A stretch of 64,000 bases of DNA from Betaproteobacteria bacterium (GTDB lineage Bacteria > Pseudomonadota > Gammaproteobacteria > Burkholderiales > JACQAP01): the NCBI GenBank assembly GCA_016194905.1, contig JACQAP010000026.1, forward strand, positions 28,418 to 92,417, in the 5' to 3' direction. The translations under genes were made by a program, and so were the position numbers. The number at the start of each line of letters is the position of its first letter. Positions within the stretch are counted from its first letter, which is position 1. The notes beneath the pieces are model-generated. The model made no database searches, had not been told where the DNA came from, and worked only from the letters and a program-made list of their open reading frames with translations. This document shows, piece by piece, positions 1 to 64,000 of the stretch.

Positions 1-687
1 ATTGTGACGGGACGGATATCTTGTTTCCAACACGCGCACATTCGCAAAATGTGGGCTCAGGAGGCGGATTAGGTCTTCCTTGGATTTGAAGTCGTACCGG
101 TTTCCATGAAGGTATCGGCCTTCACCGAATTCGAGAATCGTATAGCCGCTCAATATTCCATCCATAGCCAGTCGAGACTTGATGTCGGCCATGACCTTGT
201 CGATTTCCTGTTCCGTGAGATAGTCGATGCCGGCATCCCAGACGATATTGTTGAATGGTCCTGACGGCATTGAAGTGCGAATATCGGCGACGTTGTACTT
301 TACGTTCGGGGCTGCAAAATGCCGTCTGGCAAATTGAATCGCTTCCGGATCGTAATCCAGTGCGATGATGGATCCGGCCCGAATTGAATAGAAGTGATAG
401 GTATTGAACCCATCCCCGCAACACAGCTCCAGAACCTTTGCGCCCTCCTTCATTGCGAGCAAACCGAATATCCCCCGCTCCCAACCCAGGGGCGTACGGG
501 ATTTTCGCCACAAATAGTACTGATCGAGAAAATGATCGAACCAGACTGGAGTAGGTTGCACGCCCCATTCGATCAGGAATTGGATCCGATGCGTGAAAGC
601 CGTTACCCGGCGCAACAGCTCGTTAATTTGCCGTATGAGGAAACGGCCTCCCAGAAGACGTACAAATCGGATTATTGCCGCGGCCAT
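1..687 (-). CDS. Class I SAM-dependent methyltransferase; 3' end cut by the window edge (ORF not present in the supplied track)
   Basis: My own minus-strand translation starts at ATG 685-687. The frame stays open to nt 1 (no TTA/CTA/TCA in plus-strand frame 1). The product MAAAIIRFVRLL...GAKVLELCCGDGFNTYHF...SIIALDYDPEAIQFARRHF...YNVADIR has Rossmann methyltransferase motif I (LELCCGDG) and the acidic motif II (ALD). Track ORF 122..568 is another frame of the same DNA. Confidence 0.75.
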   Translation of the reverse strand, partial: MAAAIIRFVRLLGGRFLIRQINELLRRVTAFTHRIQFLIEWGVQPTPVWFDHFLDQYYLWRKSRTPLGWERGIFGLLAMKEGAKVLELCCGDGFNTYHFYSIRAGSIIALDYDPEAIQFARRHFAAPNVKYNVADIRTSMPSGPFNNIVWDAGIDYLTEQEIDKVMADIKSRLAMDGILSGYTILEFGEGRYLHGNRYDFKSKEDLIRLLSPHFANVRVLETRYPSRHN

Positions 688-836
688 AGAGCACGTTCCT
701 GACTTCGGTATTCGAAAATATGGACCGAGAGAATACACTAGTCATGCCCGTCGAATCGGCGCAATCCGGGCGCCAGCCGGTCCCGCATCTGGCGGCGAAA
801 GGTACAATTGCCCGACTGTGTGGAGTTTGGTAAATC

Positions 837-1547
837 ATGCTGGCCTTACTGCGATCTCTACATCAAAGCACACAACATCTGGATGGAGAGGCGCGTCACA
901 TCATTCGCCTGCTGAGGACGACGGGAACCGATGCGGGCGTGCGCGTGCTCGACGTCGGCTGCGGGTATGGGCGGATGCTTCGGCTGATGATCTCTTCGGG
1001 ATGGGATGCCGCCGGTGTCGAAATAAATCCGGAGATCGTCGAAGCCAACCGCAAAGCCGGATTGCGTTGTTGGACGGCCGAGGAGTTCAAGCAGTCAACG
1101 GAACAGTTCGACGTCATCCTGATGGCCCATGTGATAGAGCATTTCAGCCCCGCCGATCTGCTGGCCTTCATGGATTCCTACCTGGATCGCCTCAAGCCGG
1201 GCGGACGGTTGATCGTAGCGACCCCGCTCATGAGCGACTATTTCTACGATGATTTCGATCACGTCAAGCCGTATCAACCGACCGGGATTCTGATGGTATT
1301 CGGCGATGGAGCCGCCCAGGTCCAGTACTACGCTCGCAACAGACTCGCGTTGCGTGACATCTGGTTCCGGCGCAGTCCGCTGCGCATAAGCCATTCCCGC
1401 TCGCGTTACGTCCGCTCGCCGTGGAGATTTGCCCTGATCGCGTTGGATTTCATTGCCGCAGTCGCATACCTGGTCAGCGCCCGGTCGATCGGCAAGACCA
1501 ACGGCTGGGTTGGCGTTTTCGAGAAGCAGATCAGCGCCAAGCCATGA
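837..1547 (+). CDS. Class I SAM-dependent methyltransferase
   Basis: 236-aa track ORF with motif I VLDVGCGYG, GVEINPE and LKPGGRLIV. It is divergent from the edge methyltransferase. Confidence 0.8.
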   Translation: MLALLRSLHQSTQHLDGEARHIIRLLRTTGTDAGVRVLDVGCGYGRMLRLMISSGWDAAGVEINPEIVEANRKAGLRCWTAEEFKQSTEQFDVILMAHVIEHFSPADLLAFMDSYLDRLKPGGRLIVATPLMSDYFYDDFDHVKPYQPTGILMVFGDGAAQVQYYARNRLALRDIWFRRSPLRISHSRSRYVRSPWRFALIALDFIAAVAYLVSARSIGKTNGWVGVFEKQISAKP

Positions 1548-1631
1548 AAAATCGGAATCTGGCATCATGATCCGCTGCCTGAGATCTTCGCCAAACTCGC
1601 GAGTGCTCGCCATCATCCGGCCTGAAATTCC

Positions 1632-2762
1632 GTGACTACAAACAAAATCCCGTTTTACAAACCTACGTTGACAGGGACAGAAGCCGCCTTTGTGCGGCGA
1701 GTGGTCGAAACCGGGCCCTACAGCGGCAACGGCCCGATTGCGAAGCAATGCGAAAGCCTGATCAGCAAGTCGATGGGAACAGGAACCGCGCTACTGACCC
1801 CTTCCTGCACCGCCGCCCTGGAAATGGCCGCACTTTTGATCGACATTGAGCCCGGCGATGAAGTCATCATGCCCAGCTTCACGTTTGTGAGCTGTGCCAA
1901 TGCCTTTGTGCTCAGGGGTGCGGTACCGGTATTCGTGGATGTCCGCCCCGATACCATGAACATGGATGAAACCAGGATCGAGGAGGCCATATCCAGTAAG
2001 ACGAAGGCGATCCTCATCGTCCACTACGGTGGCGTCGGATGCGCGCCGAATCGCGTCAGGGAGATAGCGGACAGGCATCGCATCTGGCTTATCGAGGATG
2101 CGGCCCAGGCAATAGGTGCGCGCTACAAAGGCGATCCGCTGGGAACCGCGGGCCATCTTTCGACCTTCAGTTTCCACGAAACGAAGAATCTGCATTGCGG
2201 GGAAGGCGGGGCCTTGGTCGTCAATGACAAAGCTCTGTTGGAACGCGCGGAAATAATCAGGGAGAAAGGCACCAATCGCAAGCAATTCACGCTGGGCCTT
2301 GTCGACAAATATACCTGGGTCGATATCGGCTCGAGTTTTCTGCCCGGCGAAATAAGCTCCGCCTTTCTTCATGCGCAGTTGCTGTCCATGGACGATGTCA
2401 CCAGGCGCCGCCTGCGATTATGGAAACTGTACGATAACGGGCTCAAGAACGAATCCCTCGAAATCATGAATCCTCCGGCGCATTGCGATCACAATGGCCA
2501 CCTTTTCTTTGTGAAGACGAGAACTCGGGAAATCAGGGCGAAGTTCATTGAATATCTGCGGGCGAAGAATATTGGCGCTTCGTTTCACTACATTCCCCTG
2601 CATTCCTCTCCGTATGGCACGAAAGTCGGCAAGCATGGCGTTGCGTGCCCAAACACCGAAGATCACGCGGGACGATTGGTGAGATTGCCGTTGTTCACCA
2701 GCCTGTCGAATGACGAAATCCAGTATGTCATCGAAACGGTCAACGCTTTCGACCAACATTAG
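1632..2762 (+). CDS. wecE: DegT/DnrJ/EryC1/StrS-family PLP aminotransferase, WecE-like (dTDP-4-keto-6-deoxyhexose 4-aminotransferase)
   Basis: 376 aa with a GTG start. It runs colinear with E. coli WecE as I recall it: LLTPSCTAALEMAALL, PGDEVIMPSFTFVS, FVLRGA.PVFVDVRPDTMN, FSFHETKN (PLP lysine), REKGTNR, DKYTW.DIGSS. The sugar stereochemistry cannot be read from the sequence. Confidence 0.85.
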   Translation: MTTNKIPFYKPTLTGTEAAFVRRVVETGPYSGNGPIAKQCESLISKSMGTGTALLTPSCTAALEMAALLIDIEPGDEVIMPSFTFVSCANAFVLRGAVPVFVDVRPDTMNMDETRIEEAISSKTKAILIVHYGGVGCAPNRVREIADRHRIWLIEDAAQAIGARYKGDPLGTAGHLSTFSFHETKNLHCGEGGALVVNDKALLERAEIIREKGTNRKQFTLGLVDKYTWVDIGSSFLPGEISSAFLHAQLLSMDDVTRRRLRLWKLYDNGLKNESLEIMNPPAHCDHNGHLFFVKTRTREIRAKFIEYLRAKNIGASFHYIPLHSSPYGTKVGKHGVACPNTEDHAGRLVRLPLFTSLSNDEIQYVIETVNAFDQH

Positions 2763-2767
2763 CGGGG

Positions 2768-4084
2768 TTGCAAGTGTGGCCTAAGGTTCTGGTCGTATCT
2801 CACAGTAACGGCGAGCGGGGTGCCTATAAGGCCGCGTCGTTGCTCTACCGTCATCTGTGCCGGCAAGGCGTGAACGCGCAAATGCTTGTTCGCGTGATGG
2901 AAGGAAATGACGATTCCACGATCGGGCCGGTTACGCGCCTAGGCAAATGGGTGTCCATGCTGCGCGATAAATCCGGGGTGGCATTGCAGCGGCTTTTCGG
3001 AAGTGATGACGGTAATACTTTGTCGCTGAACGTGCTGCCTTCCCGGTGGTCCGCGAAAATAAACAGCATGGATGTGGATGTAGTCAACCTGCAATGGGTT
3101 GGTCAGGAAACCTTGTCCATTCGCGATATCGGTAGAATCGAAAAGCCCGTGGTCTGGACATCGCAGGACCTTTGGCCGATTTCCGGTGCCAGACACTATG
3201 AGTACGGTTACGACGACAACCACACTTCCGGGCACCGGAGCAAAGCCCACGCAAATACCTCAGGGGAGCGGGTTTCGGTTGCGGTCGACAAGTGGGTTAA
3301 GAGGAGAAAGCAACATGCCTGGAATCGTGGCATGTCGATCGTTTGTCCCAGTCGATGGATGGCGGATCAAGTCAAATTGAGCGAGGTGGCGCGTTCATGG
3401 CATATAAGCGTTATTCCGAACGTTGTCGATACGGGATTGTTCAAACCCCTGCGAAAGCAGTTCTGCAGGGAGGTTTTCAATATCAATACGACCAAAAAAC
3501 TGGTGACCTGCGGTGCCTACAACCTCCTCAGGGATTTGAGAAAGGGCGGCGATTTGTTCATATCCCTGCTCGACAAGCTTGCCTCCCATGCAATTGCGTC
3601 GGACATTGAGATCTGCATTTTCGGGCAAGCGGAGCACCCGGGAAATCCGAAGTTGCCATTCCGGACGCACTGGATTCCCCGGATATACGATCAGCAGACA
3701 TTGGCCCTGATTTATAATCTGTCCGATATCGTTGTTGTTCCCTCGCGGGAGGACAACCTCCCGCAAGTCGGTACCGAGGCGCAGGCATGTGGCATTCCAG
3801 TCGCGGGCTTCAATTGCACAGGAATGCCCGACGTGGTCGACCACCGGAAAACCGGCTATCTGGCTAAGCCCTTTGATATGGACGACATGGCGCATGGCAT
3901 CGGTTGGATGCTCGAATCCCGGGAACGTTATGGCGCGCTGAGCAGTGAAGCCCGCTCCCGAGCCGTGCAGCTATGGTCGCCTCAAGTCGTCATTCCCCAA
4001 TATTTGAAAACCTTCCAGGAAGCCGTAGAACGGTGCAATTCCCTCAAGGGTATCAACGCACAATCACTCGTGAGTAGTGATTGA
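2768..4084 (+). CDS. Glycosyltransferase, GT-B fold (GT4/RfaB-like)
   Basis: 438 aa. The C-terminal VVVPSREDNLPQVGTEAQACGIPVAGF...GMPDVVDHRKTGYLAKP matches the E-x7-E region of GT4 enzymes. The start is uncertain (TTG 2768 or GTG 2774). Confidence 0.8.
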   Translation: MQVWPKVLVVSHSNGERGAYKAASLLYRHLCRQGVNAQMLVRVMEGNDDSTIGPVTRLGKWVSMLRDKSGVALQRLFGSDDGNTLSLNVLPSRWSAKINSMDVDVVNLQWVGQETLSIRDIGRIEKPVVWTSQDLWPISGARHYEYGYDDNHTSGHRSKAHANTSGERVSVAVDKWVKRRKQHAWNRGMSIVCPSRWMADQVKLSEVARSWHISVIPNVVDTGLFKPLRKQFCREVFNINTTKKLVTCGAYNLLRDLRKGGDLFISLLDKLASHAIASDIEICIFGQAEHPGNPKLPFRTHWIPRIYDQQTLALIYNLSDIVVVPSREDNLPQVGTEAQACGIPVAGFNCTGMPDVVDHRKTGYLAKPFDMDDMAHGIGWMLESRERYGALSSEARSRAVQLWSPQVVIPQYLKTFQEAVERCNSLKGINAQSLVSSD

Positions 4085-5004
4085 CAAGATCGGTGAAATC
4101 ATCGGCCTTGAATACAGCGCCCATCTGTTTGTTCGCATACAACCGCCCGGTGCACCTGCAGCGCACGATCGATGCGCTAAAGAGCAATCGTCTCGCTTCC
4201 CAGAGTGATTTGATAATCTATTGCGATGGTCCGAAAACTTTCGACGATAAAGCCGCGGTTCAGGAAGTGCGATCAATTGGCCGCTCCGTTTCGGGATTTA
4301 AATCGCTCAAGGTCGTGGAGCAGGCTGCGAATCTTGGTCTTTCGCGATCCGTCATAAATGGCGTCACGGAAACATGCGAAGCATTTGGCCGGGTGATAGT
4401 TCTCGAGGATGATCTGGTAGTGTCGTCCTCATTCCTGGATTACATGAATACGGCGCTGCAAATCTACGAGGGGGACGAAAGCGTATTCAGTATTCACGGT
4501 TATGTTTTCCCCGTTAAGATCCGCCTGCCCGAAACGTTCTTTTTGTTGGGCGCCGATTGCTGGGGCTGGGCGACCTGGTCCCGCGCGTGGCGACAATTCG
4601 AGGCGGACGGCGTCGAATTGCTCCAAAAGCTGACTCGCGAACGACTGCTTCGGCGTTTTGATTTCAATGGGGCGTACGACTATACCGGCATGCTCAAGCA
4701 ACAGATCGACGGCCAAATCAACTCATGGGCCATCAGATGGCAGGCTTCGGCACTATTGAAGGGGGGACTGACGCTATACCCCGGGCGTTCACTGGTGCGG
4801 AATATCGGATTCGACGAGACCGGGACACACAGCTACGCGACCGACGAATTCGATGTGGAAATCTCGCATGATCCTGTTCGGGTCGAACGCATTCCGCTTC
4901 GCGAAGACACAATCGCATTCGAGGCGTTCGCAGATTATTATCGCTCCATTCGTCCGTCCTTTTTGAGGCGAGCGGCCCGATGGCTGATGCGAAAAGCCCG
5001 GTGA
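4081..5004 (+). CDS. Putative glycosyltransferase (GT-A-like)
   Basis: 307 aa. ICLFAYNRP...IIYCDGP...VIVLEDDLVV looks like a GT-A N-terminus with a DxD-like motif. The start (TTG 4081 or GTG 4093) abuts or overlaps the upstream stop at 4082-4084. The function rests on weak motif evidence only. Confidence 0.55.
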   Translation: MTRSVKSSALNTAPICLFAYNRPVHLQRTIDALKSNRLASQSDLIIYCDGPKTFDDKAAVQEVRSIGRSVSGFKSLKVVEQAANLGLSRSVINGVTETCEAFGRVIVLEDDLVVSSSFLDYMNTALQIYEGDESVFSIHGYVFPVKIRLPETFFLLGADCWGWATWSRAWRQFEADGVELLQKLTRERLLRRFDFNGAYDYTGMLKQQIDGQINSWAIRWQASALLKGGLTLYPGRSLVRNIGFDETGTHSYATDEFDVEISHDPVRVERIPLREDTIAFEAFADYYRSIRPSFLRRAARWLMRKAR

Positions 5005-5131
5005 TCCGAAAAAACGCGCCAAACCGCGGGCATTCCAACCGTACGGCACAAAATTCTCAGTTTGCTTTTCGGAAGACCTTGGAGTCATACGCGAATCGCC
5101 CCGTTGCACCTTCGCATATTCGGGACCCGGA

Positions 5132-5866
5132 ATGAAGGAAGCCATCAAGAACTTACTCCGTAAAGCAGGTTTCCAGATTGGCCGTTATGCGGTGCAGACC
5201 TCGACCGCCGCGCAGCTACAGTGCCTACTGCAATATGCTGGTATAGATCTGATAATCGACGTTGGTGCCAACAGCGGGCAATATGCCATGGCGCTCCGCG
5301 CTCATGGATACCGGGGCCGAATCGTCTCGTTCGAACCCTTGGCTGGCGCTCATGCACAACTGCAGAAAGCCGCTCGAGGCGATGCGCACTGGCAGGTTGC
5401 GCAGCGCATGGCTCTTGGCGATGCAGAAGGCGAGGTAACGATCCGGGTTGCGGGGAATTCGCAGAGCAGTTCCGTACTGGACATGCTTTCTGAACATGAA
5501 TCGGCTGCACCCGGTTCCCGCTTCATAGGAAGCGAGTTGTCGCCTTTGCGTCGGGTCGACCAGGTCGCTGGAGACTACATGCAGGGAATGCAATCCGTGC
5601 TGCTCAAAATCGATACCCAGGGGTACGAAGATCGAGTCCTGCGTGGAGCTACGGGAATCATGAATCGCATCTCGGCGATTCAAGTCGAGCTATCTTTGGT
5701 TCCGCTCTATGCCGGACAGTTGTTGTTCGATGAAATGCGACGAGAAATAGAGTCTCTGGGCTACGTGCTGTTCGCAATATTCCCGGGCTATGTAAATCAG
5801 AACACCGGTCAAACGGTGCAGGTGGACGGGTTCTTCGTGCGCAAGAGCATTGCCTCGGGAAGTTAA
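5132..5866 (+). CDS. FkbM-family methyltransferase
   Basis: 244 aa with IIDVGANSGQYA, IVSFEP, ALGDAEGEVTI, GNSQSSSVL and LKIDTQGYE, which are typical FkbM motifs. Confidence 0.85.
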   Translation: MKEAIKNLLRKAGFQIGRYAVQTSTAAQLQCLLQYAGIDLIIDVGANSGQYAMALRAHGYRGRIVSFEPLAGAHAQLQKAARGDAHWQVAQRMALGDAEGEVTIRVAGNSQSSSVLDMLSEHESAAPGSRFIGSELSPLRRVDQVAGDYMQGMQSVLLKIDTQGYEDRVLRGATGIMNRISAIQVELSLVPLYAGQLLFDEMRREIESLGYVLFAIFPGYVNQNTGQTVQVDGFFVRKSIASGS

Positions 5867-5868
5867 CG

Positions 5869-7230
5869 GTGTCGACCATGCGTCCGGTCATCCTGATGAT
5901 TGAACATGGACTGGGCGGTGGAGTTGAGCGCCATGTAAGCGATCTCACGCACCTGCTGCGGGATCAGGCGGATTTCTTCCGCATGGTGCCGGCAAAGGGT
6001 GGATTGCTCCGCATCAGGCATGGAATGGCCGGATATCCCGCAGAGCTGTTTTTTGACCCCGTAAGGGAAATAACCCCGCTCGTAACGTTTCTTCGGGCAG
6101 TGCGCATTCAACGCGTACATTTTCATCATACAGTTCGCCTTCCGTGGAATCTCAGCCTTCTGCCGGGAGATTTGGGTGTGCCTTACGACTACACGGCGCA
6201 CGATTACTTCTCGTTCTGTCCCCAAATTACGCTTACGTCCGAGCATTTCCGCTACTGCGGCGAACCGGACGACGCGGGTTGCGATCGATGCCTGTCAGTT
6301 CGTCCTACGCCCCTGCGCGAGGACATATCGGGCTGGCGATACCGTTACCGCAAATTTATCGAGGGCGCCGCTCGGGTGTTTGTGCCAACCGCTGGCGTAG
6401 GGCAGCGCTTGATGCGCCATTTTCCCGAAGCCAGGATTGTGCTTGCCCCGCATCCGGAACCTTCAATGGTTCCACGTGCGCCAGTTCGGATTTCCACCGG
6501 AAAGGGAAAGCTGCGGATTGCCGTACTCGGCACGCTGAATCCACCGAAGGGTGCAGACCTGCTCGAAAGTTGCGCACAGGACGCAACCGTTCGCAAATTG
6601 CCGATCGAATTTCTTTTGCTGGGAGAGGCTTATCGCTCGCTCGCGCAAGCGCCACGGGCTGCACTATATGTTCACGGGTCTTACAGGGACGCCGAGCTGG
6701 ACGATCTTCTGGCTCGCATGACGCCGGATCTTCTTTGGTTTCCTGCGCAATGGCCGGAGACCTACAGCTACACGCTCAGCGCCGCGATGCGCCTTGGTTT
6801 CCCGATTGCAGCGACGGATATTGGTGCGTTCCATGACCGGCTCGCAGGGCGGAACGGAAGTTGGCTGCTACCCTGGGATACCGAGGCTCGAGAGTGGAAT
6901 GATTTTTTTGTGCAGCTTGCCGCGCGAGGCGAAGACGACCGGACAGAAGCAGCGAGGCTCACGCCCGCCACGAAGAGCGCATATTCCTATGAGACGGATT
7001 ATCTGCAGGTCTGGGCGCCAATTGAACCTGCTGCGACGTCGAAATCCGACTTTCTGCGATTCGCGAGGTCTTGGCGGGCGCGCCCGGGGTTCCTGATGGA
7101 TGCGCTAAAGGAGAGCTTGCAGGCGCGACTGCGCTACGCATATCGTCTGCCGGGGGTGCGACGAGTCGCTACGGTGTTGATTCCCGAACATCGACTTCAG
7201 CGCGTGCGGCGCTGGTTGGACCGTTTTTGA
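5869..7230 (+). CDS. Hypothetical protein, possibly a glycosyltransferase (GT-B-like)
   Basis: 453 aa, starting 3 nt after the FkbM stop. N-terminal ILMIEHGLGGGVERHV and central LRIAVLGTLNPPKGADLL resemble GT-B N/C-domain starts. The coding call is good; the function is uncertain. Confidence 0.5.
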   Translation: MSTMRPVILMIEHGLGGGVERHVSDLTHLLRDQADFFRMVPAKGGLLRIRHGMAGYPAELFFDPVREITPLVTFLRAVRIQRVHFHHTVRLPWNLSLLPGDLGVPYDYTAHDYFSFCPQITLTSEHFRYCGEPDDAGCDRCLSVRPTPLREDISGWRYRYRKFIEGAARVFVPTAGVGQRLMRHFPEARIVLAPHPEPSMVPRAPVRISTGKGKLRIAVLGTLNPPKGADLLESCAQDATVRKLPIEFLLLGEAYRSLAQAPRAALYVHGSYRDAELDDLLARMTPDLLWFPAQWPETYSYTLSAAMRLGFPIAATDIGAFHDRLAGRNGSWLLPWDTEAREWNDFFVQLAARGEDDRTEAARLTPATKSAYSYETDYLQVWAPIEPAATSKSDFLRFARSWRARPGFLMDALKESLQARLRYAYRLPGVRRVATVLIPEHRLQRVRRWLDRF

Positions 7231-7245
7231 TCGAATGTCGAAAAT

Positions 7246-8079
7246 TTACAATCGCGACCAGTGGCGCTTCTTTCCGAATAGTGCCCGAAGAAAATCCATG
7301 ATCGCATGACCTCGTCGGTGTCCGAAGAGGTTTACCAGCGCGCTTCGGATCCAAGCGGCGAATAACCGGACAATCCATGCTGGTCGGGGAATAAGAATGC
7401 CGTGGGTTACTTGTGCGCGACGTAGCTCCCATAAAGTGCGCGTGTGGTTACCTGGCGCACTGCTTATGCCGCCGCTGCGATGGCCGGCAATAATGACATC
7501 TGGTATATAGAAAGCGTCTCGCTTTGGCAGCTCGCGCAACAGGAATTCATAATCTCCCGACAGACGATACGATGGGTCGAATAACCCATGTTCGGCAAAC
7601 AGTTCGCGGGCGTGGAAAACCCCCTGGTGCGACAACGACAGGTAAGCGCTTAGCCGCTTTCGGGTAGCATCCCAGGGCTCGCCCAGAAGTGCGAGTGTCT
7701 CCCCTTCCGAACCGACCAGGGCGACGCGTCCATAAATTACACGTGCGACCGGTGGGTCTCTCCGCAAGTACTGAGCCAATCGCGATAGTACATCCTGGTC
7801 AAGGAGGTAATCATCGGCTCCCAGAAAATAGAGCCACCTGCCGCGAGCCCGTTTAATGCCCTTGTTGAAGGCGTCGAATACGCCACGGTCCGGCTCGGAT
7901 AGCCAACTGTCTATTCGCGGTCCGTACGATTTTATCAATTCGACCGTCTGGTCGGTCGAGCCTCCGTCGACCACGATGATCTCTTTCTCGGAAAGGGTTT
8001 GGCCGATGACACTTTCGAGGCATTGCGCCAGCGTGCTGTGTGCATTGAAAGTTGGAACAATGATCGAGACCAGAATCAT
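7246..8079 (-). CDS. Glycosyltransferase family 2
   Basis: 277 aa with MILVSIIVPTFNAHSTLAQCLESV..Q, EIIVVDGGSTDQT and a later DD motif, the classic GT2 N-terminus. Confidence 0.85.
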   Translation of the reverse strand: MILVSIIVPTFNAHSTLAQCLESVIGQTLSEKEIIVVDGGSTDQTVELIKSYGPRIDSWLSEPDRGVFDAFNKGIKRARGRWLYFLGADDYLLDQDVLSRLAQYLRRDPPVARVIYGRVALVGSEGETLALLGEPWDATRKRLSAYLSLSHQGVFHARELFAEHGLFDPSYRLSGDYEFLLRELPKRDAFYIPDVIIAGHRSGGISSAPGNHTRTLWELRRAQVTHGILIPRPAWIVRLFAAWIRSALVNLFGHRRGHAIMDFLRALFGKKRHWSRL

Positions 8080-8852
8080 TTCATCGGTCTCAGAAAATAA
8101 CGGAGCATGCTCTCAAGGTGCCAGCGCATATGGCGCAGGCTGCGACGACTTTGCCTGCGGGCATCATGAATCGCCTCCACTGAAGGCACCATACGGATGT
8201 CAAATCCACGCGATCGGAGCCGCCTGCAGATATCCACATCCTCATAGTAGAGAAAGTAATTTTCATCGAACCCCCCGACTGCCGCGTATGCTTCCTTGCG
8301 AAATACCATGAACATACCGGCGACCCAATCCGGGGAAATCGGCTGATCAACGGCATCGTAGTCGACCGCCCGGACGCCGCCCAGGGCTTTCCGCGCGAGA
8401 AATGCGACTGTCGGAAAGCGGCGTGCGCTGTCTTCGATGCCGCCAGATGGCCCGAGGATCCTGGGAGCCGCCACGCCAACTTTGGGCCGCGAGAGTTCCG
8501 CGAGCAGCGCGGGAAACGGATTCCTTGAGATTCTTATGTCGGGATTGAGTACGCAAAAGAAATCTCCTTTGGCGTGACCGAACGCCGCGTTATGATTCGC
8601 GCCGAATCCCCTTGGTTTTGCGTTCTCAATAAGGACGGTGTTGAAGGGGATCGCTCGGCTGAAATAATTCCGGACTTCCGGTATGTTTTGGGTCAGTATG
8701 ATTTCCAGGCGTGTTTCGGTGATAGCCGCCAGATCCCCGATCAGACTACCAACCATCTTGCCATGGCCATGATTGACGATCGATACTGAAACCAGAGATG
8801 ACAGCAAATCAGACGAACAATTTTGACTTGTTGCGTTTTGTTCTGGCATCAA
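8076..8852 (-). CDS. Glycosyltransferase family 2 (rhamnosyltransferase-like)
   Basis: 258 aa with VSIVNHGHG, FCVLNPD and YFLYYEDVDICRRL. It overlaps the downstream GT2 gene by 4 nt. The start is uncertain because the 5' end overlaps the divergent gene at 8798. Confidence 0.8.
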   Translation of the reverse strand: MMPEQNATSQNCSSDLLSSLVSVSIVNHGHGKMVGSLIGDLAAITETRLEIILTQNIPEVRNYFSRAIPFNTVLIENAKPRGFGANHNAAFGHAKGDFFCVLNPDIRISRNPFPALLAELSRPKVGVAAPRILGPSGGIEDSARRFPTVAFLARKALGGVRAVDYDAVDQPISPDWVAGMFMVFRKEAYAAVGGFDENYFLYYEDVDICRRLRSRGFDIRMVPSVEAIHDARRQSRRSLRHMRWHLESMLRYFLRPMK

Positions 8853-9838
8853 TGGTCTTTCTGGTTCATGTACATGTATTGTCCGGTGAGCAAGGATTGG
8901 TTTTTCTTTCCCGTTATGTGTCTGCAGACCTGGCGGTGAAAAGTTTCTTCGTCGTAAGCGGCTTCCTGATCTTCCGCAGTTTCGAAGCGTCCCGGTCGGT
9001 CATTGATTATTTCGAGAAGCGCGCCAGAAGGATATACCCGGCTTACGCATGCGTTATCCTCGTTAGCGCGCTGATGGGCTTGGTTGTTACGCAGCTACGC
9101 TGGTCCGACTATCTCTCGATGCCGCTGCTGAAGTACCTGGCCGCCAATCTGGTATTCCTGAATTTCCTGACCCCTGCCCTGCCCGGTGTATTTACCGGCA
9201 ACTTTCTGGAAGTAGTAAACGGCGCGCTCTGGACACTCAAGATCGAAGTTGCCTTCTATCTTTTTGTCCCTGTCATCGCATTGCTGTTCCGCCGCTTCGG
9301 ATTTGTACAGGTGCTGGTAGTTCTCTACGTAATGTCCGTTATTTACCTGCTCTTTTTTGAGATCATGGCACAACGCACGGGCAGACCGGTATTCGATATG
9401 TTGGCAAGGCAACTGCCCGGCCAGTTGACGTATTTCCTGATTGGGGGCGCGTTTCATTATCGCGAGTCCCTGCTACGCCGCCGGACTTGGCCCATAGTGA
9501 TCCTCTCGGGGTTATGGCTGGTATTTGGCTCTGGACCTCTCGATGCCATTCTCGCCCCGATCTGCCTTGGCTTTGTTGTCATGTATTTTGCCATGGGGAT
9601 ACCCTCCCTCGGGAATTTCGGACGCTATGGCGATCTTTCCTACGGAATTTATATCATCCATTTCCCGGTATTGCAGTTTCTCGTCTGGAAAGGGTTTTTT
9701 GCCCGAAGCCCGGAAATTGCCTTTTTCGCGGCTATCGCAGTCATAAATTTATTGGCCTGGGGATCGTGGCATCTGGTCGAAAAACGCTGGTTGCGCAAAT
9801 CTTCGCACTATGTTCTGTCGACCGGACAAGCATCCTGA
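8798..9838 (+). CDS. Acyltransferase family 3 (polysaccharide O-acyl/acetyltransferase)
   Basis: 346 aa and very hydrophobic, with roughly 10 TM segments by eye. The N-terminal NNFDLLRFVLASMVFLVH fits acyltransferase-3. Confidence 0.8.
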   Translation: MTANQTNNFDLLRFVLASMVFLVHVHVLSGEQGLVFLSRYVSADLAVKSFFVVSGFLIFRSFEASRSVIDYFEKRARRIYPAYACVILVSALMGLVVTQLRWSDYLSMPLLKYLAANLVFLNFLTPALPGVFTGNFLEVVNGALWTLKIEVAFYLFVPVIALLFRRFGFVQVLVVLYVMSVIYLLFFEIMAQRTGRPVFDMLARQLPGQLTYFLIGGAFHYRESLLRRRTWPIVILSGLWLVFGSGPLDAILAPICLGFVVMYFAMGIPSLGNFGRYGDLSYGIYIIHFPVLQFLVWKGFFARSPEIAFFAAIAVINLLAWGSWHLVEKRWLRKSSHYVLSTGQAS

Positions 9839-9847
9839 TGCGGTCGA

Positions 9848-10345
9848 ATGCATGAGAGCGAGATGAGCCTCCCTGTCCTGATCACCGGCGCATCAGGATT
9901 CGTCGGAAAGTCTTTGAGCAATCACCTGGGCGCACAAGGTCACGTGGTGAGGGGCGGGATGCGAGCGCCGACGGAGCAGTTTCCATTTCCGTCCATTGCG
10001 GTCGGGAATATCGGTCCTGAGACGGATTGGACGGCTGCGCTCGCAGGATGCCAAGCGGTTGTGCACCTGGCTGCGCATGTGCATGTGATGCGGCACCGGG
10101 CGGGTGATGCATCCGGCGACTTCCATCGCGTCAACGTGGAAGGCAGCGAGAACCTCGCGCGCCAGGCCGCGCGTGCCGGTGTGCGCAGATTCGTGTTCCT
10201 GAGTTCGGTGAAGGTCAACGGCGAGGAAGGCGCGCAACGCGCCTTCGTGGAAAGCGATCCCGTCATGCCGATGGATGCGTATGGCACATCCAAAGCCGAG
10301 GCCGAATCGAAAGTTGGTTTTGAAGATGATTTTGGGCCAAAATGA
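9848..10345 (+). pseudogene. 5' fragment (about 155 codons) of an NAD-dependent sugar epimerase, paralogous to 10947..11915
   Basis: LITGASGFVG...AVVHLAA.VH.M...NVEGSENLARQAARAGVRRFVFLSSVKVNGE...DAYG.SKA.AE aligns with the N-terminal half of the full-length gene downstream. Similarity ends near nt 10310-10320. The ORF then runs into unrelated low-GC sequence and stops; the C-terminal substrate domain is absent. Confidence 0.7.
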
Positions 10346-10373
10346 AATTTTGGTTATCCGAAATGGAGGCAAC

Positions 10374-10580
10374 ATGCAATTAACGGCTGTTCTCATCCAC
10401 GCGGAAGAAGGCGGGTTTGTAGCTCTCAATCCAGAGACAGGTACAACGACGCAGGGAGAAACGATTGACGAAGCACTGGCCAACCTGCAGGAAGCCACTT
10501 CCCTTTATCTTGAAGAGTTTCCAACAGTCGTTTCCGGCCCCCCTCTGGTAACCACTTTTACAGTTCTTGCGCGTGCCTAA
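10374..10580 (+). CDS. hicB: HicB-family antitoxin (type II TA)
   Basis: 68 aa from ATG 10374, with GGAGG 4 nt upstream. MQLTAVLIHAEEGGFVALNPETGTTTQGETIDEALANLQEA..LYLEE is the typical UPF0150/HicB N-domain. The track ORF start at 10275 is an upstream extension. Confidence 0.75.
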   Translation: MQLTAVLIHAEEGGFVALNPETGTTTQGETIDEALANLQEATSLYLEEFPTVVSGPPLVTTFTVLARA

Positions 10581-10794
10581 ATTACCCCGTGTCTCGGGTG
10601 CCCAAGCGATTCGGGCGCTCGAGAGGTTGGGCTTCGCGGTGGTGCGCCAGAGTGGAAGTCACGTCATTTTGCGGAATGGCCCGGCCGGCTGCGTGGTGCC
10701 AAACCACAAGGAACTCAAAGTGGGAACGTTGGCCGGCGTGCTGCGCCAGGCTGGTGTGTCGGCGGGAGATTTTCTCCGCGCCCTGAATGACTGA
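10567..10794 (+). CDS. hicA: HicA-family mRNA interferase toxin (type II TA)
   Basis: 75 aa with ...AIRALERLGF..VRQSGSHVIL.......VVPNHKELKVGTLAGVLRQAGVS, matching the YcfA/HicA signature (GSH...P.H). The start (TTG 10567 or GTG 10573) overlaps the hicB stop. Confidence 0.8.
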   Translation: MRVPKLPRVSGAQAIRALERLGFAVVRQSGSHVILRNGPAGCVVPNHKELKVGTLAGVLRQAGVSAGDFLRALND

Positions 10795-10946
10795 TCAGAT
10801 CTCCCGGCGTGACTTTCCTGTGGAGAGCGGCCAACAGAGGTGGGCGATACGCGAGATCGTTCCGCGGTGCTCATTGACTCTCGTAGAAAGGGCGGTTGCC
10901 ATGTCCTCGCTGGTCACCTGACCCCGGCGTTCAAGGGCTGGAGGAA

Positions 10947-11915
10947 ATGACTGCTTGTCTGATTACCGGCGCATCGGGCTTTGTCGGCCGGGCGTTGTGG
11001 ACTGCGTTGCGCGGACGCGGCTTCACGGCGCGTGCGGCGATGCGTCTGTATTCGGCCGTTGAATTTCCGCCCGGGGCGGAAGGGACCGAAGTGGTGAGAA
11101 CCGGAGATATCGGCTCCGCCACCGACTGGACGGCGGCCTTGCGCGGCTGTGAAGCGGTCGTGCACTTGGCAGCGCGCGTGCATATCATGCGCGAGTCCGG
11201 CGGCGATGCCCGGGAAGCGTTTTTCCGAACCAACGTCGAAGGCAGCGAGAATCTCGCGCGTCAGGCCGCGCGCGCAGGCGTCCGCCGCTTCGTGTTTCTG
11301 AGTTCGGTGAAGGTCAACGGTGAGATCACCCGCGAGCGCGCATTCACGGAGAGCGACCCACCGGCCCCGACCGATGCCTATGGCGCATCCAAGGCGCAAG
11401 CGGAGGAGCGATTGAAGAAGATCGCCGACGAGACGGGCATGGAAGTGGTGATCTTGCGGCCGCCGCTGGTCTATGGCCCCGGCGTCAAGGCGAATTTCCT
11501 CGGTCTGTTGCGCGCCGTCGATTCGGGGCTGCCGTTGCCTTTGTCATCGATCTCCAATCTGCGCAGTCTCGTTTATGTCGGCAATCTGGTCCATGCACTG
11601 GAAGCCTGCCTGGTGCACCCGGCCGCGGCCAATCGGACGTTTTTCGTAGCCGATGACCATGACGTTTCGACGCCGCAACTGGTCCGGGAGATCGCCGCGG
11701 CATTGGGCAAGGAAGCGCTGCTCTTTCCGATTTCACCGGTGTTGCTTCGCGGCATCGGCGCGCTCACAGGGCGGACCGAGCAGATCGCGCGCCTGACAGG
11801 ATCGTTGCGGGTGGATGTATCGTCGATCAAGAAAGCGCTCGGCTGGCAACCGCCGTTCTCGTTGCAGCAGGGTCTGGCACGGACCGTGTCCTGGTATCGG
11901 ACGCGCTCCGGCTGA
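10947..11915 (+). CDS. NAD-dependent epimerase/dehydratase (WbpK/WbpV-like extended SDR)
   Basis: 322 aa from ATG 10947, with GGAGG upstream. Motifs are LITGASGFVGRAL and YGASK (YxxxK). It sits immediately upstream of the WbpL-like and WbpM-like genes. Confidence 0.85.
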   Translation: MTACLITGASGFVGRALWTALRGRGFTARAAMRLYSAVEFPPGAEGTEVVRTGDIGSATDWTAALRGCEAVVHLAARVHIMRESGGDAREAFFRTNVEGSENLARQAARAGVRRFVFLSSVKVNGEITRERAFTESDPPAPTDAYGASKAQAEERLKKIADETGMEVVILRPPLVYGPGVKANFLGLLRAVDSGLPLPLSSISNLRSLVYVGNLVHALEACLVHPAAANRTFFVADDHDVSTPQLVREIAAALGKEALLFPISPVLLRGIGALTGRTEQIARLTGSLRVDVSSIKKALGWQPPFSLQQGLARTVSWYRTRSG

Positions 11916-11975
11916 GCGGGCTGGCATCCTGTCGAGAATGGGGAAATTGAGCGTCGTTCTTATATAATCGCCCCG

Positions 11976-12959
11976 ATGGAAACCGGCGTCTTCGCGTTCA
12001 CGCTTGCCCCGCTGCTCGCCGGAATTGTTTCCACCGCCACCATGCTCGTGCTGCTGAGAACTCGCGGCCTGCCGCTGGATGAGCCGAACGAACGCTCGCT
12101 GCACCGCATACCGGTGCCGCGAACCGGTGGCATCGCCATCATTACCGGCATCGCTGCGGCCGCCTTGTGGCTTCGCGCCAGTCCCAGCCTGCTGGTCCCG
12201 GCGGTCGCGCTGGCTATTGCCTCCTATTTCGACGATCGTCATGCCCTGCCCGCGGTGGTGCGATTGGCGATGCACCTGGCCGCCGCAGGCGTTTTTCTAT
12301 GGCTGGCCGCAGGCTCTTTCGGAGCGGCGTCGCTCGTCGTTCTGTTGTTCGCAATCGCCTGGATCACGAATCTTTACAACTTCATGGACGGCGCCGACGG
12401 ATTATCGGGCGGAATGGCCGTTATCGGTTTCGGCACTTACGGATTGGCGGCGTGGCTCGGAGGGAACGGTGAGCTTGAACTGCTTGCCTGGTCGATCGCG
12501 GCAGCGGCAGCGGGTTTTCTGATTTTCAATTTTCCGCCGGCGAAGATTTTCATGGGCGATGTCGGCTCGATTCCACTGGGTTTCCTTGCCGGAGCGTTCG
12601 GCGTGGCCGGCTGGCGGCAGGGACTCTGGCCGCTGTGGTTTCCATTGGCTGTATTCGCGCCGTTCATCGTCGATGCCACCACGACGCTTGCGCGCAGGCT
12701 GCTGCGCGGCGAGCGCATCTGGGAGGCTCACCGGCAGCATTATTACCAGCGATTGATCCTGTCAGGCTGGAGTCACCGGCGCACGGCATTGTCGGAATAT
12801 GGTCTGATGACCTTGTGCAGTGTTGTGGCGCTTGCTGGTCTGCAGCAATCGCAGGCGGGGCAGTTCGTGGTGGTCCTCGGTCTTGCACTGACCTTCGCAG
12901 TGGCGATGTGGGCAATCGACCGGCGCTGGAAACGATTCTCCGGGACGGCGCATGGCTAA
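11976..12959 (+). CDS. Polyprenyl-phosphate HexNAc-1-phosphate transferase (MraY/WecA/WbpL family), initiating glycosyltransferase
   Basis: 327-aa polytopic membrane protein with NLYNFMDGADGLSGG and IFMGDVGS motifs. Confidence 0.85.
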   Translation: METGVFAFTLAPLLAGIVSTATMLVLLRTRGLPLDEPNERSLHRIPVPRTGGIAIITGIAAAALWLRASPSLLVPAVALAIASYFDDRHALPAVVRLAMHLAAAGVFLWLAAGSFGAASLVVLLFAIAWITNLYNFMDGADGLSGGMAVIGFGTYGLAAWLGGNGELELLAWSIAAAAAGFLIFNFPPAKIFMGDVGSIPLGFLAGAFGVAGWRQGLWPLWFPLAVFAPFIVDATTTLARRLLRGERIWEAHRQHYYQRLILSGWSHRRTALSEYGLMTLCSVVALAGLQQSQAGQFVVVLGLALTFAVAMWAIDRRWKRFSGTAHG

Positions 12960-14826
12960 GCTGCCGAGCGTGAATCCGCGTTCCGCGCTTGCTTTCCTGC
13001 ACGACGTCATCGCTGTCGGCGTGGCATGGCTGGCCGCCTACTCGTTTCGCTTCAATTTCGAGATTCAGACCGAGTTCCTGCCCGCCATGTGGAGCACGGT
13101 CGGCTGGATAATGGCGTTGTATGCGCTGTGTTTCTGGATGTTCGGCCTGTATCGGGGATTGTGGCGCTACGCCAGCATCCACGACCTGCGCCTGATAGTG
13201 ATCGCGGTGGGCGTCGGCGCCTTGGCGTTTCCTGCCTTGTTCGTACTCGTCCAGCCCGGATTCGTAGTGCCGCGTTCGGTTTATGTGCTGCATCCCCTGC
13301 TGCTGGTGTTCCTGATGGGCGGAAGCCGCCTTCTGTACCGGGCCTGGAAGGAGCGCAATATCGGCAAGCTAGGCGCGCTTTACGGCAAACCGGTCGTGAT
13401 CCTCGGCGCCGGCGATACCGCCGTGTCGCTGCTCAAGGATCTGGCAAGCAGTGCCGAGTGGCGCGTGATCGGGTTGCTGGACGACGACGATACCAAGCAG
13501 AAACGCCAGATTCTCGGCGCCACCGTGCTCGGCCGTATTGCCGACCTTCCTTCAGTCGCCCCGCGTTTTGCGGTCGAGCACGCGATCATAGCGATGCCCG
13601 ACGCCGCCCACGGCGTTCGTCGCCGGGCTATCGGCATCTGTCAGGGTGTCGGTCTCAAAGTGCTCACCGTGCCGTCATTCGAAGACCTGATGGGCGGCAA
13701 GGTGACCGTATCGCAGATCCGCAACGTCGAACTGGACGACCTGCTCGGACGTGACCCGGTCACCCTGGATAGTAACGGACTGGCGGAATTGCTCGAAGGC
13801 AAGATTGTCATGGTGACCGGTGCCGGCGGTTCGATCGGGGCCGAACTATGCCGGCAGATCGCCCGCTACAACCCGGCGCGCCTGGTCCTGTATGAAATGT
13901 CGGAGCTTGCGCTCTACCAGGTCGAGCAGGAATTTCTCGGCGCGTTCCGGCATGTGCCGGCGACCTGCATGGTAGGCGATGCCAAGAATCCGGAGCGGGT
14001 GGCGCAGGCGCTGGAAAAATACCGGCCGCAGGTCATTTTCCACGCCGCGGCTTACAAGCATGTACCGTTGATGGAAGAGGAGAACGCCTGGGAAGCGGTG
14101 CGCAACAACGTCTACGGAACTTACGTGCTGGCATCCCAAGCGATGCGCCACGGCGTGGACAAATTCGTTCTGATTTCCACCGACAAGGCGGTCAATCCGG
14201 CCAATGTCATGGGTGCCAGCAAGCGGCTCGCGGAAATGGTCTGCCAGTCGTTGCAGCGGCCGCAAGGCACACGCTTCGTGATGGTTCGCTTTGGCAACGT
14301 GCTCGGCAGCGCAGGCAGCGTCATCCCGAAATTCCGCGAACAGATTGCCGCGGGCGGTCCGGTGACTGTCACCCATCCCGAGATCACACGCTTCTTCATG
14401 TCCATTCCCGAGGCGGCGCAACTCGTACTGCAGGCCGGCACGATGGGCCGTGGCGGCGAAATCTTCGTGCTCGACATGGGTGAGTCGGTACGCATCGTCG
14501 ATCTGGCGCGCGACATGATCCGCCTGTCGGGGCTGGGGGAGGATGACGTGAAGATCGTTTTTACCGGTTTGCGTCCCGGCGAAAAACTCTACGAGGAATT
14601 GCTGGCCGACGACGAACATACGTTGTCCACGCCGCACCCGAAGTTGCGTATCGCGCGTGCGCGCAGCGTCGAGGATGGATGGTTGGATGGCCTGCTCGGT
14701 TGGCTCGGCGGCACATCGCCATACGACGACGGGCAGGTTCGGGAGGCACTGAAGGACTGGATTCCTGAGTATTCGTCACCTGTCGTTGCCAGACGGGAAA
14801 AGGCGGCAACACCGTATTCCGCCTGA
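12952..14826 (+). CDS. Membrane-bound nucleotide-sugar 4,6-dehydratase/epimerase (CapD/WbpM/PglF family)
   Basis: 624 aa with N-terminal TM helices and two Rossmann segments (VVILGAGDTA; VMVTGAGGSIGAELCRQ). It overlaps the upstream gene by 8 nt. Confidence 0.9.
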   Translation: MAKLPSVNPRSALAFLHDVIAVGVAWLAAYSFRFNFEIQTEFLPAMWSTVGWIMALYALCFWMFGLYRGLWRYASIHDLRLIVIAVGVGALAFPALFVLVQPGFVVPRSVYVLHPLLLVFLMGGSRLLYRAWKERNIGKLGALYGKPVVILGAGDTAVSLLKDLASSAEWRVIGLLDDDDTKQKRQILGATVLGRIADLPSVAPRFAVEHAIIAMPDAAHGVRRRAIGICQGVGLKVLTVPSFEDLMGGKVTVSQIRNVELDDLLGRDPVTLDSNGLAELLEGKIVMVTGAGGSIGAELCRQIARYNPARLVLYEMSELALYQVEQEFLGAFRHVPATCMVGDAKNPERVAQALEKYRPQVIFHAAAYKHVPLMEEENAWEAVRNNVYGTYVLASQAMRHGVDKFVLISTDKAVNPANVMGASKRLAEMVCQSLQRPQGTRFVMVRFGNVLGSAGSVIPKFREQIAAGGPVTVTHPEITRFFMSIPEAAQLVLQAGTMGRGGEIFVLDMGESVRIVDLARDMIRLSGLGEDDVKIVFTGLRPGEKLYEELLADDEHTLSTPHPKLRIARARSVEDGWLDGLLGWLGGTSPYDDGQVREALKDWIPEYSSPVVARREKAATPYSA

Positions 14827-14907
14827 GTCGGACAGCCACGATCTCCAATTTGATGACGCGAACGAGGGCAGACAAACGCACTTCATCATGAACAACGTTC
14901 CCAGACA

Positions 14908-15927
14908 ATGAAGGTACTTGTAACGGGTGCCGCCGGATTCATCGGCATGCACGTGGTTCAGGGGCTGCTCGCGCGAGGCGACGAAGTTGTCGGCGTGGAC
15001 AATCTCAATGCTTACTACGATGTGGTTCTCAAGGAAGCGCGTCTTGGCCGCTTGGCCGGACATCCAGGCTTTCGCTTCGTCAGGCTCGACGTCGCCGACG
15101 CGGAAGCGTTGGGCAAATTGTTTCGTCAGGAAGGATTCCAACGGGCCGTGCATCTTGCGGCGCAGGCTGGCGTCCGGTATTCGCTGGCCAACCCGCAGGT
15201 CTACGTACAGAGCAACTTGGTGGGCTTCGTCAACGTTCTCGAAGGCTGCCGCCATGGCAAAGTGGAACACTTGGTGTATGCAAGCAGTTCGAGCGTCTAC
15301 GGTGGCAACACGAAGTTACCGTTCTCCGAGCACGACAATGTCGATCACCCGATCAGCCTCTACGCGGCCACCAAGAAATCCAACGAGCTGATGGCGCACA
15401 CGTACAGCCATTTGTTCGGCTTGCCCGCGACCGGCCTGCGTTTTTTCACCGTCTATGGGCCATGGGGTCGGCCGGACATGTCGTATTTCAAGTTCACCAA
15501 GGCCATTTTGGAAGGCAGTCCGATCGAGGTCTTCAATCACGGCAAGATGCAAAGAGATTTCACCTATGTTGACGACATCGTCGAGGGCGTGGTCCGCGTG
15601 CTGGACCGACCGCCGCGCCCCCAGCCGGGCTTCGATTCAGTGAATCCCGACCCGGCTTCAAGCAGCGCGCCATACCGCATCTACAATATTGGCAATCATC
15701 AGCCGGTCGATCTGATGACGTACATAAACGTGCTGGAGCGAGCGCTCGGACGGAAGGCGGAAAAGAAACTCCTTCCCATGCAAGACGGAGATGTGGTCGC
15801 AACCTATGCACAAACGGAGGCTTTGCAGGCCGACGTTGGCTTTGTCCCCGCAACCTCGATCACGGATGGAATCGGTCGCTTCGTCGACTGGTATTGCTCT
15901 TACTATCGCGTCGGATTGCAGAAATGA
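14908..15927 (+). CDS. NAD-dependent epimerase, UDP-glucuronate 4-epimerase-like
   Basis: 339 aa with [30 protein letters not shown] and YAATK, the pattern of the Cap1J/LpsL-type subgroup. Confidence 0.8.
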
Positions 15928-16030
15928 CATGTCGCCGTCAGCAGCGGTCGAACACGACACGGAGTAATGGTCACATAGCGCCGGTTAGCTTGATTCGTGC
16001 GCAGATGGCCGCTAAGGGACTGCGTCGTCG

Positions 16031-17302
16031 CTAACTAATAGACGAGGCATCTGTGTTGACCGGTTGGCGCGCGGAATCCTCGACGAGCGGGGCATGTCGC
16101 GCAACGTTCGATGAGTAACCGAGGATCATTCCGATCAAAGCCCAGAACATCCATCCGAGGTGCCGGAAGAAAAGATCCTCGATCATCCCCTCCACGCCAA
16201 AGATACCGGCTACGATCGCCAGACCTGCGATCCCGAGCGTCCGAACATCCCGATCGGCCAACCTTGTTGTCTTGAGCAATTCACGGAGTACGCAGAACAC
16301 AAGCAGCCCAAGCACGATAGGACCCAGAAAGCCAAGCTCAATGGCGTAGTTGAGGACAATATTATGTGCATGAGTGTGGGTCGCTAGCCCCGCCTGTTGC
16401 TGGAATTCCTTGGAGAGGACCATGCGACCGAATCCGGCACCTGTCCACGGGCGCTGCATGATCCACGCGAAGCTGTCTTGCCAAAGCTTGGGTCGAGGGT
16501 CGATCTTGATCGTGCCGGAAAGCACTTCGCTGGTACTGCCGTCTATACCAAGCTTTTCTCCCGAATCCGTCACAAGCCTTTCCCCTGAGACTGTCACGAA
16601 CGCGATTGTCATGGCAATCAGCACCGATGCCATGATTGCGACGATCGACTTTCTTCTCGCGATATTCAAATTCAGATGTCGCAGGTACATGTAGCCGAAA
16701 ATGACCAGTTCCACGATCAATGAAATCCAGAGCCCTCTGTTTTTGGTGCCGTACGCAGTCAGCAGCAGAAAAAGCACGAGACCAATCATCGCGGAACGGC
16801 GTCGACCGGGCCATAACAATGCCGCCGCCAGAAAAAGGGGCATGATTGTAACCAGGTACGCCGAGTAATGAAGTGCCCCCCCGTGCATGCCGACCTCATT
16901 GGAGTTTGTGCCTCTTATGCATTGAACAAGTGCAAAGGTACCGGTTGCCAGCGAGGACGCGGCGAGCACTGCGATCCAGAAGCCCAGTTCGCGACGACTG
17001 CGGGTAAACGAGAAAAAAATAACGAAAGTGAGAAAACCACAGATAATTTCGGACTTGATCTCGCCGATCGAGTAGTCTGGATAGACTGCCCAGATCAAGG
17101 ACAGAAGGGCAATTCCGATCCAGGCCGCGAATGGGACTTTCAGGGGAATGGGTGGGATGGCGTCCGTACGCCACGCCCAGAACAGCAGCAGGACCGACAC
17201 CCCGAATGCGACCGATCGCAGAGCGGTCGTGTGTGCCAAGGGCAGGACGAAAAGATATATCGCCGGTGCCAGAAGAATCAAGGATTCGCGCTCGATTTTC
17301 AT
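16031..17302 (-). CDS. O-antigen ligase family membrane protein (Wzy_C domain; WaaL-like)
   Basis: 423 aa from ATG 17302; the track ORF extends to 17401. It has many TM segments and a periplasmic loop region with ...THTHAHNIVLNYAIELGFLG. It converges on the polysaccharide cluster and lies next to core GT genes. Confidence 0.75.
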   Translation of the reverse strand: MKIERESLILLAPAIYLFVLPLAHTTALRSVAFGVSVLLLFWAWRTDAIPPIPLKVPFAAWIGIALLSLIWAVYPDYSIGEIKSEIICGFLTFVIFFSFTRSRRELGFWIAVLAASSLATGTFALVQCIRGTNSNEVGMHGGALHYSAYLVTIMPLFLAAALLWPGRRRSAMIGLVLFLLLTAYGTKNRGLWISLIVELVIFGYMYLRHLNLNIARRKSIVAIMASVLIAMTIAFVTVSGERLVTDSGEKLGIDGSTSEVLSGTIKIDPRPKLWQDSFAWIMQRPWTGAGFGRMVLSKEFQQQAGLATHTHAHNIVLNYAIELGFLGPIVLGLLVFCVLRELLKTTRLADRDVRTLGIAGLAIVAGIFGVEGMIEDLFFRHLGWMFWALIGMILGYSSNVARHAPLVEDSARQPVNTDASSIS

Positions 17303-17554
17303 TGCATTAACTACTTGCGTACTCGCAGAGTGAAGTTTGGGTGTGTTCGGAAGGCTGACCTGAGTAGCGGGCGTTTCTCGCGGCGCAACGCATGGACACA
17401 TTGTCGAATAACGTGGATCTTACTGTTCACTTCGTCGGCCACCTGAATGGGTGCCACCCTATCACAAGGCCGGCGAGCACCGACGCTCGTCAATGCCCCA
17501 AACCATGCCGTATGTTTTTACTGCCTGTCGACGTCCGCATTTATCCACGCAATG

Positions 17555-18418
17555 TCACGAAGATCCCTCGTTCAATACGTTCTCCAAGTCCTTGAAGAAT
17601 TCGATATGCTCCGGAAAGTTGTAGCTAATCCCTCCGATGTGCAACCAATGCTTATCAACAAATTGCACCAGTCTCGGATTCTCAATTGATGCCACTTTCA
17701 TGCTGATGCTTTCAGCGCTGACAACGCGCAGCTGTCGGGGATCGAGGTCGCGATAGAGGCTTTTCCAGTTTCTGCCGCCTGTATCAAGGTCGCGAGAGAA
17801 GTCGTAGAGGAAATTTATCGACTTGTCTTTTGTTCCCGCATAGTCAAAAAAACAATATCCGGCCCAAAGATACCAGAAACCAAATTTGCCCCGGTTGAGC
17901 AGACCGTAAACGGGTTGATTCGTCAGTTTGTCTGCAATGCTCACCTTGCGAACGGGTATGAGGTCGTGATCGATGAATCCAAAAATGCGGGGATTGATTG
18001 CACGAACAACATTGTGATAAACCCAGGTCATTGCCATGCCATGCGAACGATTGACATGTCTGGTCGGATTGGGAGGCAGTGCAAGGTAAGGTGCTTTGTT
18101 CTGTTTGCAGATCTGTTCGATCTCAATCCGTTTCGAATTGTTTCGTGAATTGTCAAAAACCAGAACCGTCATATCGGAAACATTTCTGTTTGCCATCTGC
18201 AATAACCAGTTCAAAGCCCAAGGCTGTTCAAATGCAATAACCAGGGCAATATTCTTGTCTGCCAGATCTTCATATTCCGCCAGAAATTGGCTCAATTTGT
18301 TTGGGCGATTATTTTTGTAGAGGGCAAGCCAGGCATCATTGCGAATTTGCTTCAGTGCATGCTGAACCGGCAGCAGCTTCAGCCACTCAATTGCCGAGAA
18401 CTCAGTTAAATAACGCAT
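17555..18418 (-). CDS. Hypothetical protein (possible GT-A-like glycosyltransferase); low-GC orphan
   Basis: 287 aa. By eye the GC is clearly lower than in the neighbours. VLVFDNSRNN...IFGFIDHDLIPV could be a DxD-type centre. I recognise no family. Confidence 0.6.
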   Translation of the reverse strand: MRYLTEFSAIEWLKLLPVQHALKQIRNDAWLALYKNNRPNKLSQFLAEYEDLADKNIALVIAFEQPWALNWLLQMANRNVSDMTVLVFDNSRNNSKRIEIEQICKQNKAPYLALPPNPTRHVNRSHGMAMTWVYHNVVRAINPRIFGFIDHDLIPVRKVSIADKLTNQPVYGLLNRGKFGFWYLWAGYCFFDYAGTKDKSINFLYDFSRDLDTGGRNWKSLYRDLDPRQLRVVSAESISMKVASIENPRLVQFVDKHWLHIGGISYNFPEHIEFFKDLENVLNEGSS

Positions 18419-18597
18419 GGATTGCAGGATAGGCGATATTCATGCTCTTTGGTTTGCGCGTTTATTTCACCGACAAGCGCGCCGACAAGGGAATGCATAC
18501 GTTGGTCAGCAGCCAGACGGCGGAAAGTATTGCCTCGTTCATATACGCAATCCCCGTTTGCCACCAAGCCACTCCAATTCCGGGTAAGTGGGAGAAA

Positions 18598-19647
18598 CTA
18601 TATCCCGGATTGCAGTTCCCGGAATTTTTCGAGCGCTTCGGCAACGCTGATGTCCGAGACGTCTTCCGATTGTGGCCGCATCAGTTGGTACGGTACTTTC
18701 CATGGGTGCCACCGATCCGCATCCGAATCACCGAAGAAGCACAGGATCGGCTTTCCAAGCGCAGCGGCCACATGCATCGCCCCGCCGTCGCTGCAGATGA
18801 CCTGTTCGCAAACGGCAAGTCCGGCGAACAGATCCGACAGCGTAACGGTCGGAAACGGTATGATCGGAAAGCTGCCGAGTTGTTCCAGAATTTGGTGCGC
18901 CTTGGCGTCGTCACCCGGATGGGTTGGACTATCCGACTCCCCCGGCGACCAGAACAGGACAAATGCAAGATCCGGCCGAAGATCGACGAGTTGGCGCAGG
19001 AATTCGACAAACCTTCCGGCGGGCCAGCGCTGTTTCATTTTTCGGGCGCTGATGTGCACGCCGATCAGCATGCTATTGCCGGGCAGTGCATTTGTGACAA
19101 GGCTGCGGGCGGCGGCTATCTTGCGTTCATTGGCGAATACGGCGGTTCGGGGAGGCGGGCCTTTGATGCCAAAAAGCGGCGCGATGCGAAATGCCTCTTC
19201 GACCTCGTGCAACGGTCCGGCCGAACCAGGCGTCAGGCCATAACCCGGGCTGGTGCATTCGCCGAATCCGACGATGGTCCGTGCGTTGATCTTGAGGGCG
19301 AACATCTGGGCCTTGGACGAGGCGGCCGGTGAAGCGAGAATCGCATAGTCGACGCGCAGCTTTCTGAGCCGGAGTATCAAGCTGAGCGTGGACCAATAGG
19401 CGGACAAGATACTTGCCGAGCCGCGGTGTTTGGCCTTGGTGTAGATGAACACCTCGTCGAGGTCGGAATTTTCTTCGAGCACTCTGGCGTTGTAGCTGTT
19501 TACCAGCGCACCGATCCACGCTGCCGGGAAGCGCAGGCGAAGCGCATGAATGAGAGGGGTGGTGAGGATAAGGTCGCCGATGTTGTCGCGGCGAATCACG
19601 AGGATCTTCGGGCCGGTTCGGACAGGTGGAGGGCTGGTTGGCGACAT
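18598..19647 (-). CDS. Glycosyltransferase family 9 (LPS heptosyltransferase family)
   Basis: 349 aa from ATG 19647; the track ORF extends to 19917. Motifs are KILVIRRDNIGDLILTTPLIHALR and VICSDGGAMHVAAALGKPILCFFG. Confidence 0.85.
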   Translation of the reverse strand: MSPTSPPPVRTGPKILVIRRDNIGDLILTTPLIHALRLRFPAAWIGALVNSYNARVLEENSDLDEVFIYTKAKHRGSASILSAYWSTLSLILRLRKLRVDYAILASPAASSKAQMFALKINARTIVGFGECTSPGYGLTPGSAGPLHEVEEAFRIAPLFGIKGPPPRTAVFANERKIAAARSLVTNALPGNSMLIGVHISARKMKQRWPAGRFVEFLRQLVDLRPDLAFVLFWSPGESDSPTHPGDDAKAHQILEQLGSFPIIPFPTVTLSDLFAGLAVCEQVICSDGGAMHVAAALGKPILCFFGDSDADRWHPWKVPYQLMRPQSEDVSDISVAEALEKFRELQSGI

Positions 19648-20035
19648 TTGGGGCGCACGCGCTGTGTAAGCCGGGATGATTGTAAACGTGAAAAATGATT
19701 CGTGTCGCCGCATGAAAACAATCGCATCCTGCTGATGCTGGAGGGACTCGGCATCCGCATGCAGGCCCCGCCCGTTTTCCTCCGCTACCGCCCGCCTGCA
19801 TTCGCGCAGCGCTCTGCCGAGTCCGGGTTGCGAGAGCATGACTTTGTCTGTCGATCGCCGCATCCGGATTCTGGCTGCAAACGTCTTCGAACATGCCATT
19901 GCGCACAATTCCGGCACTTCGGATCGGTTCCCAGAGCGGAAGGCCGTCGGCTATACTGCGCCACCCGCGAAACTGCTAGGCTTTCAATGTCCTGCGCCAT
20001 TGCAAGCTGCAACGGAAGACAGAACAGGCTCCGTC

Positions 20036-20824
20036 GTGAATCCCTCTGAGCCCGGCCGCCCTCATGTCTCGGCGGTTGTCATCACGCTAAACGCCTCGAA
20101 TCAGTTGGAGGCCTGTCTGCAGAGCCTGGAGTTCGCCGACGAGATCGTCGTGGTGGATTCGGGAAGCACGGATCGAACCGTTGAAATAGCGAGGGCACGC
20201 GGAGCCAGAGTGGTTCACCAGGCGTGGCTGGGTTACGGCCCTCAGAAGCGTTTTTCGGTGGAGCAAGCCTCGAACGACTGGGTTTTTTGCGTGGACGCTG
20301 ACGAGCGGGTGAGCTCCGAATTGCGCGGCAGTCTCGAGAAGGCACTGAGCAGGCCGGCGTTTCGCGCGTATGAGATGGCGAGATGCAACCACTTCATGGG
20401 CCGCTGGCTGCGGCACGGCGAAGGCTACCCGGACTGGAACCTGAGATTATTCGACCGCCGCAGCGCGCGCTGGTCGAAGGATCCGGTTCACGAAAAAGTC
20501 CTCACGGAAACGGTGGTCGGAAGGCTCGATGGTGATCTTTTGCATGAATCGGCTGAGACACTGCATTCCTATCTGGAGAAGCAGAACCGCTACACCAGTC
20601 TGCAGGCGGGGATACTGTATCGGGAAGGCGTTCGACCGAGCCTGTTCAAACTGGTGTTTTCGCCGCTCGCGAGGTTCCTGAAATTTTATTTTCTGCGGGG
20701 TGGGTTTCTCGATGGCGTTCCCGGGCTGGTTCACATCCTGATTGGCTGCAACAATACGCTGATGAAGAACGCAAAGCTCATAGCTCATTGCAGACGGAAT
20801 GGCGACAACGATGCAACCGGTTGA
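20036..20824 (+). CDS. Glycosyltransferase family 2 (KdtX/WaaE-like LPS core GT)
   Basis: VSAVVITLNASNQLEACLQSL.FADEIVVVDSGSTDRTVEIA and VDADE motifs. The start is set at in-frame GTG 20036, because the track start at 19838 adds 66 non-GT residues. The start is uncertain. Confidence 0.75.
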   Translation: MNPSEPGRPHVSAVVITLNASNQLEACLQSLEFADEIVVVDSGSTDRTVEIARARGARVVHQAWLGYGPQKRFSVEQASNDWVFCVDADERVSSELRGSLEKALSRPAFRAYEMARCNHFMGRWLRHGEGYPDWNLRLFDRRSARWSKDPVHEKVLTETVVGRLDGDLLHESAETLHSYLEKQNRYTSLQAGILYREGVRPSLFKLVFSPLARFLKFYFLRGGFLDGVPGLVHILIGCNNTLMKNAKLIAHCRRNGDNDATG

Positions 20825-20911
20825 CGGCGAGCAAGTGGCACTGGATGCGAAGGTTTCGCAGGCAATTCGCCTTCGACGTGTGATCCGGACCCTCTCCATG
20901 AGTATTTCTGC

Positions 20912-22018
20912 ATGACCGGCGAAAGCCGCTGGTTGCCGAGACCCGATGATGCGCCGTCGCTTCAGGATGTTCGTCGCGCGCTCGTCGTCAAGCTCCGTCA
21001 CCTCGGTGATGTCCTGCTGACTTCGCCGGTCTTTTCCTGCCTCAAGAGTCATGCCCCGCATATCGAAGTGGACGCGCTGGTCTATCGCGATACCGCTGAG
21101 ATGCTTGACGGCCACCCCGACATCGCACAACTTTTCACCATCGATCGTAAGTGGAAGCACCTCGGCCTGTTCCGTCAAATCGGTGCGGAAGGTTCGCTTA
21201 TTTCCGCGCTGAAAGCGCGCCGCCATGATCTGATCATCAATCTTACCGAGCACAACAGAGGGGTCTGGCTGAGTCACTTGCTGCGGCCGAAATTCTCGGT
21301 AGCCCCGGCTGGCGAATTTGGCTGGCTATACGATCGCAGCTTCACTCACCGTTATCCCGTGGTCGGCGGCAACCGGCGGCATACAGCGGAGATCCACCTG
21401 GACAGCTTGCGTCGCCTCGGCGTTTATCCGGGGCCGGCAGAGCGCCGCCTCACTCTCGTCCCGGGCGCCGAAGCCAGGGAAAAAGTGTCTCGACGTCTTG
21501 CCGAACACGGCTTGGCCGAGCGTTCATTCATGGTTGTTCACCCCGGGTCGCGTTGGCACTTCAAGTGCTGGACAGTCGCGCACATGCAGGAGTTGATCCG
21601 CGGACTTCAGGCCCAGGGCTGGCGGGTGGTTCTCAGCGCCGCTCCTGATCGCGCCGAACTCGCGCTGGTCGACGATATTCTCGACGGTCTGACAGACGTG
21701 GTGAATTTTGCGGGAAGCCTGTCATTGAAAGAACTGGCCGCCCTGATTGGATGCGCCCGGCTTTTCATTGGCGTGGATTCCGCACCGATGCATATTGCCG
21801 CGGCGATGGGAACGCCGACGGTTGCCCTGTTCGGACCGAGCGGTGACATTGAGTGGGGCCCCTGGCAGGTTCCTTCCCGAATCATCACGGCGGACTATCC
21901 TTGTCGTCCTTGCGGCCTGGATGGATGCGGCGGTGGCAAGCGCAGCGAGTGCCTGGAGGCGATCGGATCAAATCAGGTGCTCGGTGCCGTTAAGTCGCTC
22001 CTCCAGGAAACCGATTGA
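20912..22018 (+). CDS. Glycosyltransferase family 9 (heptosyltransferase III-like)
   Basis: 368 aa with ALVVKLRHLGDVLLTSPVF and FIGVDSAPMHIAAAMGTPTVALFGPS. Confidence 0.85.
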   Translation: MTGESRWLPRPDDAPSLQDVRRALVVKLRHLGDVLLTSPVFSCLKSHAPHIEVDALVYRDTAEMLDGHPDIAQLFTIDRKWKHLGLFRQIGAEGSLISALKARRHDLIINLTEHNRGVWLSHLLRPKFSVAPAGEFGWLYDRSFTHRYPVVGGNRRHTAEIHLDSLRRLGVYPGPAERRLTLVPGAEAREKVSRRLAEHGLAERSFMVVHPGSRWHFKCWTVAHMQELIRGLQAQGWRVVLSAAPDRAELALVDDILDGLTDVVNFAGSLSLKELAALIGCARLFIGVDSAPMHIAAAMGTPTVALFGPSGDIEWGPWQVPSRIITADYPCRPCGLDGCGGGKRSECLEAIGSNQVLGAVKSLLQETD

Positions 22019-23157
22019 GCGCACCCCGCATTGCGCTGATCCGGCAGAAATACAATCCGGCAGGTGGGGCCGAGCGCTTCGTCAGCCGCGCGACCCGGGC
22101 GCTCGTTGAACAGGGTGCCGACATCACATTGATTACCCGCAAATGGGACCAGGATTCGGCGCAGCGCATCGTCCAGCTCACACCCTGGTATCTGGGCAGC
22201 ACCTGGCGGGATTGGAGTTTCAGCCGGGCGGTCTGCCGGCATTTGCAGAACACGCATTACGATCTGGTGCAATCGCATGAGCGCCTCGCCTGCTGCGATG
22301 TATTCCGGGCGGGCGATGGCGTGCATCGCGAATGGTTGATGCAGCGCGCACGCACACTGACTCCGCTGCGGCGGCTGGCGATGCATGTCAATCCGCACCA
22401 TGCGTACGTGCTGCATGCCGAGCGGCAGATGTTCGCAAGCCTCCGATTGCGGACGGTCATCTGCAACTCGCGGATGGTCAAAGACGAGCTTGTCCGTCAC
22501 TACGGCCTGCGTCAGGACCAACTCATCGTCGTGTATAACGGCGTCGACCTGGAGGAGTTCAGCCCACGCCGACGCGAGCCATGGCGCAGCACCCAGCGCC
22601 AGGCACTGGGAATTGCGGAGGAGACGCTCACTCTGCTTCACGTCGGATCCGGGTTTGAGCGCAAGGGCGTAGGGACAATCCTGCGTGCGATCGCACGCGC
22701 CTCGGCTGCCTGTCACCTGATCGTTGTCGGCGGTGACAAGCGCGAGGAGCGCTACAAGTCGTTGGCACACGAACTCGGGATAGCATCGCGGGTGCATTTC
22801 GCCGGCGTGCAGCAAAATCCCAAGCGCTACTATGCGGCCGCGGATGTTTTCATTTCAGCCAGCCTCTACGAGCCGTTCGCCAATGCCAGCATGGAAGCGC
22901 TGGCCATGGGATTGCCGGTGGTGACCAGCACGAAATCGGGAGCGGCGGAGATCCTCGAGCAGGGAAAGACAGGCTATGTCTGTGACGCCCTCGATATTGG
23001 CGGATTCAGCTCGGCCATTGACGCGCTGGCGAACCGCGAACGGCGATTGGTCATGGGCGCCGCGGCACGGGGACTTGCGGAGAAATTCACCGTCGATGCC
23101 ATGACAGCGCAATTACTCAACCTGTATCGACGCCTGCTGGTGGACTCGTCCGTCTAG
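22015..23157 (+). CDS. Glycosyltransferase family 4 (WaaG-like core glycosyltransferase)
   Basis: 380 aa with IALIRQKYNPAGGAERF at the N-terminus and ISASLYEPFANASMEALAMGLPVVTS (E-x7-E region). It overlaps the upstream GT9 by 4 nt. Confidence 0.85.
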   Translation: MSAPRIALIRQKYNPAGGAERFVSRATRALVEQGADITLITRKWDQDSAQRIVQLTPWYLGSTWRDWSFSRAVCRHLQNTHYDLVQSHERLACCDVFRAGDGVHREWLMQRARTLTPLRRLAMHVNPHHAYVLHAERQMFASLRLRTVICNSRMVKDELVRHYGLRQDQLIVVYNGVDLEEFSPRRREPWRSTQRQALGIAEETLTLLHVGSGFERKGVGTILRAIARASAACHLIVVGGDKREERYKSLAHELGIASRVHFAGVQQNPKRYYAAADVFISASLYEPFANASMEALAMGLPVVTSTKSGAAEILEQGKTGYVCDALDIGGFSSAIDALANRERRLVMGAAARGLAEKFTVDAMTAQLLNLYRRLLVDSSV

Positions 23158-23184
23158 CGTGCCGGACACGGGAGACTGCAAATT

Positions 23185-25026
23185 ATGTGTGGAATCGCGG
23201 GATTTTTCTCTCTCGAACCCGTAGCGCCGCAAACGCCGGAGCGCATGCTCGATGTGCTCCGCCGGCGCGGACCCGACGCACAGCACAGCGTCTTGTGGAA
23301 CAGCCGTTTCGAGCGGACACAGGGCGCGGCCTCCAACGCGCTGTTGCATGCGAGACTTTCGATCATCGATCCTCGTCCGGAAGCGGACCAGCCTATGGCG
23401 AACGAGGCCAAAGACATCTGGATCTGCTACAACGGAGAAGTCTATGACTGGGCCGGTCCGGCAGCGGAACTGAAAGCGCTGGGCTATTCCTTTCGCAACC
23501 GCTCCGATACAGAGTTCATTCTGCGTGCCTACGAGGCGTGGGGCATAGATTGCATTGCGCGGCTGCGGGGCATGTTCGCGTTCGCGATTCTCGACCTGAG
23601 GCGGCGAACCGCCTGGCTGGTACGCGATCGCATGGGGCTCAAGCCGCTGATCTACGCCTCCTTCGATGGTCGTCTCGCTTTCGGTTCGACGGTGCGTTCG
23701 GTGCTGCCGTTCCTGCCCGGCTCAAAACGGGAATTCTCTGCCGAAGGCATCGATGCCTATCTGGCGCATCGCTACATTCCCGCGCCGCGAACGGTGTTTT
23801 CCTCCATTAACAGGATCGAGAACGGTCACTACATTCGTTTCGATCTTGACTCTCGCCGGCTGGAGAAGGTGCGTTACTGGTATCCGCGACCGCAAGCGGG
23901 CAACTGGCTGGAAACTCTGGACCAGGCAGTGGAAATGCGAACCGTCGCCGATCGTCCACTCGGCGTGTTCCTGAGCGGCGGCATCGACTCCAGCGTGATC
24001 GCGAGCCGGCTCGCCGCGCTCGGTCATCGCGACCTGCATTCTTTCACCGCCGCATTTCCCGGCTCGCCGATGGATGAAAGCGCGCAAGCCACGGAGGTGG
24101 CCGACAGGTTGGAATTGCGCAATCTCGCCATTCCGATCAATGCGGATATCGCCCGCGATTTCAGTCGCATCGTGGCGGATCTCGACGAGCCTTTTGCCGA
24201 TCCGAGCAGCGTTCCGAGTTGGTATTTGTCGCAGGAAACGACGAATCACGTCAAGGTCGTGCTCGGCGGAGAAGGCGGCGACGAACTGTTGGCGGGGTAC
24301 AAGCGCATGCGACAGCACCTGTGCAGTCGTTGGCGCCGCGGACTGCGCCTGCCGGGCCTGCCAATTTCGTCCTCGATGGCCCGCAGCGGGGGCGCGAAAT
24401 GGATCGCCGAAATGCGCATGTCCTGGAAAGACGCGTACAGCCTGCGCTTTTCAGGTTTCGGGCCGCAGCAGCGTCGATTCCTGTCGGGGGGTAAGCCCCT
24501 GCAGCGGGAGCTTTACTGGCGTGCTGCCGATACCGAAGAGGAAGGCGCGTTGAACGAAATACTGCAAATCGATTGGGCCAACTATCTGCCCGAGTACATT
24601 CTGCGCAAGGGGGATCTTTGCACGATGGCGCACGGACTGGAGTTGCGCGCGCCCTTGCTCGACCATGTATTTTTCCAGACACTGCTGAGCCTGCCTGAAG
24701 AAACGCGCTTCACGAGTCCGCCCAAGCGCATGCTCGCGCCCGCGCTCGTCGCAATCGCCGATCTCGACCTCTTCGCCAGGAAGAAGCGCGGCTTCAATCC
24801 GCCGTTGCAACCCTGGCTGCGCGGAGCGCTGTCTGCCCGGTTCGAAGGGCTGGGAGAGCGGTTGAATGCGATGACGAACGGCATGCTTCCTGGAACGGCC
24901 ATCGCGGAAATGGTCCAGGCCTACAAGTCAGGCGATGAAACGCTGGCGGAAGGAATTTTGCAGCTTCTGATCCTGGACGAATCGCTGGCGCAGTTGAGCA
25001 GCCTGAGAGCGGATGCCAGCCATTGA
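23185..25026 (+). CDS. Asparagine synthase (glutamine-hydrolysing) family amidotransferase, AsnB/WbpS-like
   Basis: 613 aa with MCGIAGF (Ntn nucleophile Cys2) and the SGGIDSS PP-loop. Confidence 0.9.
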   Translation: MCGIAGFFSLEPVAPQTPERMLDVLRRRGPDAQHSVLWNSRFERTQGAASNALLHARLSIIDPRPEADQPMANEAKDIWICYNGEVYDWAGPAAELKALGYSFRNRSDTEFILRAYEAWGIDCIARLRGMFAFAILDLRRRTAWLVRDRMGLKPLIYASFDGRLAFGSTVRSVLPFLPGSKREFSAEGIDAYLAHRYIPAPRTVFSSINRIENGHYIRFDLDSRRLEKVRYWYPRPQAGNWLETLDQAVEMRTVADRPLGVFLSGGIDSSVIASRLAALGHRDLHSFTAAFPGSPMDESAQATEVADRLELRNLAIPINADIARDFSRIVADLDEPFADPSSVPSWYLSQETTNHVKVVLGGEGGDELLAGYKRMRQHLCSRWRRGLRLPGLPISSSMARSGGAKWIAEMRMSWKDAYSLRFSGFGPQQRRFLSGGKPLQRELYWRAADTEEEGALNEILQIDWANYLPEYILRKGDLCTMAHGLELRAPLLDHVFFQTLLSLPEETRFTSPPKRMLAPALVAIADLDLFARKKRGFNPPLQPWLRGALSARFEGLGERLNAMTNGMLPGTAIAEMVQAYKSGDETLAEGILQLLILDESLAQLSSLRADASH

Positions 25027-25050
25027 CTATCATCTTGCGGGCGGGGAAGA

Positions 25051-26184
25051 ATGAATAGCCGCTGGCCGACCAGGATCCTATGTGCGGGTCTGGCGCTCTG
25101 GTATGCGCGCTTTGGACTGGCGCGCCGCAGGCCGCCTGCCTCGCCGCGGCGCATCCTGATTGCGCACAGCCTTCTCCTGGGCGACACCATCATGCTCGCC
25201 CCTTTGCTGAAAAAACTGCGGACGAGATTCCCGCAGGCGGAAATCGTAATGACCTGCAAGCGAGCGTTCCTGCCGTTGTTCGCGTCACGCCCATACGGTG
25301 TCCAGGCCATGCCCTTCGATCCGCGCGATACAGGATCCTTTTTCGCACTGCTTTGCGAACGCGGTTTCGATCTTGCGTTGTTGCCGGCCGACAACAGACT
25401 CAGCTGGCTCGCCCGTGGATTGGATTCGCGCTGGATAGTGGCTTTTGAAGGCGATCATCCCGCTTACAAAAACTGGCTGGTCGACGAGTTCCGGCATTTT
25501 CCGGATCATGCGATGGCGCTGGGCGATCTGTTCGCGGAATTCCTCGTGGACGGTCCGGCGCCTTTGCCTTACGAGAAGACCGATTGGCCGGCGCCGCCGG
25601 CGGAATCGTTCCCGCTGCCCCCGGCTCCTTATTGCGTTCTGCATGTCGGAGCCAGCACGCGGCTGCGGTACTGGGAACCGGAAAAGTGGCGCTCGCTGAT
25701 TGCGCGCCTTGAGGCATCCGGAATAACCCCCGTCATAACGGCCGGCCCGGGCGAAGAAGCCCTGGTCGCGCAGATCGATCCGGAAAAACGTTGTATTTCC
25801 TATCCCGGCCGCCTGTCGCTGCCGCAGATGTGGGGCTTGCTCGCCGGCGCCTCCGCGGTAGTCTGCCCCGATACCGGAGTCGGCCATCTTGCCCGGTTGG
25901 CCGGCGCACCCGCTGTAGTATTATTCGGGCCCGGATCGGCCACATTGTTCAGCGGGGGAGAATTCTGGCGCAACACGCCGGATCGAAAAGTGACGATCCC
26001 CAAATTTTTCTGTCGCGACGAGAACCTCCTGTTTCGCCGTTACCTGCCCTGGGCGGAACATTGCGGCCGCACTACAGCGCAATGCGCGTCGCCGAAATGC
26101 ATGCATGCGCTCACGGCCGACATGGCGATCGACGCGCTGGAATCGTTGCTTGCGGAAACTGGCAAGCGGATGACCTCTGCCTGA
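25051..26184 (+). CDS. Glycosyltransferase family 9
   Basis: 377 aa with RILIAHSLLLGDTIMLAPLLKKLR and VCPDTGVGHLARLAGAPAVVLFGP. Confidence 0.8.
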   Translation: MNSRWPTRILCAGLALWYARFGLARRRPPASPRRILIAHSLLLGDTIMLAPLLKKLRTRFPQAEIVMTCKRAFLPLFASRPYGVQAMPFDPRDTGSFFALLCERGFDLALLPADNRLSWLARGLDSRWIVAFEGDHPAYKNWLVDEFRHFPDHAMALGDLFAEFLVDGPAPLPYEKTDWPAPPAESFPLPPAPYCVLHVGASTRLRYWEPEKWRSLIARLEASGITPVITAGPGEEALVAQIDPEKRCISYPGRLSLPQMWGLLAGASAVVCPDTGVGHLARLAGAPAVVLFGPGSATLFSGGEFWRNTPDRKVTIPKFFCRDENLLFRRYLPWAEHCGRTTAQCASPKCMHALTADMAIDALESLLAETGKRMTSA

Positions 26185-26295
26185 CCGATCGTGAACGGGA
26201 GCATCCGGAGCATGGCATGATGAGAGACGGCAACGTCTTAAGGAAGGGATCCACCTTCGTCCCGGGTTGGTGAAGATAACCGACAGAAAGCAATC

Positions 26296-26808
26296 ATGAG
26301 TGCGGAAAGAAAAATAGCCGTGTTCGCCATTGTGCTGGCGCTGGGCGCGCTGGCGGCTGGCGTATACGCGGGCTGGAAGCGTCCGGTGGCACCGGCCGAT
26401 GTGAACTTCATCGGCGTGCATGGCGATCAGTTCGCGATGTCATCGCTCAAGGGCAAGGTCGTGCTGGTCAATTTCTGGGCGACGTCCTGCACGGTGTGCG
26501 TTAGCGAAATGCCGAAGATGGTGCAGACCTTCGAGAAGTATCGCGGACAGGGGCTCGAAGCCGTTGCAGTGGCGATGTCTTACGATCCGCCGGACCGGGT
26601 ATTCGCTTATGTGCAGCAGAACAAACTGCCGTTTCGCGTGACGCCGGATATTTTCGGCAAGGCGATAGAGGCTTTCGGCGGTATTCGCGGCACCCCCACG
26701 ACTTTCCTCGTGGACCGGAGCGGCAAGATCGTGCAGCGCTTCGAGGGTGAACCGGATTTCGCGATGCTGGGCGAGCTGATCGAGAAGGAACTTTTGAAAA
26801 GCGGGTGA
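26296..26808 (+). CDS. TlpA-family thiol:disulfide oxidoreductase (membrane-anchored periplasmic thioredoxin)
   Basis: 170 aa with an N-terminal TM anchor and VLVNFWATSCTVCVSEMP (a CxxC motif). Confidence 0.85.
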   Translation: MSAERKIAVFAIVLALGALAAGVYAGWKRPVAPADVNFIGVHGDQFAMSSLKGKVVLVNFWATSCTVCVSEMPKMVQTFEKYRGQGLEAVAVAMSYDPPDRVFAYVQQNKLPFRVTPDIFGKAIEAFGGIRGTPTTFLVDRSGKIVQRFEGEPDFAMLGELIEKELLKSG

Positions 26809-26817
26809 TTGAGCGAT

Positions 26818-27597
26818 TCAGTGAACGAGCGGAGGAAGGGCCTTGTTTCGCGCATGAAACATGAATAGCCGCTTACCCATGGTTCTCTTTACGCCAATGT
26901 CAAAGTGTTCTGAAAGATAAGCAAGAAGTTCGAAGTCGCGATTCCCGTGCAACTCGCCATAAATCCATTTGACCCGGTTCAGGAAATCTTTATCGAGGCT
27001 CGTAATGATGTCGTACTCGGCCCCTTCCGTATCGATTTTGATCACGTCTGCATGATCGAGCGCAAGCTCCCGCATCATTGATTCTGCCGAGCGCACTTCG
27101 ACACGCACCTTCTGTGTGACATTGCTACCGGCGCGGTGAAACGAAAACCCGCCGAGATTCGACTCTGAATCCGAAGTGAACATCTCGAACGAGCCGTTCT
27201 CGCGACCCAGGGCGACCGAATGTGGCCGCACATTCTTGAATTGCGCGACATTCTCTCTGAGAATGGCGAAATTAGCCGGAACCGGTTCGAACGCAAAAAT
27301 CCGGGCTTTCGGAAACCGGGCGGCCAGATAAGTCGAAGCAATACCAATATTCGCGCCGATATCCAGAATCACTTCGGCCTTTATATCGTCCGGCAACCAA
27401 TAGTCCGCTTTTTTCCCCGTCTTCAGAAGGATTTCGTAGATCAGATCCTGATCGCTAGTCCCGGGGCGATACCGCAGCTTCGCGCCGTGCCAGTGATACT
27501 CAAAGGCGGTGTTGTAGTTCGGCGCCGAGAATCGATTGCGCACGAAAGAAACGGAGCGCGACCGAAGGAGCCACTTCAATGTTGTTTTGAATGACAT
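26818..27597 (-). CDS. FkbM-family methyltransferase
   Basis: 259 aa with ILDIGANIGIASTY, IFAFEP and KIDTEGAEYDI. Confidence 0.85.
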   Translation of the reverse strand: MSFKTTLKWLLRSRSVSFVRNRFSAPNYNTAFEYHWHGAKLRYRPGTSDQDLIYEILLKTGKKADYWLPDDIKAEVILDIGANIGIASTYLAARFPKARIFAFEPVPANFAILRENVAQFKNVRPHSVALGRENGSFEMFTSDSESNLGGFSFHRAGSNVTQKVRVEVRSAESMMRELALDHADVIKIDTEGAEYDIITSLDKDFLNRVKWIYGELHGNRDFELLAYLSEHFDIGVKRTMGKRLFMFHARNKALPPLVH

Positions 27598-27668
27598 GGA
27601 TTCTCGGTTTTAATGTTGGCGAATTGCGTCGGAGATATTCCCAACCGGCGGAAATGTGCGGGCTGCCG

Positions 27669-28610
27669 TTAAGCCACGCCTGCGTCGTGCGCCTGCTGGT
27701 CGGCGTGGTAGCTGGAGCGCACCAGCGGTCCGCAGGCTGCATGGCGGAAGCCCATGGCCAGCGCTTCCTGCTCGAACTGGTTGAAGCGCGCCGGCTCGAC
27801 GTAGCGCAACACCGGCAAGTGGCCGCGGGTCGGCTGCAGATACTGGCCCAGCGTGAGCATTTCCACGTCGTGGTCGCGCAGGTCGCGCATCACTTGCAGA
27901 ATCTCGTCGTCGGTTTCGCCCAGTCCGAGCATCAGGCCGGACTTGGTCGGGATGTCCGGGAAACCCGCCTTGAAGTCTTTCAGCAGTTTCAGCGAATTCA
28001 GATAGTCGGCCCCGGGCCGCGCCTGCTTGTAGAGCCGCGGCACGGTTTCCAGATTGTGGTTCATCACGTCCGGCGGGTTGGCCGATAACTTCTCCAGCGC
28101 AATTCCCAGCCTCCCGCGAAAATCCGGCACCAGCACTTCGATGCGAGTCTGCGGCGATAGCTCGCGTATCGCGCGGATGCAGTCGGCGAAATGCCGGGCG
28201 CCACCATCGCGCAGATCGTCGCGGTCGACGCTGGTGATGACCACATACTTGAGTTTCATTGCGGCGATGGTCTGCGCCAGATTGGCGGGTTCTTCCGCGT
28301 CGGGCGCGAGCGGGCGGCCGTGCGCGACGGCGCAAAACGGGCAGCGGCGTGTGCACAGGTCGCCGAGGATCATGAACGTCGCTGTGCCTTTGCCGAAGCA
28401 CTCGCCGATGTTCGGGCAGGAGGCCTCTTCGCACACCGTATGCAATTTGTGGTCGCGCAGCGCCTGCTTGATTTCGTAGAAACGCTGGCTGCTCGGCGAT
28501 TTGACGCGAATCCAGTCCGGCTTTTTCAGCGGCGCGATCGGGATGATCTTGACCGGGTTGCGTGCCGTCTTCTGTTCACCGGTCTGGCGTTCGACTTTCG
28601 TCGTGGTCAT
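27669..28610 (-). CDS. lipA: Lipoyl synthase
   Basis: 313 aa from ATG 28610. It has the [13 protein letters not shown] and [10 protein letters not shown] Fe-S/radical-SAM motifs. The track ORF start at 28712 is an upstream extension. Confidence 0.95.
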
Positions 28611-28620
28611 CGGAGTCCGT

Positions 28621-29304
28621 TCAGATTCCTGCTGCAAGTCTGTCGAGCAATTTTTCGGCAATGGCCTCGGCCGGGTCGGAGACGCCGAGATCGCGTAGTT
28701 GCGTGACTTCAAGTCCGGGGTAACCGCAAGGATTGATCGCGCCGAACGGCGTCAGGTCCATGTCCACGTTCAGGCTCAGTCCGTGATAGCAGCAACCGTT
28801 GCGTACCCGCAGACCGAGCGCCGCGATCTTGGCGCCGGCGACATAAACGCCCGGCGCATCGTCGCGTCCGTTTGCATCGATGCGATAACCCTCCAGCAAT
28901 TCTATCACCGCCTGCTCCAGCCTTCGCACCAGCGCGCGCACGCCGAGATTGCGCCGGCGCAGGTCGAGCAGGGTGTAGATCACAATTTGTCCCGGACCGT
29001 GATAAGTGATCTGCCCACCGCGGTCCGTCCTGACCAGCGGGATGCCGTTGTCCGTTCGCGGGAGATGCTCGGGCTTGGCCGCTACGCCGAGTGTATACAC
29101 GGGCAGATGCTCGACTTGCCAGAGTTCGTCGGGCGTATCCGCATTGCGCGCGAGAGTGAATTCCTTCATCTGTCGCCAGACGTCTTCGTATTCCGTCAGG
29201 CCGAGCCGGCGAATCAGGGCCGAGGGCCGAGGGCCGAGGGCCGAGAGGTCCGCATCTCGCGGGTTCTTGCTCTCGAACCTCGAACCTCGAACCTCGTTAC
29301 TCAT
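28621..29304 (-). CDS. lipB: Octanoyl/lipoyl-[ACP]:protein transferase
   Basis: [21 protein letters not shown]...[14 protein letters not shown] aligns with the E. coli LipB N-terminus. ATG 29304 overlaps the ybeD-like stop (ATGA). This leaves an unusual extension of about 28 aa that contains two heptanucleotide repeat arrays. Confidence 0.9.
29217..29244. repeat. Tandem heptanucleotide repeat (GGGCCGA)x4 inside the lipB 5' coding region
   Basis: Read directly: gggccga gggccga gggccga gggccga. It is translated on the minus strand as [11 protein letters not shown]. Confidence 0.9.
29272..29296. repeat. Tandem heptanucleotide repeat (CTCGAAC)x3.6 inside the lipB 5' coding region
   Basis: Read directly: ctcgaac ctcgaac ctcgaac ctcg. 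It is translated on the minus strand as EVRGSRFE. Confidence 0.9.
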
Positions 29305-29564
29305 AAGACCATCACGATCGCCGGATGATCGCAAAGATCGCGATACAGCGCATCGAGCTGTTCGCGCGACGTGGCACGCACGGTGCAGGTCACGCTCAGA
29401 TAGTTGTTCTTCTTGCTGATGCGCATTTCCACCGTGGTCGCGTCGAAACCGGGGGCATGGCGTTGCACGATTTCAACGATAGTCTGCACCAGACGGGGTT
29501 CGCGCCTTCCCATGATCTTGATCGGGAAGTCGGTGGGATACTCGATCAGGGATTCCTGTGCCAT
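29301..29564 (-). CDS. ybeD: DUF493 / YbeD-family small protein
   Basis: 87 aa: MAQESLIEYPTDFPIKIMGR...LSVTCTVRATSREQLDALYRDL. It sits in the conserved position between the aminotransferase and lipB. It is only the last 88 codons of track ORF 29301..30524. Confidence 0.8.
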   Translation of the reverse strand: MAQESLIEYPTDFPIKIMGRREPRLVQTIVEIVQRHAPGFDATTVEMRISKKNNYLSVTCTVRATSREQLDALYRDLCDHPAIVMVL

Positions 29565-29566
29565 GT

Positions 29567-30415
29567 TCAGCCCGAACGCATGACTTGGTTCTTGTAGTCC
29601 TGATAAAGCGCATACATCCGAGCGAACATCGGGCCTGGCTTCCCCTTGCCGACCGGCGCGTCGTCCAGTCGTGCAATCGCCAGCACTTCCCTGGTGGAGG
29701 AAGTCAGCCAGATTTCCTGCGCACTGCGCAGTTCGGCTTCCGGGATTTCCCGGACTTCGTGGCGAATGCCGTTCGCCCGTGCCAATTCCAGCACCACGTC
29801 GTAAGTGATGCCTGGCAACATCAGATGGTTTTTCGGTGGCGCCAGCATGACGCCGCCCCTGACCACAAAAATATTGCTGGCGGCGCCTTCGGTCATGAAC
29901 CCGTCGCGCAGCAGTACGGCTTCCACGCACCCGGCTTCGACTGCCTCCTGGCGCAGCAGCACGTTCGGCAGCAGCGCGATTGCCTTGATGTCGCAACGCA
30001 GCCAGCGATTGTCCACCGCAGTGATCGCGCCTACGCCGTCGATTACCTGTTGCCGCGGCGGGGTTGTCAGGGGATTGCTCATCAGGAAGACGGTCGGCGT
30101 GATATCTTTCGGAAAGGCATGGTCGCGCTTCGCCGGTCCGCGCGTGATATGCATGTAGAGCGACTGGTCTTCCGGTTTGTTCAATTCCACCAGACGTCTG
30201 ATCAAGCGCATCCAGGTTTGGTCGTCGTGCGGATTGACGAGCTTGATGCTGTTCAGGCTGTCCTGCAGGCGCCGCAAATGCTCGGCCAGCCGGAAAGGAT
30301 GGCGCGAATACACCGGAATCACCTCGTAAACGCCGTCGCCGAAAATGAAGCCGCGATCGAGCACCGGAATACGCGCCTGTTCGATCGGCATGAATTCGCC
30401 GTTCAGATAGATCAC
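29567..30415 (-). CDS. D-amino-acid aminotransferase (fold-type IV PLP enzyme)
   Basis: 282 aa with MIYLNGEFMP.E.A.IPVLDRGF.FGDGVYEVIPVY and a typical class-IV aminotransferase layout. Confidence 0.8.
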   Translation of the reverse strand: MIYLNGEFMPIEQARIPVLDRGFIFGDGVYEVIPVYSRHPFRLAEHLRRLQDSLNSIKLVNPHDDQTWMRLIRRLVELNKPEDQSLYMHITRGPAKRDHAFPKDITPTVFLMSNPLTTPPRQQVIDGVGAITAVDNRWLRCDIKAIALLPNVLLRQEAVEAGCVEAVLLRDGFMTEGAASNIFVVRGGVMLAPPKNHLMLPGITYDVVLELARANGIRHEVREIPEAELRSAQEIWLTSSTREVLAIARLDDAPVGKGKPGPMFARMYALYQDYKNQVMRSG

Positions 30416-31569
30416 GGCTTTCCTCCGGACAACTCCCGGTATAGCAGCCGCAGACTATGCCAGCCGCGGATGAAAAGATTGGCGATGCCCACGTTTTCGA
30501 GCGCAACGACATTCTGTTCGGCAAAGGGCTTGCCGTCGAAAGTCAGCCGCAGCGTGCCGACACGATCTCCCGCGCGGATCGGCGCCATCAGCGGCTGCAT
30601 GCTCTCCAGGGTCGCCTTGAGCCGTTCGGAAAAACCTTTCGGCAGGGTGACGAAGTAATCGTTGGGCAGCCCCGCCTGCAATTCGCTGCTGTTGCCTTTC
30701 CATACCGGCAGCGGGTGGATCGGCTGCCCGCCGGTGTAGAGTTTGACCGTATCGAAAGCCTCGAAGCCGTAGTTCAGTAATTTCTGGGCGTCGACGGCGC
30801 GACCGTTTTCCGAGCCGGCATTGAGCACCACCGCGATCAGGCGCCGGTCCTTGCGTTGCGCGGTGGCAATCATGCAGAAACCGGCGCTCTCGGTATAACC
30901 GGTCTTCAGGCCATCGACAAAGGGGTCGCGCCCGAGCAGCCGGTTGCGGTTGTACTGCGTGATGTTGTTATGGCGATACTCGCGCACCTTGTACATCGGG
31001 AAGTATTGCGGAAATTCTTCGATGATTGCGCGCGACAGCGTGGCCAGATCGGATGCCGTGGAATAGTGCTGCGGATTCGGAAGGCCGGTTGCGTTGACGA
31101 AGTGCGAATTCTTCAACCCGAGCCGGGCCGCCTCCCGGTTCATGGTGTCGACAAAGGCTTCCTCGGTGCCGGCCACACCTTCGGCCAGGGCGATCGCGGC
31201 GTCGTTGCCCGACTGCACGATCATGCCGTTCAGCAATGCTTCGACCGGTACGCTTTCAGCGACCGTCAGAAACATGCGCGCACCCGGTGCGTGCCAGGCT
31301 TTTTCCGAAACACTGAACGGCTGCACCAGCGTGATCCGCTTCTCGCGCAAGGCGTCGAAGACGACATACGCGGTCATCAGCTTGGTCAGCGACGCCGGTT
31401 CGACGCGCTCGTTCGGATTGCGCGCGGCCAGTATTTGCCGGCTCTGAAAATCGACGAGGAGATACGACTTCGACGACAGAGCCGGACCGGACGCGTTGGC
31501 GCTGGCCGGAACCTGGGCAAACGCCAGATGGCTTGTGAAAAGCGCGAGAAAGACGAAAAATTTCATCAT
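30412..31569 (-). CDS. D-alanyl-D-alanine carboxypeptidase (PBP5/6 family, S11 peptidase)
   Basis: 385 aa with a signal peptide and SLTKLMT (SxxK), SGND (SxN) and KTGYT (KTG) motifs. Confidence 0.9.
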   Translation of the reverse strand: MMKFFVFLALFTSHLAFAQVPASANASGPALSSKSYLLVDFQSRQILAARNPNERVEPASLTKLMTAYVVFDALREKRITLVQPFSVSEKAWHAPGARMFLTVAESVPVEALLNGMIVQSGNDAAIALAEGVAGTEEAFVDTMNREAARLGLKNSHFVNATGLPNPQHYSTASDLATLSRAIIEEFPQYFPMYKVREYRHNNITQYNRNRLLGRDPFVDGLKTGYTESAGFCMIATAQRKDRRLIAVVLNAGSENGRAVDAQKLLNYGFEAFDTVKLYTGGQPIHPLPVWKGNSSELQAGLPNDYFVTLPKGFSERLKATLESMQPLMAPIRAGDRVGTLRLTFDGKPFAEQNVVALENVGIANLFIRGWHSLRLLYRELSGGKP

Positions 31570-31668
31570 TGCGAAGCGCCCGAATTATACAGGACGCCTG
31601 TCGCATTCCCGATTGCCGCGCAGCGATGCGTCTGCAACAATGCACCCTATCGACGATTTCACTCCAAT

Positions 31669-32151
31669 ATGAAGAGTTCCCCTGCAAGACGCGGTTATTT
31701 CGGCGCGATAGCGCTGGCCTGGCTCCTGGTCGGCGCGGCCCATGCCGCCGATCTGGTGCAGGTGAGGGAGCCTTGGGCAAAAGCCACGGTGCCGGGACAG
31801 AAGGTCGGCGGGGTCTACATGAAAATCGTTGCCCGCGAAAATCTGCACTTGACCGGCGCGAAGAGCGCGGTGGCGGAGACAGCGGAAGTGCATCAGATGA
31901 AAATGGAAAACGGCATGATGAGAATGCGGGCCGTGCCGTCCCTGGAGCTGCCTGCCGGCAAGACGGTCAAGCTCGAGCCGGGCGGTTATCACATCATGCT
32001 GTTCGACCTCAGGCAATCGCTGGTGGCCGGACAGAAACTGAAGTTGGAACTGACCGTCGAGGACGCGTCCAAACGCCCGCACCGGGTTGCGGTCGAAGTC
32101 GTCGTGCGCGATCGCGATGCGGGCCCCCCAGACGGGCACGATCACCACTGA
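31669..32151 (+). CDS. Periplasmic copper chaperone PCu(A)C (DUF461)
   Basis: 160 aa from ATG 31669, the last part of the long track ORF 30856..32151. It has a signal peptide and a Met/His-rich Cu(I) site: EVHQMKMENGMMRM ... GGYHIML. Confidence 0.85.
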   Translation: MKSSPARRGYFGAIALAWLLVGAAHAADLVQVREPWAKATVPGQKVGGVYMKIVARENLHLTGAKSAVAETAEVHQMKMENGMMRMRAVPSLELPAGKTVKLEPGGYHIMLFDLRQSLVAGQKLKLELTVEDASKRPHRVAVEVVVRDRDAGPPDGHDHH

Positions 32152-32154
32152 CCG

Positions 32155-32949
32155 CTAGCGGGCGATCAGCAACTCCGCGATCCAGCCTGCCTCGACCCAG
32201 CCGCGCAGCATGCCGGCGGCTCGCGCCGCGGCTTCCTCTTCGGCCACCCATTCGCACAACCCGGCGCAGATTTCGCCAAAGCCTGCTTGCGAAATCATGG
32301 CCTTCAGCGCCCAGGCTTCATCGGCTTCCAGCGACCGGAAGAACGGCGAGTGCTGCGTGCGCCAGACGGCCCAGGTTACCGGCTCATCAAAGGTTTCGGG
32401 CTCGAATGAACTGTCGTCGTTGTCGATTGCCTTCCAGATCGTGACCGCGTTGGTGCGCAACTCCAGCAAGCGTAAGGCCAGGTGGGGTTTGAAGCGAAGT
32501 TCCGCCCAGGCTTCCGGTGCCACGGCCGCAACCTCTTCAAAGCGCACTGCGTCTTCGTCCGGCGAATCGAACGCCTGTCCCAGCGACCACTCGAATTGGG
32601 CGAGCTCGGCCAGCACCGGATGTGCGGCGTAGCGCGGCGTGGAGCGCAGGAATTCCGCCAGCTTGCCGCCGAACCAGCGCACATTGCGAAACGTCGAGGG
32701 ATGCGCGGCGATGTAGTCGCCGGCGAGGGCGTCGAAAAGCTCGTCGCCCAGGTAAGCGTGCAGGACTTCGTAGTCGGTGCCGAGAACCTCGATCAGCCGC
32801 AGGCGATAGGCATTGCGGTAGATTCCCAGCCGCGTGTTGCGGAATTCCGCGGTGTCGCCTTCGATCTGGCTGTCGATGGCGCACCCGCCGGTCAGCACGT
32901 TGTCCTGGAAACGGGCTTCGGTGACGGCGAGCTGCTTCGGGCGAATCAT
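32155..32949 (-). CDS. DUF2063 protein (BufC-like partner of the MNIO enzyme), locus A
   Basis: 264 aa from ATG 32949, which overlaps the DUF692 stop (ATGA). ...[16 protein letters not shown]...[11 protein letters not shown]... matches the DUF2063 pattern. Confidence 0.85.
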
Positions 32950-33788
32950 GCAGCTGCTTTCGCTTGCAGGGTGTGCGCGGCAATCTCGCGCGCTCGGCCG
33001 AGCTCGGTCACCAGATCGGCCAGCGGCGGAATGTGGTCGTCGCGTTCGATCATGGTGGCGACGTTGCCGAAGCGGCGAACGGCGGTTGCGTACAGATCCC
33101 ACACAGGATCGACGATATCGGCATCGTGGGTATCGATGATGTGCGTGCCGCAGTGGCTGTGGCCGGCAAGGTGGATCTGCCGGACGCGCTCGACCGGGAT
33201 GCCGTTCAGGAACTCAAGGGCATCGAAACCGTGGTTGAACGCGCTGACGTAGATGTTGTTCACGTCCAGCAGCACGTGGCAGTCGGCGCGTCGTGCGATC
33301 TCGGATAGAAAATTCCATTCGCTCATCTCGGACCCGCGGAACGTCACGTAACTCGAAACGTTCTCGAGCAGGATCTGCCGGCCGAGGAAATCCTGCGCTT
33401 CGCGCACCCTGGCGGCGACATGCTCGACCGCTTCCTCGGTGTAAGGAATCGGGAACAGGTCGTGCAGATTCTTGCCGGCGACGCCGGTCCAGCAAAGATG
33501 ATCGGACACCCATGCCGGTTCCACGCGTTGCGCCAGCTGCTTCAGCGCCTTCAGGTAATCGCGGTCAAGGGGGTCGGTACTGCCGATCGAAAGCGACACC
33601 CCATGCAGCACCATCGGGTAGTCGGCGCGTATGCGATCGAGGAAATACAGGGGCTTGCCGCCAGGAACGAGGAAGTTCTCGCTGAGCGCTTCGAACCAGT
33701 CGACGCGCGGGCGGCTCTCGAGAATCGACTCGTAATGGTCGGTGCGCAGGCCCAGCCCGAATCCCAGTTCCGAATTCGTTGTCATCAA
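32946..33788 (-). CDS. DUF692 / UPF0276 multinuclear non-heme iron oxidase (MNIO; BufB/MbnB family), locus A
   Basis: 280 aa with [60 protein letters not shown] and IHLAGH, the hallmark DUF692 TIM-barrel motifs. Confidence 0.9.
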
Positions 33789-33809
33789 GAAACCATAGCC
33801 TTCACTTCA

Positions 33810-33842
33810 GTGCGGGAGTCCGGCGAACCGGACTTCCCGCAC
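33810..33842 (-). promoter_or_regulatory. Strong intercistronic stem-loop between the precursor gene and the MNIO gene (possible attenuator or mRNA-stabilising hairpin)
   Basis: gtgcgggagtccgg-cgaa-ccggacttcccgcac forms a 14-bp GC-rich stem with one bulge. The loop reads UUCG on the transcript strand. No U-tract follows. Confidence 0.55.
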
Positions 33843-33849
33843 TAAAGCA

Positions 33850-34104
33850 TTACGAGCGACCGGTAGCCTTTTTGCATTCATCCGGCGTGAGTGACACGAA
33901 GCCCTGGCCTTTGCAGGCGTTCTGGCCTTTGCAGGAACTGTTCGCGCTCTTGCACTCGCTCTGCCCCTTGCAGGAGTTGCCGCCATTGCAGGCGACCTTC
34001 GCCTCGGTCCCGCCGCCGCCGCTGCCCATGTTCGCACAACCCGTAATGAAAAGTGCAGCAGCGGAGGCCGCTACCGCCAAGCCTAAGATTTTCCTGCCTT
34101 CCAT
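33850..34104 (-). CDS. 6-Cys CKG-repeat RiPP precursor (bufferin BufA2-like), predicted lipoprotein
   Basis: 84 aa: MEGRKILGLAVAASAAALFITG|CANMGSGGGGTEAKVACNGGNSCKGQSECKSANSSCKGQNACKGQGFVSLTPDECKKATGRS. It has a lipobox (ITGC) and 6 core Cys spaced 5-5-6-5-12. It lies directly upstream of DUF692. Confidence 0.8.
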   Translation of the reverse strand: MEGRKILGLAVAASAAALFITGCANMGSGGGGTEAKVACNGGNSCKGQSECKSANSSCKGQNACKGQGFVSLTPDECKKATGRS

Positions 34105-34218
34105 GGTTCATTCCCCTTCCAATGTGATTGACGATCTGCCTGGTTACGGCCGTCGGTGCCTGCCGCAAGTGGAAGTACGCAACAACCGCACAATTGGATG
34201 TGGGCGAGGCCGAATTCC

Positions 34219-34410
34219 TTATTTATCCTCGCGGTCCTTGATCACCGGATGATTGCGAAAAGCCGTGCGCAGGAAGGAAATCTGTTGCTGGAAGTTCCTG
34301 CAGCCCTCGCAGGCTTTCAGGTGCACCGCCATCCGCCAACGCTCCAGCCAGCCGAGACGGCGATCCATGGAATGGGAAACCAGCTCGGAAACTTGCTTGC
34401 AGGTCAGCAT
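34219..34410 (-). CDS. Small zf-HC2 (ZAS-type) anti-sigma factor without a TM segment
   Basis: 63 aa. MLTCKQVSELVSHSMD... is the anti-sigma N-helix. HLKACEGC matches the H-x3-C-x2-C ZAS motif. It lies 43 nt downstream of the ECF sigma gene. Confidence 0.75.
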   Translation of the reverse strand: MLTCKQVSELVSHSMDRRLGWLERWRMAVHLKACEGCRNFQQQISFLRTAFRNHPVIKDREDK

Positions 34411-34453
34411 CGAGGTTGACGCGGGGCACGCACCGACGGAAAACGAAACGAGT

Positions 34454-35047
34454 TCATTTGACCGGACGGACCCGCTCTTCCGGGCCGAACCAGGCCACCT
34501 CGAGGCATTCCCGCAGACTCATCCGCGCACGGTAAAGAATCACCCAGCAATTGGTCGACGATATCCCCAGTTCCTGACAGATATCGCCCGTGTCCATGCC
34601 CATGAATTCGCGCATTGCAAATACGCGCGCCGTCTGCGCCGGCAACTGGGTGTTGCAGCGTTCGAACACTTCCCAGAAGCGCTTCTGCTCGAAACAGCGC
34701 TCGGGATCTTCCCACGTCGGCGGAAAGGTGTGCCAGTGGTCGGTGCGGGCCTGGTCGAAGAACTGGTCGGCGAACTCGCGTTCGTCTTCGCCGTCGGGCG
34801 CATCCGGTACCTGCGTCTCCCGCGACTGCTTGCGGAACAGATCGGTGATCTTGTGCTTCAGGATGCCGGTCAACCAGGTTTTGACCGAGGAGCGTCCGGC
34901 GTAACGATCGCCGCCTTCGATGGCGGCGAGCAGCGTTTCCTGCACGATATCCTCGGCGCGGTTGGCGTCCCGCACCTGCAGCAGGGCATAGCGGTAGAGA
35001 TAGGCGCGGTGTTCCTGGAGTTCACCGGGCCCGGTGCGTTCGGCCAT
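34454..35047 (-). CDS. ECF-type sigma-70 family RNA polymerase sigma factor
   Basis: 197 aa from ATG 35047; the track start at 35104 is a TTG. Region 2 reads YLYRYALLQVRDANRAEDIVQETLL. Region 4 reads RVFAMREFMGMDTGDICQELGISSTNCWVILYRARMSL. Confidence 0.85.
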   Translation of the reverse strand: MAERTGPGELQEHRAYLYRYALLQVRDANRAEDIVQETLLAAIEGGDRYAGRSSVKTWLTGILKHKITDLFRKQSRETQVPDAPDGEDEREFADQFFDQARTDHWHTFPPTWEDPERCFEQKRFWEVFERCNTQLPAQTARVFAMREFMGMDTGDICQELGISSTNCWVILYRARMSLRECLEVAWFGPEERVRPVK

Positions 35048-35136
35048 CTGAGATCCACTGGACTGGGAGGTCTTGAATCTAGTGATTTTGTCCCAAGAAC
35101 TCAAGTCTGGCGACCGACAGAGGCGTAAATGACGCT

Positions 35137-35164
35137 CTTGAAATGGCCGCGACGGCGCTCATAT
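35137..35164 (+). promoter_or_regulatory. Candidate sigma-32 (RpoH) heat-shock promoter for the Hsp20 gene
   Basis: CTTGAAA (35137-35143), a 14-nt spacer, then CTCATAT (35158-35164). Compare the consensus CTTGAAA-N13-15-CCCCATnT. It lies about 50 nt upstream of ATG 35213. Confidence 0.45.
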
Positions 35165-35212
35165 AGCCGCCAAGGGCGTTGAACGCCCGCACCTAAACCA
35201 GGAGACAAGACC

Positions 35213-35635
35213 ATGGCAAATTTGACCCGATACAACCCCTTTGACGAAAGCGTCGACGATCTTTTCAGAGGCTTCTTCCTGCGCCCGATGGCGTCCGACA
35301 ACCCGCCAGCAGTCCAAGTACGCATGGATGTCGCGGAAGACGACGGTGCCTACACCGTGCATGCCGAGATTCCCGGGGTGAAAAAGGAAGACATCAACGT
35401 CACCATCGACGGCAATCAGGTGGCAATCACGGCTGAAGTAAAGCACAACAAGCAGGACAAGCAGGGCGAAAAGGTTCTGCGTTCCGAGCGTTTCTACGGG
35501 AAGGCCTATCGCGCCTTCAGGCTGGCGCAGGATGTGGATGAAGCTTCTGCGGAAGCCAAATACAACGAGGGCGTATTGGTGCTGAGGTTACCGAAGAAGG
35601 CAGTTGCATCCGCCAAAAAGCTCTCGATACAGTAA
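35213..35635 (+). CDS. Hsp20/alpha-crystallin family small heat-shock protein
   Basis: 140 aa with an alpha-crystallin domain (DV.ED...Y.V.AE.PGV.KEDI.V...GN.V.I.AE) and a C-terminal L.I motif. AGGAGA is the RBS. Confidence 0.9.
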   Translation: MANLTRYNPFDESVDDLFRGFFLRPMASDNPPAVQVRMDVAEDDGAYTVHAEIPGVKKEDINVTIDGNQVAITAEVKHNKQDKQGEKVLRSERFYGKAYRAFRLAQDVDEASAEAKYNEGVLVLRLPKKAVASAKKLSIQ

Positions 35636-35656
35636 TACCGGCAGTTGCTGCATCGT

Positions 35657-35679
35657 GGAGGGGCGATTGCCGCCCCTCC
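35657..35679. terminator. GC-rich hairpin between convergent genes (possible bidirectional terminator)
   Basis: ggaggggcg-attgc-cgcccctcc is a perfect 9-bp stem. There is no clear U-tract on either side. Confidence 0.4.
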
Positions 35680-35737
35680 AGTGCTCTCGATTCGAATCCG
35701 CCGGATTGGACCACGCCCGGATTGGATCACAGCCGCG

Positions 35738-36994
35738 TCAGTGCAAAACCGCCGAGGTGTTTTCCGGATGGAGCGCTTTCGGGAAACTGAGCCGTTCCCG
35801 CTCGAGGATTCTGCGCTCCAATTCAACAGCCGCGCGGATCGCAAAAATCTTCAGGATCGCCAGATGGGGGAGTTCCTGGCGCATTTCCTTTCCGTCCGCG
35901 CAGGCGATGTGCCCGATCACCCTGCCTTGCGTATCAATACAGGGTAATCCAAGATAACTTTCCCGGTCGAAGGTCTTTTCCAGAGGCCAGCGCGCCGCGA
36001 CGTTGCCCGGTACGAACACTTGCTTGCCTTGCTGTATGACGTCTTCGCAAGCGGTCCCGGTCAAATCGAACTCCACGCAATTCGCGAATCCGCCCAGGTT
36101 CCAGCGCGCAAGCATGCGCACCCGCGTGGCGGGATAGTTGCTGCATTCGCAGACGAACGCTTCCCGCACGCCCAGAACTTCCGCGAAGCGTTTTGTCAGT
36201 TCACGGAAGCATTCGTCGCCCGATAGCGTCGACAGGCCATCGGCCACTTCGAGCAATGCCTCCTGTACTTGTTTCCGCGCCGAAATGTCGGTATGCAATC
36301 CGACCATGCGATAGGCCCTGCCCGCGGCATTGCGCAGCGCTGCTCCTCGCGCAAGAATCCAGCGATAACGGCCATCGCGGTGGAGCAGGCGATGTTCGTT
36401 TTCGAACCGTACGGTCTTGCCTTGCAAGTGCGCATCCAGCTCGCCAACAACGCGGTCGACGTCCTGCGGATGCACGCGCGCGCGCCATTCCTCCATGCGA
36501 TCTCCCAGTTCGTGGTCGGCGTAGCCAAGCATGCTCTTCCAGCGCGGCGAGAAATAAACCGAGTCGGTGCGCAGGTTCCATTCCCACATACCGTCATCGG
36601 CGCCGCGCACCGCCAGAGCGTAGCGTTCCTCGCTTTCGCGCAACAGATCCTCGGCTTGCTCGCGCCGCCGGGTTTCATGCGAAAGCTGGTTGCGATTCTC
36701 GCTCAGCTTTTCCGACAGCGCGTGCAACGCCTGTGCGAGCGCCATCAACCCGCCGCCGGGAACCGGCTGGTCCAGTTCGAGCAGGGTTCTTTTCGCGCTT
36801 TCCGAAGCCTGTGACAAACGGATGCGCAGCCTGATGTGAATGGCGATCAATGCCGTCGAAACCAGGGCCAGCCACGGCCACAGATCCTGCGTCAGCGCGG
36901 CCGCGGAAAACGGACCGAACCTGGCGAGCAGCAGCAGTGCGGCGCCGAGCAGCGCGCCGGCGATAATCAGCAGCAGATGCAGGCGTGTGTTCAT
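35738..36994 (-). CDS. Membrane-anchored PAS + GAF-like sensor protein without a recognisable output domain (paralogue 1)
   Basis: 418 aa from ATG 36994. It has two N-terminal hydrophobic segments and a coiled linker. The PAS block reads ERYALAVRGADDGMWEWNL.TD..YFSPRWKSMLGY...H.LLHRDGRYRW. The C-terminal GAF-like block reads GYLGLPC.D..GRVIGHIAC. Confidence 0.75.
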   Translation of the reverse strand: MNTRLHLLLIIAGALLGAALLLLARFGPFSAAALTQDLWPWLALVSTALIAIHIRLRIRLSQASESAKRTLLELDQPVPGGGLMALAQALHALSEKLSENRNQLSHETRRREQAEDLLRESEERYALAVRGADDGMWEWNLRTDSVYFSPRWKSMLGYADHELGDRMEEWRARVHPQDVDRVVGELDAHLQGKTVRFENEHRLLHRDGRYRWILARGAALRNAAGRAYRMVGLHTDISARKQVQEALLEVADGLSTLSGDECFRELTKRFAEVLGVREAFVCECSNYPATRVRMLARWNLGGFANCVEFDLTGTACEDVIQQGKQVFVPGNVAARWPLEKTFDRESYLGLPCIDTQGRVIGHIACADGKEMRQELPHLAILKIFAIRAAVELERRILERERLSFPKALHPENTSAVLH

Positions 36995-37073
36995 GACTGG
37001 CCTTTCCGTGGCGGCGTTTCGCATCGACCGATGGACCGATCCGTCACGTTTGGTCGAACAGCCGGCGCGTTCC

Positions 37074-38228
37074 TTACGGGGTCCCGGCGGCCGTCGGAAA
37101 ACCGACGCGGCGCTCGCGCCCCAGCCATTGCCTCTCCATCTCCACCGATGCGCGTACCGCAAACAGCTTGAGAATGGCATGGTGCGGCAGCACCGGCTGC
37201 ATTTCGACGCGACTCTTGCAGGCGATGTGGCCAATGACCCTGCCTTTGGTATCCAGGCAGGGCAGGCCTAGATATCCCTCGGTGCCGTAGCGGCGTTCCT
37301 CCGGCCAGCGAGCGGTTGCGTGACGGGGCACGAATACGCTTCGCCCGCTCTGGATGACTTCCTGGCAGGGCGTGTTCGCCAGATCGAATTCCTCGCAGGC
37401 GGCGAATTTTCCCTCAATCCAGAAGGCGAGCATGCGCAACCTGTTCGTGGGGTAGTTGCTGCACTCGGTCAGAAAGGCTTCTTTCACGCCGATGAGATCG
37501 GCGAGTTTTCCGACCAGCGCCTGATAACACGCCTGCCCGGAAAGGTCGGCCAGCCCGTCGGCAACCTCCAGCAACACCTGCTGTACCTGGTGGCGCGACG
37601 CAATATCCGTGGTCAGGCCCAGCATGCGGTAAGGCGTGCCATTGGCATGGCGCACGGCCTGGGCGCGCACCAATACCCAGCGATACCGGCCGTCGCGATG
37701 GCGCAGACGGTGCTCGTTCTCGAAACGAACGCTGTGGCCCTGCAGATGCGCATCAACACCAGCCAGGGCGCGCTCGCGGTCCTCGGGATGAATGCGCGAA
37801 TGCCACTCGTCAATCCCGCCGCCTATCTCACATCCTTCATTGCCGAGCATGCTTTTCCATCGCGGCGAATAAAATACCGCGCCGGTTTTCAGGTTCCATT
37901 CCCACATGCCGTCGTTCCCGCCGCTTACGGCGAGGGCATAACGTTCCTCGGTTTCGCGCAGGTTCTCATTCAGCCGCCGGCGGCGGCTGACTTCTTCGGC
38001 GACACGGTCCTGCAAGCGGCCCGCCGCTGCATGCAGATCGTCCAGTCCACCGCGAATGGTCGCCAAAGCGTCGCCGCGCAACAGCGGAACGAGCCCGGCC
38101 GCCGCAACATAGTGGCTTGACTGGGCCGCCAATCGCCCGAGCCGCAATCGCAATATCAGATTAAACGCCAGCGTCAGCGACAATACGCTGACGCTGGCAA
38201 TGGCCGCTGTCACCCAGGCGAAACTCAT
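37074..38228 (-). CDS. Membrane-anchored PAS + GAF-like sensor protein without a recognisable output domain (paralogue 2)
   Basis: 384 aa from ATG 38228, which overlaps the histidine-kinase stop (ATGA). It is colinear with paralogue 1: ERYALAVSGGNDGMWEWNLKTG.VFYSPRWKSMLG, RHRDGRYRW, GYLGLPCLDTKGRVIGHIAC. Confidence 0.75.
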   Translation of the reverse strand: MSFAWVTAAIASVSVLSLTLAFNLILRLRLGRLAAQSSHYVAAAGLVPLLRGDALATIRGGLDDLHAAAGRLQDRVAEEVSRRRRLNENLRETEERYALAVSGGNDGMWEWNLKTGAVFYSPRWKSMLGNEGCEIGGGIDEWHSRIHPEDRERALAGVDAHLQGHSVRFENEHRLRHRDGRYRWVLVRAQAVRHANGTPYRMLGLTTDIASRHQVQQVLLEVADGLADLSGQACYQALVGKLADLIGVKEAFLTECSNYPTNRLRMLAFWIEGKFAACEEFDLANTPCQEVIQSGRSVFVPRHATARWPEERRYGTEGYLGLPCLDTKGRVIGHIACKSRVEMQPVLPHHAILKLFAVRASVEMERQWLGRERRVGFPTAAGTP

Positions 38229-39724
38229 GCCGCGCACTCGAGCGAACCGGACTGCGCCACGGGCAGCGTGAAGCGGAACTCGGTGCCGACTCCCGGGCGG
38301 CTGGCAACATCGATGCGGCTCTCATGCAGTTCGAGAATGCTCCTGGAGATGGCCAGACCCAGACCGGCATGCTCGCCGCGCGCGCGCTGATCGTCGTTGA
38401 CACGGTAAAAGCGATCGAAGATGTGCGGAATTTCCTCTTCAGGGATGCCGCAGCCCGAATCCGCGACTGCGACGACGGCGTGTTGGACATTCGATTTCAG
38501 ATCCAGGCTTACGCTGCCGCCGGCACTGGTATGCGCAATCGCGTTTCCGATCAGGTTTTCCAGCACACGTTCGATCAGGCCGATATCGGCGCACACGAAC
38601 GGCGGATTCCTCGGCAAGTTGACCGCCAGCTTTATTTGCTTCTGGTCCGCCCGGAGCTGGAATTTTTGCATGACATCCTGCATCAGTTCCGCGACGGGGA
38701 ATGCTTCGCGTGACAACTTGACCTCGCGCGCATCGAGCTTGGCAAGTTCGATCAGGTCGCCGATGAGCTTGGCGAGACGCTCGCCGCTGCGCGAAGCGAC
38801 AAGCAGATAGTGACGACGCTCCTCGTCGCTCAGGCTGCCGTCCTTGAGCAACAAGGTGTCCACATATCCCTGCAGCGACGCCAACGGCGTTTTCAGATCA
38901 TGGGATACGTTGGCGACCAGCTCGCGGCGCAGCACATCGTTGTGCGTGAGTTCGCGCACCTGGTCGACCATGCGGATCGACATCTCGCGAAAGGTGCCGG
39001 CCAGCCGGTCGATCTCGTCGGAGTTTTGCCCGGCGGCGGGTAGTTCGGCAACCGGCGCGGTTGAAAATTCGCCGCGCTGGAAATTCGCCATGACCTCGGC
39101 CAGGTGTTCCAGCCGGCGGGTCATGAATGCGAATATCAACATGCCGGTGAGCACGGCAAACAGGACGCCGACCGCGACTTCGCCCACCGTTACCCGCAGG
39201 ATGTAGCTACCGGCCAGGAGGCTGCCGATGCTGTCCTGTTCTTCGTTCGCAAGGATGACGTAGAGAAATCCACGACCGTCGTTTGGCCCCGGTATCGCCG
39301 CTGCCGAGAAAATCTTCCAGGTGCCGGGGTTGCGTGGATCGTTGCCCAGAATCGGCAGTCGGGCGTTGCCGGAGAGGAACCGACGGATGGGATCGAGTGC
39401 GACCTGCGCGAGCTTTACCTTGCCCGGTGCCGCCGAGTATTCGACCACGCGTCCTTCATTGTCCAGCAAATAGATCTCGATCGATGGATTGATCGCCATC
39501 TGCATGTCGAACAGGGATTTCAGGCGCGCCGAGTCGTAGCCTTCTGGCGTGATGAGCCGGTTCTGTTCGAGCAGATGATGCGCCAGTTTCTGGTTCAGCT
39601 TCTGGGTCGCCTCCTGGTTGTAGGCGACGAAGAAATGCAGAGTCGCCAGCACGAGCGCCGTGCCGACTGCGAGAAAAAGCAGCAGCAGGACGCCGGCAAG
39701 CTTGCTGTAAAGAGTGCGGAACAT
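38225..39724 (-). CDS. Sensor histidine kinase (periplasmic sensor domain, HAMP, HisKA, HATPase_c)
   Basis: 499 aa with two TM segments flanking a loop of about 150 aa. The H-box is VSHDLKTPLASLQGY, the N-box is LENLIGNAI, and the G-boxes are DSGCGI and GLGLAI. Confidence 0.9.
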   Translation of the reverse strand: MFRTLYSKLAGVLLLLFLAVGTALVLATLHFFVAYNQEATQKLNQKLAHHLLEQNRLITPEGYDSARLKSLFDMQMAINPSIEIYLLDNEGRVVEYSAAPGKVKLAQVALDPIRRFLSGNARLPILGNDPRNPGTWKIFSAAAIPGPNDGRGFLYVILANEEQDSIGSLLAGSYILRVTVGEVAVGVLFAVLTGMLIFAFMTRRLEHLAEVMANFQRGEFSTAPVAELPAAGQNSDEIDRLAGTFREMSIRMVDQVRELTHNDVLRRELVANVSHDLKTPLASLQGYVDTLLLKDGSLSDEERRHYLLVASRSGERLAKLIGDLIELAKLDAREVKLSREAFPVAELMQDVMQKFQLRADQKQIKLAVNLPRNPPFVCADIGLIERVLENLIGNAIAHTSAGGSVSLDLKSNVQHAVVAVADSGCGIPEEEIPHIFDRFYRVNDDQRARGEHAGLGLAISRSILELHESRIDVASRPGVGTEFRFTLPVAQSGSLECAA

Positions 39725-39749
39725 CAGCGAAGCGGTAAATCGTGAACAG

Positions 39750-40454
39750 TCACTGACGTTCAGCGAACTTGTAGCCCACTCCCCATACCGTCTGGATATA
39801 TTCGGGGTTCTGCGGGTCGCGTTCGATCTTGGCGCGCAAGCGGTTGATGTGCGAATTCACCGTGTGTTCATACCCACTGTGCTGGTATCCCCACACCTGG
39901 TCGAGCAATTGGTCGCGGGTGTACACCCGCCCCGGATGGCGGGCGAAATGCACGAGCAGGTCGAATTCGCGCGCAGTCAGCGTCACCGGTTTGCCGTCGA
40001 GCGCGACGCAGTGGCGCTCGAGATCCAGCGAGAGCGCTCCGGCACGGACCATGTTGCCCGCCTCTGCGATTCCGGCATTGGGGACTGCGCGCATGCGCCG
40101 CAGGATCGCTTTGACCCGTGCGGTGAGTTCGAGCACCGAAAACGGCTTGGTCAGGTAATCGTCGGCGCCCATTTCCAGACCCAGCACGCGGTCCAGTTCT
40201 GAAGATTTCGACGTCAGCATCAGGATCGGGGTGTAGGTACCCCGCCCACGCAACCGCCTGCAAACCTCCAGGCCGTCCAGGCCCGGCAGCTTGAGATCGA
40301 GGATGATCAGGTCGTAGTCCTTCGCTTCCGCTTCGGCCAGGCCGACGATGCCGTCGGCGGCGAGCTTTACCTGGCAGGGAAGGTCCTGCAAATGCAGCCT
40401 GACCAACTGGGAAATGTCTTGATCGTCTTCGATCACCAGTACGCTGTGCGTCAT
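39750..40454 (-). CDS. OmpR/PhoB-family response regulator (REC + winged-helix)
   Basis: 234 aa from ATG 40454. The REC domain shows VLVIEDD...DLIILDLKLPGLDG...PILMLTSK. The winged helix shows LTAREFDLLVHFARHPGRVYTRDQLLD.VWG...RTV..HI.RLR.KIE. Confidence 0.9.
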   Translation of the reverse strand: MTHSVLVIEDDQDISQLVRLHLQDLPCQVKLAADGIVGLAEAEAKDYDLIILDLKLPGLDGLEVCRRLRGRGTYTPILMLTSKSSELDRVLGLEMGADDYLTKPFSVLELTARVKAILRRMRAVPNAGIAEAGNMVRAGALSLDLERHCVALDGKPVTLTAREFDLLVHFARHPGRVYTRDQLLDQVWGYQHSGYEHTVNSHINRLRAKIERDPQNPEYIQTVWGVGYKFAERQ

Positions 40455-40539
40455 GTCCCCCGCGCTTTCATTGTATTGGTCCGGTTCGCCGTTTTGCCGG
40501 CTTTGCCTGATTGGTAGAAGCAAGCCCGGATTCCTTACA

Positions 40540-42747
40540 TTACATCGCCGCCGTTTCCAGCCGCGGCCGAGCGGGTGAGGTCGGGGCGGCCGCGATCAGC
40601 GGCGCGCCGGTGATCAGGCGCGTGCCGCTACGCAGGGTCAGATAGGCCCAGAACCAGTCGAACATCACCGACATCCGGTTGCGCACGCCTACCAGGAAGC
40701 CGACGTGCACCATGCCCCAGAGCCACCAGGCCCCGGCTCCGGACAAACGTACCGAACCGAAGTCGGCTACCGCCGCTTTGCGGCCGATGGTGGCCAGGCT
40801 GCCGAGATGGCGATAGCGGAAAGGTCGTGGCGGCGTTCGCCCGGCAATTCGCGAGCGGATTACCGATGCAACATACAAGCCGCCCTGCTTGGCGGCCGGC
40901 GCCAATCCAGGCACGGGTTGGCCATTCCACGCGGTCGAGTACGCCGTGTCACCGATGGCGAAGACTTCCGGCAGTCCGGTCACCGACAGGTCCGCGCCGA
41001 CCTTGATCCGGCCGGCGTTGTCGGCTTCCGTGCCCAGCCATGTTGCCGCGGGCGAGGCGACCACACCTGCCGCCCACAATACGGTGCGTGCGGCGACACG
41101 CTTGCTGTTCACAGTCACACCCAGCTCGTCTATGGTTTCCACCCGGCTGCCGGTCTGGACCTCAACGCCCAGATTCTCCAGCGAGCGTTTTGCATTCTCG
41201 GAAAGAGCTTGCGGAAATGTGGGCAGTATTCGCGGCGCCGCCTGCACCAGCACTACGCGCGCCGCCGCCGGGTCAAAGCGACGAAAGTCCTTGTCCATGC
41301 CGAAGCGCGCGAGTTCCGAAATTGCTCCGGCCAGTTCAACGCCGGTCGGTCCGCCGCCGACGATGAGAAACGTCAGCAAGGCACGGCGTTCCGATTCGTC
41401 TTCGCAGGCCTCCGCGCGCTCGAACGCGGTGAGCACACGCCTGCGTATGTCGGTTGCGTCTTCGATGCGCTTGAGCCCGGGCGCATGCGCCGCCCAGTCA
41501 TCACGGCCGAAATAACTATGCGAGGCACCGGTGCCCAGCACCAGGAAGTCGTAAGCAATCTGCAGATCACCGACCATGACCTTGCGCGCCGCGGTATCCA
41601 CGGCAGTCACCGTTCCGAGCAGCACCCGGGCGTTGAACTGCTCGCGGAACAATCCGCGCACTGGCGAGGCGATATCACCCGGCGCCAGACTTGCCGTGGC
41701 CACCTGGTACAACAGCGGCTGGAACAGGTGATAGTTGTTGCGGTCGATGAGCGTGACTTGCACCCTTGCCTGGCGCAGCGCCTGCGCGCACGCGAGCCCG
41801 CCGAAACCAGCGCCGACGATGACCACGCGCGGCAAGCCTTCGATGGAGAAGGCAGGCTTGCCGGCGAGTTGCGGGAACACGCCGCGCAGGCGCCTGTGGA
41901 GAAGGGCGTCCAGCGAAAGCGGCCCTGCGCCGAAAGCGAGGAACAGGCCGAGCGCCATTGCCCAACGCCAGTCCGGCCCAAGGCTCGGGTCCATCACGGT
42001 CAGTGCGATGGCCGCCGCAGCCAGCGCGATGGCGGTGAAACGGGTCGCGAAGCCGGTTGCCAGCAGCAATGCACAGGCAACTGCAATGCCTCTCGGCAGT
42101 TGCGGCGCGCTGGCAATCGGCAGCCAGTCCGCAACGGCAATGCCGGCGGCGGGCGATGCGTGGGCGGCAACGACAAGCGCCATGGCCAGCCAGGCTCGCA
42201 GCACCAGCTGATAGACGGGAAAGATGCGCCGCGTGATCCAGTCGAAAATCCGCACGATTCCCGCAGCGAACGGAATCGCGGTGTCGCCCGTCCCGCGCTT
42301 GAGCAGATGATCGAACGACAGCGGCCCGGCGCCGCGCAGCATGATCCACGCCAGCGATGCGGCCCACAACAATTGCGTGTCGAGCGCGCGGTAGCTGAAC
42401 TGGATCACGAGCGCCAGGGCCAGCATCGGAGCCGCCGCCAGGCGAGTCGCGAGTCCCGCCGCCAGCAACACCGAGCCCGCGAGTTCGACGACGACGCCGA
42501 AGACCGCAGCGGCTACGGGATCCAGCCATGAAACCGGATATTCGTTGGCCGACAGGTAGAGCGCAGTTTCCCAGCCGGTGATTTTCAGCAGGCCCGAAAC
42601 GAAGAATGCTTCCGCCACCCACAGCCGGATCGCGAGATCGAGCAGCGGACCGAACGAACGCTCGAGCGCGCGGAACGCGTCCGCGAATGCGGACATGAGA
42701 TTGCCGATCTGCGTGGAATGGACGCTTGCCGCTGCGCGTTTCATCAT
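40540..42747 (-). CDS. Fusion protein: two DoxX-like membrane domains + type II NADH:quinone oxidoreductase (NDH-2)
   Basis: About 735 aa; the start is ATG 42747 or 42744, behind AGGAG. Residues about 30-150 (LLDLAIRLWVAEAFFVSGLLKITGWETALYLSANEYP...GAGPLSFDHLLKR) are clearly paralogous to the stand-alone DoxX at 51953..52432. A second DoxX-like repeat follows (...GAGPLSLDALLHRRL). After that comes the NDH-2 part: RVVIVGAGFGGL..., FLIVGGGPTGVELAG, FAIGD. Confidence 0.85.
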   Translation of the reverse strand: MMKRAAASVHSTQIGNLMSAFADAFRALERSFGPLLDLAIRLWVAEAFFVSGLLKITGWETALYLSANEYPVSWLDPVAAAVFGVVVELAGSVLLAAGLATRLAAAPMLALALVIQFSYRALDTQLLWAASLAWIMLRGAGPLSFDHLLKRGTGDTAIPFAAGIVRIFDWITRRIFPVYQLVLRAWLAMALVVAAHASPAAGIAVADWLPIASAPQLPRGIAVACALLLATGFATRFTAIALAAAAIALTVMDPSLGPDWRWAMALGLFLAFGAGPLSLDALLHRRLRGVFPQLAGKPAFSIEGLPRVVIVGAGFGGLACAQALRQARVQVTLIDRNNYHLFQPLLYQVATASLAPGDIASPVRGLFREQFNARVLLGTVTAVDTAARKVMVGDLQIAYDFLVLGTGASHSYFGRDDWAAHAPGLKRIEDATDIRRRVLTAFERAEACEDESERRALLTFLIVGGGPTGVELAGAISELARFGMDKDFRRFDPAAARVVLVQAAPRILPTFPQALSENAKRSLENLGVEVQTGSRVETIDELGVTVNSKRVAARTVLWAAGVVASPAATWLGTEADNAGRIKVGADLSVTGLPEVFAIGDTAYSTAWNGQPVPGLAPAAKQGGLYVASVIRSRIAGRTPPRPFRYRHLGSLATIGRKAAVADFGSVRLSGAGAWWLWGMVHVGFLVGVRNRMSVMFDWFWAYLTLRSGTRLITGAPLIAAAPTSPARPRLETAAM

Positions 42748-42775
42748 GACTCCTGGATCTGCCGGCATGCCGCGT

Positions 42776-43579
42776 TCATGCGGCTGCAGGCGACTGGTGC
42801 GCGCGATAGCGGCACGGGAATATGCACCTGCTGTCGTTTTCGTGGTGCAGTTTGCAGCACAGCACGGCGCTCCTGCCGCGGGTCATCAGATAGAGTTCCG
42901 CCGCGATCAGCATGCCGGCCACCGGCGCCAGGAAGTAGATCCACGCATCGGTCCAGACCCGTGCCGGCAGGGCGGACGCGAAGGTGCGCGCCGGGTTCAT
43001 GCTCATTCCGGACAGCGGTGCCTCGAAGACGATGAACAATGCAACCAGCACTCCGGCGAACAGGCCGGTGTAGCGATTCAGCGCCGGCCTGTTCGATACC
43101 GTCAGCACCGTGAACATGAGGCCGCCGGAAATGAGTGCCTCGGCGAGAAAAGCCGGCCAGCGGCCGGCCATTCCCGGCACGGTGACGGCGTAGTTCACGG
43201 CCGCGTCGGCAATGACCGCGGTGCCGAACAGGAATGAAAACAGCACGACGCCGGCGGTGCCGCCGGCAAACTGGAACAGTGTGTAGAACATCGCGTCGCG
43301 CGTGTGGATTCTTCCCAGCCGCCAGAACGTCGCCGTGACGGCCGGATTCAGGTGCGCGCCGGAACGCTTGCCCAGCGGTGAATAGATCAGGCCGATCGCC
43401 GTCAGCCCCATGGCCAGCGCGATCAGCGCGCGCCGCGTGAACGGGTCCGGTACCGCCTGCCTGGCGAACGAGGCGGGATGCTCCAGCAAGGCGGTGAAGG
43501 CGCAGGCCGACAGCATGAACAGCCCGAGACCGAGCGCTTCGAGGAAATATTCCGGCCAGTGGTAGTCCCCGGACTTCAC
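42776..43579 (-). CDS. MIP-family channel (aquaporin/aquaglyceroporin-like)
   Basis: 267 aa from GTG 43579, which overlaps the upstream stop (GTGA). It has two NPA boxes (HLNPAVT and MNPARTF) and six hydrophobic segments. Confidence 0.85.
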   Translation of the reverse strand: MKSGDYHWPEYFLEALGLGLFMLSACAFTALLEHPASFARQAVPDPFTRRALIALAMGLTAIGLIYSPLGKRSGAHLNPAVTATFWRLGRIHTRDAMFYTLFQFAGGTAGVVLFSFLFGTAVIADAAVNYAVTVPGMAGRWPAFLAEALISGGLMFTVLTVSNRPALNRYTGLFAGVLVALFIVFEAPLSGMSMNPARTFASALPARVWTDAWIYFLAPVAGMLIAAELYLMTRGRSAVLCCKLHHENDSRCIFPCRYRAHQSPAAA

Positions 43580-46299
43580 GCGACCGCCTTCTTCCTCGTC
43601 GCCCGGGCTGCGGGCTGCTGTGCCTGCTGCTGACGCCAGTAGCTCGGGATGTCGGCGCGGTAGCGGCGCTGCACCAGGTTGGCGACCAGTCCGGTCCACC
43701 CGGTCTGATGCATCGCGCCCAGGCCGAGACCGTTTTCGCCGTGGAAATATTCGTTGAACAGCAACAGGTCTTTCCAGGCCGGGTCGGTCTGAAACGGACT
43801 GTTCCCGGGCAATGCGGGAATGCGTCCGTCGGGTCCGCGGCGAAAGATGTTCACCAGCCGGTCCGAGAGCAGCTTGGAGATCTCGTTGAGGTTCATTTCC
43901 CGGTCGCCCAGGCAGGGCGCGCGCACCTTGAAGCCGTCGCCGAGAAAGCGGTAGTAGCGCTCGATGGCCTGCACCAGCACGTAATTGGTCGGCATCCAGA
44001 TCGGCCCGCGCCAGTTGGAATTGCCGCCGAACAGGCCGGAGTTGGATTCGCCCGGCACGTACTCGATGAGCGCGCGGCCGACGCCCTGGATGACGCCAAG
44101 GTCGCGGCGTTCAGCGTGCACGCGCGACACGGCGCGCACGCCATAGTTCGACAGGAACTCGTTCTCGGACAGCAGGTGCTTGAGGATGGCCCGCAGTTTT
44201 TCGGCGTCGACCAATGCCAGCAGGTGTTCGCCGCGGGCATTGGTCTTGGTCGGGCACTCGGAAACGTAGTGGCCGTCGAACAGCCCGTAGCGATGCGCCT
44301 TCATCACCGCTTCGAAGCGCGGTGCCGCCTTGAGCAGACGCTGATCGACGATTTCGCAGGCGAACAACGGAATCAGACCGACCCAGGAAAACACGTCGAT
44401 GCGCTGCGCACTGCCGTCCGGCCCCACCACTACGTCCTTGAAGAAGCCGTCCTGTTCGTCCCACAGTGATATGCCCATGCCGCTGCCGCCGGCGATGGTG
44501 TTGGCGATGCCGAGGAACTGCAGATAACACTGGATGGCAAGATCTTCGTAGTCTGAATCGGAGGCCGCCAGTTCCAGGCACAGCATGGTCATGTTCAATG
44601 CGAACATCGCCATCCAGCCGGTCGCGTCGGCTTGTTTGAGGCTGAACCCGGCGGGCAGCGGCTGTGAACGGTCGTACACCGAAATGTTGTCCAGTCCGAG
44701 GAAACCACCTTCGAACACGTTGTTGCCGTCGGCGTCCTTGCGATTGAGCCACCAGGTGTAGTTCATCAGGAACTTGTGGGTCACGCGTTGCAGGAAGCCG
44801 ATGTCGCCTTCGCCGCGCTGCACCCTCTCGGCGCGAAAAGCTTTCAGCGCGGCCATCGCCAGCACCGGCGGATTGACGTCGTCGAAGGACCACTCGTACG
44901 CCGGAATCTGGCCGTTGGGGTGCAGGAAGTGTTCGGTGAGCAGCAGTTCGATCTGCTGCTTGGCGAAATCCACGTCGACCAGCGCCAATGCGCCGCAATG
45001 AAAAGCCAGGTCCCAGGCGGCGAACCACGGGTATTCCCATTTGTCCGGCATGGACACGACATGCGCGGCCTTCATGTGGCGCCAGCGGCGATTGCGTCCG
45101 ACCTTGCGGTTCGCGGGCGGCGGCAATTGATCTCCATCCTGCCAGCGCGCGACATCGAAGTGGAAGAACTGCTTGCTCCAGATCATGCCCGCCAGCGACT
45201 GGCGCAGTATGTTCATGTCCTGGGTGTCGCCCTCGGGCAGCAGCTGGTCATAGAACACCGTGGCTTCCGCCTCGCGTTTCGCGAAGGTGACTTCGCGCTT
45301 GCCGAAAGGATCGACGAGCGGCTGGCGCGACAATGTCATGCCGATGGTCGCCGAGTGACCGGGCTCGAGCGTAACGACATGCCAGGCGCCGAACTTGGTG
45401 CCGGACAGTTCCGGGTTGACCGCGGCTTGCTCGGCATTGACGACGCGACGGTGGAATGCGTCTTTCACGTAAGGCGTTGTGCCGGAAACATTCCAAAGGC
45501 GCTCGGCATTGCTCTCGTTTTCCGTGTAAAGCACCTGCGCGGGGTGCCGGCCATAAAGATGGTAAGTGCCCAGCGTGGGGTGGTCGGCTTGCACCGCCCA
45601 CCGGGCGCCCATGGGCACCGCGATATCCCGTAGCACGGGTTTGTCCACCGGATCGCCCCAGGACCAGTCGTTGCGAAACCATAACTGCGGCAGCAGGTGC
45701 AGCGGTGCGGCCTCCGGTCCGTGATTGGTGGCGATGATCCGGATGTGAATCTCGTCCGGTCCGGCCTTCGCATAACGGACTTCGACATCGAAGTAACGGC
45801 TGTCTTCGAACACGCCGGTGTCCAGCAGATTGAACGGCGGTTCCTGTCTGGAGCGACGCGCGTTTTCCCGCACCAGCCATCCGTACGGATACTCCGCCTG
45901 CGGATATTTGTAGAGATAGCGCATCCAGCTGTGGCTGGGCGTGGCGTCGAGGTAGAAGTAGAACTCCTTGACGTCCTCGCCGTGATTGCCCTGGTTTCCG
46001 GTCAGGCCGAACATGCGCTCCTTGAGGATGGGATCCTTGCCGTTCCATATGGCGAGCGCGAAGCACAGGCGCTGATGCTCGTCGCAAATGCCCCCGAGGC
46101 CATCCTCGTTCCAGCGATAGGCGCGACTTCTCGACTGATCGTGATCGAAATACTCCCAGGCGGTGCCGCCTGCACTGTAATCCTCGCGCACCGTGCCCCA
46201 GGCGCGTTCGGCAAGGTAAGGCCCCCATAGCCGCCAGTCCTCGCGGCCTTCGTGTTGCGCCTCCAGTCGTTGCCGTTCCGCGTTCAGCGTTGCGTTCAT
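43576..46299 (-). CDS. Large (alpha/alpha)6-barrel glycoside hydrolase, GH63/MGH1-like ('glucosidase' family)
   Basis: 907 aa. The N-terminus WRLWGPYLAERAWGTVREDYS..GTAWEYF.HD.SRSRAYRWNEDGLGGICD matches proteins I recall as annotated MGH1-like/GH63-like glucosidases. The substrate is unknown. Confidence 0.6.
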   Translation of the reverse strand: MNATLNAERQRLEAQHEGREDWRLWGPYLAERAWGTVREDYSAGGTAWEYFDHDQSRSRAYRWNEDGLGGICDEHQRLCFALAIWNGKDPILKERMFGLTGNQGNHGEDVKEFYFYLDATPSHSWMRYLYKYPQAEYPYGWLVRENARRSRQEPPFNLLDTGVFEDSRYFDVEVRYAKAGPDEIHIRIIATNHGPEAAPLHLLPQLWFRNDWSWGDPVDKPVLRDIAVPMGARWAVQADHPTLGTYHLYGRHPAQVLYTENESNAERLWNVSGTTPYVKDAFHRRVVNAEQAAVNPELSGTKFGAWHVVTLEPGHSATIGMTLSRQPLVDPFGKREVTFAKREAEATVFYDQLLPEGDTQDMNILRQSLAGMIWSKQFFHFDVARWQDGDQLPPPANRKVGRNRRWRHMKAAHVVSMPDKWEYPWFAAWDLAFHCGALALVDVDFAKQQIELLLTEHFLHPNGQIPAYEWSFDDVNPPVLAMAALKAFRAERVQRGEGDIGFLQRVTHKFLMNYTWWLNRKDADGNNVFEGGFLGLDNISVYDRSQPLPAGFSLKQADATGWMAMFALNMTMLCLELAASDSDYEDLAIQCYLQFLGIANTIAGGSGMGISLWDEQDGFFKDVVVGPDGSAQRIDVFSWVGLIPLFACEIVDQRLLKAAPRFEAVMKAHRYGLFDGHYVSECPTKTNARGEHLLALVDAEKLRAILKHLLSENEFLSNYGVRAVSRVHAERRDLGVIQGVGRALIEYVPGESNSGLFGGNSNWRGPIWMPTNYVLVQAIERYYRFLGDGFKVRAPCLGDREMNLNEISKLLSDRLVNIFRRGPDGRIPALPGNSPFQTDPAWKDLLLFNEYFHGENGLGLGAMHQTGWTGLVANLVQRRYRADIPSYWRQQQAQQPAARATRKKAVA

Positions 46300-46326
46300 G
46301 GTTTCGCTCCAAATAGAAAATTGTTA

Positions 46327-46489
46327 GCCACAAAGGACACCCACCTCTCCCCATCCCTCTCCCCCCGCAAGCGGGCGGAGAGGGTGTCGGATACAGAGGA
46401 AGTCACGCTCGCATCACTGCCTTTGGCTCCCTCTCCACGTAAGCGGAGAGGGCGGGGGGTGAGGTGCCTTTCTCTGTGTCCTCTGTGGC
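46327..46489. repeat. REP/MITE-like imperfect palindromic element (about 163 bp) with two CCCTCTCC...GGAGAGGG hairpins
   Basis: The termini are GCCACAAAGGACAC (46327-46340) and its near-perfect inverse gtgtcctctgtggc (46476-46489). Internal hairpins lie at 46355-46384 and 46429-46452. The stop codon of the debranching-enzyme ORF (46403-46405) lies inside the element. Confidence 0.6.
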
Positions 46490-48508
46490 AGATTGTTTCT
46501 TCGCTTTTTCCAGGAGCCACCAGGCTTCCAGCGTGCAAGCCACCGACCAGGCCTGCGAGGGTGCGCCGCCCGGTGCGTGCGGCGGGCCGCCGTCGAAGAT
46601 TTCGCTGACCGTGCCCAGGCCGGCATCCAGCAAGTGATCGCGTAACGGATCGAGTCGCGCTTGCGCGCTTTGCGCATCGCCGAACACGCGGAATTCGGCC
46701 AACGCGTAGTGGCCGAGCAACCAGCCCCAGGCCGGTCCCTGGTGATACGACGAATCGCGCTCGCGGACGCCGCCGCGGTAATACGGTTTGTAGTCGGCAT
46801 GCGAAGGAGTCAGGGAGCGCAGGCCGTAAGAGGTGAGCAGCTCAGCGCCGCACTGGCGAACCACCCTTTCCTGAATCACTCGATCGAGCGGAGAAAAGGG
46901 CAGGCTCACGGCAAAGATCTGGTTCGGCCGCACGCTTGGGTCGTCCCCGTTCGGCCCGTCGAGCACGTCATAGAGGCCGCCGGCATCCTCATTCACGAAG
47001 CGCTGGAAGGCCTGTCTGACCTGCAAAGCGAGCGTGCGGTAGGGCTCGCGGGAAAGTTTCAGCAGGTCGGCAAATTGCACCATGGATTCGAGGGCGTTGA
47101 ACCAAAGCGCATTGATCTCCACTGGTTTGCCCGCGCGCGGCGTGACCACCCAGTCGCCGATCCTGGCGTCCATCCATGTCAATTGCACGCCGGGCGCGCC
47201 GGCGCGCAGCAGTCCGTCGGACGCATCCACGCCGATGCCGTAGCGGGTTCCCCTGATGTGCCATTCGATGACCGATTCGAGCACCGGGAAGGCATCTTTG
47301 AGCGCGGCCTTGTCATGCGTGGTATCCACGTAGGCACGCCAGGCCTCGATGTACCAGAGCGCCGCGTCCACGGTGTTGTAATCCGGTTTGTCTCCGGCAC
47401 CTGGAAAGACATTCGGCAACATGCCCTGGTCGACGAAGCGCGCAAAAGTTTGCAGGATCCGGCGCGCAGTTTCGAAGCGTCCGCTGGCTAGCGTCAGGCC
47501 CGGCAGCGCGATCATCGTGTCGCGACCCCAATCGCCGAACCAGGGATAACCGGCGATCACCGATTCTCCGTCGGGCGCTTCCGGAAGCGGGCGCGCAAAA
47601 ATAAAGCTCGCGGTCGCAAGCGTGAGCTGATCGACCCATGCCGGCGCTTGCGCAAGCTCGGGTACCTGCACGCGCGCCCGTTTGAGATTGCCGGCGTCCG
47701 CCGCTCTGGCGCGGCGCAACGCTTCATCGAGATACGGCGAAGGATTGGCATCCAGGCTGGCTACCACGCCCACCCATTCGCCGGGGAGCAGCTGCAGGGC
47801 GGCCTCGCCGACGCAAAGATGATTGTCGCGGTCGGCCAGGCCGCGGCTGCGCTCCGCCGGCAGATCGAAGTTTTCATACCATTCGTGCCGGCCGTGAATG
47901 ATGCCGCCACGGGCGCGCAGCGTGAGCGCGAACCAGTCCGGGAAGCGCACCCGGAGGTCGGCACCGCCGGATTCGATCACGGGATTGAATTCCCCGGAGC
48001 GCGCGCTGCCGTGATGGTCGTGCGCGTTGGCGAGCAGCTTGATGTTCAATGACAGCGGCCGTTGCGGTTCACCGCCGTCGGGCAGCAGGCGGAAAGCGAC
48101 ATAGGTGGTGTTGGCGCCTTGTTCCATCCAGATGCGCTGCTCGACACGCAGACCAGCGCAGGCAAAACGCCATACCGGAATGCGGCCGTCGAGTTCGAAG
48201 GATTCGATATTCAGATGTCCCGCGGGCGCAATCACGCCGCCCCCCCAGCGGTTGCTGAACAGCGGCCAGCTATCGACGCCGTCGCTCAGCGTCGCGTCGG
48301 CTTTGGCTACGACAAGACGGCGACCCAGCGGCGGATCGACCGGCGCGACCAGCAAGCCATGGTAGCGGCGCGTAAGCGTGCCGGCGATCGTGCCCGCCGC
48401 GTAGGCGCCGAGTCCATTGGCGAGCCACCATTCGCGGCGCTCGGCCTGTTCGATGTCGCCGCAGATTTCCCTGCCGAAGCGAATCAGTGGTGCCTGCGGG
48501 GAATTCAT
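46403..48508 (-). CDS. Glycogen debranching enzyme-like protein (bacterial GDE N-terminal domain + amylo-alpha-1,6-glucosidase C-domain)
   Basis: 701 aa from ATG 48508, with GAGGAG upstream. The N-terminus REWWLANGLGAYAAGTIAGTLTRRYHGLLVAP and the C-domain ...GYPWFGDWGRDTMIALPGL... fit the family. The last about 30 codons are encoded by the REP-like element. Confidence 0.8.
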   Translation of the reverse strand: MNSPQAPLIRFGREICGDIEQAERREWWLANGLGAYAAGTIAGTLTRRYHGLLVAPVDPPLGRRLVVAKADATLSDGVDSWPLFSNRWGGGVIAPAGHLNIESFELDGRIPVWRFACAGLRVEQRIWMEQGANTTYVAFRLLPDGGEPQRPLSLNIKLLANAHDHHGSARSGEFNPVIESGGADLRVRFPDWFALTLRARGGIIHGRHEWYENFDLPAERSRGLADRDNHLCVGEAALQLLPGEWVGVVASLDANPSPYLDEALRRARAADAGNLKRARVQVPELAQAPAWVDQLTLATASFIFARPLPEAPDGESVIAGYPWFGDWGRDTMIALPGLTLASGRFETARRILQTFARFVDQGMLPNVFPGAGDKPDYNTVDAALWYIEAWRAYVDTTHDKAALKDAFPVLESVIEWHIRGTRYGIGVDASDGLLRAGAPGVQLTWMDARIGDWVVTPRAGKPVEINALWFNALESMVQFADLLKLSREPYRTLALQVRQAFQRFVNEDAGGLYDVLDGPNGDDPSVRPNQIFAVSLPFSPLDRVIQERVVRQCGAELLTSYGLRSLTPSHADYKPYYRGGVRERDSSYHQGPAWGWLLGHYALAEFRVFGDAQSAQARLDPLRDHLLDAGLGTVSEIFDGGPPHAPGGAPSQAWSVACTLEAWWLLEKAKKQSATEDTEKGTSPPALSAYVEREPKAVMRA

Positions 48509-48534
48509 GATGTCGTCTCCTCTGAAGTTCCGCA

Positions 48535-50025
48535 TCAGGCGACGGATTCCGCCGCGTGCATCTCGTCGCGCGTGATGGCACGCGTTTCGCCAAGTCGCTG
48601 CGCCGCGCGCAAAGCCCAGGCGTAGATGGTGAGTGCCGGATTGACCCGGCTCGAGCGCGGCAGGATGCTGCCGTCGACCACATAGAGATTCGCCATGCCG
48701 TGAACCTTGCCGACGGCGTCTACCACCGAGGTTTGCGGACTGTGGCCGGCGATGAGTGTTCCGCAAGCGTGCGCCGTGCCGCTTAGCGGTATCGCCTTGG
48801 TGAGCGGGAAATAGCCGAGCCTAATGAGCTGCCGTTGCAGCGCGCGCACGAAGCGCCGGTGTTCGTCACGCGCGGAAGGCAGACGTTCGACATCGTAGTC
48901 GAGCCGCGGACTCACGCCGGGCTGCACCACGACGCGGTTATCGGGATGCGAACCGTCCTCGGTTTGCAAGAACAATCCGTAGACACGATTGCCGACGATG
49001 TCGCTCAGGCGTTTCGGTATGAAGCCGGGCATCTGTGCGGAGATGATATCGGCGGCGAGGCCGCCGCCCAGTGTCTGCAGGCTGCTGTGCGGAAAACGAT
49101 CCGAAATCAGCAGTGCTGTTTTGCACAGCACGTCGTGCACTTTGCGGTGCGATAGCGCCAGCATCGCGGTGAGCATGTGCGATTTGTAATTGCGCCCCAC
49201 CTGCCGGTAAGCCGGCAGACTGTGCGAGAGTCCGGCGGATTCCATGTAGGTCTGCAGAAGGCGGGGGCTGTGCAATGCGCCAGCGGCCAGCAGTACGGCG
49301 CTGGCCTCGAAGCGGCTGCCGTCATCGCAAACCACGCCGCTGATGCGAGTCGGTTCGCCGGCACCGGGGAGCAGGCTTGTCACCTGTCTGCCGATCAGAA
49401 TCTGCAGGTTGGACCGATCGCGCACGCGGTCCAGGAAACGGTTCTCGGCATCGGCTTTCAATCCGCGAACCGACGCATAGGCGTCGAAATGGGCTGCTTC
49501 GTAAGGATGGTTCAGGATGTCGGCGGACAGTCCCAGCGGGAGCGGCCGCATGCGCCAATGGGGGTCTTGCCTGTGCAGGCCGTCCGCCAGCTTGCGCATG
49601 TCCGCCTCCACCGGAAACTGGCGCACCCCGAGCAGGTTTTCCGCTTCCTCGTAGAACGGTTCAAGATCGTCATAGCCGATCGGCCAGCCGCGGCATTGGT
49701 GACTTGCGTCGACTTCGAATTCTTCGGGGGCAAAGCGCAGCAGCGCGGCTCCATACCATTTGGTCTTGCCGCCAAGGTTGAAGTGTTCTTCGGGTACGAC
49801 GGTGCGGCCGAATCTATCCAGCCAGGGTTCGCGCGCCAGAAATTTTCCGTGACGAATCACCTGGTACGCATCGAGCGTGCTGCCGTCCTTCGGCAGCGAC
49901 GGTCCGCGCTCGATCAGCAGCACGCGTTTGCCGGTCTGTGTCAGATGGTAAGCGGCGGCCGAACCGCCGGCGCCTGAACCGATGATGATCGCGTCGTATC
50001 TCATGGCTGGACCCGTGGCCCTCAT
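48535..50025 (-). CDS. GMC-family FAD-dependent oxidoreductase
   Basis: YDAIIIGSGAGGSAAAY is the FAD-binding motif. The GMC C-terminus reads ...GTAHACGT...VVDGSILP. Start ATG 50025 overlaps the upstream stop (ATGA); ATG 50004 is an alternative. Confidence 0.8.
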   Translation of the reverse strand: MRATGPAMRYDAIIIGSGAGGSAAAYHLTQTGKRVLLIERGPSLPKDGSTLDAYQVIRHGKFLAREPWLDRFGRTVVPEEHFNLGGKTKWYGAALLRFAPEEFEVDASHQCRGWPIGYDDLEPFYEEAENLLGVRQFPVEADMRKLADGLHRQDPHWRMRPLPLGLSADILNHPYEAAHFDAYASVRGLKADAENRFLDRVRDRSNLQILIGRQVTSLLPGAGEPTRISGVVCDDGSRFEASAVLLAAGALHSPRLLQTYMESAGLSHSLPAYRQVGRNYKSHMLTAMLALSHRKVHDVLCKTALLISDRFPHSSLQTLGGGLAADIISAQMPGFIPKRLSDIVGNRVYGLFLQTEDGSHPDNRVVVQPGVSPRLDYDVERLPSARDEHRRFVRALQRQLIRLGYFPLTKAIPLSGTAHACGTLIAGHSPQTSVVDAVGKVHGMANLYVVDGSILPRSSRVNPALTIYAWALRAAQRLGETRAITRDEMHAAESVA

Positions 50026-51074
50026 GGTTGAACCAGCAATACGGCGTGGCCGTCGGGATCGCGGACCATGAGTTGTCTGCGGTATGGCTGGTCTTTCACT
50101 TCCACGGCGCGAGGCGATATGAAGCGGACGTCCGCGTGCTGCAACTTGGCGACCAACTCGTCGAGGTCGTCCACCTCGATGACCGTCCGGGTGGCGACCA
50201 GATCGTTGACTCCGGCATCCGCGGGCGTCGAACGTCCGCCGCCGGGCGTGAGGTACTGCAGAAACTCCACACCGGGGCCGCTTGCGTCCCGCGGGCGCAA
50301 TCCCGTTACGCGTACTACCGCACCGAAGGCGTTATCGAGCTGCTCCTGGGTTTCGCCCGAGTTCAGGCTTGCGCCGACCACAACTAGGCCAAGCAAATCG
50401 CGGTAGAAAGCGAAACTGCGATCGGTACTGGAAACGGTTATGGCGGAGTGGTCGATCCCGAGAAACAGCGCGTCGTCGCGATGCCATCTGGCCGGGCCCT
50501 TGTCCGGCGGCAAATAGAGCAGCTCCAGCGGATGGCCGTCGAAGTCGCGGAACTTGAAAGCCTTGACGCCAGCCGCTGCCTTGTTCCACTCGGGTAGGGT
50601 CTGCGGGGCGCTGGAAATCGCCTGAATCGGAAAGCGCGAGACATGCTCATAGGCCTTCTGCATGTCCGATACCACGACCGCAAAATGCTGGAACCAGAGG
50701 TCGTTGGCGCGGCTGTCGACCGGGACCGGCTTGCCGGCGGGTCCGAGATACTGGTCGAGCTCGATCGTTTCATCGCCGAGCTGCAACGACGCCGTTCGCA
50801 CGCGGGTGCCGAAAACACCGGTGACATAGTCGTAGTCGCGATCCGCAGTCGTACGTTCGCCGGTCTTGCGGAATCCGAGCGCCTGCTCGAAAAACGCGAC
50901 CGAGCGGTCAAGATCGGAAACCGTCAGCACGAAGCCCTTCACTTCGCGGGCACCGGCAAAGGCGCTGCCGGCCAGCAGGATCAGCGACACTGCCGCGAGC
51001 AGCGCGAAAGTGTGCAGCCATTCGCGCCAGGCGCGCGATTGCTGCGCCTGTACCGTGGTTTGCGCGAGGCTCAT
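50022..51074 (-). CDS. Two-domain VOC (glyoxalase/bleomycin-resistance/dioxygenase) family protein with an N-terminal signal or anchor
   Basis: 350 aa from ATG 51074. A hydrophobic N-segment (FALLAAVSLILLAGSAFA) is followed by two VOC repeats (F.LTVSDLDRSV.FF...LGF; IDHSAITVS..DRS.AFY...LGL). Confidence 0.7.
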   Translation of the reverse strand: MSLAQTTVQAQQSRAWREWLHTFALLAAVSLILLAGSAFAGAREVKGFVLTVSDLDRSVAFFEQALGFRKTGERTTADRDYDYVTGVFGTRVRTASLQLGDETIELDQYLGPAGKPVPVDSRANDLWFQHFAVVVSDMQKAYEHVSRFPIQAISSAPQTLPEWNKAAAGVKAFKFRDFDGHPLELLYLPPDKGPARWHRDDALFLGIDHSAITVSSTDRSFAFYRDLLGLVVVGASLNSGETQEQLDNAFGAVVRVTGLRPRDASGPGVEFLQYLTPGGGRSTPADAGVNDLVATRTVIEVDDLDELVAKLQHADVRFISPRAVEVKDQPYRRQLMVRDPDGHAVLLVQP

Positions 51075-51076
51075 GA

Positions 51077-51916
51077 TCAGCCCCCCTCGCGGAATTCCGG
51101 ATACAGCGTCATGCCGCCATCGACGTACAGCGTCGCACCGTTGACGTAGTCCGACTGATCGGAGGCAAGCCATACCGCCGCGCGCGCGATGTCGCGTGTT
51201 TCGCCGACGCGGTAATAGGGAATCAGTTTGAGCAGCTCGGCTTCCGCCTGCGGCGTGGCCCAGGCTGCGGTGTTGATCGGGGTCTTGATGGCGCCCGGCG
51301 AAATGCCGTTGACGCGGATCTTGTGCATCGCCAATTCCTGCGCCATGGTCTTCATGAGCATCGACACGCCGCCCTTGGAGGCGGCGTAGTTGGCGTGGCC
51401 GGACCAGGGGATCACATCATGCACCGAGGACATGCAGATGATTTTGCCGGCGGCCTGCGAAATTTCCGCCACCACACCGCGGCGCAGAAATTCGCACACG
51501 GCTTCGCGGGCGCACAGGAACTGGCCGGTGAGGTTCACGGCAAGCACCAGTTCCCAGTCCTTGAGCGACATTTCGTGGATCTTCGCGTCGCGCTGCAGGC
51601 CGGCATTGTTGACCAGGATGTCGACGCTGCCCCAGGTGTTTATCACCTGGGCAAACATGGCCTTGACCTCTGCTTCGTTGCTTACGTCGGCGCGGATGGC
51701 GATGGCTTCGCCGCCAGCAGAGCGAATTTCGGAAACGATCTGCTGCGCGCGCTCTTCCCCGGCGACATAGTTGACGACGACCCGCGCGCCGGCTTCGGCG
51801 TAACCGCGGGCGACGCCCTCTCCGATACCGGAGTTGGCACCGGTGATCACGGCACGCTGTCCGTCGAGCAATCGCATCGAGATGGCGCGTTGTTCGCTGG
51901 CATTGATTGCGTTCAT
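51077..51916 (-). CDS. Short-chain dehydrogenase/reductase (glucose 1-dehydrogenase-like SDR)
   Basis: 279 aa with VITGANSGIGEG (TGxxxGxG), NNAG and S...YAASK. Confidence 0.85.
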   Translation of the reverse strand: MNAINASEQRAISMRLLDGQRAVITGANSGIGEGVARGYAEAGARVVVNYVAGEERAQQIVSEIRSAGGEAIAIRADVSNEAEVKAMFAQVINTWGSVDILVNNAGLQRDAKIHEMSLKDWELVLAVNLTGQFLCAREAVCEFLRRGVVAEISQAAGKIICMSSVHDVIPWSGHANYAASKGGVSMLMKTMAQELAMHKIRVNGISPGAIKTPINTAAWATPQAEAELLKLIPYYRVGETRDIARAAVWLASDQSDYVNGATLYVDGGMTLYPEFREGG

Positions 51917-51952
51917 GGCTGCATTCCTTCTGGTAGCGTGACGCCAGCCGGA

Positions 51953-52432
51953 TCAGAACAGGCGGCGGCGCAGAAAATGATCGACTGAAATTTTTCCGGG
52001 GCCGTGCAACAGCGGAATGAGCAGCAGGAGGCCCCAGTACTGGTGGTCCTTGAGGCCGACTTCCCCGAGATCCGGATACGAAACCACGGCGATGATGTTG
52101 AACACGAACAGCGCGGCGGCTGAAAGCCGGCCGCCGAGGCCGAGAACCAGAAAAACCGGCAGTACCAACTCGGCGGCGGTACCCATGTACGCGGCCAGTT
52201 GCGGCGGCAGCAACGGCACCGCGTATTCGTTCTCGAACAGGGCCAGCGTCGTGTCCCAGCTCAGGATCTTGGTCAGGCCGGACTGAAAGAACACCATGCC
52301 GACCCAGATGCGGATGGCGAGATCGAGCACCGGCGCAAGCCAGCCCTCGGCGATACGAACCGCATTCCTGGCGATTGCGGTCGCTGTGCCGATCGCATTC
52401 ACGCGCGCGCTTTGGTTCATGGTCAGTTCCAT
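51953..52432 (-). CDS. DoxX-family membrane protein (bufferin-operon type), locus B
   Basis: 159 aa from ATG 52432, with AAGGAGG 6 nt upstream. It reads LDLAIRIWVGMVFFQSGLTKILSW...GPGKISVDHFLRRR and has four hydrophobic segments. Confidence 0.85.
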   Translation of the reverse strand: MELTMNQSARVNAIGTATAIARNAVRIAEGWLAPVLDLAIRIWVGMVFFQSGLTKILSWDTTLALFENEYAVPLLPPQLAAYMGTAAELVLPVFLVLGLGGRLSAAALFVFNIIAVVSYPDLGEVGLKDHQYWGLLLLIPLLHGPGKISVDHFLRRRLF

Positions 52433-52456
52433 GTGTTGCCTCCTTTGCCCGGATAG

Positions 52457-52485
52457 TCCCTCTCCGCGTCGCCGCCGGAGAGGGA
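52457..52485. repeat. Third copy of the CCCTCTCC/GGAGAGGG hairpin, intercistronic between the DUF2282 precursor and DoxX
   Basis: tccctctcc-gcgtcgccgcc-ggagaggga forms a 9-bp stem. Its core is the same as the two hairpins in the 46.3-46.5 kb element. Confidence 0.6.
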
Positions 52486-52500
52486 TCGAAGCAGCGTTGT

Positions 52501-52791
52501 TTACTTGGCGCCGCCGGGCTTGGCCCAGGCGGCAGTGACGATGTGGCCGCCGGCGATGCGCTCGCAACTGCCCTTGGGGAGCGCGATCCAGGCTTCCGCC
52601 TCGTTGTCTGTCTTGATGCTGCCGGCACAGGCCGACTTGCTGGTGCCGCAATCGTTTTTGCCGGCCTTGACGATGCCCGCGCATTTTTCGGTGTCGCCCT
52701 TGGCCGCCATCGCCTGGCTGCCGGCCGCACTCAAACCGAGCGCAAGCAGGCTCGCAAAAGCGGTATTGATGATCCTGTTCGATGCATTCAT
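52501..52791 (-). CDS. DUF2282 4-Cys RiPP precursor (bufferin BufA1-like), locus B
   Basis: 96 aa: MNASNRIINTAFASLLALGLSAAGSQAMA|AKGDTEKCAGIVKAGKNDCGTSKSACAGSIKTDNEAEAWIALPKGSCERIAGGHIV... It has a Sec signal ending AMA and Cys spacing 10-6-19. GGAG is the RBS. Confidence 0.85.
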   Translation of the reverse strand: MNASNRIINTAFASLLALGLSAAGSQAMAAKGDTEKCAGIVKAGKNDCGTSKSACAGSIKTDNEAEAWIALPKGSCERIAGGHIVTAAWAKPGGAK

Positions 52792-52871
52792 GTTCTTGCT
52801 CCGTTCATTTGAGGGTTGGAAGGCCAGGGTGGCATCGGGCCACCTGGTGATTGCGAGTGTGTTCGCGAAAG

Positions 52872-52909
52872 ATCACGCACGTCTCACGCAAACCTAAACG
52901 TTCGGTCAC
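52872..52909 (-). promoter_or_regulatory. 11-bp-periodic direct repeats (GTGAT/GTGAG/GTGAC on the minus strand) upstream of the DUF2282 gene
   Basis: On the plus strand: ATCAC 52872-52876, CTCAC 52883-52887 and GTCAC 52905-52909. All three are in 11-bp phase. Both full sites read (A/C)TCACGCA. Confidence 0.45.
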
Positions 52910-53739
52910 GCAGCCGCCGCGAATGGGCGCTGCGAGTCGCCGTCCGCCGTCTCGTCGCTGCAGGACAGCGGCCAGTCGAAGCCGGCGAATGCGCCGCCGA
53001 ACACGTGGCGCTGCAGGAAGGCGGCGACATCGAAATCCGGCTGTACCGAAACTGAGTAGCGGAGCGCCTCGTCGAAATTTCTCCCGGCGGCGAACAGGCT
53101 GAACATGCAGAAGCCGCCGCGGTCGAGCGTTTCGATTGCGACTTCACGGCCGTGACGCCGGACCAGCAGGAACACGCCGCCTTCCGCGAGATCCACCGAA
53201 GCGTCATCCGGCGCATCCGGCTGGTTCACCTGCCAGATGCGATGGATGGGATAGGCAGAGACCAGCAGCCGGCAGGAAGGATGCAGATCGAAGGTCAGCA
53301 ATGTCTGGCGATCGGGCGGAACCGCGGCGAGATCGGTCGGCCGCAGGCTTTCGCGGTCGGTTGCGTGGAACGATTCCTCCACCAGCCATTCAAGGCGGGC
53401 CACATCGGCGAGGTATCGCGGTTCGCGCGCCGGCGGCCAGGTATCGAGAAAATCCGCGAAGGTTTCTCCGAAGCGGTTCAGGTCGCCGCTGGCGGAGGGA
53501 TGCACGCGCATGTAGCGGTCGGCGGCGCGGTCGAAGAAGCGCGCGCCGACCAGGCGTTCGATCACCGGATAGACGGCGCGCAATGTCTGGCGAAAATTCG
53601 ATATCACGTTGTTGCGGTAGACGCCGATGCGTTCGTGCGCCGGGATGGCGTTGTCGATCACGTGTGCGGTCGCGTAGTTGCCCGCCGGATCAAGCAGGGT
53701 GGCGACGAACTTCAGTTGCAGTTCACGCAGCGAGGGCAT
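52906..53739 (-). CDS. DUF2063 protein (BufC-like), locus B
   Basis: 277 aa from ATG 53739; the track ORF extends to 53913. It reads IGVYRNNVISNFRQTLRAVYPV...LADVARLEWLV and overlaps the DUF692 3' end by 17 nt. Confidence 0.85.
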   Translation of the reverse strand: MPSLRELQLKFVATLLDPAGNYATAHVIDNAIPAHERIGVYRNNVISNFRQTLRAVYPVIERLVGARFFDRAADRYMRVHPSASGDLNRFGETFADFLDTWPPAREPRYLADVARLEWLVEESFHATDRESLRPTDLAAVPPDRQTLLTFDLHPSCRLLVSAYPIHRIWQVNQPDAPDDASVDLAEGGVFLLVRRHGREVAIETLDRGGFCMFSLFAAGRNFDEALRYSVSVQPDFDVAAFLQRHVFGGAFAGFDWPLSCSDETADGDSQRPFAAAA

Positions 53740-54592
53740 GCCGGTTCTCCATGATGGTGTCGGCCAGGATTCTGTCGGCGGCGGCGGCTTCGTCGACAAG
53801 GACGGCGAGCGGCGGCAGGTCCGTGTCCCATTCGATGAGCGTCGGGACGCGCCCGAAACGCGCGACGGCTTCGCGGTACAGGGCCCACACCGGTTCGGCG
53901 ACGCGGGCGCCATGCGTGTCGATCAGGCAGCGCCCGTTGTGATCGTGGCCGGCAAGATGGATTTCCCGGACGTGCGCCGTCGGAATGCCGCGCAGATAAC
54001 GCGCTGCGTCGAAGCCGTGATTGACCGATGACACGTAGACATTGTTGACGTCGAGCAGGATGCCGCAGCCTGTGCGGCGCGCCACTTCCGCGACGAACTC
54101 CCATTCCGGCAGGTTCGACTCGGCGAATTGCAGGTAACTGGAAACGTTCTCGACCAGGATCTGACGGCCGAGAAATTCCTGGGCCTGATTGATATGACGG
54201 CATACCACTGCGAGCGCCTGCTCGCTATGGGGCAATGGCAGCAGGTCGTTGTAGAAGCGGCCGCCGACTGAACTCCACGACAGGTGCTCGGAAACCAGTG
54301 CCGGTTCGACGCGATCGATCAGGCGGGCCAGATTCGTCAGGTGCTCGCGGGACAGCGCATCGGTCGATCCCAGCGACAGGCCGACGCCGTGCAGGCTGAC
54401 GGGATAGTGCCGGCGCAGGCGATCGAGGAAGTACAGCGGCTGGCCGCCCTCGCAGAAATAGTTTTCGCTGTGGACTTCGAGCCAGCCGATGTCCGGCAAT
54501 TCATCCAGCAACTGCCGGTAGTGCGGTGGGCGCAGACCGATGCCTGCACGCGCCGGGATACCGTGTCCGTTCATCGATTCGCATGCGCCCAT
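53723..54592 (-). CDS. DUF692 / UPF0276 MNIO enzyme (BufB-like), locus B
   Basis: 289 aa with AGIGLR.PHY, WLEVHSENY, LHGVGLSLGS, VSEHLSW, ILVENVSSY, LLDVNNVYVSS.NHGFD and IHLAGH. ATG 54574 is an alternative start. Confidence 0.9.
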   Translation of the reverse strand: MGACESMNGHGIPARAGIGLRPPHYRQLLDELPDIGWLEVHSENYFCEGGQPLYFLDRLRRHYPVSLHGVGLSLGSTDALSREHLTNLARLIDRVEPALVSEHLSWSSVGGRFYNDLLPLPHSEQALAVVCRHINQAQEFLGRQILVENVSSYLQFAESNLPEWEFVAEVARRTGCGILLDVNNVYVSSVNHGFDAARYLRGIPTAHVREIHLAGHDHNGRCLIDTHGARVAEPVWALYREAVARFGRVPTLIEWDTDLPPLAVLVDEAAAADRILADTIMENRHALAA

Positions 54593-54593
54593 G

Positions 54594-54803
54594 TCACTCG
54601 CCTTGCAACGCGCCGATATCGACTGCGACCATGCCGGACAACAGCACCATCAGTTCGGTCTCGGATTCCTCACCTTCTTCCAGGCCTTCGCCCTGCTCGT
54701 AGAAGCTCATCAGCGACAGCAGCGCGTCGGCGGCGCGCGAGTGGCGCACGGCCGCAGCCGTGCCGACATTCATCGATAAGAGTGACATGGCGACGGTGTT
54801 CAT
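54594..54803 (-). CDS. Unassigned 69-aa acidic, Cys-free small protein, translationally coupled to the MNIO gene (candidate novel substrate or accessory protein)
   Basis: ATG 54803 has AAGGAG 6 nt upstream. Third codon positions are GC-rich. The stop TGA (54594-54596) lies 1 nt before the DUF692 ATG. Sequence: MNTVAMSLLSMNVGTAAAVRHSRAADALLSLMSFYEQGEGLEEGEESETELMVLLSGMVAVDIGALQGE. It has no signal peptide and no Cys, and I recognise no family. Confidence 0.65.
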   Translation of the reverse strand: MNTVAMSLLSMNVGTAAAVRHSRAADALLSLMSFYEQGEGLEEGEESETELMVLLSGMVAVDIGALQGE

Positions 54804-54898
54804 TCGATATCTCCTTGTGTTCTGGCCGGGCGGCAGGCCCTGTCTGTTTCTGCAGGCCCGATCGGCCTGATCAGATGGCGGCAGTATTGGCGGCGTTG

Positions 54899-54914
54899 AT
54901 CACGCAAAGATCAC
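54899..54914 (-). promoter_or_regulatory. GTGAT-N6-GTGAT direct repeat (11-bp period) upstream of the small-ORF/MNIO operon
   Basis: On the plus strand: ATCAC 54899-54903 and ATCAC 54910-54914 (ATCACGCAAAGATCACGG). The site lies about 96-111 nt upstream of ATG 54803. Confidence 0.45.
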
Positions 54915-55033
54915 GGAGAAGACAAGCTTTGGTCACGGCTGGCGGCGCGAAATGACCGATGGAAGTCTTTTGAGCGCAGGCTGTAAGGATGGGCTTGAGC
55001 GAACGACAGAGTTGCCCCATGCCGGTCGCCGGC

Positions 55034-55057
55034 AAAAAAAAGCCCGGCAAGCCGGGC
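55034..55057 (-). terminator. Rho-independent terminator downstream of the lactonase gene
   Basis: The minus strand reads gcccggc-tt-gccgggc followed by TTTTTTTT (plus-strand A8 at 55034-55041). Confidence 0.8.
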
Positions 55058-55093
55058 GCAAGGGAGGAGAGAAGCAATTCGCAGATATGCAAT

Positions 55094-56722
55094 CTAGGGC
55101 CGAATGCCCTGAACTTTGAGCGGCAGCCGGTATAGCGCCGACTGCGCGGTGAGATAGAGCGTGTTGCCATCGTCGCCCCACGCCATGTTGTGCGCATGCT
55201 TCGGCCCACGGATGGTACCGAGGTGTCGTCCATCGGGCGCAAGGATCCATAGTCCGCCGGGACCGGATACGTAGAGATGACCTTCTGCATCCACCTTGAT
55301 GCCGTCAAGCGCGTCTTCGCCAGGCGCGGCGGTCATGTCGAAGAACACCTCGCCAGGCGCCAGAGTGCCGTCGCGGTTTACCGGGTAACGCATCACGACT
55401 TTGTTTTTTTCATCCCAGTTGCCGATGTAGAGATGCTTCTCGTCGGGAGAGAAGGCGATGCCGTTGGGGCCGGTCAGATCGGCCGATAGCAGCGCAAGCA
55501 TGCCGTCCTTGATACGGTAGATACCGCTGTAGGGCAGTTCCTTGCGCGCATCGTCGAAGAACTTCGGCAGGCCGAATGGCGGATCGGTGAAGTACACAGC
55601 GCCGTCGGACTTGATTACCAGGTCGTTCGGACTGTTCAACCTTTTGCCCTGATAGTTGTCGGCGAGCACGGTGATCGTGCCGTCGCGCTCCAGGCGACTC
55701 ACCCGATGGTTACCGTGCTCATCGAAGGTAAGCCGTCCCTGCCTGTCCACCGTAAGACCGTTGGATCCCGGTTGACCGAATTCCGCTATGTCCGCACCTT
55801 CGTAGCCGCTTGGGGAACGGAATACCGACAAGGCGCCAGCGCGTGTGTATTTATATATGGTGTTGGCGTTCGGATCGGAAAACAGCAGGTAACCGCCGTC
55901 GCGTACCCATACCGGTCCTTCCGTGAACTGGAAGCCGTCGGCCAGCTTGAACAGCTTGGGATTCTGGCTGACGATGCGGTCGATCTCCGGATCCAGCCGT
56001 TCGACCTCGATGTTGACTTCGTGCGGAGGAATTGCCATCGGCCCGGTCGGGCCATTGTGAAACTCCAGCCGGGCGTGATGCAGGAAGATGAAGTTGGTCG
56101 GAGAACGCGAAATCGGGCCATTGATCCCGAACACAGCCAACTGGATTTGCTGGCCGGGTTTGACGTCGCGGCCGATGACGAGACGATTCTTCGCGTTCCA
56201 ACCTTTCACGACCGGCCCGCCGCTGTCGCCCATGGCGTAGGCAATCTCGCCGTCCACCCAGATCTCGGCGTAATCGTCCACCTTGGTTTCGAATACGACG
56301 GAGGCGCCGGTCGGATCGAACCGTCCGATGCGCGCGGGAACGGTGAGCCGGATCCGGTACCAGTTGAATGCGACATGGCCATGGCCACGCGGTCGTTTCA
56401 GGGTTTCCGGCGCGATGATTTCCCAGGCGCTGTCGTCGAAGTCAGCGCCGCCCGCTTTCGGCAGGTAGTCGTAGGTGGCAACCGGTTCGCCGGTGGGCTG
56501 ACCGTCCGCACCGGGGCCGATGAAGCGCGCTTCGACGATGCGGGTATCGCTGTAGCGCCACTCACCCTTGACCAATGCGGCCCCGGTGCTGGTTGCCAGG
56601 TCCACCACGGCGCGCGGATTGCCGGGAAAGATATCCGGGTCCGCTGTGCCCGGCGCCGGCATGGCGGCGCCGGCAACGAGGCCGAGGGCGGCCGCAAGCA
56701 GCAGTCGCGCAACGGAGATCAT
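55094..56722 (-). CDS. SMP-30/gluconolactonase/LRE-family beta-propeller protein with an N-terminal sugar-binding-like domain, secreted
   Basis: 542 aa with a signal peptide. The C-terminal half reads EGPVW...LLFSD...N.IY...NGLT.D..GRL...E...R...SPNDLV...DG..YFTDP, a typical SGL propeller. Confidence 0.8.
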   Translation of the reverse strand: MISVARLLLAAALGLVAGAAMPAPGTADPDIFPGNPRAVVDLATSTGAALVKGEWRYSDTRIVEARFIGPGADGQPTGEPVATYDYLPKAGGADFDDSAWEIIAPETLKRPRGHGHVAFNWYRIRLTVPARIGRFDPTGASVVFETKVDDYAEIWVDGEIAYAMGDSGGPVVKGWNAKNRLVIGRDVKPGQQIQLAVFGINGPISRSPTNFIFLHHARLEFHNGPTGPMAIPPHEVNIEVERLDPEIDRIVSQNPKLFKLADGFQFTEGPVWVRDGGYLLFSDPNANTIYKYTRAGALSVFRSPSGYEGADIAEFGQPGSNGLTVDRQGRLTFDEHGNHRVSRLERDGTITVLADNYQGKRLNSPNDLVIKSDGAVYFTDPPFGLPKFFDDARKELPYSGIYRIKDGMLALLSADLTGPNGIAFSPDEKHLYIGNWDEKNKVVMRYPVNRDGTLAPGEVFFDMTAAPGEDALDGIKVDAEGHLYVSGPGGLWILAPDGRHLGTIRGPKHAHNMAWGDDGNTLYLTAQSALYRLPLKVQGIRP

Positions 56723-57219
56723 CTGTTTTCTCCGGTCAGTACCTTGGCCGCCGCCATGGCTATTTCCTCATCTTGAGCCGCACTCGCCGCGCCACTCATA
56801 CCGATCGCGCCGACGGTCTGGCCGTCCACGACCAACGGGATGCCGCCCTGCAACGGGGTGAACAATGTGTCGGGCAATGCCACCATGGTGATGCGACCCT
56901 TGTTGACGATGTCTTCGAAAAATTTGGTCGGTTTGCGAAACAGAGCCGAAGTGCGCGCTTTGCCAAGGGAAATCGTGGACGCGGCCGGAAAGGTATTGTC
57001 CAGACGCGCGGTGAGCACGGCATGGCCGCCGTCATCGACAATCGCAATCGCGCCGCCGGGTGCATCGAGGCGTCTGGCTTCGGCGATGGCCGCCGCCATG
57101 ACTTTCTCCGCACCTTCCAGTGTCAGCGTTTTACGTTCGGTCAGTTGTTCTGCGTGCAGGTTCATCGCCGCTGCAAACAGGGATAACGCAGCAGCAACTC
57201 GCAAAATTGACATGTTCAT
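56719..57219 (-). CDS. GlcG/HbpS-family (DUF336) haem-binding-like protein, secreted
   Basis: 166 aa with a signal peptide, then ...AIAIVDDGGH......D......S...A..KA.T...F...T...GG.P....G...GAIG.SG. It overlaps the downstream gene by 4 nt (ATGA). Confidence 0.8.
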   Translation of the reverse strand: MNMSILRVAAALSLFAAAMNLHAEQLTERKTLTLEGAEKVMAAAIAEARRLDAPGGAIAIVDDGGHAVLTARLDNTFPAASTISLGKARTSALFRKPTKFFEDIVNKGRITMVALPDTLFTPLQGGIPLVVDGQTVGAIGMSGAASAAQDEEIAMAAAKVLTGENR

Positions 57220-57313
57220 GATGGCCTCGCGATTTCGGGCGCTGCCGGGGTGGCGCCCGTAAATTGGGGAACGAAGTCGGGACCGGAAGCTGCCCGGCCC
57301 CGAGGCTGTGGGC

Positions 57314-57613
57314 TCAGTTCTTGACGCCGGGAGTCGGATCGATGGCGGCGGTCAGATGCGCACCGGAAATCTTTTCGCAGGTGCCCTTCGGCACATAGAT
57401 CCACGCTTCCGGGTCGCGGTCGCTGGTGACATGGCCGTGACACTGGTTCTTGCTGGTGGCGCAGTCGTTCTTGCTGGCCTTGATGATGCCGGCGCACTTC
57501 TCTTCCTTGCTGTGGTCGTTGTCGGCGGCCATCGATTGGGAGCCGAAGGCCAGCGCGCCGGCCGCGAACAGGCTGGCGAAGGTGCTGCGGATGATGCGAT
57601 CAGAGGTTTTCAT
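57314..57613 (-). CDS. DUF2282 4-Cys RiPP precursor (BufA1-like), orphan copy
   Basis: 99 aa from ATG 57613, with AAGGAG 5 nt upstream: [29 protein letters not shown]|[58 protein letters not shown]... Its Cys spacing (10-6-19) matches 52501..52791. Confidence 0.85.
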
Positions 57614-57670
57614 TGTTGCTCCTTTGCAGTTGGTGAATGAACGGGGCGTTGCAGCGCTCAACCGGGTTGA

Positions 57671-59059
<1,389 letters not shown>

Positions 59060-59101
59060 CGGTCAGCTTGTCGATCGAGGGCGTGCGGTCCTTCCGCTGA
59101 A

Positions 59102-59758
59102 ATGACTGTTTCCCGCGTGCGCAGGTCGAGGGTCTGGATCTTCGACCTCGATAACACCCTCCACGATGCGCGACCGCATATCTTTCCGCATATCAACCGC
59201 TCGATGACGGAGTACGTAGCCGGGCTGCTCGATCTCGACGAGGAGGACGCCAACGCGTTACGCGACTTCTACTGGAAGCGCTACGGTGCGACGCTGCTCG
59301 GTCTGATCCGGCACCATCGCGTCGATCCAGGGCATTTTTTGCGCGAAACCCATCATTTCCCCGAACTCGACCGCATGGTCGTGGGCCGCCGTGAATTGCG
59401 CTCCGTCCTGCGGCGCCTGCCAGGCCGCAAGATCGTGTTCTCGAATGCGCCGGGACATTACGCGCGTGCCGTCCTGCAGGCGCTGGGGGTGCGCGATCTG
59501 TTCGACGATGTCTTTTCGATCGAGCGCACCCGGTTTCGACCTAAGCCGGAAGCACACGGATTTCTGCGCCTGATGCACGCGCATCGACTGGTAGCGTCGC
59601 GCTGCGTCATGGTGGAAGATAGCTTGGAGAATCTGCGCACCGCCAAGCGTCTGGGAATGAAAACCGTGTGGATGACGGAGTCGAATTGCGCGCCGGCCTG
59701 GGTGGACGCCAATGTGCGGCAACTGTTCCGGCTACCCAGGTTGTTGCGCCTCCTGTAA
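59102..59758 (+). CDS. HAD-superfamily pyrimidine 5'-nucleotidase-like hydrolase
   Basis: 218 aa with WIFDLDNTLH (the DxDxT motif), KIVFSNAP and C-terminal ...MVEDS..NL..A..LGM.TVW. Confidence 0.7.
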   Translation: MTVSRVRRSRVWIFDLDNTLHDARPHIFPHINRSMTEYVAGLLDLDEEDANALRDFYWKRYGATLLGLIRHHRVDPGHFLRETHHFPELDRMVVGRRELRSVLRRLPGRKIVFSNAPGHYARAVLQALGVRDLFDDVFSIERTRFRPKPEAHGFLRLMHAHRLVASRCVMVEDSLENLRTAKRLGMKTVWMTESNCAPAWVDANVRQLFRLPRLLRLL

Positions 59759-59845
59759 GGCGCGCCGCTTCGCACAACGCCGGTTCGTGTTAAATTTCGC
59801 GCCGTTCGGGTAACCTTTCCTCCCTCCACCCCAATCAGCGTTGCC

Positions 59846-60418
59846 ATGCCTACCAAGCCGGGAGAACGCAAGCTGCAGATTCTGCAGACCCTTGCGAGCA
59901 TGCTCGAAAATCCAAAGGGTGAAAAAATCACCACTGCCGCGCTCGCTGCCAGACTCGATGTTTCGGAGGCGGCGCTCTACCGGCATTTCGCGAGCAAGGC
60001 GCAGATGTTCGAGGGATTGATCGAATTCATCGAGCAGACCCTGTTTGGGCTGGTGAACAAGATTACCGCGGAGGAGGCGAGCGGACTGAAGCAGCTCGAG
60101 GCGATCATGACGACGTTGCTCGGCTTTGCCAAGAAAAATCCCGGCATGACGCGTGTGCTGATCGGCGACGCACTGGTCAATGAAGACGAGCGCCTGCAGG
60201 CGCGCATCAACCAGTTGCATGACCGGCTGGAAGCAACGCTGAAGCAGGCCTTGCGCTTCGCGATTTCGGAAAAACAGATTCCGGAAAATACCGACGCAGC
60301 CGCCCAGGCCAATCTCATGATCGCTTTCGTGGTCGGCCGCTGGCACCAGTTTGCCAAGAGCGGATTCAGGCGCGACCCCACGGAGCAGTGGGCCGCGCAA
60401 TGGCCCGCGCTGGTATAG
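59846..60418 (+). CDS. slmA: Nucleoid occlusion factor SlmA (TetR family)
   Basis: 190 aa: GERKLQILQTLA.MLE.....KITTA.LAA.L.VSEAALYRHF.SKAQMFEGLIEFIE..LF. This is a close SlmA pattern. Confidence 0.85.
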   Translation: MPTKPGERKLQILQTLASMLENPKGEKITTAALAARLDVSEAALYRHFASKAQMFEGLIEFIEQTLFGLVNKITAEEASGLKQLEAIMTTLLGFAKKNPGMTRVLIGDALVNEDERLQARINQLHDRLEATLKQALRFAISEKQIPENTDAAAQANLMIAFVVGRWHQFAKSGFRRDPTEQWAAQWPALV

Positions 60419-60894
60419 CTTCCTTGCGATATGCCGCGAAGGTCGTCAGGGCCATGGCGTGCGCTGCCATGTTTGTATTGCTGGGCGGTTGCGGCACCTC
60501 GGACGACGACTTTGCGAAAGTGGTCGCCGGGACCTGGGGTTCGCGCGAAGTCGCACCGGACGACGTGATCGTCGAAACCGAGTTCACGCTGCTTCCCGGA
60601 GGGCGGGTCAACTGGCAGGGCGAGTTGCGCATGCTGGTGCCCCCCGATTTCTATCTGCCGAATCGCCCCAATTACGAAGTGAAGAATGGCCGGCTGGTGT
60701 ACTACTTCTCTGCGAGCGGCAACTGGGCGGTACGCGATGGCTACCTGCACACCAGGATCGAGTCTTCGACCTTGCCCAGTCTGATGCCGGTGGGTTTTGC
60801 CGCGGCCTGGCATCTCAAGGAAGTCACCAGCAAGGAAATGATCTATGTATCCGCGGCCAACGGCCGGACGCGCGTGGAAGTTCGCAAGCAGTAA
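60388..60894 (+). CDS. Hypothetical lipoprotein
   Basis: It has a lipobox (FVLLGGC) after a basic/hydrophobic N-region. I recognise no family. The start is uncertain (60388, 60400 or 60454) and the 5' end overlaps the slmA 3' end. Confidence 0.55.
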   Translation: MGRAMARAGIASLRYAAKVVRAMACAAMFVLLGGCGTSDDDFAKVVAGTWGSREVAPDDVIVETEFTLLPGGRVNWQGELRMLVPPDFYLPNRPNYEVKNGRLVYYFSASGNWAVRDGYLHTRIESSTLPSLMPVGFAAAWHLKEVTSKEMIYVSAANGRTRVEVRKQ

Positions 60895-60903
60895 GCGTCA
60901 ACG

Positions 60904-61695
60904 TTACGGCCGCGCGCACACCTCAACGGCTTCGCGCTGCGTCGTATCTCCCGCCGCGCACACGGCGCAATGCGGATCTTTCTTGAGTCGCACACTCCTC
61001 CATTCCATCGTCAGCGCGTCGAGCAGCAGCAACCTGCCGGTCAGGTCCCGGCCCACGCCCATCAGCAATTTCAGCACTTCGGCGGCCTGGACCGAACCAA
61101 TTATTCCGACCAGCGGGGCGAATACGCCCATGACGGCACAGCGCATTTCCTCGAGATCCCCACTTTCCGGAAACAGGCAGTGATAGCACGGGCTGTCCGC
61201 TCTGCGCAGATCGAATACCGCAACCTGGCCGTCGAAGCGGACACCCGCGCCCGACACCAGCGGTTTGGAAAATCTGACGCAGGCGCGATTGATGGCATGA
61301 CGCGTGGCGAAATTGTCGGTGCAATCGATGATCACATCCGCGGACTGGACCAGTTCCTCCAATCGTTCGCCGGCTACGCGTTCAGCAATGGCGGTGACAA
61401 CGGTCTCCGGATTGATGCGCGACAGCGTGCGGCGCGCGGATTCGACCTTGCGCTCGCCGATCGAATCGGTGAAATGCACGATCTGCCGTTGCAGATTGGT
61501 CAGGTCGACATTGTCGTCGTCGCATACGGTGAATCGACCCACGCCGCTCGCTGCCAGATAAAGCGATACCGGGGCGCCGAGTCCGCCGGCGCCGATCATC
61601 AAGGCGTGCGAGTCGAGCAACTTCTGCTGGCCGTCGATGCCGATCTCGGGCAGCAAGATGTGGCGGCTGTAACGCAGTAGTTGGTTGTCGTCCAT
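60904..61695 (-). CDS. moeB: ThiF/MoeB-family adenylyltransferase (molybdopterin-synthase adenylyltransferase-like)
   Basis: 263 aa from ATG 61695 with RYSRHILLPEIGIDGQQKL, IGAGGLGAPV.LYLAA.GVG, and two CxxC pairs (CYHC; CAVC). Confidence 0.7.
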   Translation of the reverse strand: MDDNQLLRYSRHILLPEIGIDGQQKLLDSHALMIGAGGLGAPVSLYLAASGVGRFTVCDDDNVDLTNLQRQIVHFTDSIGERKVESARRTLSRINPETVVTAIAERVAGERLEELVQSADVIIDCTDNFATRHAINRACVRFSKPLVSGAGVRFDGQVAVFDLRRADSPCYHCLFPESGDLEEMRCAVMGVFAPLVGIIGSVQAAEVLKLLMGVGRDLTGRLLLLDALTMEWRSVRLKKDPHCAVCAAGDTTQREAVEVCARP

Positions 61696-61743
61696 TGCGG
61701 TAATTAGTCCGGATTTTGCGGGCATCTTAACGCGGAAGGCCCG

Positions 61744-61770
61744 CACTGGGCGGGCCTTCCGTTGGCTGGC
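61744..61770. terminator. GC-rich hairpin downstream of the S41 peptidase gene
   Basis: ggaaggcccgc-actgg-gcgggccttcc forms an 11-bp stem. There is no obvious U-tract. Confidence 0.4.
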
Positions 61771-61787
61771 GCTTGCCTAGGCAGCGG

Positions 61788-63206
61788 TTATCTCTTGCCA
61801 ATAATCTGCAGACCTTTTAGCAGATTCAACGCCTGATTCAACTGATAGTCGTTCTTCGACACGATGTCCGGCGGCGTGCCGTCATCGGTAGGTTTGTCCT
61901 CGGCCTTGGGCGCTGACGGCGCGGGCGGCACCGCCGACTGCGGCTGCGGCGCGGGTTGCTTGATTTCGGACGTACCGCCTTGCGGATTGGCCAGATGGCG
62001 CTCCAAGTCGGCTTCACGCAACCTGGCGGCGGCCTCCCCTTCGGTCACGGTCGCTTCTTCGACGATGATGTCGGGTGTGATGCCCTTCGCCTGGATCGAG
62101 CGTCCGTTCGGCGTGAAGTAGCGCGCAGTGGTGAGCTTGATCGCGGTGCCGTTGCCGAGCGGAAGAATGGTCTGCACCGATCCCTTGCCGAACGTCTGCG
62201 TCCCCATCACCACCGCGCGCTTGTGATCCTGCAGGGCGCCCGCCACGATTTCCGACGCCGATGCAGATCCGCTGTTGACCAGCACGACCATCGGCAGTGT
62301 CTTGAGCTCCTTCGGCAGCTTCTTGAGATAGTCGTCCTTGCTGCCGCGCAGGTAATACTCGGGGCGCGCGAACAGCTTCATCTTGGCGTCTTCGGTGCGA
62401 CCTTCGGTGTAGACCACCAGCGCTTCGCTTGGCAGGAAGGCCGACGAAATAGCCACGGCGCCGTTGAGCAGACCGCCCGGATCATTGCGCAAATCCAGGA
62501 TGATGCCCTTCATCGGGCCGTTGTTGTCCTTGAACAGCTTCTCGACGTATTTCGCCAGGGTCTCGCCGGTGTGCTCCTGGAACTGGGTGACCCGGAAATA
62601 GGCGTAACCCGGTTCGAGCAACTTGGACTTCACGCTCTGGATCTGGATCACGGCGCGGGTCAGCGTCACCACGCGCGGCTTGGTATCGCCTTTGCGCACG
62701 AAGGTCAGCGTGATCGGCGTATTGGGTTTACCGCGCATGCGCTTGACGGCATCGTTCAGGGTCATGCCTTTCACATTGGCTTCGTCGAGCTTGATGATCA
62801 GATCGCCCGACTTGAGGCCCGCCCGCCAGGCCGGTGTATCCTCGATCGGCGCGACGACCTTGACGAAACCGTCTTCCATGCCGACTTCGATGCCCAGGCC
62901 GCCAAATTCGCCCTGGGTGCCGACCTGCAGGTCCCTGAATGCTTCGGCGTCCAGATAGGCGGAATGCGGATCCAGGCCGGACAGCATGCCGTTGATCGCT
63001 TCGGAGATGAGCTTCTTGTCGTCGACCGGCTCGACATAGTCGTTCTTGATGCGACCGAATACTTCGGTGAACGCGCGCAAATCCTCGATCGGCAGCGGGC
63101 CGACGTTTTTTTGCGCCACGGCGGAAAAGTTCAGGCTGATCAGCACGCCAAGGATCGCCCCAAGGACAATCAGGCCAATCTGCCGAAATTTGCTATGCAT
63201 CTTCAT
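61788..63206 (-). CDS. Carboxy-terminal processing peptidase (S41A; Ctp/Prc-like)
   Basis: 472 aa with an N-terminal anchor, a PDZ region (GLGIEVG...GD.I..LD) and the catalytic block VVLVNSGSASASEIVAGALQDH.RAVVMGT.TFGKGSVQ. Confidence 0.9.
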   Translation of the reverse strand: MKMHSKFRQIGLIVLGAILGVLISLNFSAVAQKNVGPLPIEDLRAFTEVFGRIKNDYVEPVDDKKLISEAINGMLSGLDPHSAYLDAEAFRDLQVGTQGEFGGLGIEVGMEDGFVKVVAPIEDTPAWRAGLKSGDLIIKLDEANVKGMTLNDAVKRMRGKPNTPITLTFVRKGDTKPRVVTLTRAVIQIQSVKSKLLEPGYAYFRVTQFQEHTGETLAKYVEKLFKDNNGPMKGIILDLRNDPGGLLNGAVAISSAFLPSEALVVYTEGRTEDAKMKLFARPEYYLRGSKDDYLKKLPKELKTLPMVVLVNSGSASASEIVAGALQDHKRAVVMGTQTFGKGSVQTILPLGNGTAIKLTTARYFTPNGRSIQAKGITPDIIVEEATVTEGEAAARLREADLERHLANPQGGTSEIKQPAPQPQSAVPPAPSAPKAEDKPTDDGTPPDIVSKNDYQLNQALNLLKGLQIIGKR

Positions 63207-63241
63207 GACTCCTCATGTGCGCAACCCGATGGCGCGCGATC

Positions 63242-64000
63242 TCATTTCAACGTTACCCAAGGGATGGGGTCGAAAGGCTTTCCCTGAAATCTCAGTTCAA
63301 AGTATAAACCCGAATCAGGGTTGCCACCGCTGTTGCCCGTTGCGGCGATCGTGTCGCCCGCCCGGGTTTCTTCGCCGACCTGTTTGAGCAGCGACTCGTT
63401 ATTGCCATATAGGCTCATATAACCGTCGCCGTGGTCAAGAATCAGCAGGTTACCGAAGCCGCGCAGCCAGTCTGCGTAAACTACCCGGCCGCCGGCTACC
63501 GCCTTGACGTCCCGGCCGGGCTTGGCGGAAATAAACAAACCCTTCCACGATAAACCACTGTCCTTTCTTTGGCCGCCGAAGCGGTTCATCAGTTCCCCGA
63601 TCACCGGTAGCCGCAATCTGCCCTTCAACTGGCGGAATGGCCCTGATCCGGTGTCGGCATTCGGCAATGCCTGATTGGTTATGCGTTTGCCGGGTTTCTT
63701 GTTCTTGCGCGCTGCTTCCTTTGCGAGCCGCTCGATCAGCTGGGAGAGCCGTTCTTCGTCGCGTTTGAGCGTGGAAAGCTGCTCGCGGCTCTTGTCGATG
63801 TCGTCCGAAACCCTGACGTAGACCCGCTGGCGTTCCGCTTTTTCCTTCTCCAACCGGCGCATTTGCGATGTTTCCTCGCTTTGCAGCGCGTGCAGTTCCG
63901 AACTCCTGCGGCGGGTTTCGTCTGTCAGTTTCTCGAGGTTGGCGAGATTTTCCCTGAGGCTGGCGAGGAGTTCGGCGCGGGCTCGCGAGACGTAACTGAG
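63242..64000 (-). CDS. M23/LytM-domain murein hydrolase activator (EnvC-like); 5' end beyond the window
   Basis: The frame stays open to nt 64000 (…LSYVSRARAELLASLRENLANLEKLTDETRRRSSELHALQSEETSQMRRLEKEK…), giving a coiled-coil N-part. The C-terminal LytM block reads ILDHGDGYMSLYG.N....V.G..V..G..IA..G.SGG. The track lists only 63242..63862. Confidence 0.8.
   Translation of the reverse strand, partial: LSYVSRARAELLASLRENLANLEKLTDETRRRSSELHALQSEETSQMRRLEKEKAERQRVYVRVSDDIDKSREQLSTLKRDEERLSQLIERLAKEAARKNKKPGKRITNQALPNADTGSGPFRQLKGRLRLPVIGELMNRFGGQRKDSGLSWKGLFISAKPGRDVKAVAGGRVVYADWLRGFGNLLILDHGDGYMSLYGNNESLLKQVGEETRAGDTIAATGNSGGNPDSGLYFELRFQGKPFDPIPWVTLK

Follow-up and report, generated by a model that had tools for sequence, protein, structure and literature searches.

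Copper-chelating peptides of the bufferin type form a large family that has been recognised only recently. In the 64 kb stretch of DNA analysed here (the window), the genes for such a peptide and its maturation proteins follow directly behind the genes of an ECF sigma factor and its anti-sigma factor. The locus thus raises two questions: what is made by this operon, and who controls its transcription? As the best explanation we propose, with a probability of about 0.78, a bufferin-2 operon whose product is predicted to be lipid-anchored, whose transcription probably starts at a conserved promoter of ECF type and which would need no DoxX protein.

Gene content of the locus

Judged by its family profiles, the locus is a bufA2-bufB-bufC bufferin-2 ('captophorin') operon. 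The five genes stand on the minus strand in the order given by an earlier, sequence-only reading of this DNA: ECF sigma factor, anti-sigma factor, an 84-aa peptide, an MNIO (DUF692) protein and a DUF2063 protein. That reading had compared the cluster to the second bufferin family (6-Cys, Buf2) and had called for profile searches. These confirm the assignment, as the curated BufA2 and BufB profiles and the DUF2063 profile all score above their cutoffs. The precursor gene bufA2 (33850..34104, minus strand) matches NF050166 over residues 9-83 with 78.7 bits (cutoff 60), and its product is 100% identical to a protein of a Betaproteobacteria MAG. The maturase gene bufB (32946..33788, minus strand) reaches 392 bits with NF050167 (cutoff 310) and 380 bits with Pfam MbnB_TglH_ChrH; the closest solved structure in a PDB sequence search is 3BWW (E = 9e-54). 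Its partner bufC (32155..32949, minus strand) scores 72.4 bits with Pfam DUF2063 (cutoff 27.2) and 37 bits with the NCBIfam HvfC model, which is under the cutoff of 142. Neither bufC nor the anti-sigma factor found a match in the PDB sequence search. The ATGA overlap of bufB and bufC described before lies at 32946-32949. In the gap between bufA2 and bufB we found a strong stem–loop without T-tract (33804..33848, minus strand; dG -36.7 kcal/mol, z = -6.7), and stable hairpins of differing sequence occupy this gap in most orthologous loci.

Downstream of bufC there is indeed no DoxX gene. Instead a convergent gene for a PCuAC copper chaperone is found (31669..32151, plus strand; Pfam PCuAC 123 bits), whose end is 3 bp away from the bufC stop codon. 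The PCuAC gene also adjoins bufC in those syntenic loci whose sequence extends that far. We regard it as a syntenic neighbour rather than an established member of the operon. The DoxX-free bufA2BC operon is retained in every syntenic locus retrieved, and a DoxX gene (bufD) downstream of bufC is absent from all these relatives. The sequence-only reading had suggested that the DoxX function may be supplied in trans by a DoxX-like gene at 51953..52432 or by a DoxX-NDH-2 fusion at 40540..42768. Both genes are real. The proposal is nevertheless unnecessary since the Caulobacter prototype buf2 operon is itself free of DoxX, and DoxX is dispensable for maturation and function of Buf1 (PMC11626156). 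A Buf2 cluster is not defined by the presence of DoxX.

On the other side the locus is bordered by a divergent Hsp20 gene (35213..35635, plus strand; Pfam HSP20 71.6 bits). From the sequence we read an RpoH-like promoter for it, CTTGAAA-N14-CTCATATAG, at about 35137-35166; its conservation extends to loci that have the sigma gene and to loci that lack it. Neither Rfam nor tRNA searches gave a match in the window. A scan of a genome collection with the sigma protein yielded no more than two loci, of which one was irrelevant. The locus context of the relatives therefore comes from looking up identical proteins and from a single metagenome scan.

A conserved candidate promoter in front of bufA2

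A conserved motif suggests that the promoter of the operon most probably lies between the anti-sigma gene and bufA2. This putative ECF-type promoter, CATCC-N16-CGTA (34176..34200, minus strand), precedes bufA2 by about 70 nt and is the single exact match in the window. The motif precedes 28 of 80 BufA2 genes, against an expectation of 0.0034. The orthologous loci carry it in the corresponding position, and its spacer is always 16 nt long. The window reads CACATCC-N16-CGTAC, the relatives mostly GCATCC-N16-CGTA[CT]; whether A or G stands in front of CATCC shows no relation to the presence of a sigma gene in cis. An ECF18-type promoter has GCATCC as -35 element and CGTAT as -10 element about 16 nt apart, with the reported consensus xGCATCC/xxCGTATx (PMC13492112), and the motif fits this type. 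In the interval from the anti-sigma gene to bufA2 a terminator scan gave no terminator-like site.

Two known motifs were considered and rejected. The Caulobacter SigF motif GTAACC-N16-CGAA begins well, with GTAACC at 34142-34147, but ACAT and not CGAA follows after 16 nt, and the full motif precedes just 1 of the 80 BufA2 genes. For the Neisseria sigmaE motif the spacing misfits the conserved GTAACC...CGTCAAT block. We read this block as 5′ UTR.

The sigma and anti-sigma genes appear to have a housekeeping-type promoter of their own. A search that allowed one mismatch found no copy of CATCC-N16-CGTA in front of the sigma gene, so autoregulation through this motif is not seen. A candidate promoter, TTGAGT-N17-TAGATT (35076..35104, minus strand), was read from the sequence; it is conserved in the window and in three further loci (L008, L015, L101), and a remnant is left in the sigma-less L001. 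A sigma-70 consensus scanner run over 31.5-35.7 kb reported no promoter above its threshold. The assignment is thus a tentative one, based on conservation.

Which sigma factor reads the promoter?

The ECF sigma factor (34454..35047, minus strand; 197 aa) belongs to TIGR02943 (238.7 bits, cutoff 162.2) and consists of regions 2 and 4 only (Pfam Sigma70_r2 and r4_2). Orthologues with 68-91% identity occupy the same syntenic site. The anti-sigma factor (34219..34410, minus strand) is a soluble 63-aa ZAS (zinc-binding) protein (zf-HC2 33 bits; NF052368 70.5 bits, cutoff 50). It carries the H-x3-C-x2-C motif and an upstream Cys at the positions known from N. meningitidis MseR (PMC2893595); none of these residues (Cys4, His30, Cys34, Cys37) varies across six lineages. 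By this make-up the pair is a candidate group 13-like ECF system. A hydrophobic segment is not visible in its sequence. Since the anti-sigma factor is such a small cytoplasmic protein, direct sensing of periplasmic metal is unlikely. The adjacent sigma factor could be freed when the zinc/thiol anti-sigma factor is oxidised or metallated in the cytoplasm.

The earlier reading had placed the operon under the adjacent sigma factor, with induction by metal stress. The physical linkage of the sigma/ZAS pair to bufA2 stands: in at least six lineages, with sigma identity down to 68%, the pair is co-directional and 114 bp upstream of bufA2. Regulatory dependence of the operon on the pair is not established and is a possibility, because the promoter persists without the sigma gene and the pair persists without the operon. 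The pair is present at the syntenic site in several Burkholderiales lineages and deleted or decayed in others, in which the motif is intact; the sigma gene is missing in L001-L006 and L021 and a pseudogene in L009-L011. Conversely, in a further lineage, loci L101-L103 retain the pair beside Hsp20 and have neither the operon nor the motif. We would put the chance that the adjacent TIGR02943 sigma factor contributes to the use of the bufA2 promoter at just short of even.

Alternatively, the bufA2 promoter could be read by an ECF18/19-type sigma factor encoded elsewhere, and the sigma/ZAS pair would then be a mere syntenic neighbour tied to Hsp20. Such a sigma factor would be SigK/RpoP-like, with a membrane-bound RskA-type anti-sigma factor which senses an envelope signal. 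The agreement of the motif with the ECF18 consensus argues for this explanation, as does the perfect motif in several lineages without a functional sigma gene in cis; among them is L021, whose BufB is 96% identical to that of the window. In L013 and L014 the motif even accompanies a SigK-like sigma factor (21% identical to that of the window) with an RskA_C anti-sigma factor, and the two genes adjoin two motif-bearing BufA2 genes. The pair without operon in L101-L103 and the lack of the motif in front of the sigma gene point in the same direction. On the other hand, an ECF18-type sigma factor was not found within the window, and the position of the sigma/ZAS pair, co-directional with bufA2, is conserved in at least six lineages. 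Moreover, for MNIO clusters of Neisseria and Haemophilus regulation by an ECF pair with a small ZAS protein is proven (PMC2893595, PMC7907618), and cross-talk among ECF groups with ATCC/CGTA-type promoters is said to occur (PMC13492112). In our view exclusive control in trans is a serious contender, although we would rather bet against it.

Both sigma factors might also act together on the lipid-anchored Buf2 of the Burkholderiales. The ECF18-like promoter would be read by an envelope-sensing sigma factor in trans and additionally by the TIGR02943 sigma factor in cis, which would be held by its cytoplasmic zinc/thiol anti-sigma factor. The cis cassette would then be a population-level polymorphism, lost by deletion several times, in each case directly in front of the -35 element. 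Such two-layer control is on balance unlikely. If true, it would be an undescribed variant, since no sigma gene is on record for Buf2 clusters in the published surveys, and the cassette would tune induction of the chelator also by cytoplasmic thiol or copper stress. The candidate regulation is the new part of this locus. The natural relatives with and without the sigma gene offer a clean test system for the question whether a cytoplasmic ZAS switch governs a periplasmic metallophore, and the CATCC-N16-CGTA motif is a simple handle for finding bufferin regulons.

Copper or another stress?

Whichever sigma factor acts, the operon might serve another stress (oxidants, HOCl or other thiophilic metals), with copper binding being incidental. 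The ZAS class of anti-sigma factors answers oxidative or thiol stress in Haemophilus (PMC7907618), fusions of MerC to Buf2 suggest that some bufferins handle other metals (PMC12452194), and the divergent Hsp20 gene carries its heat-shock-type promoter. However, copper induces the two Caulobacter bufferins, each of which confers protection against this metal (PMC11626156), and the conserved convergent neighbour of the operon encodes a copper chaperone. We therefore consider a role apart from copper to be improbable.

The precursor and its proposed maturation

The precursor has six core cysteines at residues 39, 45, 51, 58, 64 and 77. The spacing 5-5-6-5-12 reported before is correct, but the repeats are of CKG type only in part, as a literal CKG is found at 45, 58 and 64 only. 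All six cysteines are invariant in an alignment of 49 homologues. The protein begins with MEGRK-ILGLAVAASAAALFITG, followed by Cys23 (signal peptide 34036..34104, minus strand), that is, a Sec-type signal with a basic n-region, a hydrophobic core of 15 residues and at its end a lipobox, LFITG-C. Here I-T-G-C23 fits the lipobox pattern [LVI][ASTVI][GAS]C, and the signal agrees with a PROSITE-type rule. Among the 120 best homologues, 82 retain the lipobox cysteine, down to about 50% identity, and the linker of 8-17 residues behind it varies freely. Together with the invariant core cysteines this is a pattern beyond chance. By this conservation the predicted lipobox is real across one clade of homologues, and we consider it very likely that the precursor is a lipoprotein, as had been proposed. 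The proposal that the paralogue at 57701..57955 has no lipobox cysteine also holds; it is likewise a BufA2 protein (79.9 bits), and its signal ends before ADE. An AlphaFold model of the bufA2 precursor was weak (mean pLDDT 58), and a fold search from it was dropped for this reason.

An unlipidated precursor, in which Cys23 is part of an ordinary Sec signal or an extra substrate cysteine and which yields a soluble periplasmic peptide like the Caulobacter Buf2, is very improbable: most BufA2 homologues do have ordinary signal peptides (63 of 80 loci) and one close relative (L024/P0052) has Tyr in place of the lipobox cysteine, but the [LFM]x[TAS]G-C context and its conservation argue for lipidation, a suitably placed A-x-A site was not found, and signal peptidase II signals are predicted for a subset of Buf2 (PMC12452194, PMC13056109).

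For this locus we infer modification, lipidation, copper binding and induction, and suggest the following steps. In the cytoplasm BufB and BufC would oxidise the four central cysteines (45, 51, 58 and 64) to 5-thiooxazoles, and Cys39 and Cys77 would form a disulfide, both as in Caulobacter Buf2. The conversion of cysteine to 5-thiooxazole and the binding of copper by bufferins (PMC11626156, PMC13097082) are the basis of this part. Then, as the conserved lipobox suggests, Sec export, diacylglycerylation of Cys23 and cleavage by signal peptidase II would take place. The product would be a lipopeptide of 62 residues whose variable Gly/Ser-rich linker tethers the copper-chelating domain to a membrane face in the periplasm. 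With Ala at position +2 it might be sorted to the outer membrane, if the E. coli rule applies.

About 16% of the Buf2 precursors are predicted lipoproteins (PMC12452194), and a lipidated MNIO RiPP has been demonstrated experimentally (PMC13056109). The lipoprotein form of Buf2 is already published, hence it is not special here. Within the bufferin 2 family, which was described recently, the locus is an ordinary case. Its regulation apart, the annotation is routine: the literature already covers the chemistry, the lipobox subset and the lack of DoxX. An experimentally characterised lipid-anchored bufferin does not appear in the literature examined.

Comparison with known systems

The closest system is buf2 of Caulobacter vibrioides (CCNA_02999-03001; BUF_6/12Cys), which shares the bufA-bufB-bufC order without DoxX, the six-Cys precursor with N-terminal Sec-type signal, and the BufA2 and BufB family models. 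Control by an ECF sigma factor is a further likeness, with sigma dependence being a candidate feature in the window. In Caulobacter, SigF and NrsF are encoded elsewhere and the promoter is GTAACC-N16-CGAA, whereas the window has CATCC-N16-CGTA and, directly upstream, a TIGR02943 sigma factor with its small ZAS anti-sigma factor. Moreover, the lipobox of the window precursor predicts processing by signal peptidase II.

Lipidated MNIO RiPPs (DybA, chryseobasin-like) and the predicted lipoprotein bufferins resemble the window in the lipoprotein-signal leader of an MNIO-modified precursor; in them, too, the lipobox cysteine is separate from the modified cysteines. DybA is a macrocycle/hydantoin peptide from Bacteroidota and its triacylation is experimentally shown, whereas lipidation of bufferins is predicted.

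The gigPABT-rpoQ-rsqA cluster of Cupriavidus metallidurans, to which the locus had been likened, is also a copper/gold-induced betaproteobacterial bufferin cluster beside an ECF sigma gene, induction being a candidate property in the window. This likeness stands, but gig is a looser analogue than implied, because it is a cluster of Buf1 type (4-Cys DUF2282 precursor) with DoxX (GigT) and a divergent ECF16 sigma factor with membrane anti-sigma factor (PMC10304878). Dependence of gig on RpoQ is not demonstrated (PMC10304878, PMC13492112).

The sigmaE-MseR cluster of Neisseria (NMB2140-2145, gonophorin) runs DoxX-precursor-MNIO-DUF2063-sigma-anti-sigma and has a single, autoregulated promoter (GTMAGBWTT-N12-13-CGTCTAAH), and its precursor is not BufA2; in all this it differs from the window. 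This cluster and RpoE2-HrsE of Haemophilus nevertheless share with the window an ECF sigma factor, which in the window is a member of TIGR02943, and its cytoplasmic ZAS protein of about 63-67 aa. Both pairs are linked physically or functionally to an MNIO-DUF2063 peptide cluster, and Cys4, His30, Cys34 and Cys37 are common to all these anti-sigma factors.

Identity of the operon

The minus-strand operon belongs to the Buf2 bufferins and shows every defining feature of this family that could be tested. The 84-aa peptide (bufA2, 33850..34104) is a BufA2 precursor (NCBIfam NF050166, 78.7 bits, cutoff 60), the MNIO enzyme (bufB, 32946..33788) is the bufferin maturase BufB (NCBIfam NF050167, 392 bits, cutoff 310) with the DUF692 protein 3BWW as closest solved structure, and the third protein (bufC, 32155..32949) carries a DUF2063 domain (72.4 bits, cutoff 27.2). 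The sequence-only reading had pointed to a likeness to the second, 6-Cys bufferin family, and the profile searches for the DUF692, DUF2063 and precursor families, all above cutoff, agree with it. The core cysteines (residues 39, 45, 51, 58, 64 and 77) are indeed spaced 5-5-6-5-12 and all six are invariant across an alignment of 49 sequences; the bufC ATG overlaps the bufB stop codon in the ATGA at 32946-32949, as had been noticed. On the same strand lie the genes for the 63-aa zf-HC2 anti-sigma factor (34219..34410) and the ECF sigma factor (34454..35047; Sigma70_r2/r4_2; TIGR02943 with 238.7 bits, cutoff 162). All five genes, as well as the physical adjacency of the regulatory pair to the precursor gene, are real. 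Identical copies of the window proteins are found in a Betaproteobacteria MAG.

In Caulobacter Buf2, cysteines I and VI are unmodified and 4.03 Da are lost per cysteine at the four central positions (PMC11626156). By analogy, Cys45, 51, 58 and 64 would be converted to 5-thiooxazoles and Cys39 and Cys77 would form a disulfide.

The precursor N-terminus, MEGRK-ILGLAVAASAAALFITG followed by Cys23, satisfies a PROSITE-type rule for the lipobox that had been read at the end of its signal peptide. The lipobox cysteine (residues 21-29) is kept in 82 of the 120 best homologues, and the linker behind it varies freely in length (8-17 residues) and sequence in the 49-sequence alignment, which fits the expectation for a tether. 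Less closely related BufA2 proteins carry an ordinary signal peptide. A lipobox is present in 17 of 80 dereplicated loci, a mixed set of close relatives and a metagenome sample, and in 7 of about 74 readable precursors of the metagenome sample alone. In one close relative (precursor P0052 of locus L024) a Tyr replaces the lipobox Cys (…FTAGYMGS…); either the anchor has been lost naturally or the sequence is in error. Lipoprotein signals were reported in ~16% of Buf2 precursors (PMC12452194), and bufferins are listed with the predicted RiPP-lipoproteins in a 2026 article about lipidated MNIO peptides (PMC13056109). A lipoprotein signal is not new among Buf2 precursors.

As first read, no DoxX-like gene follows bufC in the window; a convergent PCuAC copper-chaperone gene (31669..32151) is found there instead. 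The stop codons of both genes are 3 bp apart (32149..32157), which leaves no space for a terminator, and therefore both transcripts must overlap. No DoxX homologue was detected in the examined sequence of any syntenic relative, and DoxX is nearby in few of 80 BufA2 loci. The founding buf2 operon of Caulobacter lacks DoxX as well, and deletion of doxX left both Buf1 maturation and copper protection unchanged (PMC11626156). The earlier suggestion that the DoxX function is supplied in trans is therefore needless.

Genomic neighbourhood

The operon sits in a conserved Burkholderiales neighbourhood, with S41 protease, ThiF, TetR/SlmA, HAD, argB and Hsp20 genes on one side of bufA2BC and PCuAC, dacC, aminotransferase, DUF493, lipB and lipA on the other. 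Lineages differ as to the sigma/ZAS pair located between Hsp20 and bufA2. The pair is present in the window, in the related loci L007, L008, L015, L017/18 and L019/20 and on an additional contig, with sigma identities as low as 68%. In L009-L011 the sigma gene is an internally deleted pseudogene next to an intact anti-sigma gene, and in L001-L006 and L021 both genes are lost. L021, whose BufB is 96% identical to that of the window, loses homology at 35131 and regains it at 34203, 3 nt ahead of the promoter motif described below. In L101-L103 the pair lies beside Hsp20 (sigma 59% identical) and the bufferin operon is absent. The linkage is therefore frequent and, judged from these comparisons, probably ancestral, and either module can be found without the other.

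In L009-L011 the sigma gene (~5457..5873) is in fragments, the counterpart of window 34963-34575 is missing, and the downstream anti-sigma ORF, now an orphan, still has its four zinc/thiol ligands; the promoter of bufA2 is intact as well. In L101 (4500..9048) and L102-L103 the anti-sigma factor is a 75-aa ZAS, followed by PAS, histidine kinase and response regulator genes that are 52-72% identical to counterparts at window 35738..40523. The window copies are located on the opposite side of Hsp20 and in reverse orientation.

Syntenic relatives all lack the roughly 22.5 kb that separate Hsp20 from argB in the window (35636..58133); in them the two genes are direct neighbours. The segment encodes two PAS-GAF proteins, a histidine kinase, an OmpR-type regulator, a DoxX-NDH-2 fusion, an aquaporin, GH63-like and glycogen-debranching enzymes, a GMC oxidoreductase, a glyoxalase, an SDR and a second bufferin cluster; a scan found no tRNA gene in the window. 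The second cluster (51953..57955, minus strand) has an unusual layout. A BufA2 paralogue (57701..57955), with the ordinary Sec-type signal that had been ascribed to it, forms a tandem with a 4-Cys BufA1-like gene (~57314..57610), followed by GlcG-like and SMP-30-like genes, a ~500-bp gap, BufB (398 bits), DUF2063 and a DoxX-like gene (51953..52432). The latter and the fusion had been named as possible DoxX sources, and both genes exist. The 742-aa fusion (40540..42768, minus strand) joins an N-terminal DoxX part, 39% identical to the stand-alone protein, to a type-2 NADH dehydrogenase (Pyr_redox_2 and NDH2_C).

Upstream of Hsp20, the plus strand carries at 35137..35166 an RpoH (sigma-32)-promoter-like motif, CTTGAAA-N14-CTCATATAG. 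The motif is kept whether or not a locus has the ECF sigma gene. Hsp20 would accordingly be a heat-shock gene and not a target of the ECF sigma factor.

Promoter and sigma factor

Aligned bufA2 upstream regions contain two invariant blocks, CATCC and CGTA, at a constant distance of 16 nt. The 64 kb window has a single CATCC-N16-CGTA, at 34176..34200, which lies about 70 nt 5′ of the bufA2 ATG. Orthologous loci, sigma-less ones included, share this position; L019 reads AATCC. In L012 the motif also precedes a DoxX gene, and in L013/L014 a second BufA2 gene. It is absent from the second bufferin cluster of the window. ATCC-N16-CGTA was found within 300 nt upstream in 28 of 80 dereplicated BufA2 loci (background 0.0034 per 300 nt; binomial P ~2e-48, ignoring relatedness between loci). 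We are confident that bufA2BC is driven by an ECF-type promoter.

Which sigma factor reads it can be viewed in two ways. A trans-encoded ECF18/19 sigma factor may do so. The motif equals the ECF18 consensus xGCATCC / xxCGTATx, listed after the ECF Hub in PMC13492112. It survives where the cis sigma gene is lost, and it is absent from L101-L103, where the sigma/ZAS pair exists without the operon. In L013/L014 it is accompanied by a SigK-like sigma factor (21% identity to the window sigma) with an RskA-type anti-sigma factor. Upstream of the window sigma gene itself the motif is absent and a conserved TTGAGT-N17-TAGATT is found in its place. Alternatively, the adjacent TIGR02943 sigma factor may read the bufA2 promoter: its gene is co-directional and conserved in position relative to bufA2, and the MNIO clusters of Neisseria and Haemophilus are controlled by small-ZAS ECF pairs of this kind (PMC2893595, PMC7907618).

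In L013 (8360..10346) and L014 the genes for the SigK-like sigma and RskA_C anti-sigma factors adjoin the second BufA2 gene (100.6 bits; 5′ motif ATGCATCC-N16-CGTA), which converges on a lipoprotein bufA2BC operon with the same motif.

The 63-aa anti-sigma factor has no membrane segment, and its invariant Cys4, His30, Cys34 and Cys37 exactly match MseR. If it is the switch, it would sense a cytoplasmic zinc/thiol perturbation and not periplasmic metal directly. No terminator-like site turned up in a scan of the interval from the anti-sigma gene to bufA2, and basal read-through into bufA2 is therefore possible too. Behind the stop codon of bufA2 lies a strong hairpin (33804-33848, z = -6.7), and relatives have hairpins of different sequence at the same place; it probably sets the precursor-to-enzyme ratio.

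Comparison with known systems

A published survey reports sigma genes in Buf1 clusters but not in Buf2 clusters (PMC12452194). Thus the sigma/ZAS pair directly 5′ of bufA2 in this Burkholderiales clade is a small addition to knowledge, and the promoter motif is another. The motif is close to the RpoE/ChrR-type TGATCC-N16-CGTA (PMC5507510) and unlike those of Caulobacter SigF (PMC3511200) and Neisseria sigmaE (PMC2893595). With the Neisseria sigmaE-MseR/gonophorin operon the window shares the type of regulator, but gene order, precursor and DoxX content differ. The proposed resemblance to the gig operon of Cupriavidus holds as far as an ECF sigma gene stands beside a bufferin cluster; gig, however, belongs to the Buf1/DoxX type and has a membrane anti-sigma factor, whereas the window has a Buf2 system without DoxX and with a soluble ZAS. 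In its working mode the operon would resemble Caulobacter Buf2, save for the predicted lipid anchor of its precursor.

Follow-up and report, generated by a model that had tools for sequence, protein, structure and literature searches.

A conserved gene joining two DoxX domains to a type II NADH dehydrogenase, found near bufferin operons and a cluster of sugar-enzyme genes

DoxX resembles DoxD, a subunit of thiosulfate:quinone oxidoreductase (PMC5413113), and in the DoxX protein MexG the quinolone PQS is bound through the DoxX domain (PMC5477026). Bufferin 1 has its highest affinity for Cu(I) (PMC11626156), and in E. coli Cu(II) is reduced by quinol made by the type II NADH:quinone oxidoreductase, NDH-2 (PMC7558416). 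The bufferin-operon DoxX protein of Caulobacter, BufD1, is dispensable for both bufferin modification and copper protection (PMC11626156), so that the function of DoxX may be marginal or redundant.

The nearest described counterpart of the gene analysed here is lpg0671 ('ndh') of Legionella pneumophila, an NADH dehydrogenase transmembrane protein that has a DoxX domain in common with the GIG-operon DoxX, is much larger, and is encoded between two bufferin-like clusters (PMC5413113). Since an in-frame deletion at its residue 453 has been reported (PMC3661481), lpg0671 must be a long protein. We liken it to our fusion by the published descriptions rather than by sequence, and the 2017 Legionella paper mentions it in passing, unanalysed, as the DoxX member of a bufferin-like cluster without a standalone DoxX (PMC5413113). 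Apart from this remark, our literature searches pairing DoxX with NDH-2 or with NADH dehydrogenase yielded no work on such a fusion.

The window, a 64,000-nucleotide stretch of contig JACQAP010000026.1 from a Betaproteobacteria bacterium, contains one such gene, together with two MNIO clusters (loci A and B) and a run of genes related to sugar metabolism:

53723..54592, minus strand: MNIO of bufferin locus B
52906..53913, minus strand: DUF2063 protein of locus B
52501..52791, minus strand: BufA1/DUF2282 precursor of locus B, which with the two genes above makes up the rest of the locus (three genes, 52501..54592)
51953..52432, minus strand: standalone BufD-type DoxX of locus B, ending 36 bp before the SDR start
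51077..51916, minus strand: SDR resembling glucose 1-dehydrogenase (NF005559, 234 bits, cut-off 215)
50022..51173, minus strand: tandem VOC/glyoxalase-fold protein with a hydrophobic N-terminus (weak, generic matches)
48535..50025, minus strand: GMC flavoprotein dehydrogenase
46403..48766, minus strand: amylo-alpha-1,6-glucosidase (GDE_N + GDE_C), true start probably later in the ORF
43576..46299, minus strand: GH63 / MGH1-like glycoside hydrolase
42776..43699, minus strand: MIP-family channel with a Cys/His-rich C-terminal tail; probable start 43579, overlapping the GH63 stop
40540..42768, minus strand: whole DoxX-DoxX-NDH-2 gene, 742 aa, likely true start Met-8 at 42747
39750..40523, minus strand: OmpR-type response regulator, directly downstream of the fusion
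38225..39724, minus strand: sensor kinase beside the OmpR-type regulator, downstream of the fusion
32155..35104, minus strand: locus A, the other MNIO cluster, which lacks DoxX
34454..35104, minus strand: ECF sigma factor of locus A
32946..33788, minus strand: MNIO of locus A
32155..33102, minus strand: DUF2063 protein of locus A

The fusion lies on the same strand as locus B, 9.2 kb downstream of it with six tightly spaced genes between, and in the window it appears to stand outside the bufferin operon proper, as the last structural gene of the SDR-VOC-GMC-GDE-GH63-MIP cluster. Between 37.0 and 56.9 kb, a scan for promoters and terminators gave sites no commoner than in shuffled sequence and yielded no transcription-unit boundaries; the sole good terminator was at 55057..55042. 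Next to locus A, on the opposite strand, a PCuAC copper chaperone gene is found. Among solved structures, the GMC protein is closest to two large subunits, those of bacterial FAD-glucose dehydrogenase and of fructose dehydrogenase. An Fe-S cluster such as the related subunit of FAD-glucose dehydrogenase carries is unlikely in the GMC protein, whose sequence shows no Cys cluster on reading.

The initial annotation had described a single ORF of about 735 aa and read it as a Rosetta-stone fusion, and both statements hold. Translation from Met-8, which is preceded by an AGGAG-like site and begins 26 bp past the stop of the upstream MIP gene, gives exactly 735 aa of the 742-aa ORF. An exact look-up of the window protein returned no record; DoxX, Pyr_redox_2 and NDH2_C domains occur together in all of its 120 best homologues (62-91% identity, 92-99% coverage). 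Relatives of the double-DoxX module are encoded by 207 species genomes, and NDH-2 follows the module directly in 78 of 83 loci (80 genome loci kept and 3 from look-ups). That an assembly or frameshift error joined two separate genes has next to no chance of being right, given the same continuous architecture in 120/120 best homologues from independent sources and in those 78 loci, and a DoxX/NDH-2 junction that ranks with the best-conserved stretches of the protein. The sole case pointing towards such an error is one degraded copy (L028), in which the DoxX and NDH-2 parts lie in different frames with an internal loss; this locus was also considered as a standalone double-DoxX gene and rejected, since it is the fusion itself after a frameshift and a partial deletion.

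Judged from its domains, the gene product is an inner-membrane flavoenzyme with four parts, a double DoxX module, a linker, NDH-2 and a C-terminal anchor, encoded as follows:

42289..42663, minus strand: DoxX repeat 1 (residues 36-160), BufD/HvfX type, four membrane helices
41884..42243, minus strand: DoxX repeat 2 (residues 176-295), a degenerate copy that keeps G239, R243 and G280/G282/D287
41830..41883, minus strand: linker of 18 residues, FPQLxGKPAFSLEGLP, mean majority frequency 0.85
40819..41829, minus strand: NDH-2 flavoenzyme core (residues 314-650) with FAD and NAD(P)H GxGxxG motifs, Q509 and APAAKQ
40609..40818, minus strand: NDH2_C (residues 651-720), the membrane anchor at the C-terminus of NDH-2 itself

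The N-terminal 155 aa align with the standalone DoxX at 51953..52432 at 38% identity (E 3e-25), and the blocks quoted earlier as evidence of paralogy to the bufferin-operon DoxX are present in the alignment; residues 44-125 also pass the Pfam DoxX profile (PF07681; 43.1 bits, cut-off 23.6). The more diverged second repeat that had been proposed is unscored by Pfam and weak in pairwise comparisons (E 3e-5 and 2e-6), and it is recovered by profile-profile comparison with repeat 1 at 99.5% probability (E 1.8e-22, 121 columns), with repeat profiles built from 121 homologues. Two tandem repeats of which the second is degenerate would form a built-in pseudo-dimer.

Against a profile of 29 MNIO-linked standalone DoxX proteins repeat 1 scores 123 bits, compared with 41 bits for E. 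coli YphA, and the reverse test gives 100 vs 21 bits; on these scores, repeat 1 is specifically of the bufferin-operon (BufD) type. Nearly all conserved positions are common to repeat 1 and the 29 proteins, the BufD1/HvfX/GigT group, with a profile-profile probability of 100% (E 2e-40); the fusion differs from them in that its DoxX domain is duplicated and joined to an enzyme. The equivalog cut-off of the NCBIfam HvfX model (NF050144, 80 bits) is reached neither by the fusion (27.8 bits) nor by the window's standalone DoxX (51.8 bits) or ten standalone relatives (42-66 bits), and since these standalone proteins fail as well, the cut-off leaves out the whole lineage.

Invariant in repeat 1 are R48, S58, K62, E76-Y77-P78, E95, R109, Y126 and D153. 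The charged and polar positions among them (R48, K62, E76, Y77, E95, R109, D153) are unchanged across 71 proteins, down to 53% identity, and these positions of repeat 1 are likewise conserved among the standalone DoxX proteins linked to bufferins. Neither DoxX repeat contains a conserved Cys, His or Met able to hold a redox cofactor. An AlphaFold model of the N-terminal module contains eight long helices, four per DoxX domain (pLDDT 87.9, pTM 0.86), in agreement with hydropathy and the positive-inside pattern, and the invariant residues of the module lie on both membrane faces and within the membrane. The eight helices and the positive-inside pattern together place the NDH-2 part, by prediction, in the cytoplasm; in the full-length model (pTM 0.62) the packing of the domains against each other is uncertain.

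The remainder of the protein is a complete NDH-2 with two GxGxxG folds, as first annotated (GAGFGG at 319-324, GGGPTG at 471-476). It matches Pfam Pyr_redox_2 over residues 314-630 (171 bits, cut-off 26.1) and NDH2_C over residues 654-713 (44.7 bits, cut-off 27.7), and residues 311-722 align end to end with the solved NDH-2 9mqy_A (E 1.8e-101), with which it shares the two dinucleotide folds and the membrane-anchoring domain at the C-terminus. To this enzyme the fusion adds the 310-residue N-terminal double-DoxX module and the conserved linker, and it departs from it at the two substrate sites. The quinone-site motif is APxAxQ (here APAAKQ) instead of the AQxAxQ of 9mqy, the first Gln being replaced by Pro in 120/121 homologues and the last Gln being invariant. 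At the nucleotide site, the acidic residue that has been tied to NADH specificity (PMC11670749) is Gln in 119/121 homologues; given this near-invariant Gln, the enzyme may use NADPH besides NADH, and the initial description of the electron supply as hard-wired to NADH is too strong. Cys327, invariant among close homologues, was rejected as an essential residue, being Ala in 12/71 members of the broader family.

The mean majority frequency of the linker is close to that of the enzyme core (0.83) and the C-terminal anchor (0.87), with repeat 2 at 0.51. Since the NDH-2 part keeps its own anchor, the linker is conserved and the polar residues of repeat 1 are invariant, the DoxX module would, in the explanation preferred below, be more than a mere anchor.

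We compared neighbourhoods in the 52 loci for which 9 kb or more of upstream sequence was available. One or more genes of the sugar/MIP set (SDR, VOC, GMC, GDE, GH63, MIP) are present in 45 (87%) and at least three in 37, while bufferin-operon genes lie within 10 kb in 25 (48%), the other half or so of these well-flanked loci having none at that distance. The fusion is thus associated more tightly with the SDR-VOC-GMC-GDE-GH63-MIP cluster than with the bufferin operon. Fusions and MNIO loci nevertheless do occur together repeatedly, and when the loci are de-replicated at 70% identity, bufferin genes are present in 16 of 28 clusters; the published maximum being 7 MNIO genes per genome (PMC12452194), we estimate that chance would account for proximity in no more than a few percent.

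The gene set is kept in several different orders and also on the opposite strand. In 18 loci the SDR gene comes no more than about 120 bp after BufD, in 21 the fusion comes after MIP, and two homologues are in-frame MIP-DoxX-DoxX-NDH-2 triple fusions. Where the cluster begins with GDE, a bufferin gene within 10 kb is mostly absent. At three loci (L061, L080, L051) the fusion stands directly by bufferin genes with the sugar genes absent nearby, in L061 as the last gene of an operon bufA-MNIO(bufB)-DUF2063(bufC)-doxX-fusion. An esterase gene separates the VOC gene from the fusion in two loci (L002, L003), and in two others (L079, L080) AhpC/TSA-type redoxins are encoded between the fusion and BufD. 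One locus is adjoined by an ORF that, on reading its translation, resembles glucose-1-phosphate adenylyltransferase of glycogen synthesis. In the literature searched, no description of the SDR-VOC-GMC-GDE-GH63-MIP cluster was found.

DoxDA, the thiosulfate:quinone oxidoreductase, belongs to the same wider membrane-protein group as the DoxX module and works with quinone; the fusion scores weakly against Pfam DoxD (17.8 bits, below the cut-off of 22.7) and differs in having neither a DoxA partner nor a sulfur-oxidation context. The best structural matches to the double-DoxX model were GGCX (probability 0.84-0.89, TM-score 0.40-0.45, about 300 columns) and NACHO/TMEM35A (probability 0.93, rmsd 3.5, 124 columns). 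As all E-values exceed 0.1, these non-significant matches give a lead at most rather than a demonstrated relationship; GGCX, whose membrane domain is that of the vitamin K-dependent gamma-carboxylase, is a vitamin-K-hydroquinone enzyme that uses quinol in the membrane. As a possible DoxX-like precedent we compared RclC of E. coli, which works with the Cu(II) reductase RclA; a relationship is unsupported (hhalign probability 2.8%).

We consider the best explanation, with a probability of roughly 50%, to be a working quinol-handling DoxX module that is fed by NDH-2 and tied to both the sugar cluster and the bufferin copper-stress operon. NAD(P)H would reduce the FAD, which would in turn reduce quinone at the membrane surface, and the resulting quinol would be passed to, or consumed by, the DoxX module as its working quinol-handling partner. 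The SDR/VOC/GMC/debranching/GH63/MIP cluster plausibly liberates and oxidises glucose to yield NAD(P)H, with the bufferin operon attached to the cluster or to the fusion itself in about half of the loci. The fusion would thereby feed reducing power into the membrane for a BufD-type DoxX reaction at the periplasmic face under copper or oxidant stress. In this scheme we infer that quinone is handed on, which way the electrons flow, what accepts them physiologically and that the sugar genes supply fuel. The initial annotation had proposed that the bufferin-operon DoxX works with a quinone-coupled electron supply: the conservation of the fusion, its BufD-type repeat and the bufferin genes near 25/52 loci support the proposal in part, and the handling of quinone by DoxX is what we infer.

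A possible but distinctly less probable account is that of an ordinary alternative NDH-2 with an extra membrane domain, which re-oxidises the NAD(P)H that neighbouring enzymes make in freeing and oxidising glucose and delivers the electrons to the general quinone pool; its link to bufferins would reflect shared stress regulation or island structure rather than chemistry. Such an enzyme would sit naturally among the SDR/VOC/GMC/GDE/GH63/MIP genes, its strongest neighbours, and beside the adenylyltransferase-like ORF read from translation at one locus; the GDE-first layouts that mostly lack nearby bufferin genes agree with it, as does an NDH-2 part close to the solved respiratory enzyme with its own anchor kept. 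However, a domain that served as an anchor only would need neither the invariant charged residues that it has in common with the bufferin-operon DoxX nor a linker conserved like the enzyme core, and bufferin genes are far commoner within 10 kb than the few percent estimated from copy number, including at the three loci where they adjoin the fusion and the sugar genes are absent.

Quite improbable, in our estimation, is a quinone or electrophile detoxification module, in which an NAD(P)H reductase, DoxX, a VOC-fold dioxygenase and an esterase would reduce or degrade toxic quinones or hydroquinones, possibly freed from glycosides by both hydrolases. The Bacillus Mhq system, by its composition, is the basis for likening the set of reductase, DoxX, VOC dioxygenase and esterase in this way, and the VOC protein does belong to the conserved set, with the esterase or the redoxins close to the fusion at the four loci named above. 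However, the VOC matches are weak and generic, the esterase is found in few loci, aromatic-catabolic genes do not recur, and the association with bufferins and copper would be left unexplained.

A role for the fusion in peptide maturation is unlikely, given that bufferin is modified in Caulobacter without the operon DoxX (PMC11626156). The suggestion that the fusion may also serve the DoxX-less locus A fits the arrangement in Legionella, where it stands in for the missing standalone DoxX (PMC5413113). More speculatively, and unlikely as a whole, BufD-type DoxX proteins may be periplasm-facing quinol-using enzymes of which the fusion is a self-powered form, so that NAD(P)H-driven electrons would cross the membrane via quinone for bufferin copper defence, for example in the reduction of Cu(II) to Cu(I) or the repair of oxidised bufferin; the sugar genes and the MIP channel would then be a private fuel line from glycogen to NAD(P)H, working while copper harms central metabolism.

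Bufferin clusters, a very widespread bacterial copper defence, have four core genes, DoxX among them. The conserved fusion, which recurs next to bufferin operons or within them, leads to the concrete hypothesis that DoxX works on quinol, for which Legionella pneumophila with lpg0671 and Inquilinus species are tractable organisms, and the newly defined conserved cluster of sugar hydrolases, dehydrogenases and a MIP channel may explain how the system is fuelled.

The fusion ORF and its Pfam domains are laid out as follows.

40540..42768, minus strand: fusion ORF, 742 codons
residues 44-125 of the fusion: DoxX (43.1 bits; cut-off 23.6)
residues 314-630 of the fusion: Pyr_redox_2 (171 bits)
residues 654-713 of the fusion: NDH2_C (44.7 bits; cut-off 27.7)

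The end at 42747 given in the initial annotation is the eighth codon of this ORF, a Met with an AGGAG-like site in front of it, 26 bp past the stop of the MIP gene. Pairwise alignment of residues 1-155 with the DoxX gene at 51953..52432 gave 38% identity (E 3e-25), and the sequence blocks quoted earlier as shared by the two fall inside this alignment. DoxX repeat 2 received no Pfam score and showed weak pairwise similarity (E 3e-5 and 2e-6); profiles of the two repeats across 121 homologues matched over 121 columns with 99.5% probability (E 1.8e-22). Both GxGxxG motifs are present in the NDH-2 part, and residues 311-722 align with chain 9mqy_A, a solved NDH-2, with E 1.8e-101. Pfam, the alignments, the profiles and 9mqy_A therefore confirm every element of what had been observed, a DoxX domain, a second DoxX-like repeat and a complete NDH-2 in a single ORF.

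DoxX, Pyr_redox_2 and NDH2_C occur together in all 120 of the best database homologues (62-91% identity, 92-99% coverage), which are 708-794 aa long save for two longer proteins with an added MIP domain, and an artefactual ORF is excluded. A scan of one genome per species found double-DoxX relatives in 207 genomes, and a profile search of a 50%-identity library returned 141 clusters at E < 1e-30. The 80 loci kept from the scan come from Beta-, Gamma- and Alphaproteobacteria, for the most part from metagenome-assembled genomes, with Inquilinus ginsengisoli, I. limosus and Desertibaculum subflavum among the isolates. In 78 of 83 loci the DoxX module leads straight into the NDH-2 part; four of the remaining five end at a contig edge and the fifth, L028, is a frameshifted copy. 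This degraded copy (1670..3945), with its DoxX and NDH-2 parts out of frame and an internal segment gone, represents a pseudogene or else a poorly assembled stretch, and is followed by an ORF whose translation looks like a putative glucose-1-phosphate adenylyltransferase of glycogen synthesis. Many homologues carry the JGI label 'NADH dehydrogenase / YphA (DoxX/SURF4 family)'. Both domains were already known. Their combination is common and has been annotated automatically; the literature commented on it a single time, in 2017, and this lone prior sighting of a DoxX-NDH fusion gene is in the Legionella GIG paper (PMC5413113).

Hydropathy and charge distribution are consistent with a cytoplasmic N-terminus, eight helices and a cytoplasmic NDH-2, with 4, 5 and 4 Lys+Arg in the cytoplasmic segments and 0 in the two long periplasmic loops. 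Eight long helices are seen in a confident AlphaFold model of the first 285 residues (pLDDT 87.9, pTM 0.86); inter-domain packing is uncertain because the full-length model is of moderate quality (pLDDT 80.3, pTM 0.62). With a profile of 29 standalone DoxX proteins whose genes adjoin bufferin genes, repeat 1 scored 123 bits and E. coli YphA, a generic DoxX, 41; in the reverse profile test the window's operon DoxX reached 100 bits and YphA 21. These profile comparisons assign repeat 1 specifically to the bufferin-operon type of DoxX. Both repeat 1 (27.8 bits) and the operon DoxX (51.8 bits) miss the strict NCBIfam HvfX cut-off of 80 bits. Ten residues of repeat 1 (R48, S58, K62, E76, Y77, P78, E95, R109, Y126 and D153) are invariant among 71 family members with identity down to 53%, and these positions are also conserved in the 29 standalone proteins. 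The mean majority frequency is 0.75 in repeat 1, 0.51 in repeat 2, 0.85 in the 18-residue linker FPQLxGKPAFSLEGLP, 0.83 in the NDH-2 core and 0.87 in the enzyme's own C-terminal anchor. Since this anchor has been kept, the linker is conserved and the intramembrane charged residues are invariant, we argue that the DoxX module works together with NDH-2 and is more than a tether.

The quinone-site motif of the enzyme reads APAAKQ, versus AQGAIQ in 9mqy, with the Pro shared by 120 of 121 homologues. The second nucleotide-fold strand ends in Gln in 119 of 121 homologues, where 9mqy has Asp. NADPH use has been associated with an uncharged residue at this position, which is not a strict predictor (PMC11670749), and for this reason we write NAD(P)H rather than NADH: the phrase 'hard-wired to NADH' in the initial annotation was overstated, as specificity for NADH is uncertain.

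In the window, the fusion stands among the following genes.

51953..54592, minus strand: bufferin locus B, in the order MNIO (53723..54592), DUF2063, BufA1/DUF2282 precursor, DoxX (51953..52432)
next on the minus strand: SDR, tandem VOC, GMC dehydrogenase, GDE, GH63, MIP, fusion
after the fusion, minus strand: response regulator, sensor kinase, two PAS-GAF proteins
30856..35104: locus A, with ECF sigma factor, MNIO and DUF2063, without DoxX

These genes are closely spaced: 36 bp separate the DoxX stop of locus B from the start of SDR, VOC shares 4 bp with GMC, and GH63 probably overlaps MIP by the same length. The sole convincing terminator (55057..55042) is upstream of the MNIO gene. The SDR exceeds the NCBIfam cut-off for the glucose 1-dehydrogenase subfamily (234 versus 215 bits); among solved proteins, the GMC protein is closest to the large subunits of bacterial FAD-glucose dehydrogenase and fructose dehydrogenase. 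The precursor of locus B follows the modifying enzymes, whereas described bufABCD operons have it first; inspection by eye of the 450 bp preceding the MNIO gene revealed no small ORF resembling BufA. Just upstream of locus B, and separated from it by a good terminator, 55094..56722 (minus strand) encodes an SMP-30/gluconolactonase-like protein with a signal-peptide-like N-terminus, with a similar gene in five related loci; as the cluster has a glucose-1-dehydrogenase-like SDR, this protein could process its lactone product. A PCuAC copper chaperone domain adjoins locus A on the opposite strand.

We searched the 83 related loci with the window proteins and based the statistics on the 52 whose sequence extends 9 kb or more upstream of the fusion. 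Of these, 45 had one or more genes of the sugar/MIP set (SDR, VOC, GMC, GDE, GH63, MIP) and 37 had at least three, as did 19 of 28 well-flanked clusters once fusions were collapsed at 70% identity. This cluster, missed in the initial annotation, is the primary home of the fusion gene. Its order is SDR-VOC-GMC-GDE-GH63-MIP-fusion in 11 loci and GDE-GH63-SDR-MIP-GMC-VOC-fusion in 6, and 6 others carry the whole set in inverted form on the downstream side of the fusion; in 21 loci the gene after MIP is the fusion. The proposed test of co-occurrence with MNIO loci came out favourably, with at least one bufferin-operon gene in 25/52 loci (48%) and in 16/28 clusters (separate DoxX 24, BufA1 13, DUF2063 14 and MNIO 11 among the loci); the locus count is a lower bound, because the commonest layout puts the start of the bufferin operon at the 10-kb flank limit. 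In 18 loci, SDR comes next after a BufD-type DoxX gene, no more than about 120 bp away.

Some loci dispense with the sugar set. L061 has bufA, MNIO, DUF2063, doxX and the fusion as five consecutive close-packed genes; L080 has the same arrangement with an inserted AhpC/TSA redoxin (4096-4788), and L004 (1922-4863) and L005 (7650-9855) carry an inserted acetoacetate decarboxylase and patatin-like protein. Genes recurring between bufferin genes and fusion (L004, L005, L079 at 4029-7825, L080, L069 at 6961-9513) encode acetoacetate decarboxylase with patatin-like phospholipase, AhpC/TSA-type redoxin, Cache-adenylate cyclase and a PAS-GGDEF-EAL protein.

The MIP gene (42776..43699, minus strand) ends in a Cys/His-rich cytoplasmic tail (42776..42850), LCCKLHHENDSRCIFPCRY. 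Nearly all of the 47 MIP genes in the 83 loci (about 45 by eye) have a CCKLHHEN..RCIF.C.Y or CAKL.H....RCIHCG[YH] tail, the former in 21 by pattern match, and the tail may be metal- or redox-sensing. Two homologues, P0053 (1027 aa) and P0030 (955 aa), are in-frame MIP-DoxX-DoxX-NDH-2 triple fusions, whose predicted topology of 6 + 8 helices and a cytoplasmic enzyme is consistent.

In Legionella, a fusion-like gene has the H2 operon on one side and the precursor, MNIO and DUF2063 genes of H4 on the other, with acetoacetate decarboxylase and adenylate cyclase alongside (PMC5413113), the accessory genes of L004, L005 and L079. The window fusion is likewise flanked by two MNIO clusters, as is the Legionella gene, lpg0671. 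By analogy with the H4 cluster, the fusion may also serve the DoxX-less locus A, as had been suggested. The MNIO-cluster survey lists precursor, MNIO, DUF2063 and DoxX as core genes and gives no function to DoxX, and its DoxX passages do not mention NDH-2 (PMC12452194). No description of the conserved cluster around the fusion, or of its systematic linkage to bufferin operons, was found in the literature searched.

By sequence, then, one protein combines an NAD(P)H:quinone reductase part, cytoplasmic by prediction, with a DoxX pseudo-dimer of the BufD type, a conserved linker connecting the two. Its gene is accompanied by those of a MIP channel and of enzymes predicted to release and oxidise glucose, and very often by a bufferin operon. 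We propose that NAD(P)H supplied by the sugar genes would reduce FAD, which would then reduce quinone; the DoxX module would receive or use the quinol in a reaction involving the conserved periplasmic loop E76-Y77-P78 and the intramembrane Glu95, and the system would support the bufferins' envelope copper or oxidant defence. We give this reading a probability of about 0.5. For the wider DoxX group, several leads support, by analogy, a link to quinones: the DoxX domain of MexG binds the quinolone PQS (PMC5477026), DoxX resembles DoxD, a subunit of thiosulfate:quinone oxidoreductase (PMC5413113), and the structures that best match the double-DoxX model, though not significantly, are those of the membrane domain of vitamin K-dependent carboxylase, a quinol user, and of NACHO/TMEM35A. 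Cu(II) reduction by E. coli NDH-2 has been ascribed to quinol (PMC7558416), and bufferin 1 has an affinity for Cu(I) of about 7e-20 M (PMC11626156). An Mhq-like role in quinone detoxification seems improbable. The main alternative, less likely than the proposed mechanism, is a respiratory NDH-2 in the service of the sugar cluster, its link to bufferins being only incidental. One metagenome-assembled genome (contig CAWHRH010000003.1) has two paralogues, L061 in a bufferin operon and L076 by the sugar set, which suggests that the two associations can be divided between copies. Chance proximity of bufferin genes would account for a few percent at most by our estimate, since seven MNIO genes is the published maximum per genome (PMC12452194).

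The Rosetta-stone logic of the initial annotation is reasonable; its extension to peptide maturation was overstated. BufD1, the DoxX of the Caulobacter buf1 operon, has been termed a putative oxidoreductase, and its deletion left copper protection and peptide modifications both unaffected (PMC11626156); because BufD1 is dispensable for modification, a maturation role for the fusion is unlikely. The fusion makes the role of DoxX in bufferin operons accessible to specific experiments.

Follow-up and report, generated by a model that had tools for sequence, protein, structure and literature searches.

Bufferins, which are ribosomal peptides that bind copper, form a large class recognised only in recent years, and four genes had been taken to suffice for their core pathway. 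One question then is what a small additional gene, devoid of cysteine codons, is doing at the head of a bufferin maturase unit. The window analysed here, a stretch of 64,000 nucleotides from a Betaproteobacteria bacterium, contains such a gene, ORF69 (54594-54803), which encodes an acidic protein of 69 residues and lies, like all the features of the locus described below, on the minus strand.

ORF69 is followed by bufB (53723-54592), encoding a 289-residue MNIO bufferin maturase that matches PF05114 (E 7e-112) and scores 398.2 bits on NF050167 MNIO_BufB, the equivalog cut-off of which is 310 bits; by bufC (52906-53739), encoding a DUF2063/HvfC-like partner of 277 residues (PF09836, E 3e-23; 62.7 bits on NF050145, under the cut-off of 142); by bufA1b (52501-52791), encoding a DUF2282 bufferin precursor of 96 residues with four Cys (PF10048, E 4e-21); and by the bufD-like doxX (51953-52432; 159 residues, PF07681, E 2e-18), a gene also called at the equivalent position in the relative L001. 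The first-pass annotation of the window had read these particulars correctly: a single base parts the TGA stop of ORF69 from the ATG of the MNIO gene, the MNIO and DUF2063 genes overlap by 17 nt, a spacer of 114 nt precedes the four-Cys DUF2282 gene, and a hairpin (52458-52484; stems 52484-52476 and 52466-52458, read from the sequence as CCCTCTCCG-N8-G-CGGAGAGGG) comes before doxX. With the 1-nt gap and the 17-nt overlap, ORF69, bufB and bufC are a single unit. Upstream of it lies a gene for an SMP-30/gluconolactonase-like (SGL) protein of 542 residues with a hydrophobic N-terminus (55094-56722; PF08450, E 2e-37), syntenic in L001, L003, L005, L006, L088, L107, L115 and L146, and this gene is followed by an intrinsic terminator (55034-55057; stem GCCCGG/CCGGGC, then T8), so that a new transcription unit begins with ORF69.

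Further upstream on the same strand, at 2.5-3 kb, are two genes absent from the first-pass annotation: a bufA2-type gene (57701-57955), encoding a six-Cys bufferin precursor of 84 residues (79.9 bits on NF050166 Cu_RiPP_BufA2, cut-off 60), and bufA1a (57314-57613), encoding a DUF2282 precursor of 99 residues (PF10048, E 3e-21). They are parted from ORF69 by the SGL gene and a gene for an HbpS-like (GlcG-type) protein of 166 residues (56719-57219; PF03928, E 8e-30). The translations of both DUF2282 genes, 52501-52791 and 57314-57613, contain four Cys and a hydrophobic N-terminus, in keeping with the N-terminal signal peptide of such precursors. The locus therefore has every one of the four core components of the Buf1 cluster (bufA1-bufB-bufC-bufD, the 'gig' operon; Leprevost et al. 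2024, PMC11626156), each of the expected family, but their order, bufB-bufC-bufA1-doxX, is not the canonical precursor-MNIO-DUF2063-DoxX; an extra bufA1 and a bufA2 lie upstream, cut off from bufB by the hbpS-like gene, sgl and ORF69; and an extra gene for a Cys-free small protein heads the maturase unit. The locus had been called rearranged, which is apt for its order; a simple rearrangement it is not, having been expanded with the extra BufA2 and second BufA1. Nor is the 'precursor slot', in which the Cys-free ORF had been placed, empty, for BufA2, BufA1a and BufA1b, all canonical and rich in Cys, are present, and with two of these three precursors upstream a Cys-free substrate is unnecessary to fill an empty slot.

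Whether ORF69 is a gene at all has to be asked, since a high-G+C genome is full of long chance ORFs, and its stop, 1 nt from the bufB start, might suggest a cis-acting leader ORF kept just for translational coupling into bufB. The 69 codons, running from 54803 to 54594, translate letter for letter into the product originally quoted and have GC-rich third positions (GC3 0.80 against an overall G+C of 0.60). The AAGGAG Shine-Dalgarno sequence reported upstream of them is present (54811-54816), at 7 nt from the ATG and not at 6, and similar purine runs occur at equal distance in homologous loci. There are 25 close homologues of equal length at 50-90% identity, and a profile search extends to 65 representative clusters of more distant ones (182 clusters at 90% identity), giving a family of more than 180 homologue clusters with lengths mainly of 57-80 residues. 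Purifying selection, for which a test had been set beforehand, is clearly present: core values of pN, 0.06-0.09, contrast with a pS of 0.5-0.8, with serine codons switching between TCN and AGC, and ORF69 recurs under such selection in many independent contigs. This selection at the amino-acid level, accompanied by synonymous turnover, already contradicts a spurious or purely cis-acting ORF; moreover, the family is maintained even where as much as 1.5 kb separates it from bufB, and also where no gene follows, the next (ferritin-like) gene being convergent, and Rfam returned no match. We regard this reading as scarcely credible. Searches of Pfam, NCBIfam and PDB (by sequence) were likewise empty, in agreement with the original remark that no described family matches. 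ORF69 is thus a genuine, selected gene of an undescribed small acidic protein family, a translated-type gene with a product of about 65 residues.

The ORF69 protein, as first described, lacks Cys and is acidic (11 D+E against 2 K+R, pI 4.1), with no export signal visible on inspection by eye. A variable N-terminus is followed by an amphipathic helix, AL+SLMx(F)(Y/W)E, an acidic loop, a near-invariant motif of 14 residues, ESE(T/V)(E/D)LM(V/I)xLSGMV, and a variable tail of 5-12 residues that commonly ends in an acidic one. M52 and L55 are found in 53/53 family members, S56 and G57 in 52/53, M58 in 50/53, and E46 and E48 in 49/53, and the motif, being conserved on all faces, would resemble a bound peptide. 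The AlphaFold2 model (helix, acidic loop, short helix, coil tail) has a pLDDT of 63-65, a moderate confidence that is consistent with folding on binding. Descent from a decayed BufA1/DUF2282 copy was considered and rejected, hhalign giving a probability of 0.1% for the 53-member profile against 61 BufA1 sequences; ORF69 itself matches neither PF10048 nor NF050166.

Is this protein then a substrate? It had been put forward as a new substrate class, that is, a Cys-free RiPP precursor in which a conserved leader precedes a short variable C-terminal core, modified by BufB/BufC on a non-Cys residue. A precedent exists in the ApyA/ApyHI aminopyruvatide system, in which an MNIO acts on a C-terminal Asp. 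ORF69 resembles ApyA in being a small Cys-free peptide encoded upstream of an MNIO, with a C-terminus that is usually acidic; it lies directly 5' of the MNIO gene, with which in this clade it shows translational coupling, and combines a conserved N-terminal two-thirds with the variable tail. In addition, the 'adjamnio' survey (Antoine et al. 2025, PMC12452194), which lists the ApyA/ApyHI system, took in only Cys-containing proteins upstream of MNIO genes, so that a Cys-free precursor class would have been missed by such a census. As far as covered here, the adjamnio families are, like ORF69, uncharacterised small proteins beside MNIO genes, but the putative precursors among them bear Cys motifs and two others are enzyme-like, whereas ORF69 is Cys-free and occurs also away from MNIO genes.

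The enzyme itself speaks against a new substrate. At 398 bits the MNIO is of BufB equivalog grade, such that nothing points to new chemistry; on the ApyH model it reaches 79.8 bits against a cut-off of 400, it is also far under the cut-offs of other non-bufferin MNIO models, and its partner is a DUF2063 protein, whereas ApyH clusters encode PME-type 2 partners. Nor does the family bear a conserved modifiable residue: Cys is absent from 42/53 members and forms no conserved column, the tail has no invariant residue among the 53, and the C-terminal residue may be E, D, A, V, K, G, Q or N, with no invariant Asp as would be expected of an ApyA-like peptide. The locus already has its three canonical precursors, no transporter or protease is encoded nearby, no signal peptide is apparent by eye, and an MNIO gene is missing from the 2 kb around the family member in 22 of the 46 informative loci. 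A substrate role is therefore the least likely of the three that the first-pass annotation had offered, and a distinctly poor prospect; a leader-like or chaperone accessory and a regulator, its other two, fare better, and ORF69 is probably a helper or regulator rather than a new enzyme substrate.

The neighbourhood of the family as a whole bears on which of these it might be. Homologues are found directly upstream of BufB genes, as the first-pass annotation had suggested checking by a census: 24/46 informative loci, from four clades, have a same-strand bufB gene downstream at no more than 2 kb, with gaps of 2-1532 nt, and the BufB-BufC-BufA1-DoxX order is preserved downstream wherever the sequence is long enough. 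The ORF69-associated BufB proteins split into two groups in a rough neighbour-joining tree, so that much of this synteny may be inherited rather than repeatedly selected. The reverse association is sparse: only 1/78 species-representative BufB loci has a family member, the gene immediately before bufB being a BufA1 or BufA2 gene in most of these 78, and the Methylophilaceae relative L010 has the BufB-BufC-BufA1-DoxX order without any ORF69. At 14/46 loci, of Nitrosospira/Nitrosovibrio type, the homologue is instead convergent with a ferritin-like gene (a match to Pfam Ferritin), beyond which lies a peroxiredoxin-like ORF, and 8/46 have neither context. The family thus occurs outside MNIO loci too, and since 22/46 lack bufB within 2 kb, an adjacent maturase cannot be a condition of its function.

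All the recurrent contexts, judged by annotation or by eye, are related to metal or oxidative stress, including bufferin genes, the ferritin-like gene with its peroxiredoxin-like ORF, and an RND-pump-like ORF, and bufferins act in copper stress while BufB is an iron enzyme (PMC11626156). ORF69 might accordingly handle metal, binding it through E46-x-E48-x-E/D50 and/or M32, Y/W35, M52 and M58, either to buffer Cu(I) or to supply or protect the iron of the iron-dependent MNIO under copper stress. The candidate carboxylates, methionines and aromatics are indeed conserved, but the Cys or His ligands usual for a cytoplasmic Cu(I) site are missing, a helix-packing or docking face would explain the conserved hydrophobic and Met positions just as well, and the ferritin-like synteny, being convergent and limited to a single clade, may be lineage inheritance. 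On balance we consider a metal-binding role rather improbable.

In the promoter region a direct repeat, CGTGAY-N5-CGTGAY, placed about 10 nt 5' of a GATACT -10 box, occurs upstream of bufA2, ORF69 and bufA1b. Before ORF69 there are three CGTGAY units (54899-54937; phases 0, +22 and +33 nt), with the -10-like hexamer AATACT (54883-54888; GATACT in relatives) 10 nt past the last of them and GATACTGC conserved among relatives in this -10 region; the block as a whole is conserved in L001-L008. A second box (52873-52909) lies in the bufC-bufA1b spacer, so that the 'own repeat motif' noticed there is the same element, and its position is kept in L001, L003, L006, L007, L093, L103 and L106. The third copy, upstream of bufA2 (58077-58114), has four (C/G)GTGA units at an exact spacing of 11 nt. 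The window contains six boxes against 0.59 expected, a number reached in 0/100 shuffles, and five of the six fall within the three buf promoter regions. The same architecture is found 28-112 nt 5' of ORF69 homologues in clades ii-v, and a box lies within 200 nt upstream of 23/55 family genes, including L092 and L116, both without bufB; in L115, a gene for a small secreted protein, the ORF69 homologue and bufB each have a separate copy upstream. No box is present in the Nitrosospira-type and 'MVSVSDPT' clades. Since ORF69 homologues have the box before them even in the absence of a following bufB, the bufferin genes and ORF69 appear to be under a common regulator.

What kind of regulator this might be is suggested by the layout. 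In Pho-box-type promoters, which are activated by OmpR/PhoB-family response regulators, direct repeats replace the -35 element. The repeats here likewise have an 11-bp period, lie about 10 bp 5' of the -10 hexamer and stand in place of a -35 element, no sigma-70 consensus promoter or -35 consensus having been found in 51900-58300. To our knowledge the CGTGAY repeat matches no known box; it resembles the reverse complement of what we take to be the CreB 'cre tag', TTCAC-N6-TTCAC. The segment GTGACC-N15-CGTGA also resembles the SigF-type ECF promoter consensus GTAACC-N16-CGAA (PMC3511200); in the relatives, however, just the two proximal repeats and GATACT are retained. No NrsF-type gene was seen, and control by a direct-repeat box, unlike the SigF/NrsF control of Caulobacter, appears to operate here. 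A separate Buf2 cluster is also present in the window, and the window's only ECF sigma gene adjoins it.

Small connector proteins are known to tune two-component systems, and ORF69 could be a connector or feedback regulator of this kind, binding the CGTGAY-box regulator or its kinase. Its gene is promoter-proximal, and the protein is small, acidic and in part disordered; in L092 and L116, where it has no buf gene behind it, the homologue still has a box promoter of its own, and in L115 it forms a unit separate from bufB. At 38225-40523 the window encodes a response regulator of the OmpR family and a histidine kinase, although nothing ties this pair to the box. Against such a role, a regulator gene adjoins the ORF69 homologue in none of the loci examined, two clades lack the box, and no similarity to known connector or anti-sigma families was found; it is a possible role, if an unlikely one.

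The explanation that we tentatively place first, while giving it less than even credence, is that ORF69 is a non-substrate accessory in the cytoplasm, with the invariant motif as the part that docks on either the maturase or a regulator. A single regulator, probably one of OmpR/PhoB type, would govern its expression along with that of the bufferin pathway, and its likeliest partner would be the BufB-BufC maturase, on which ORF69 could serve as a leader-like peptide in trans, modulating or assisting the maturation of the three Sec-targeted precursors. The linkage to bufBC, the shared box, the peptide-like motif and the selection favour this accessory role. RiPP leader peptides are bound by RRE-type partner domains (PMC11626156), and ORF69 is likewise a small, poorly structured peptide with a short conserved motif, encoded beside an enzyme whose DUF2063-family partner is described as a substrate-recognition protein (PMC11626156); it would differ from such leaders in being free-standing and without a modifiable core, and bufferin precursors require no leader or signal peptide for modification. 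On the other side, both in E. coli and in vitro BufA1 is modified by BufB1 with BufC1 alone (PMC11626156), which counts against an accessory. ORF69 is dispensable for the basic chemistry, the canonical pair sufficing elsewhere. The L010 order without ORF69, the single occurrence among 78 BufB loci and the family loci without bufB weaken the case further.

Whatever its partner, what is new in this lineage is that the maturase unit opens with a small protein which is conserved and apparently co-regulated, together with the combination of two precursor classes in one bufferin locus. If ORF69 does bind the maturase, bufferin systems would have in it their first accessory subunit, and the handling of several precursors by a single enzyme pair might be accounted for. 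Should it be a precursor after all, an ordinary-looking bufferin MNIO would have a second chemistry on a non-Cys residue, and a cytoplasmic RiPP class would have been overlooked by surveys of Cys-containing candidates; in any case, surveys that retain only Cys-containing MNIO neighbours cannot see partners of the ORF69 type. If, on the other hand, it binds a regulator or metal, bufferin production would be tied to a wider stress circuit, one that exists without nearby bufferin genes in ammonia oxidisers (Nitrosospira/Nitrosovibrio), and for defining the regulon the CGTGAY box offers a concrete handle.

Every component test places the locus among the bufferin (Buf1) clusters; it has all their components but differs from them in gene order, which is not the canonical Buf1 order, and in its extra genes. 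At its centre, on the minus strand, lies ORF69 (54803->54594; 69 codons), whose TGA is separated by one base from the ATG of bufB (53723-54592), the gene for the MNIO (DUF692) maturase (PF05114, E 7e-112; NCBIfam BufB equivalog, 398 bits against a cut-off of 310). The latter overlaps by 17 nt the gene for the DUF2063 partner, bufC (52906-53739; PF09836), which is followed, after a 114-nt spacer, by bufA1b (52501-52791), encoding a four-Cys DUF2282 precursor of 96 aa, by a hairpin and by DoxX (51953-52432), the last of the bufB-bufC-bufA1b-DoxX series. On re-reading, the minus-strand coordinates assigned to this region by the first-pass annotation stand, as does the lack of Cys in the ORF69 product (pI 4.1); the AAGGAG before ORF69 is likewise present, albeit 7 nt rather than 6 nt from the ATG. 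ORF69 has a GC3 of 0.80, an export signal is not visible in its product by eye, and the identical NCBI entry is 'hypothetical protein HY067_17555' of a Betaproteobacteria MAG.

Upstream of ORF69 four further genes occur on the same strand, namely a bufA2-type gene for a six-Cys precursor (57701-57955; NF050166, 79.9 bits, cut-off 60), a second DUF2282 precursor gene, bufA1a (57314-57613), and genes for an HbpS-like protein (56719-57219) and an SMP-30/gluconolactonase-like (SGL) protein (55094-56722). Because a strong intrinsic terminator (55057-55042 and a T-run, minus strand) follows the SGL gene, the region reads as three units: bufA2-bufA1a-hbpS-sgl, ORF69-bufB-bufC, and bufA1b-doxX with downstream genes. 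ORF69 and bufB-bufC form one unit in the window clade, the group to which this locus belongs. The precursor slot in which ORF69 was placed earlier is not vacant in any functional sense, since three canonical Cys-rich precursors surround the single BufBC pair; one Buf1-type maturase locus here goes with two precursor classes and three precursors. A bufA2 gene in this position is confined to the window clade (L001, L005, L006). On the 3' side of doxX, genes for a short-chain dehydrogenase, a double glyoxalase-domain protein, a GMC-type FAD oxidoreductase and a GDE-type glycosidase (48535-51916, minus strand) retain synteny with the buf locus in every long relative (L003, L006, L007) and may be part of the same unit as the buf genes upstream.

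The window also contains, apart from the ORF69 locus, a canonical Buf2 cluster (32155-35104, minus strand) comprising an ECF sigma factor of the TIGR02943 family (34454-35104), a zf-HC2 anti-sigma factor (34219-34410), BufA2 (33850-34104; 78.7 bits), BufB (32946-33788; 392 bits) and an HvfC-like partner (within 32155-33102).

ORF69 is a genuine gene, the founding member of a family. A word-indexed search recovered 25 homologues of 64-79 aa (50-90% identity) with the invariant core ESETELMVLLSGMV. When 1.84 billion representatives were searched with a profile, 65 clusters passed E<=1e-3, almost all of them 57-80 aa long; a second profile search yielded 182 clusters at 90% identity, some of which contain proteins annotated as hypothetical in the cultured strains Nitrosovibrio sp. 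Nv4 and Nv6 and Nitrosospira sp. Nl5. Purifying selection, a point raised by the first-pass annotation, is evident from a codon analysis of 12 orthologues, in which whole-gene dN/dS is 0.35-0.58; for core residues 44-62 in the window clade, pN is 0.06-0.09 against a pS of 0.5-0.8. Since core pN lies far below pS, serine is encoded now by TCN, now by AGC, and leucine codons are free to vary, selection acts on the ORF69 protein and not on DNA or RNA; that the ORF is spurious or acts purely in cis can be dismissed for practical purposes. A regulatory arrest peptide or uORF is out for the family as a whole, since after many members no gene follows in the same orientation, and a decayed bufA1 copy remaining in the old precursor slot is out as well, the hhalign probability of 0.1% against 61 BufA1 sequences leaving ORF69 unrecognisable as a decayed precursor.

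The family matches nothing described, in keeping with the original impression: Pfam and NCBIfam, queried with ORF69 alone and with 53 family members, gave nothing above noise, a PDB sequence profile search returned a single chance match (E 0.66), Foldseek of the AlphaFold2 model against the PDB gave no match (best E 7), and no Rfam match was found over 51900-58300. An alignment of 53 diverse members shows no variation at M52 and L55, while S56, G57, L31, L51, M58, E46, E48, M32 and an aromatic residue at position 35 are conserved at 89-98%. In the AlphaFold2 predictions, run with 25 or 53 sequences (mean pLDDT 63-65), a helix up to residue 36 is joined by an acidic loop (37-47) to a short helix (48-55/57), after which the chain runs out in a coil tail. 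Taken with this fold of low confidence, the contiguous motif of 14 residues, which is conserved on every helical face, resembles a docking peptide. The ExExE and the Met and aromatic positions could instead belong to a metal-handling protein, a reading we regard as improbable.

The repeat motif reported for the 114-nt spacer is real and proves to be the same CGTGAY direct repeat, here termed the box, that precedes ORF69 and bufA2. Six copies of the pattern (C/G)GTGA-N6-(C/G)GTGA are present in the 64-kb window, where 0.59 would be expected (0 of 100 shuffles reach six), and five of them lie on the coding strand of the three buf intergenic regions. Upstream of bufA2 (58077-58114, minus strand) there are four units with an exact 11-nt period; upstream of ORF69 (54899-54937, minus strand) the units stand at 0, +22 and +33, an arrangement repeated in the bufC-bufA1b spacer (52873-52909, minus strand). 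The box is absent from the Buf2 cluster and from the Nitrosospira-type and 'MVSVSDPT' clades of the family. In relatives the layout is CGTGAY-N5-CGTGAY, 9-10 nt and GATACT, 28-112 nt 5' of the ORF69 start, and no -35 consensus was found at the box promoters. Repeats with a nearby -10 and lacking a -35 are the layout of an activator-dependent, Pho-box-like promoter. Since the relatives keep two adjacent repeats and GATACT, a SigF-type ECF promoter (GTGACC-N15-CGTGA, against the consensus GTAACC-N16-CGAA; PMC3511200) fits less well than an activator box. A longer upstream motif, GTGAYCAAAGYTTGT, is confined to the window clade; only the shorter CGTGAY repeat generalises.

The box also precedes many ORF69 homologues elsewhere, including ones that are not followed by bufB (L092, L116), and a separate box stands before bufB where it is set apart by a spacer or by insertion of an MFS gene (L115, L118, L130, L140, L145). 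In L115 a box stands at the head of each of three consecutive units: the gene for a 70-aa secreted protein (5482-5691, plus strand), that for the ORF69 homologue, and bufB. A response regulator of the OmpR family and a histidine kinase, 12-14 kb from the locus, are a candidate for the box-binding system; they follow a gene whose 742-aa product joins an N-terminal DoxX domain to an NDH-2-type pyridine-nucleotide-disulphide oxidoreductase (together 38225-42768, minus strand). ORF69 itself might be a feedback or connector regulator of such a system, which we consider rather unlikely.

The expectation that homologues recur directly upstream of DUF692 genes is borne out among close homologues, which repeat the window's gene order in all contexts, but not family-wide. 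Scanning metagenomes with an alignment of the family added 71 loci, giving overall 61 distinct family proteins, 46 of them with informative flanks. A same-strand bufB follows within 2 kb in 24 of these 46 loci (gaps 2-1532 nt; four family clades). Another 14 form one clade, with Nitrosospira and Nitrosovibrio as named members, in which the family gene invariably points towards a ferritin-like gene (Pfam Ferritin) in convergent orientation (L117, L119, L141, L149, L151, L157 and others); beyond the latter lie peroxiredoxin-like and Nnr/YjeF-like ORFs, and upstream a LuxI-like ORF (all three by eye) and a 160-aa protein without a Pfam domain. A 'pseudo-receiver' reading of a protein encoded beside these homologues was not upheld, that protein having no Pfam domain. 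The remaining eight have neither context, one such clade lying near ORFs resembling an RND pump, NDH-2 and PQQ dehydrogenase (by eye). In some clades further small secreted proteins are encoded next to the ORF69 homologue and bufB or in the interval that separates them, including a conserved one of 110-128 aa on the opposite strand (L130, 6399-6785; L145, 738-1112; L092, 2388-2720; all minus).

Viewed from the enzyme, most of 78 BufB loci from species-representative genomes have BufA1 or BufA2 directly 5' of bufB, and an ORF69 homologue occurs in just one (L009, where BufA1 again follows BufC). ORF69-associated BufB proteins fall into two groups in a rough NJ tree, one of them sister to L010, so that much of the synteny may be vertically inherited. 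In L010 itself (Methylophilaceae MAG JBJXDT010000086.1; BufA1-HbpS-HbpS-SGL-BufB-BufC-BufA1-DoxX) the SGL-BufB gap is only 48 nt and hence holds no ORF69; with its otherwise similar expanded order it provides a natural 'minus ORF69' comparison.

That ORF69 is a Cys-free substrate is the weakest reading of its relation to the maturase, and a very unlikely one, because the enzyme is equivalog-grade BufB, far under the ApyH, MbnB and ChrH cut-offs, canonical substrates are plentiful in the locus, the variable C-terminal tail has no invariant residue, and an adjacent MNIO gene is missing from almost half of the family loci with informative flanks. On the best, though tentative, reading the BufB-BufC maturase would be the partner and ORF69 a leader-like peptide acting in trans, helping or modulating the maturation of a number of Sec-targeted precursors. 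Against such a partnership, the family exists away from bufB too, and BufB1 with BufC1 suffices to modify BufA1, the signal peptide being dispensable (PMC11626156).

In an MNIO landscape survey (PMC12452194), upstream neighbours were collected only if they contained Cys, which would have removed the ORF69 family by design; the same survey describes additional conserved genes in bufferin clusters at very low frequency only, in agreement with the single ORF69-bearing locus among our 78. Part of the association between ORF69 and bufferins may be lineage inheritance. What is new here is that a bufferin cluster carries, together with a new promoter box, an apparently co-regulated small protein of a kind not described before.
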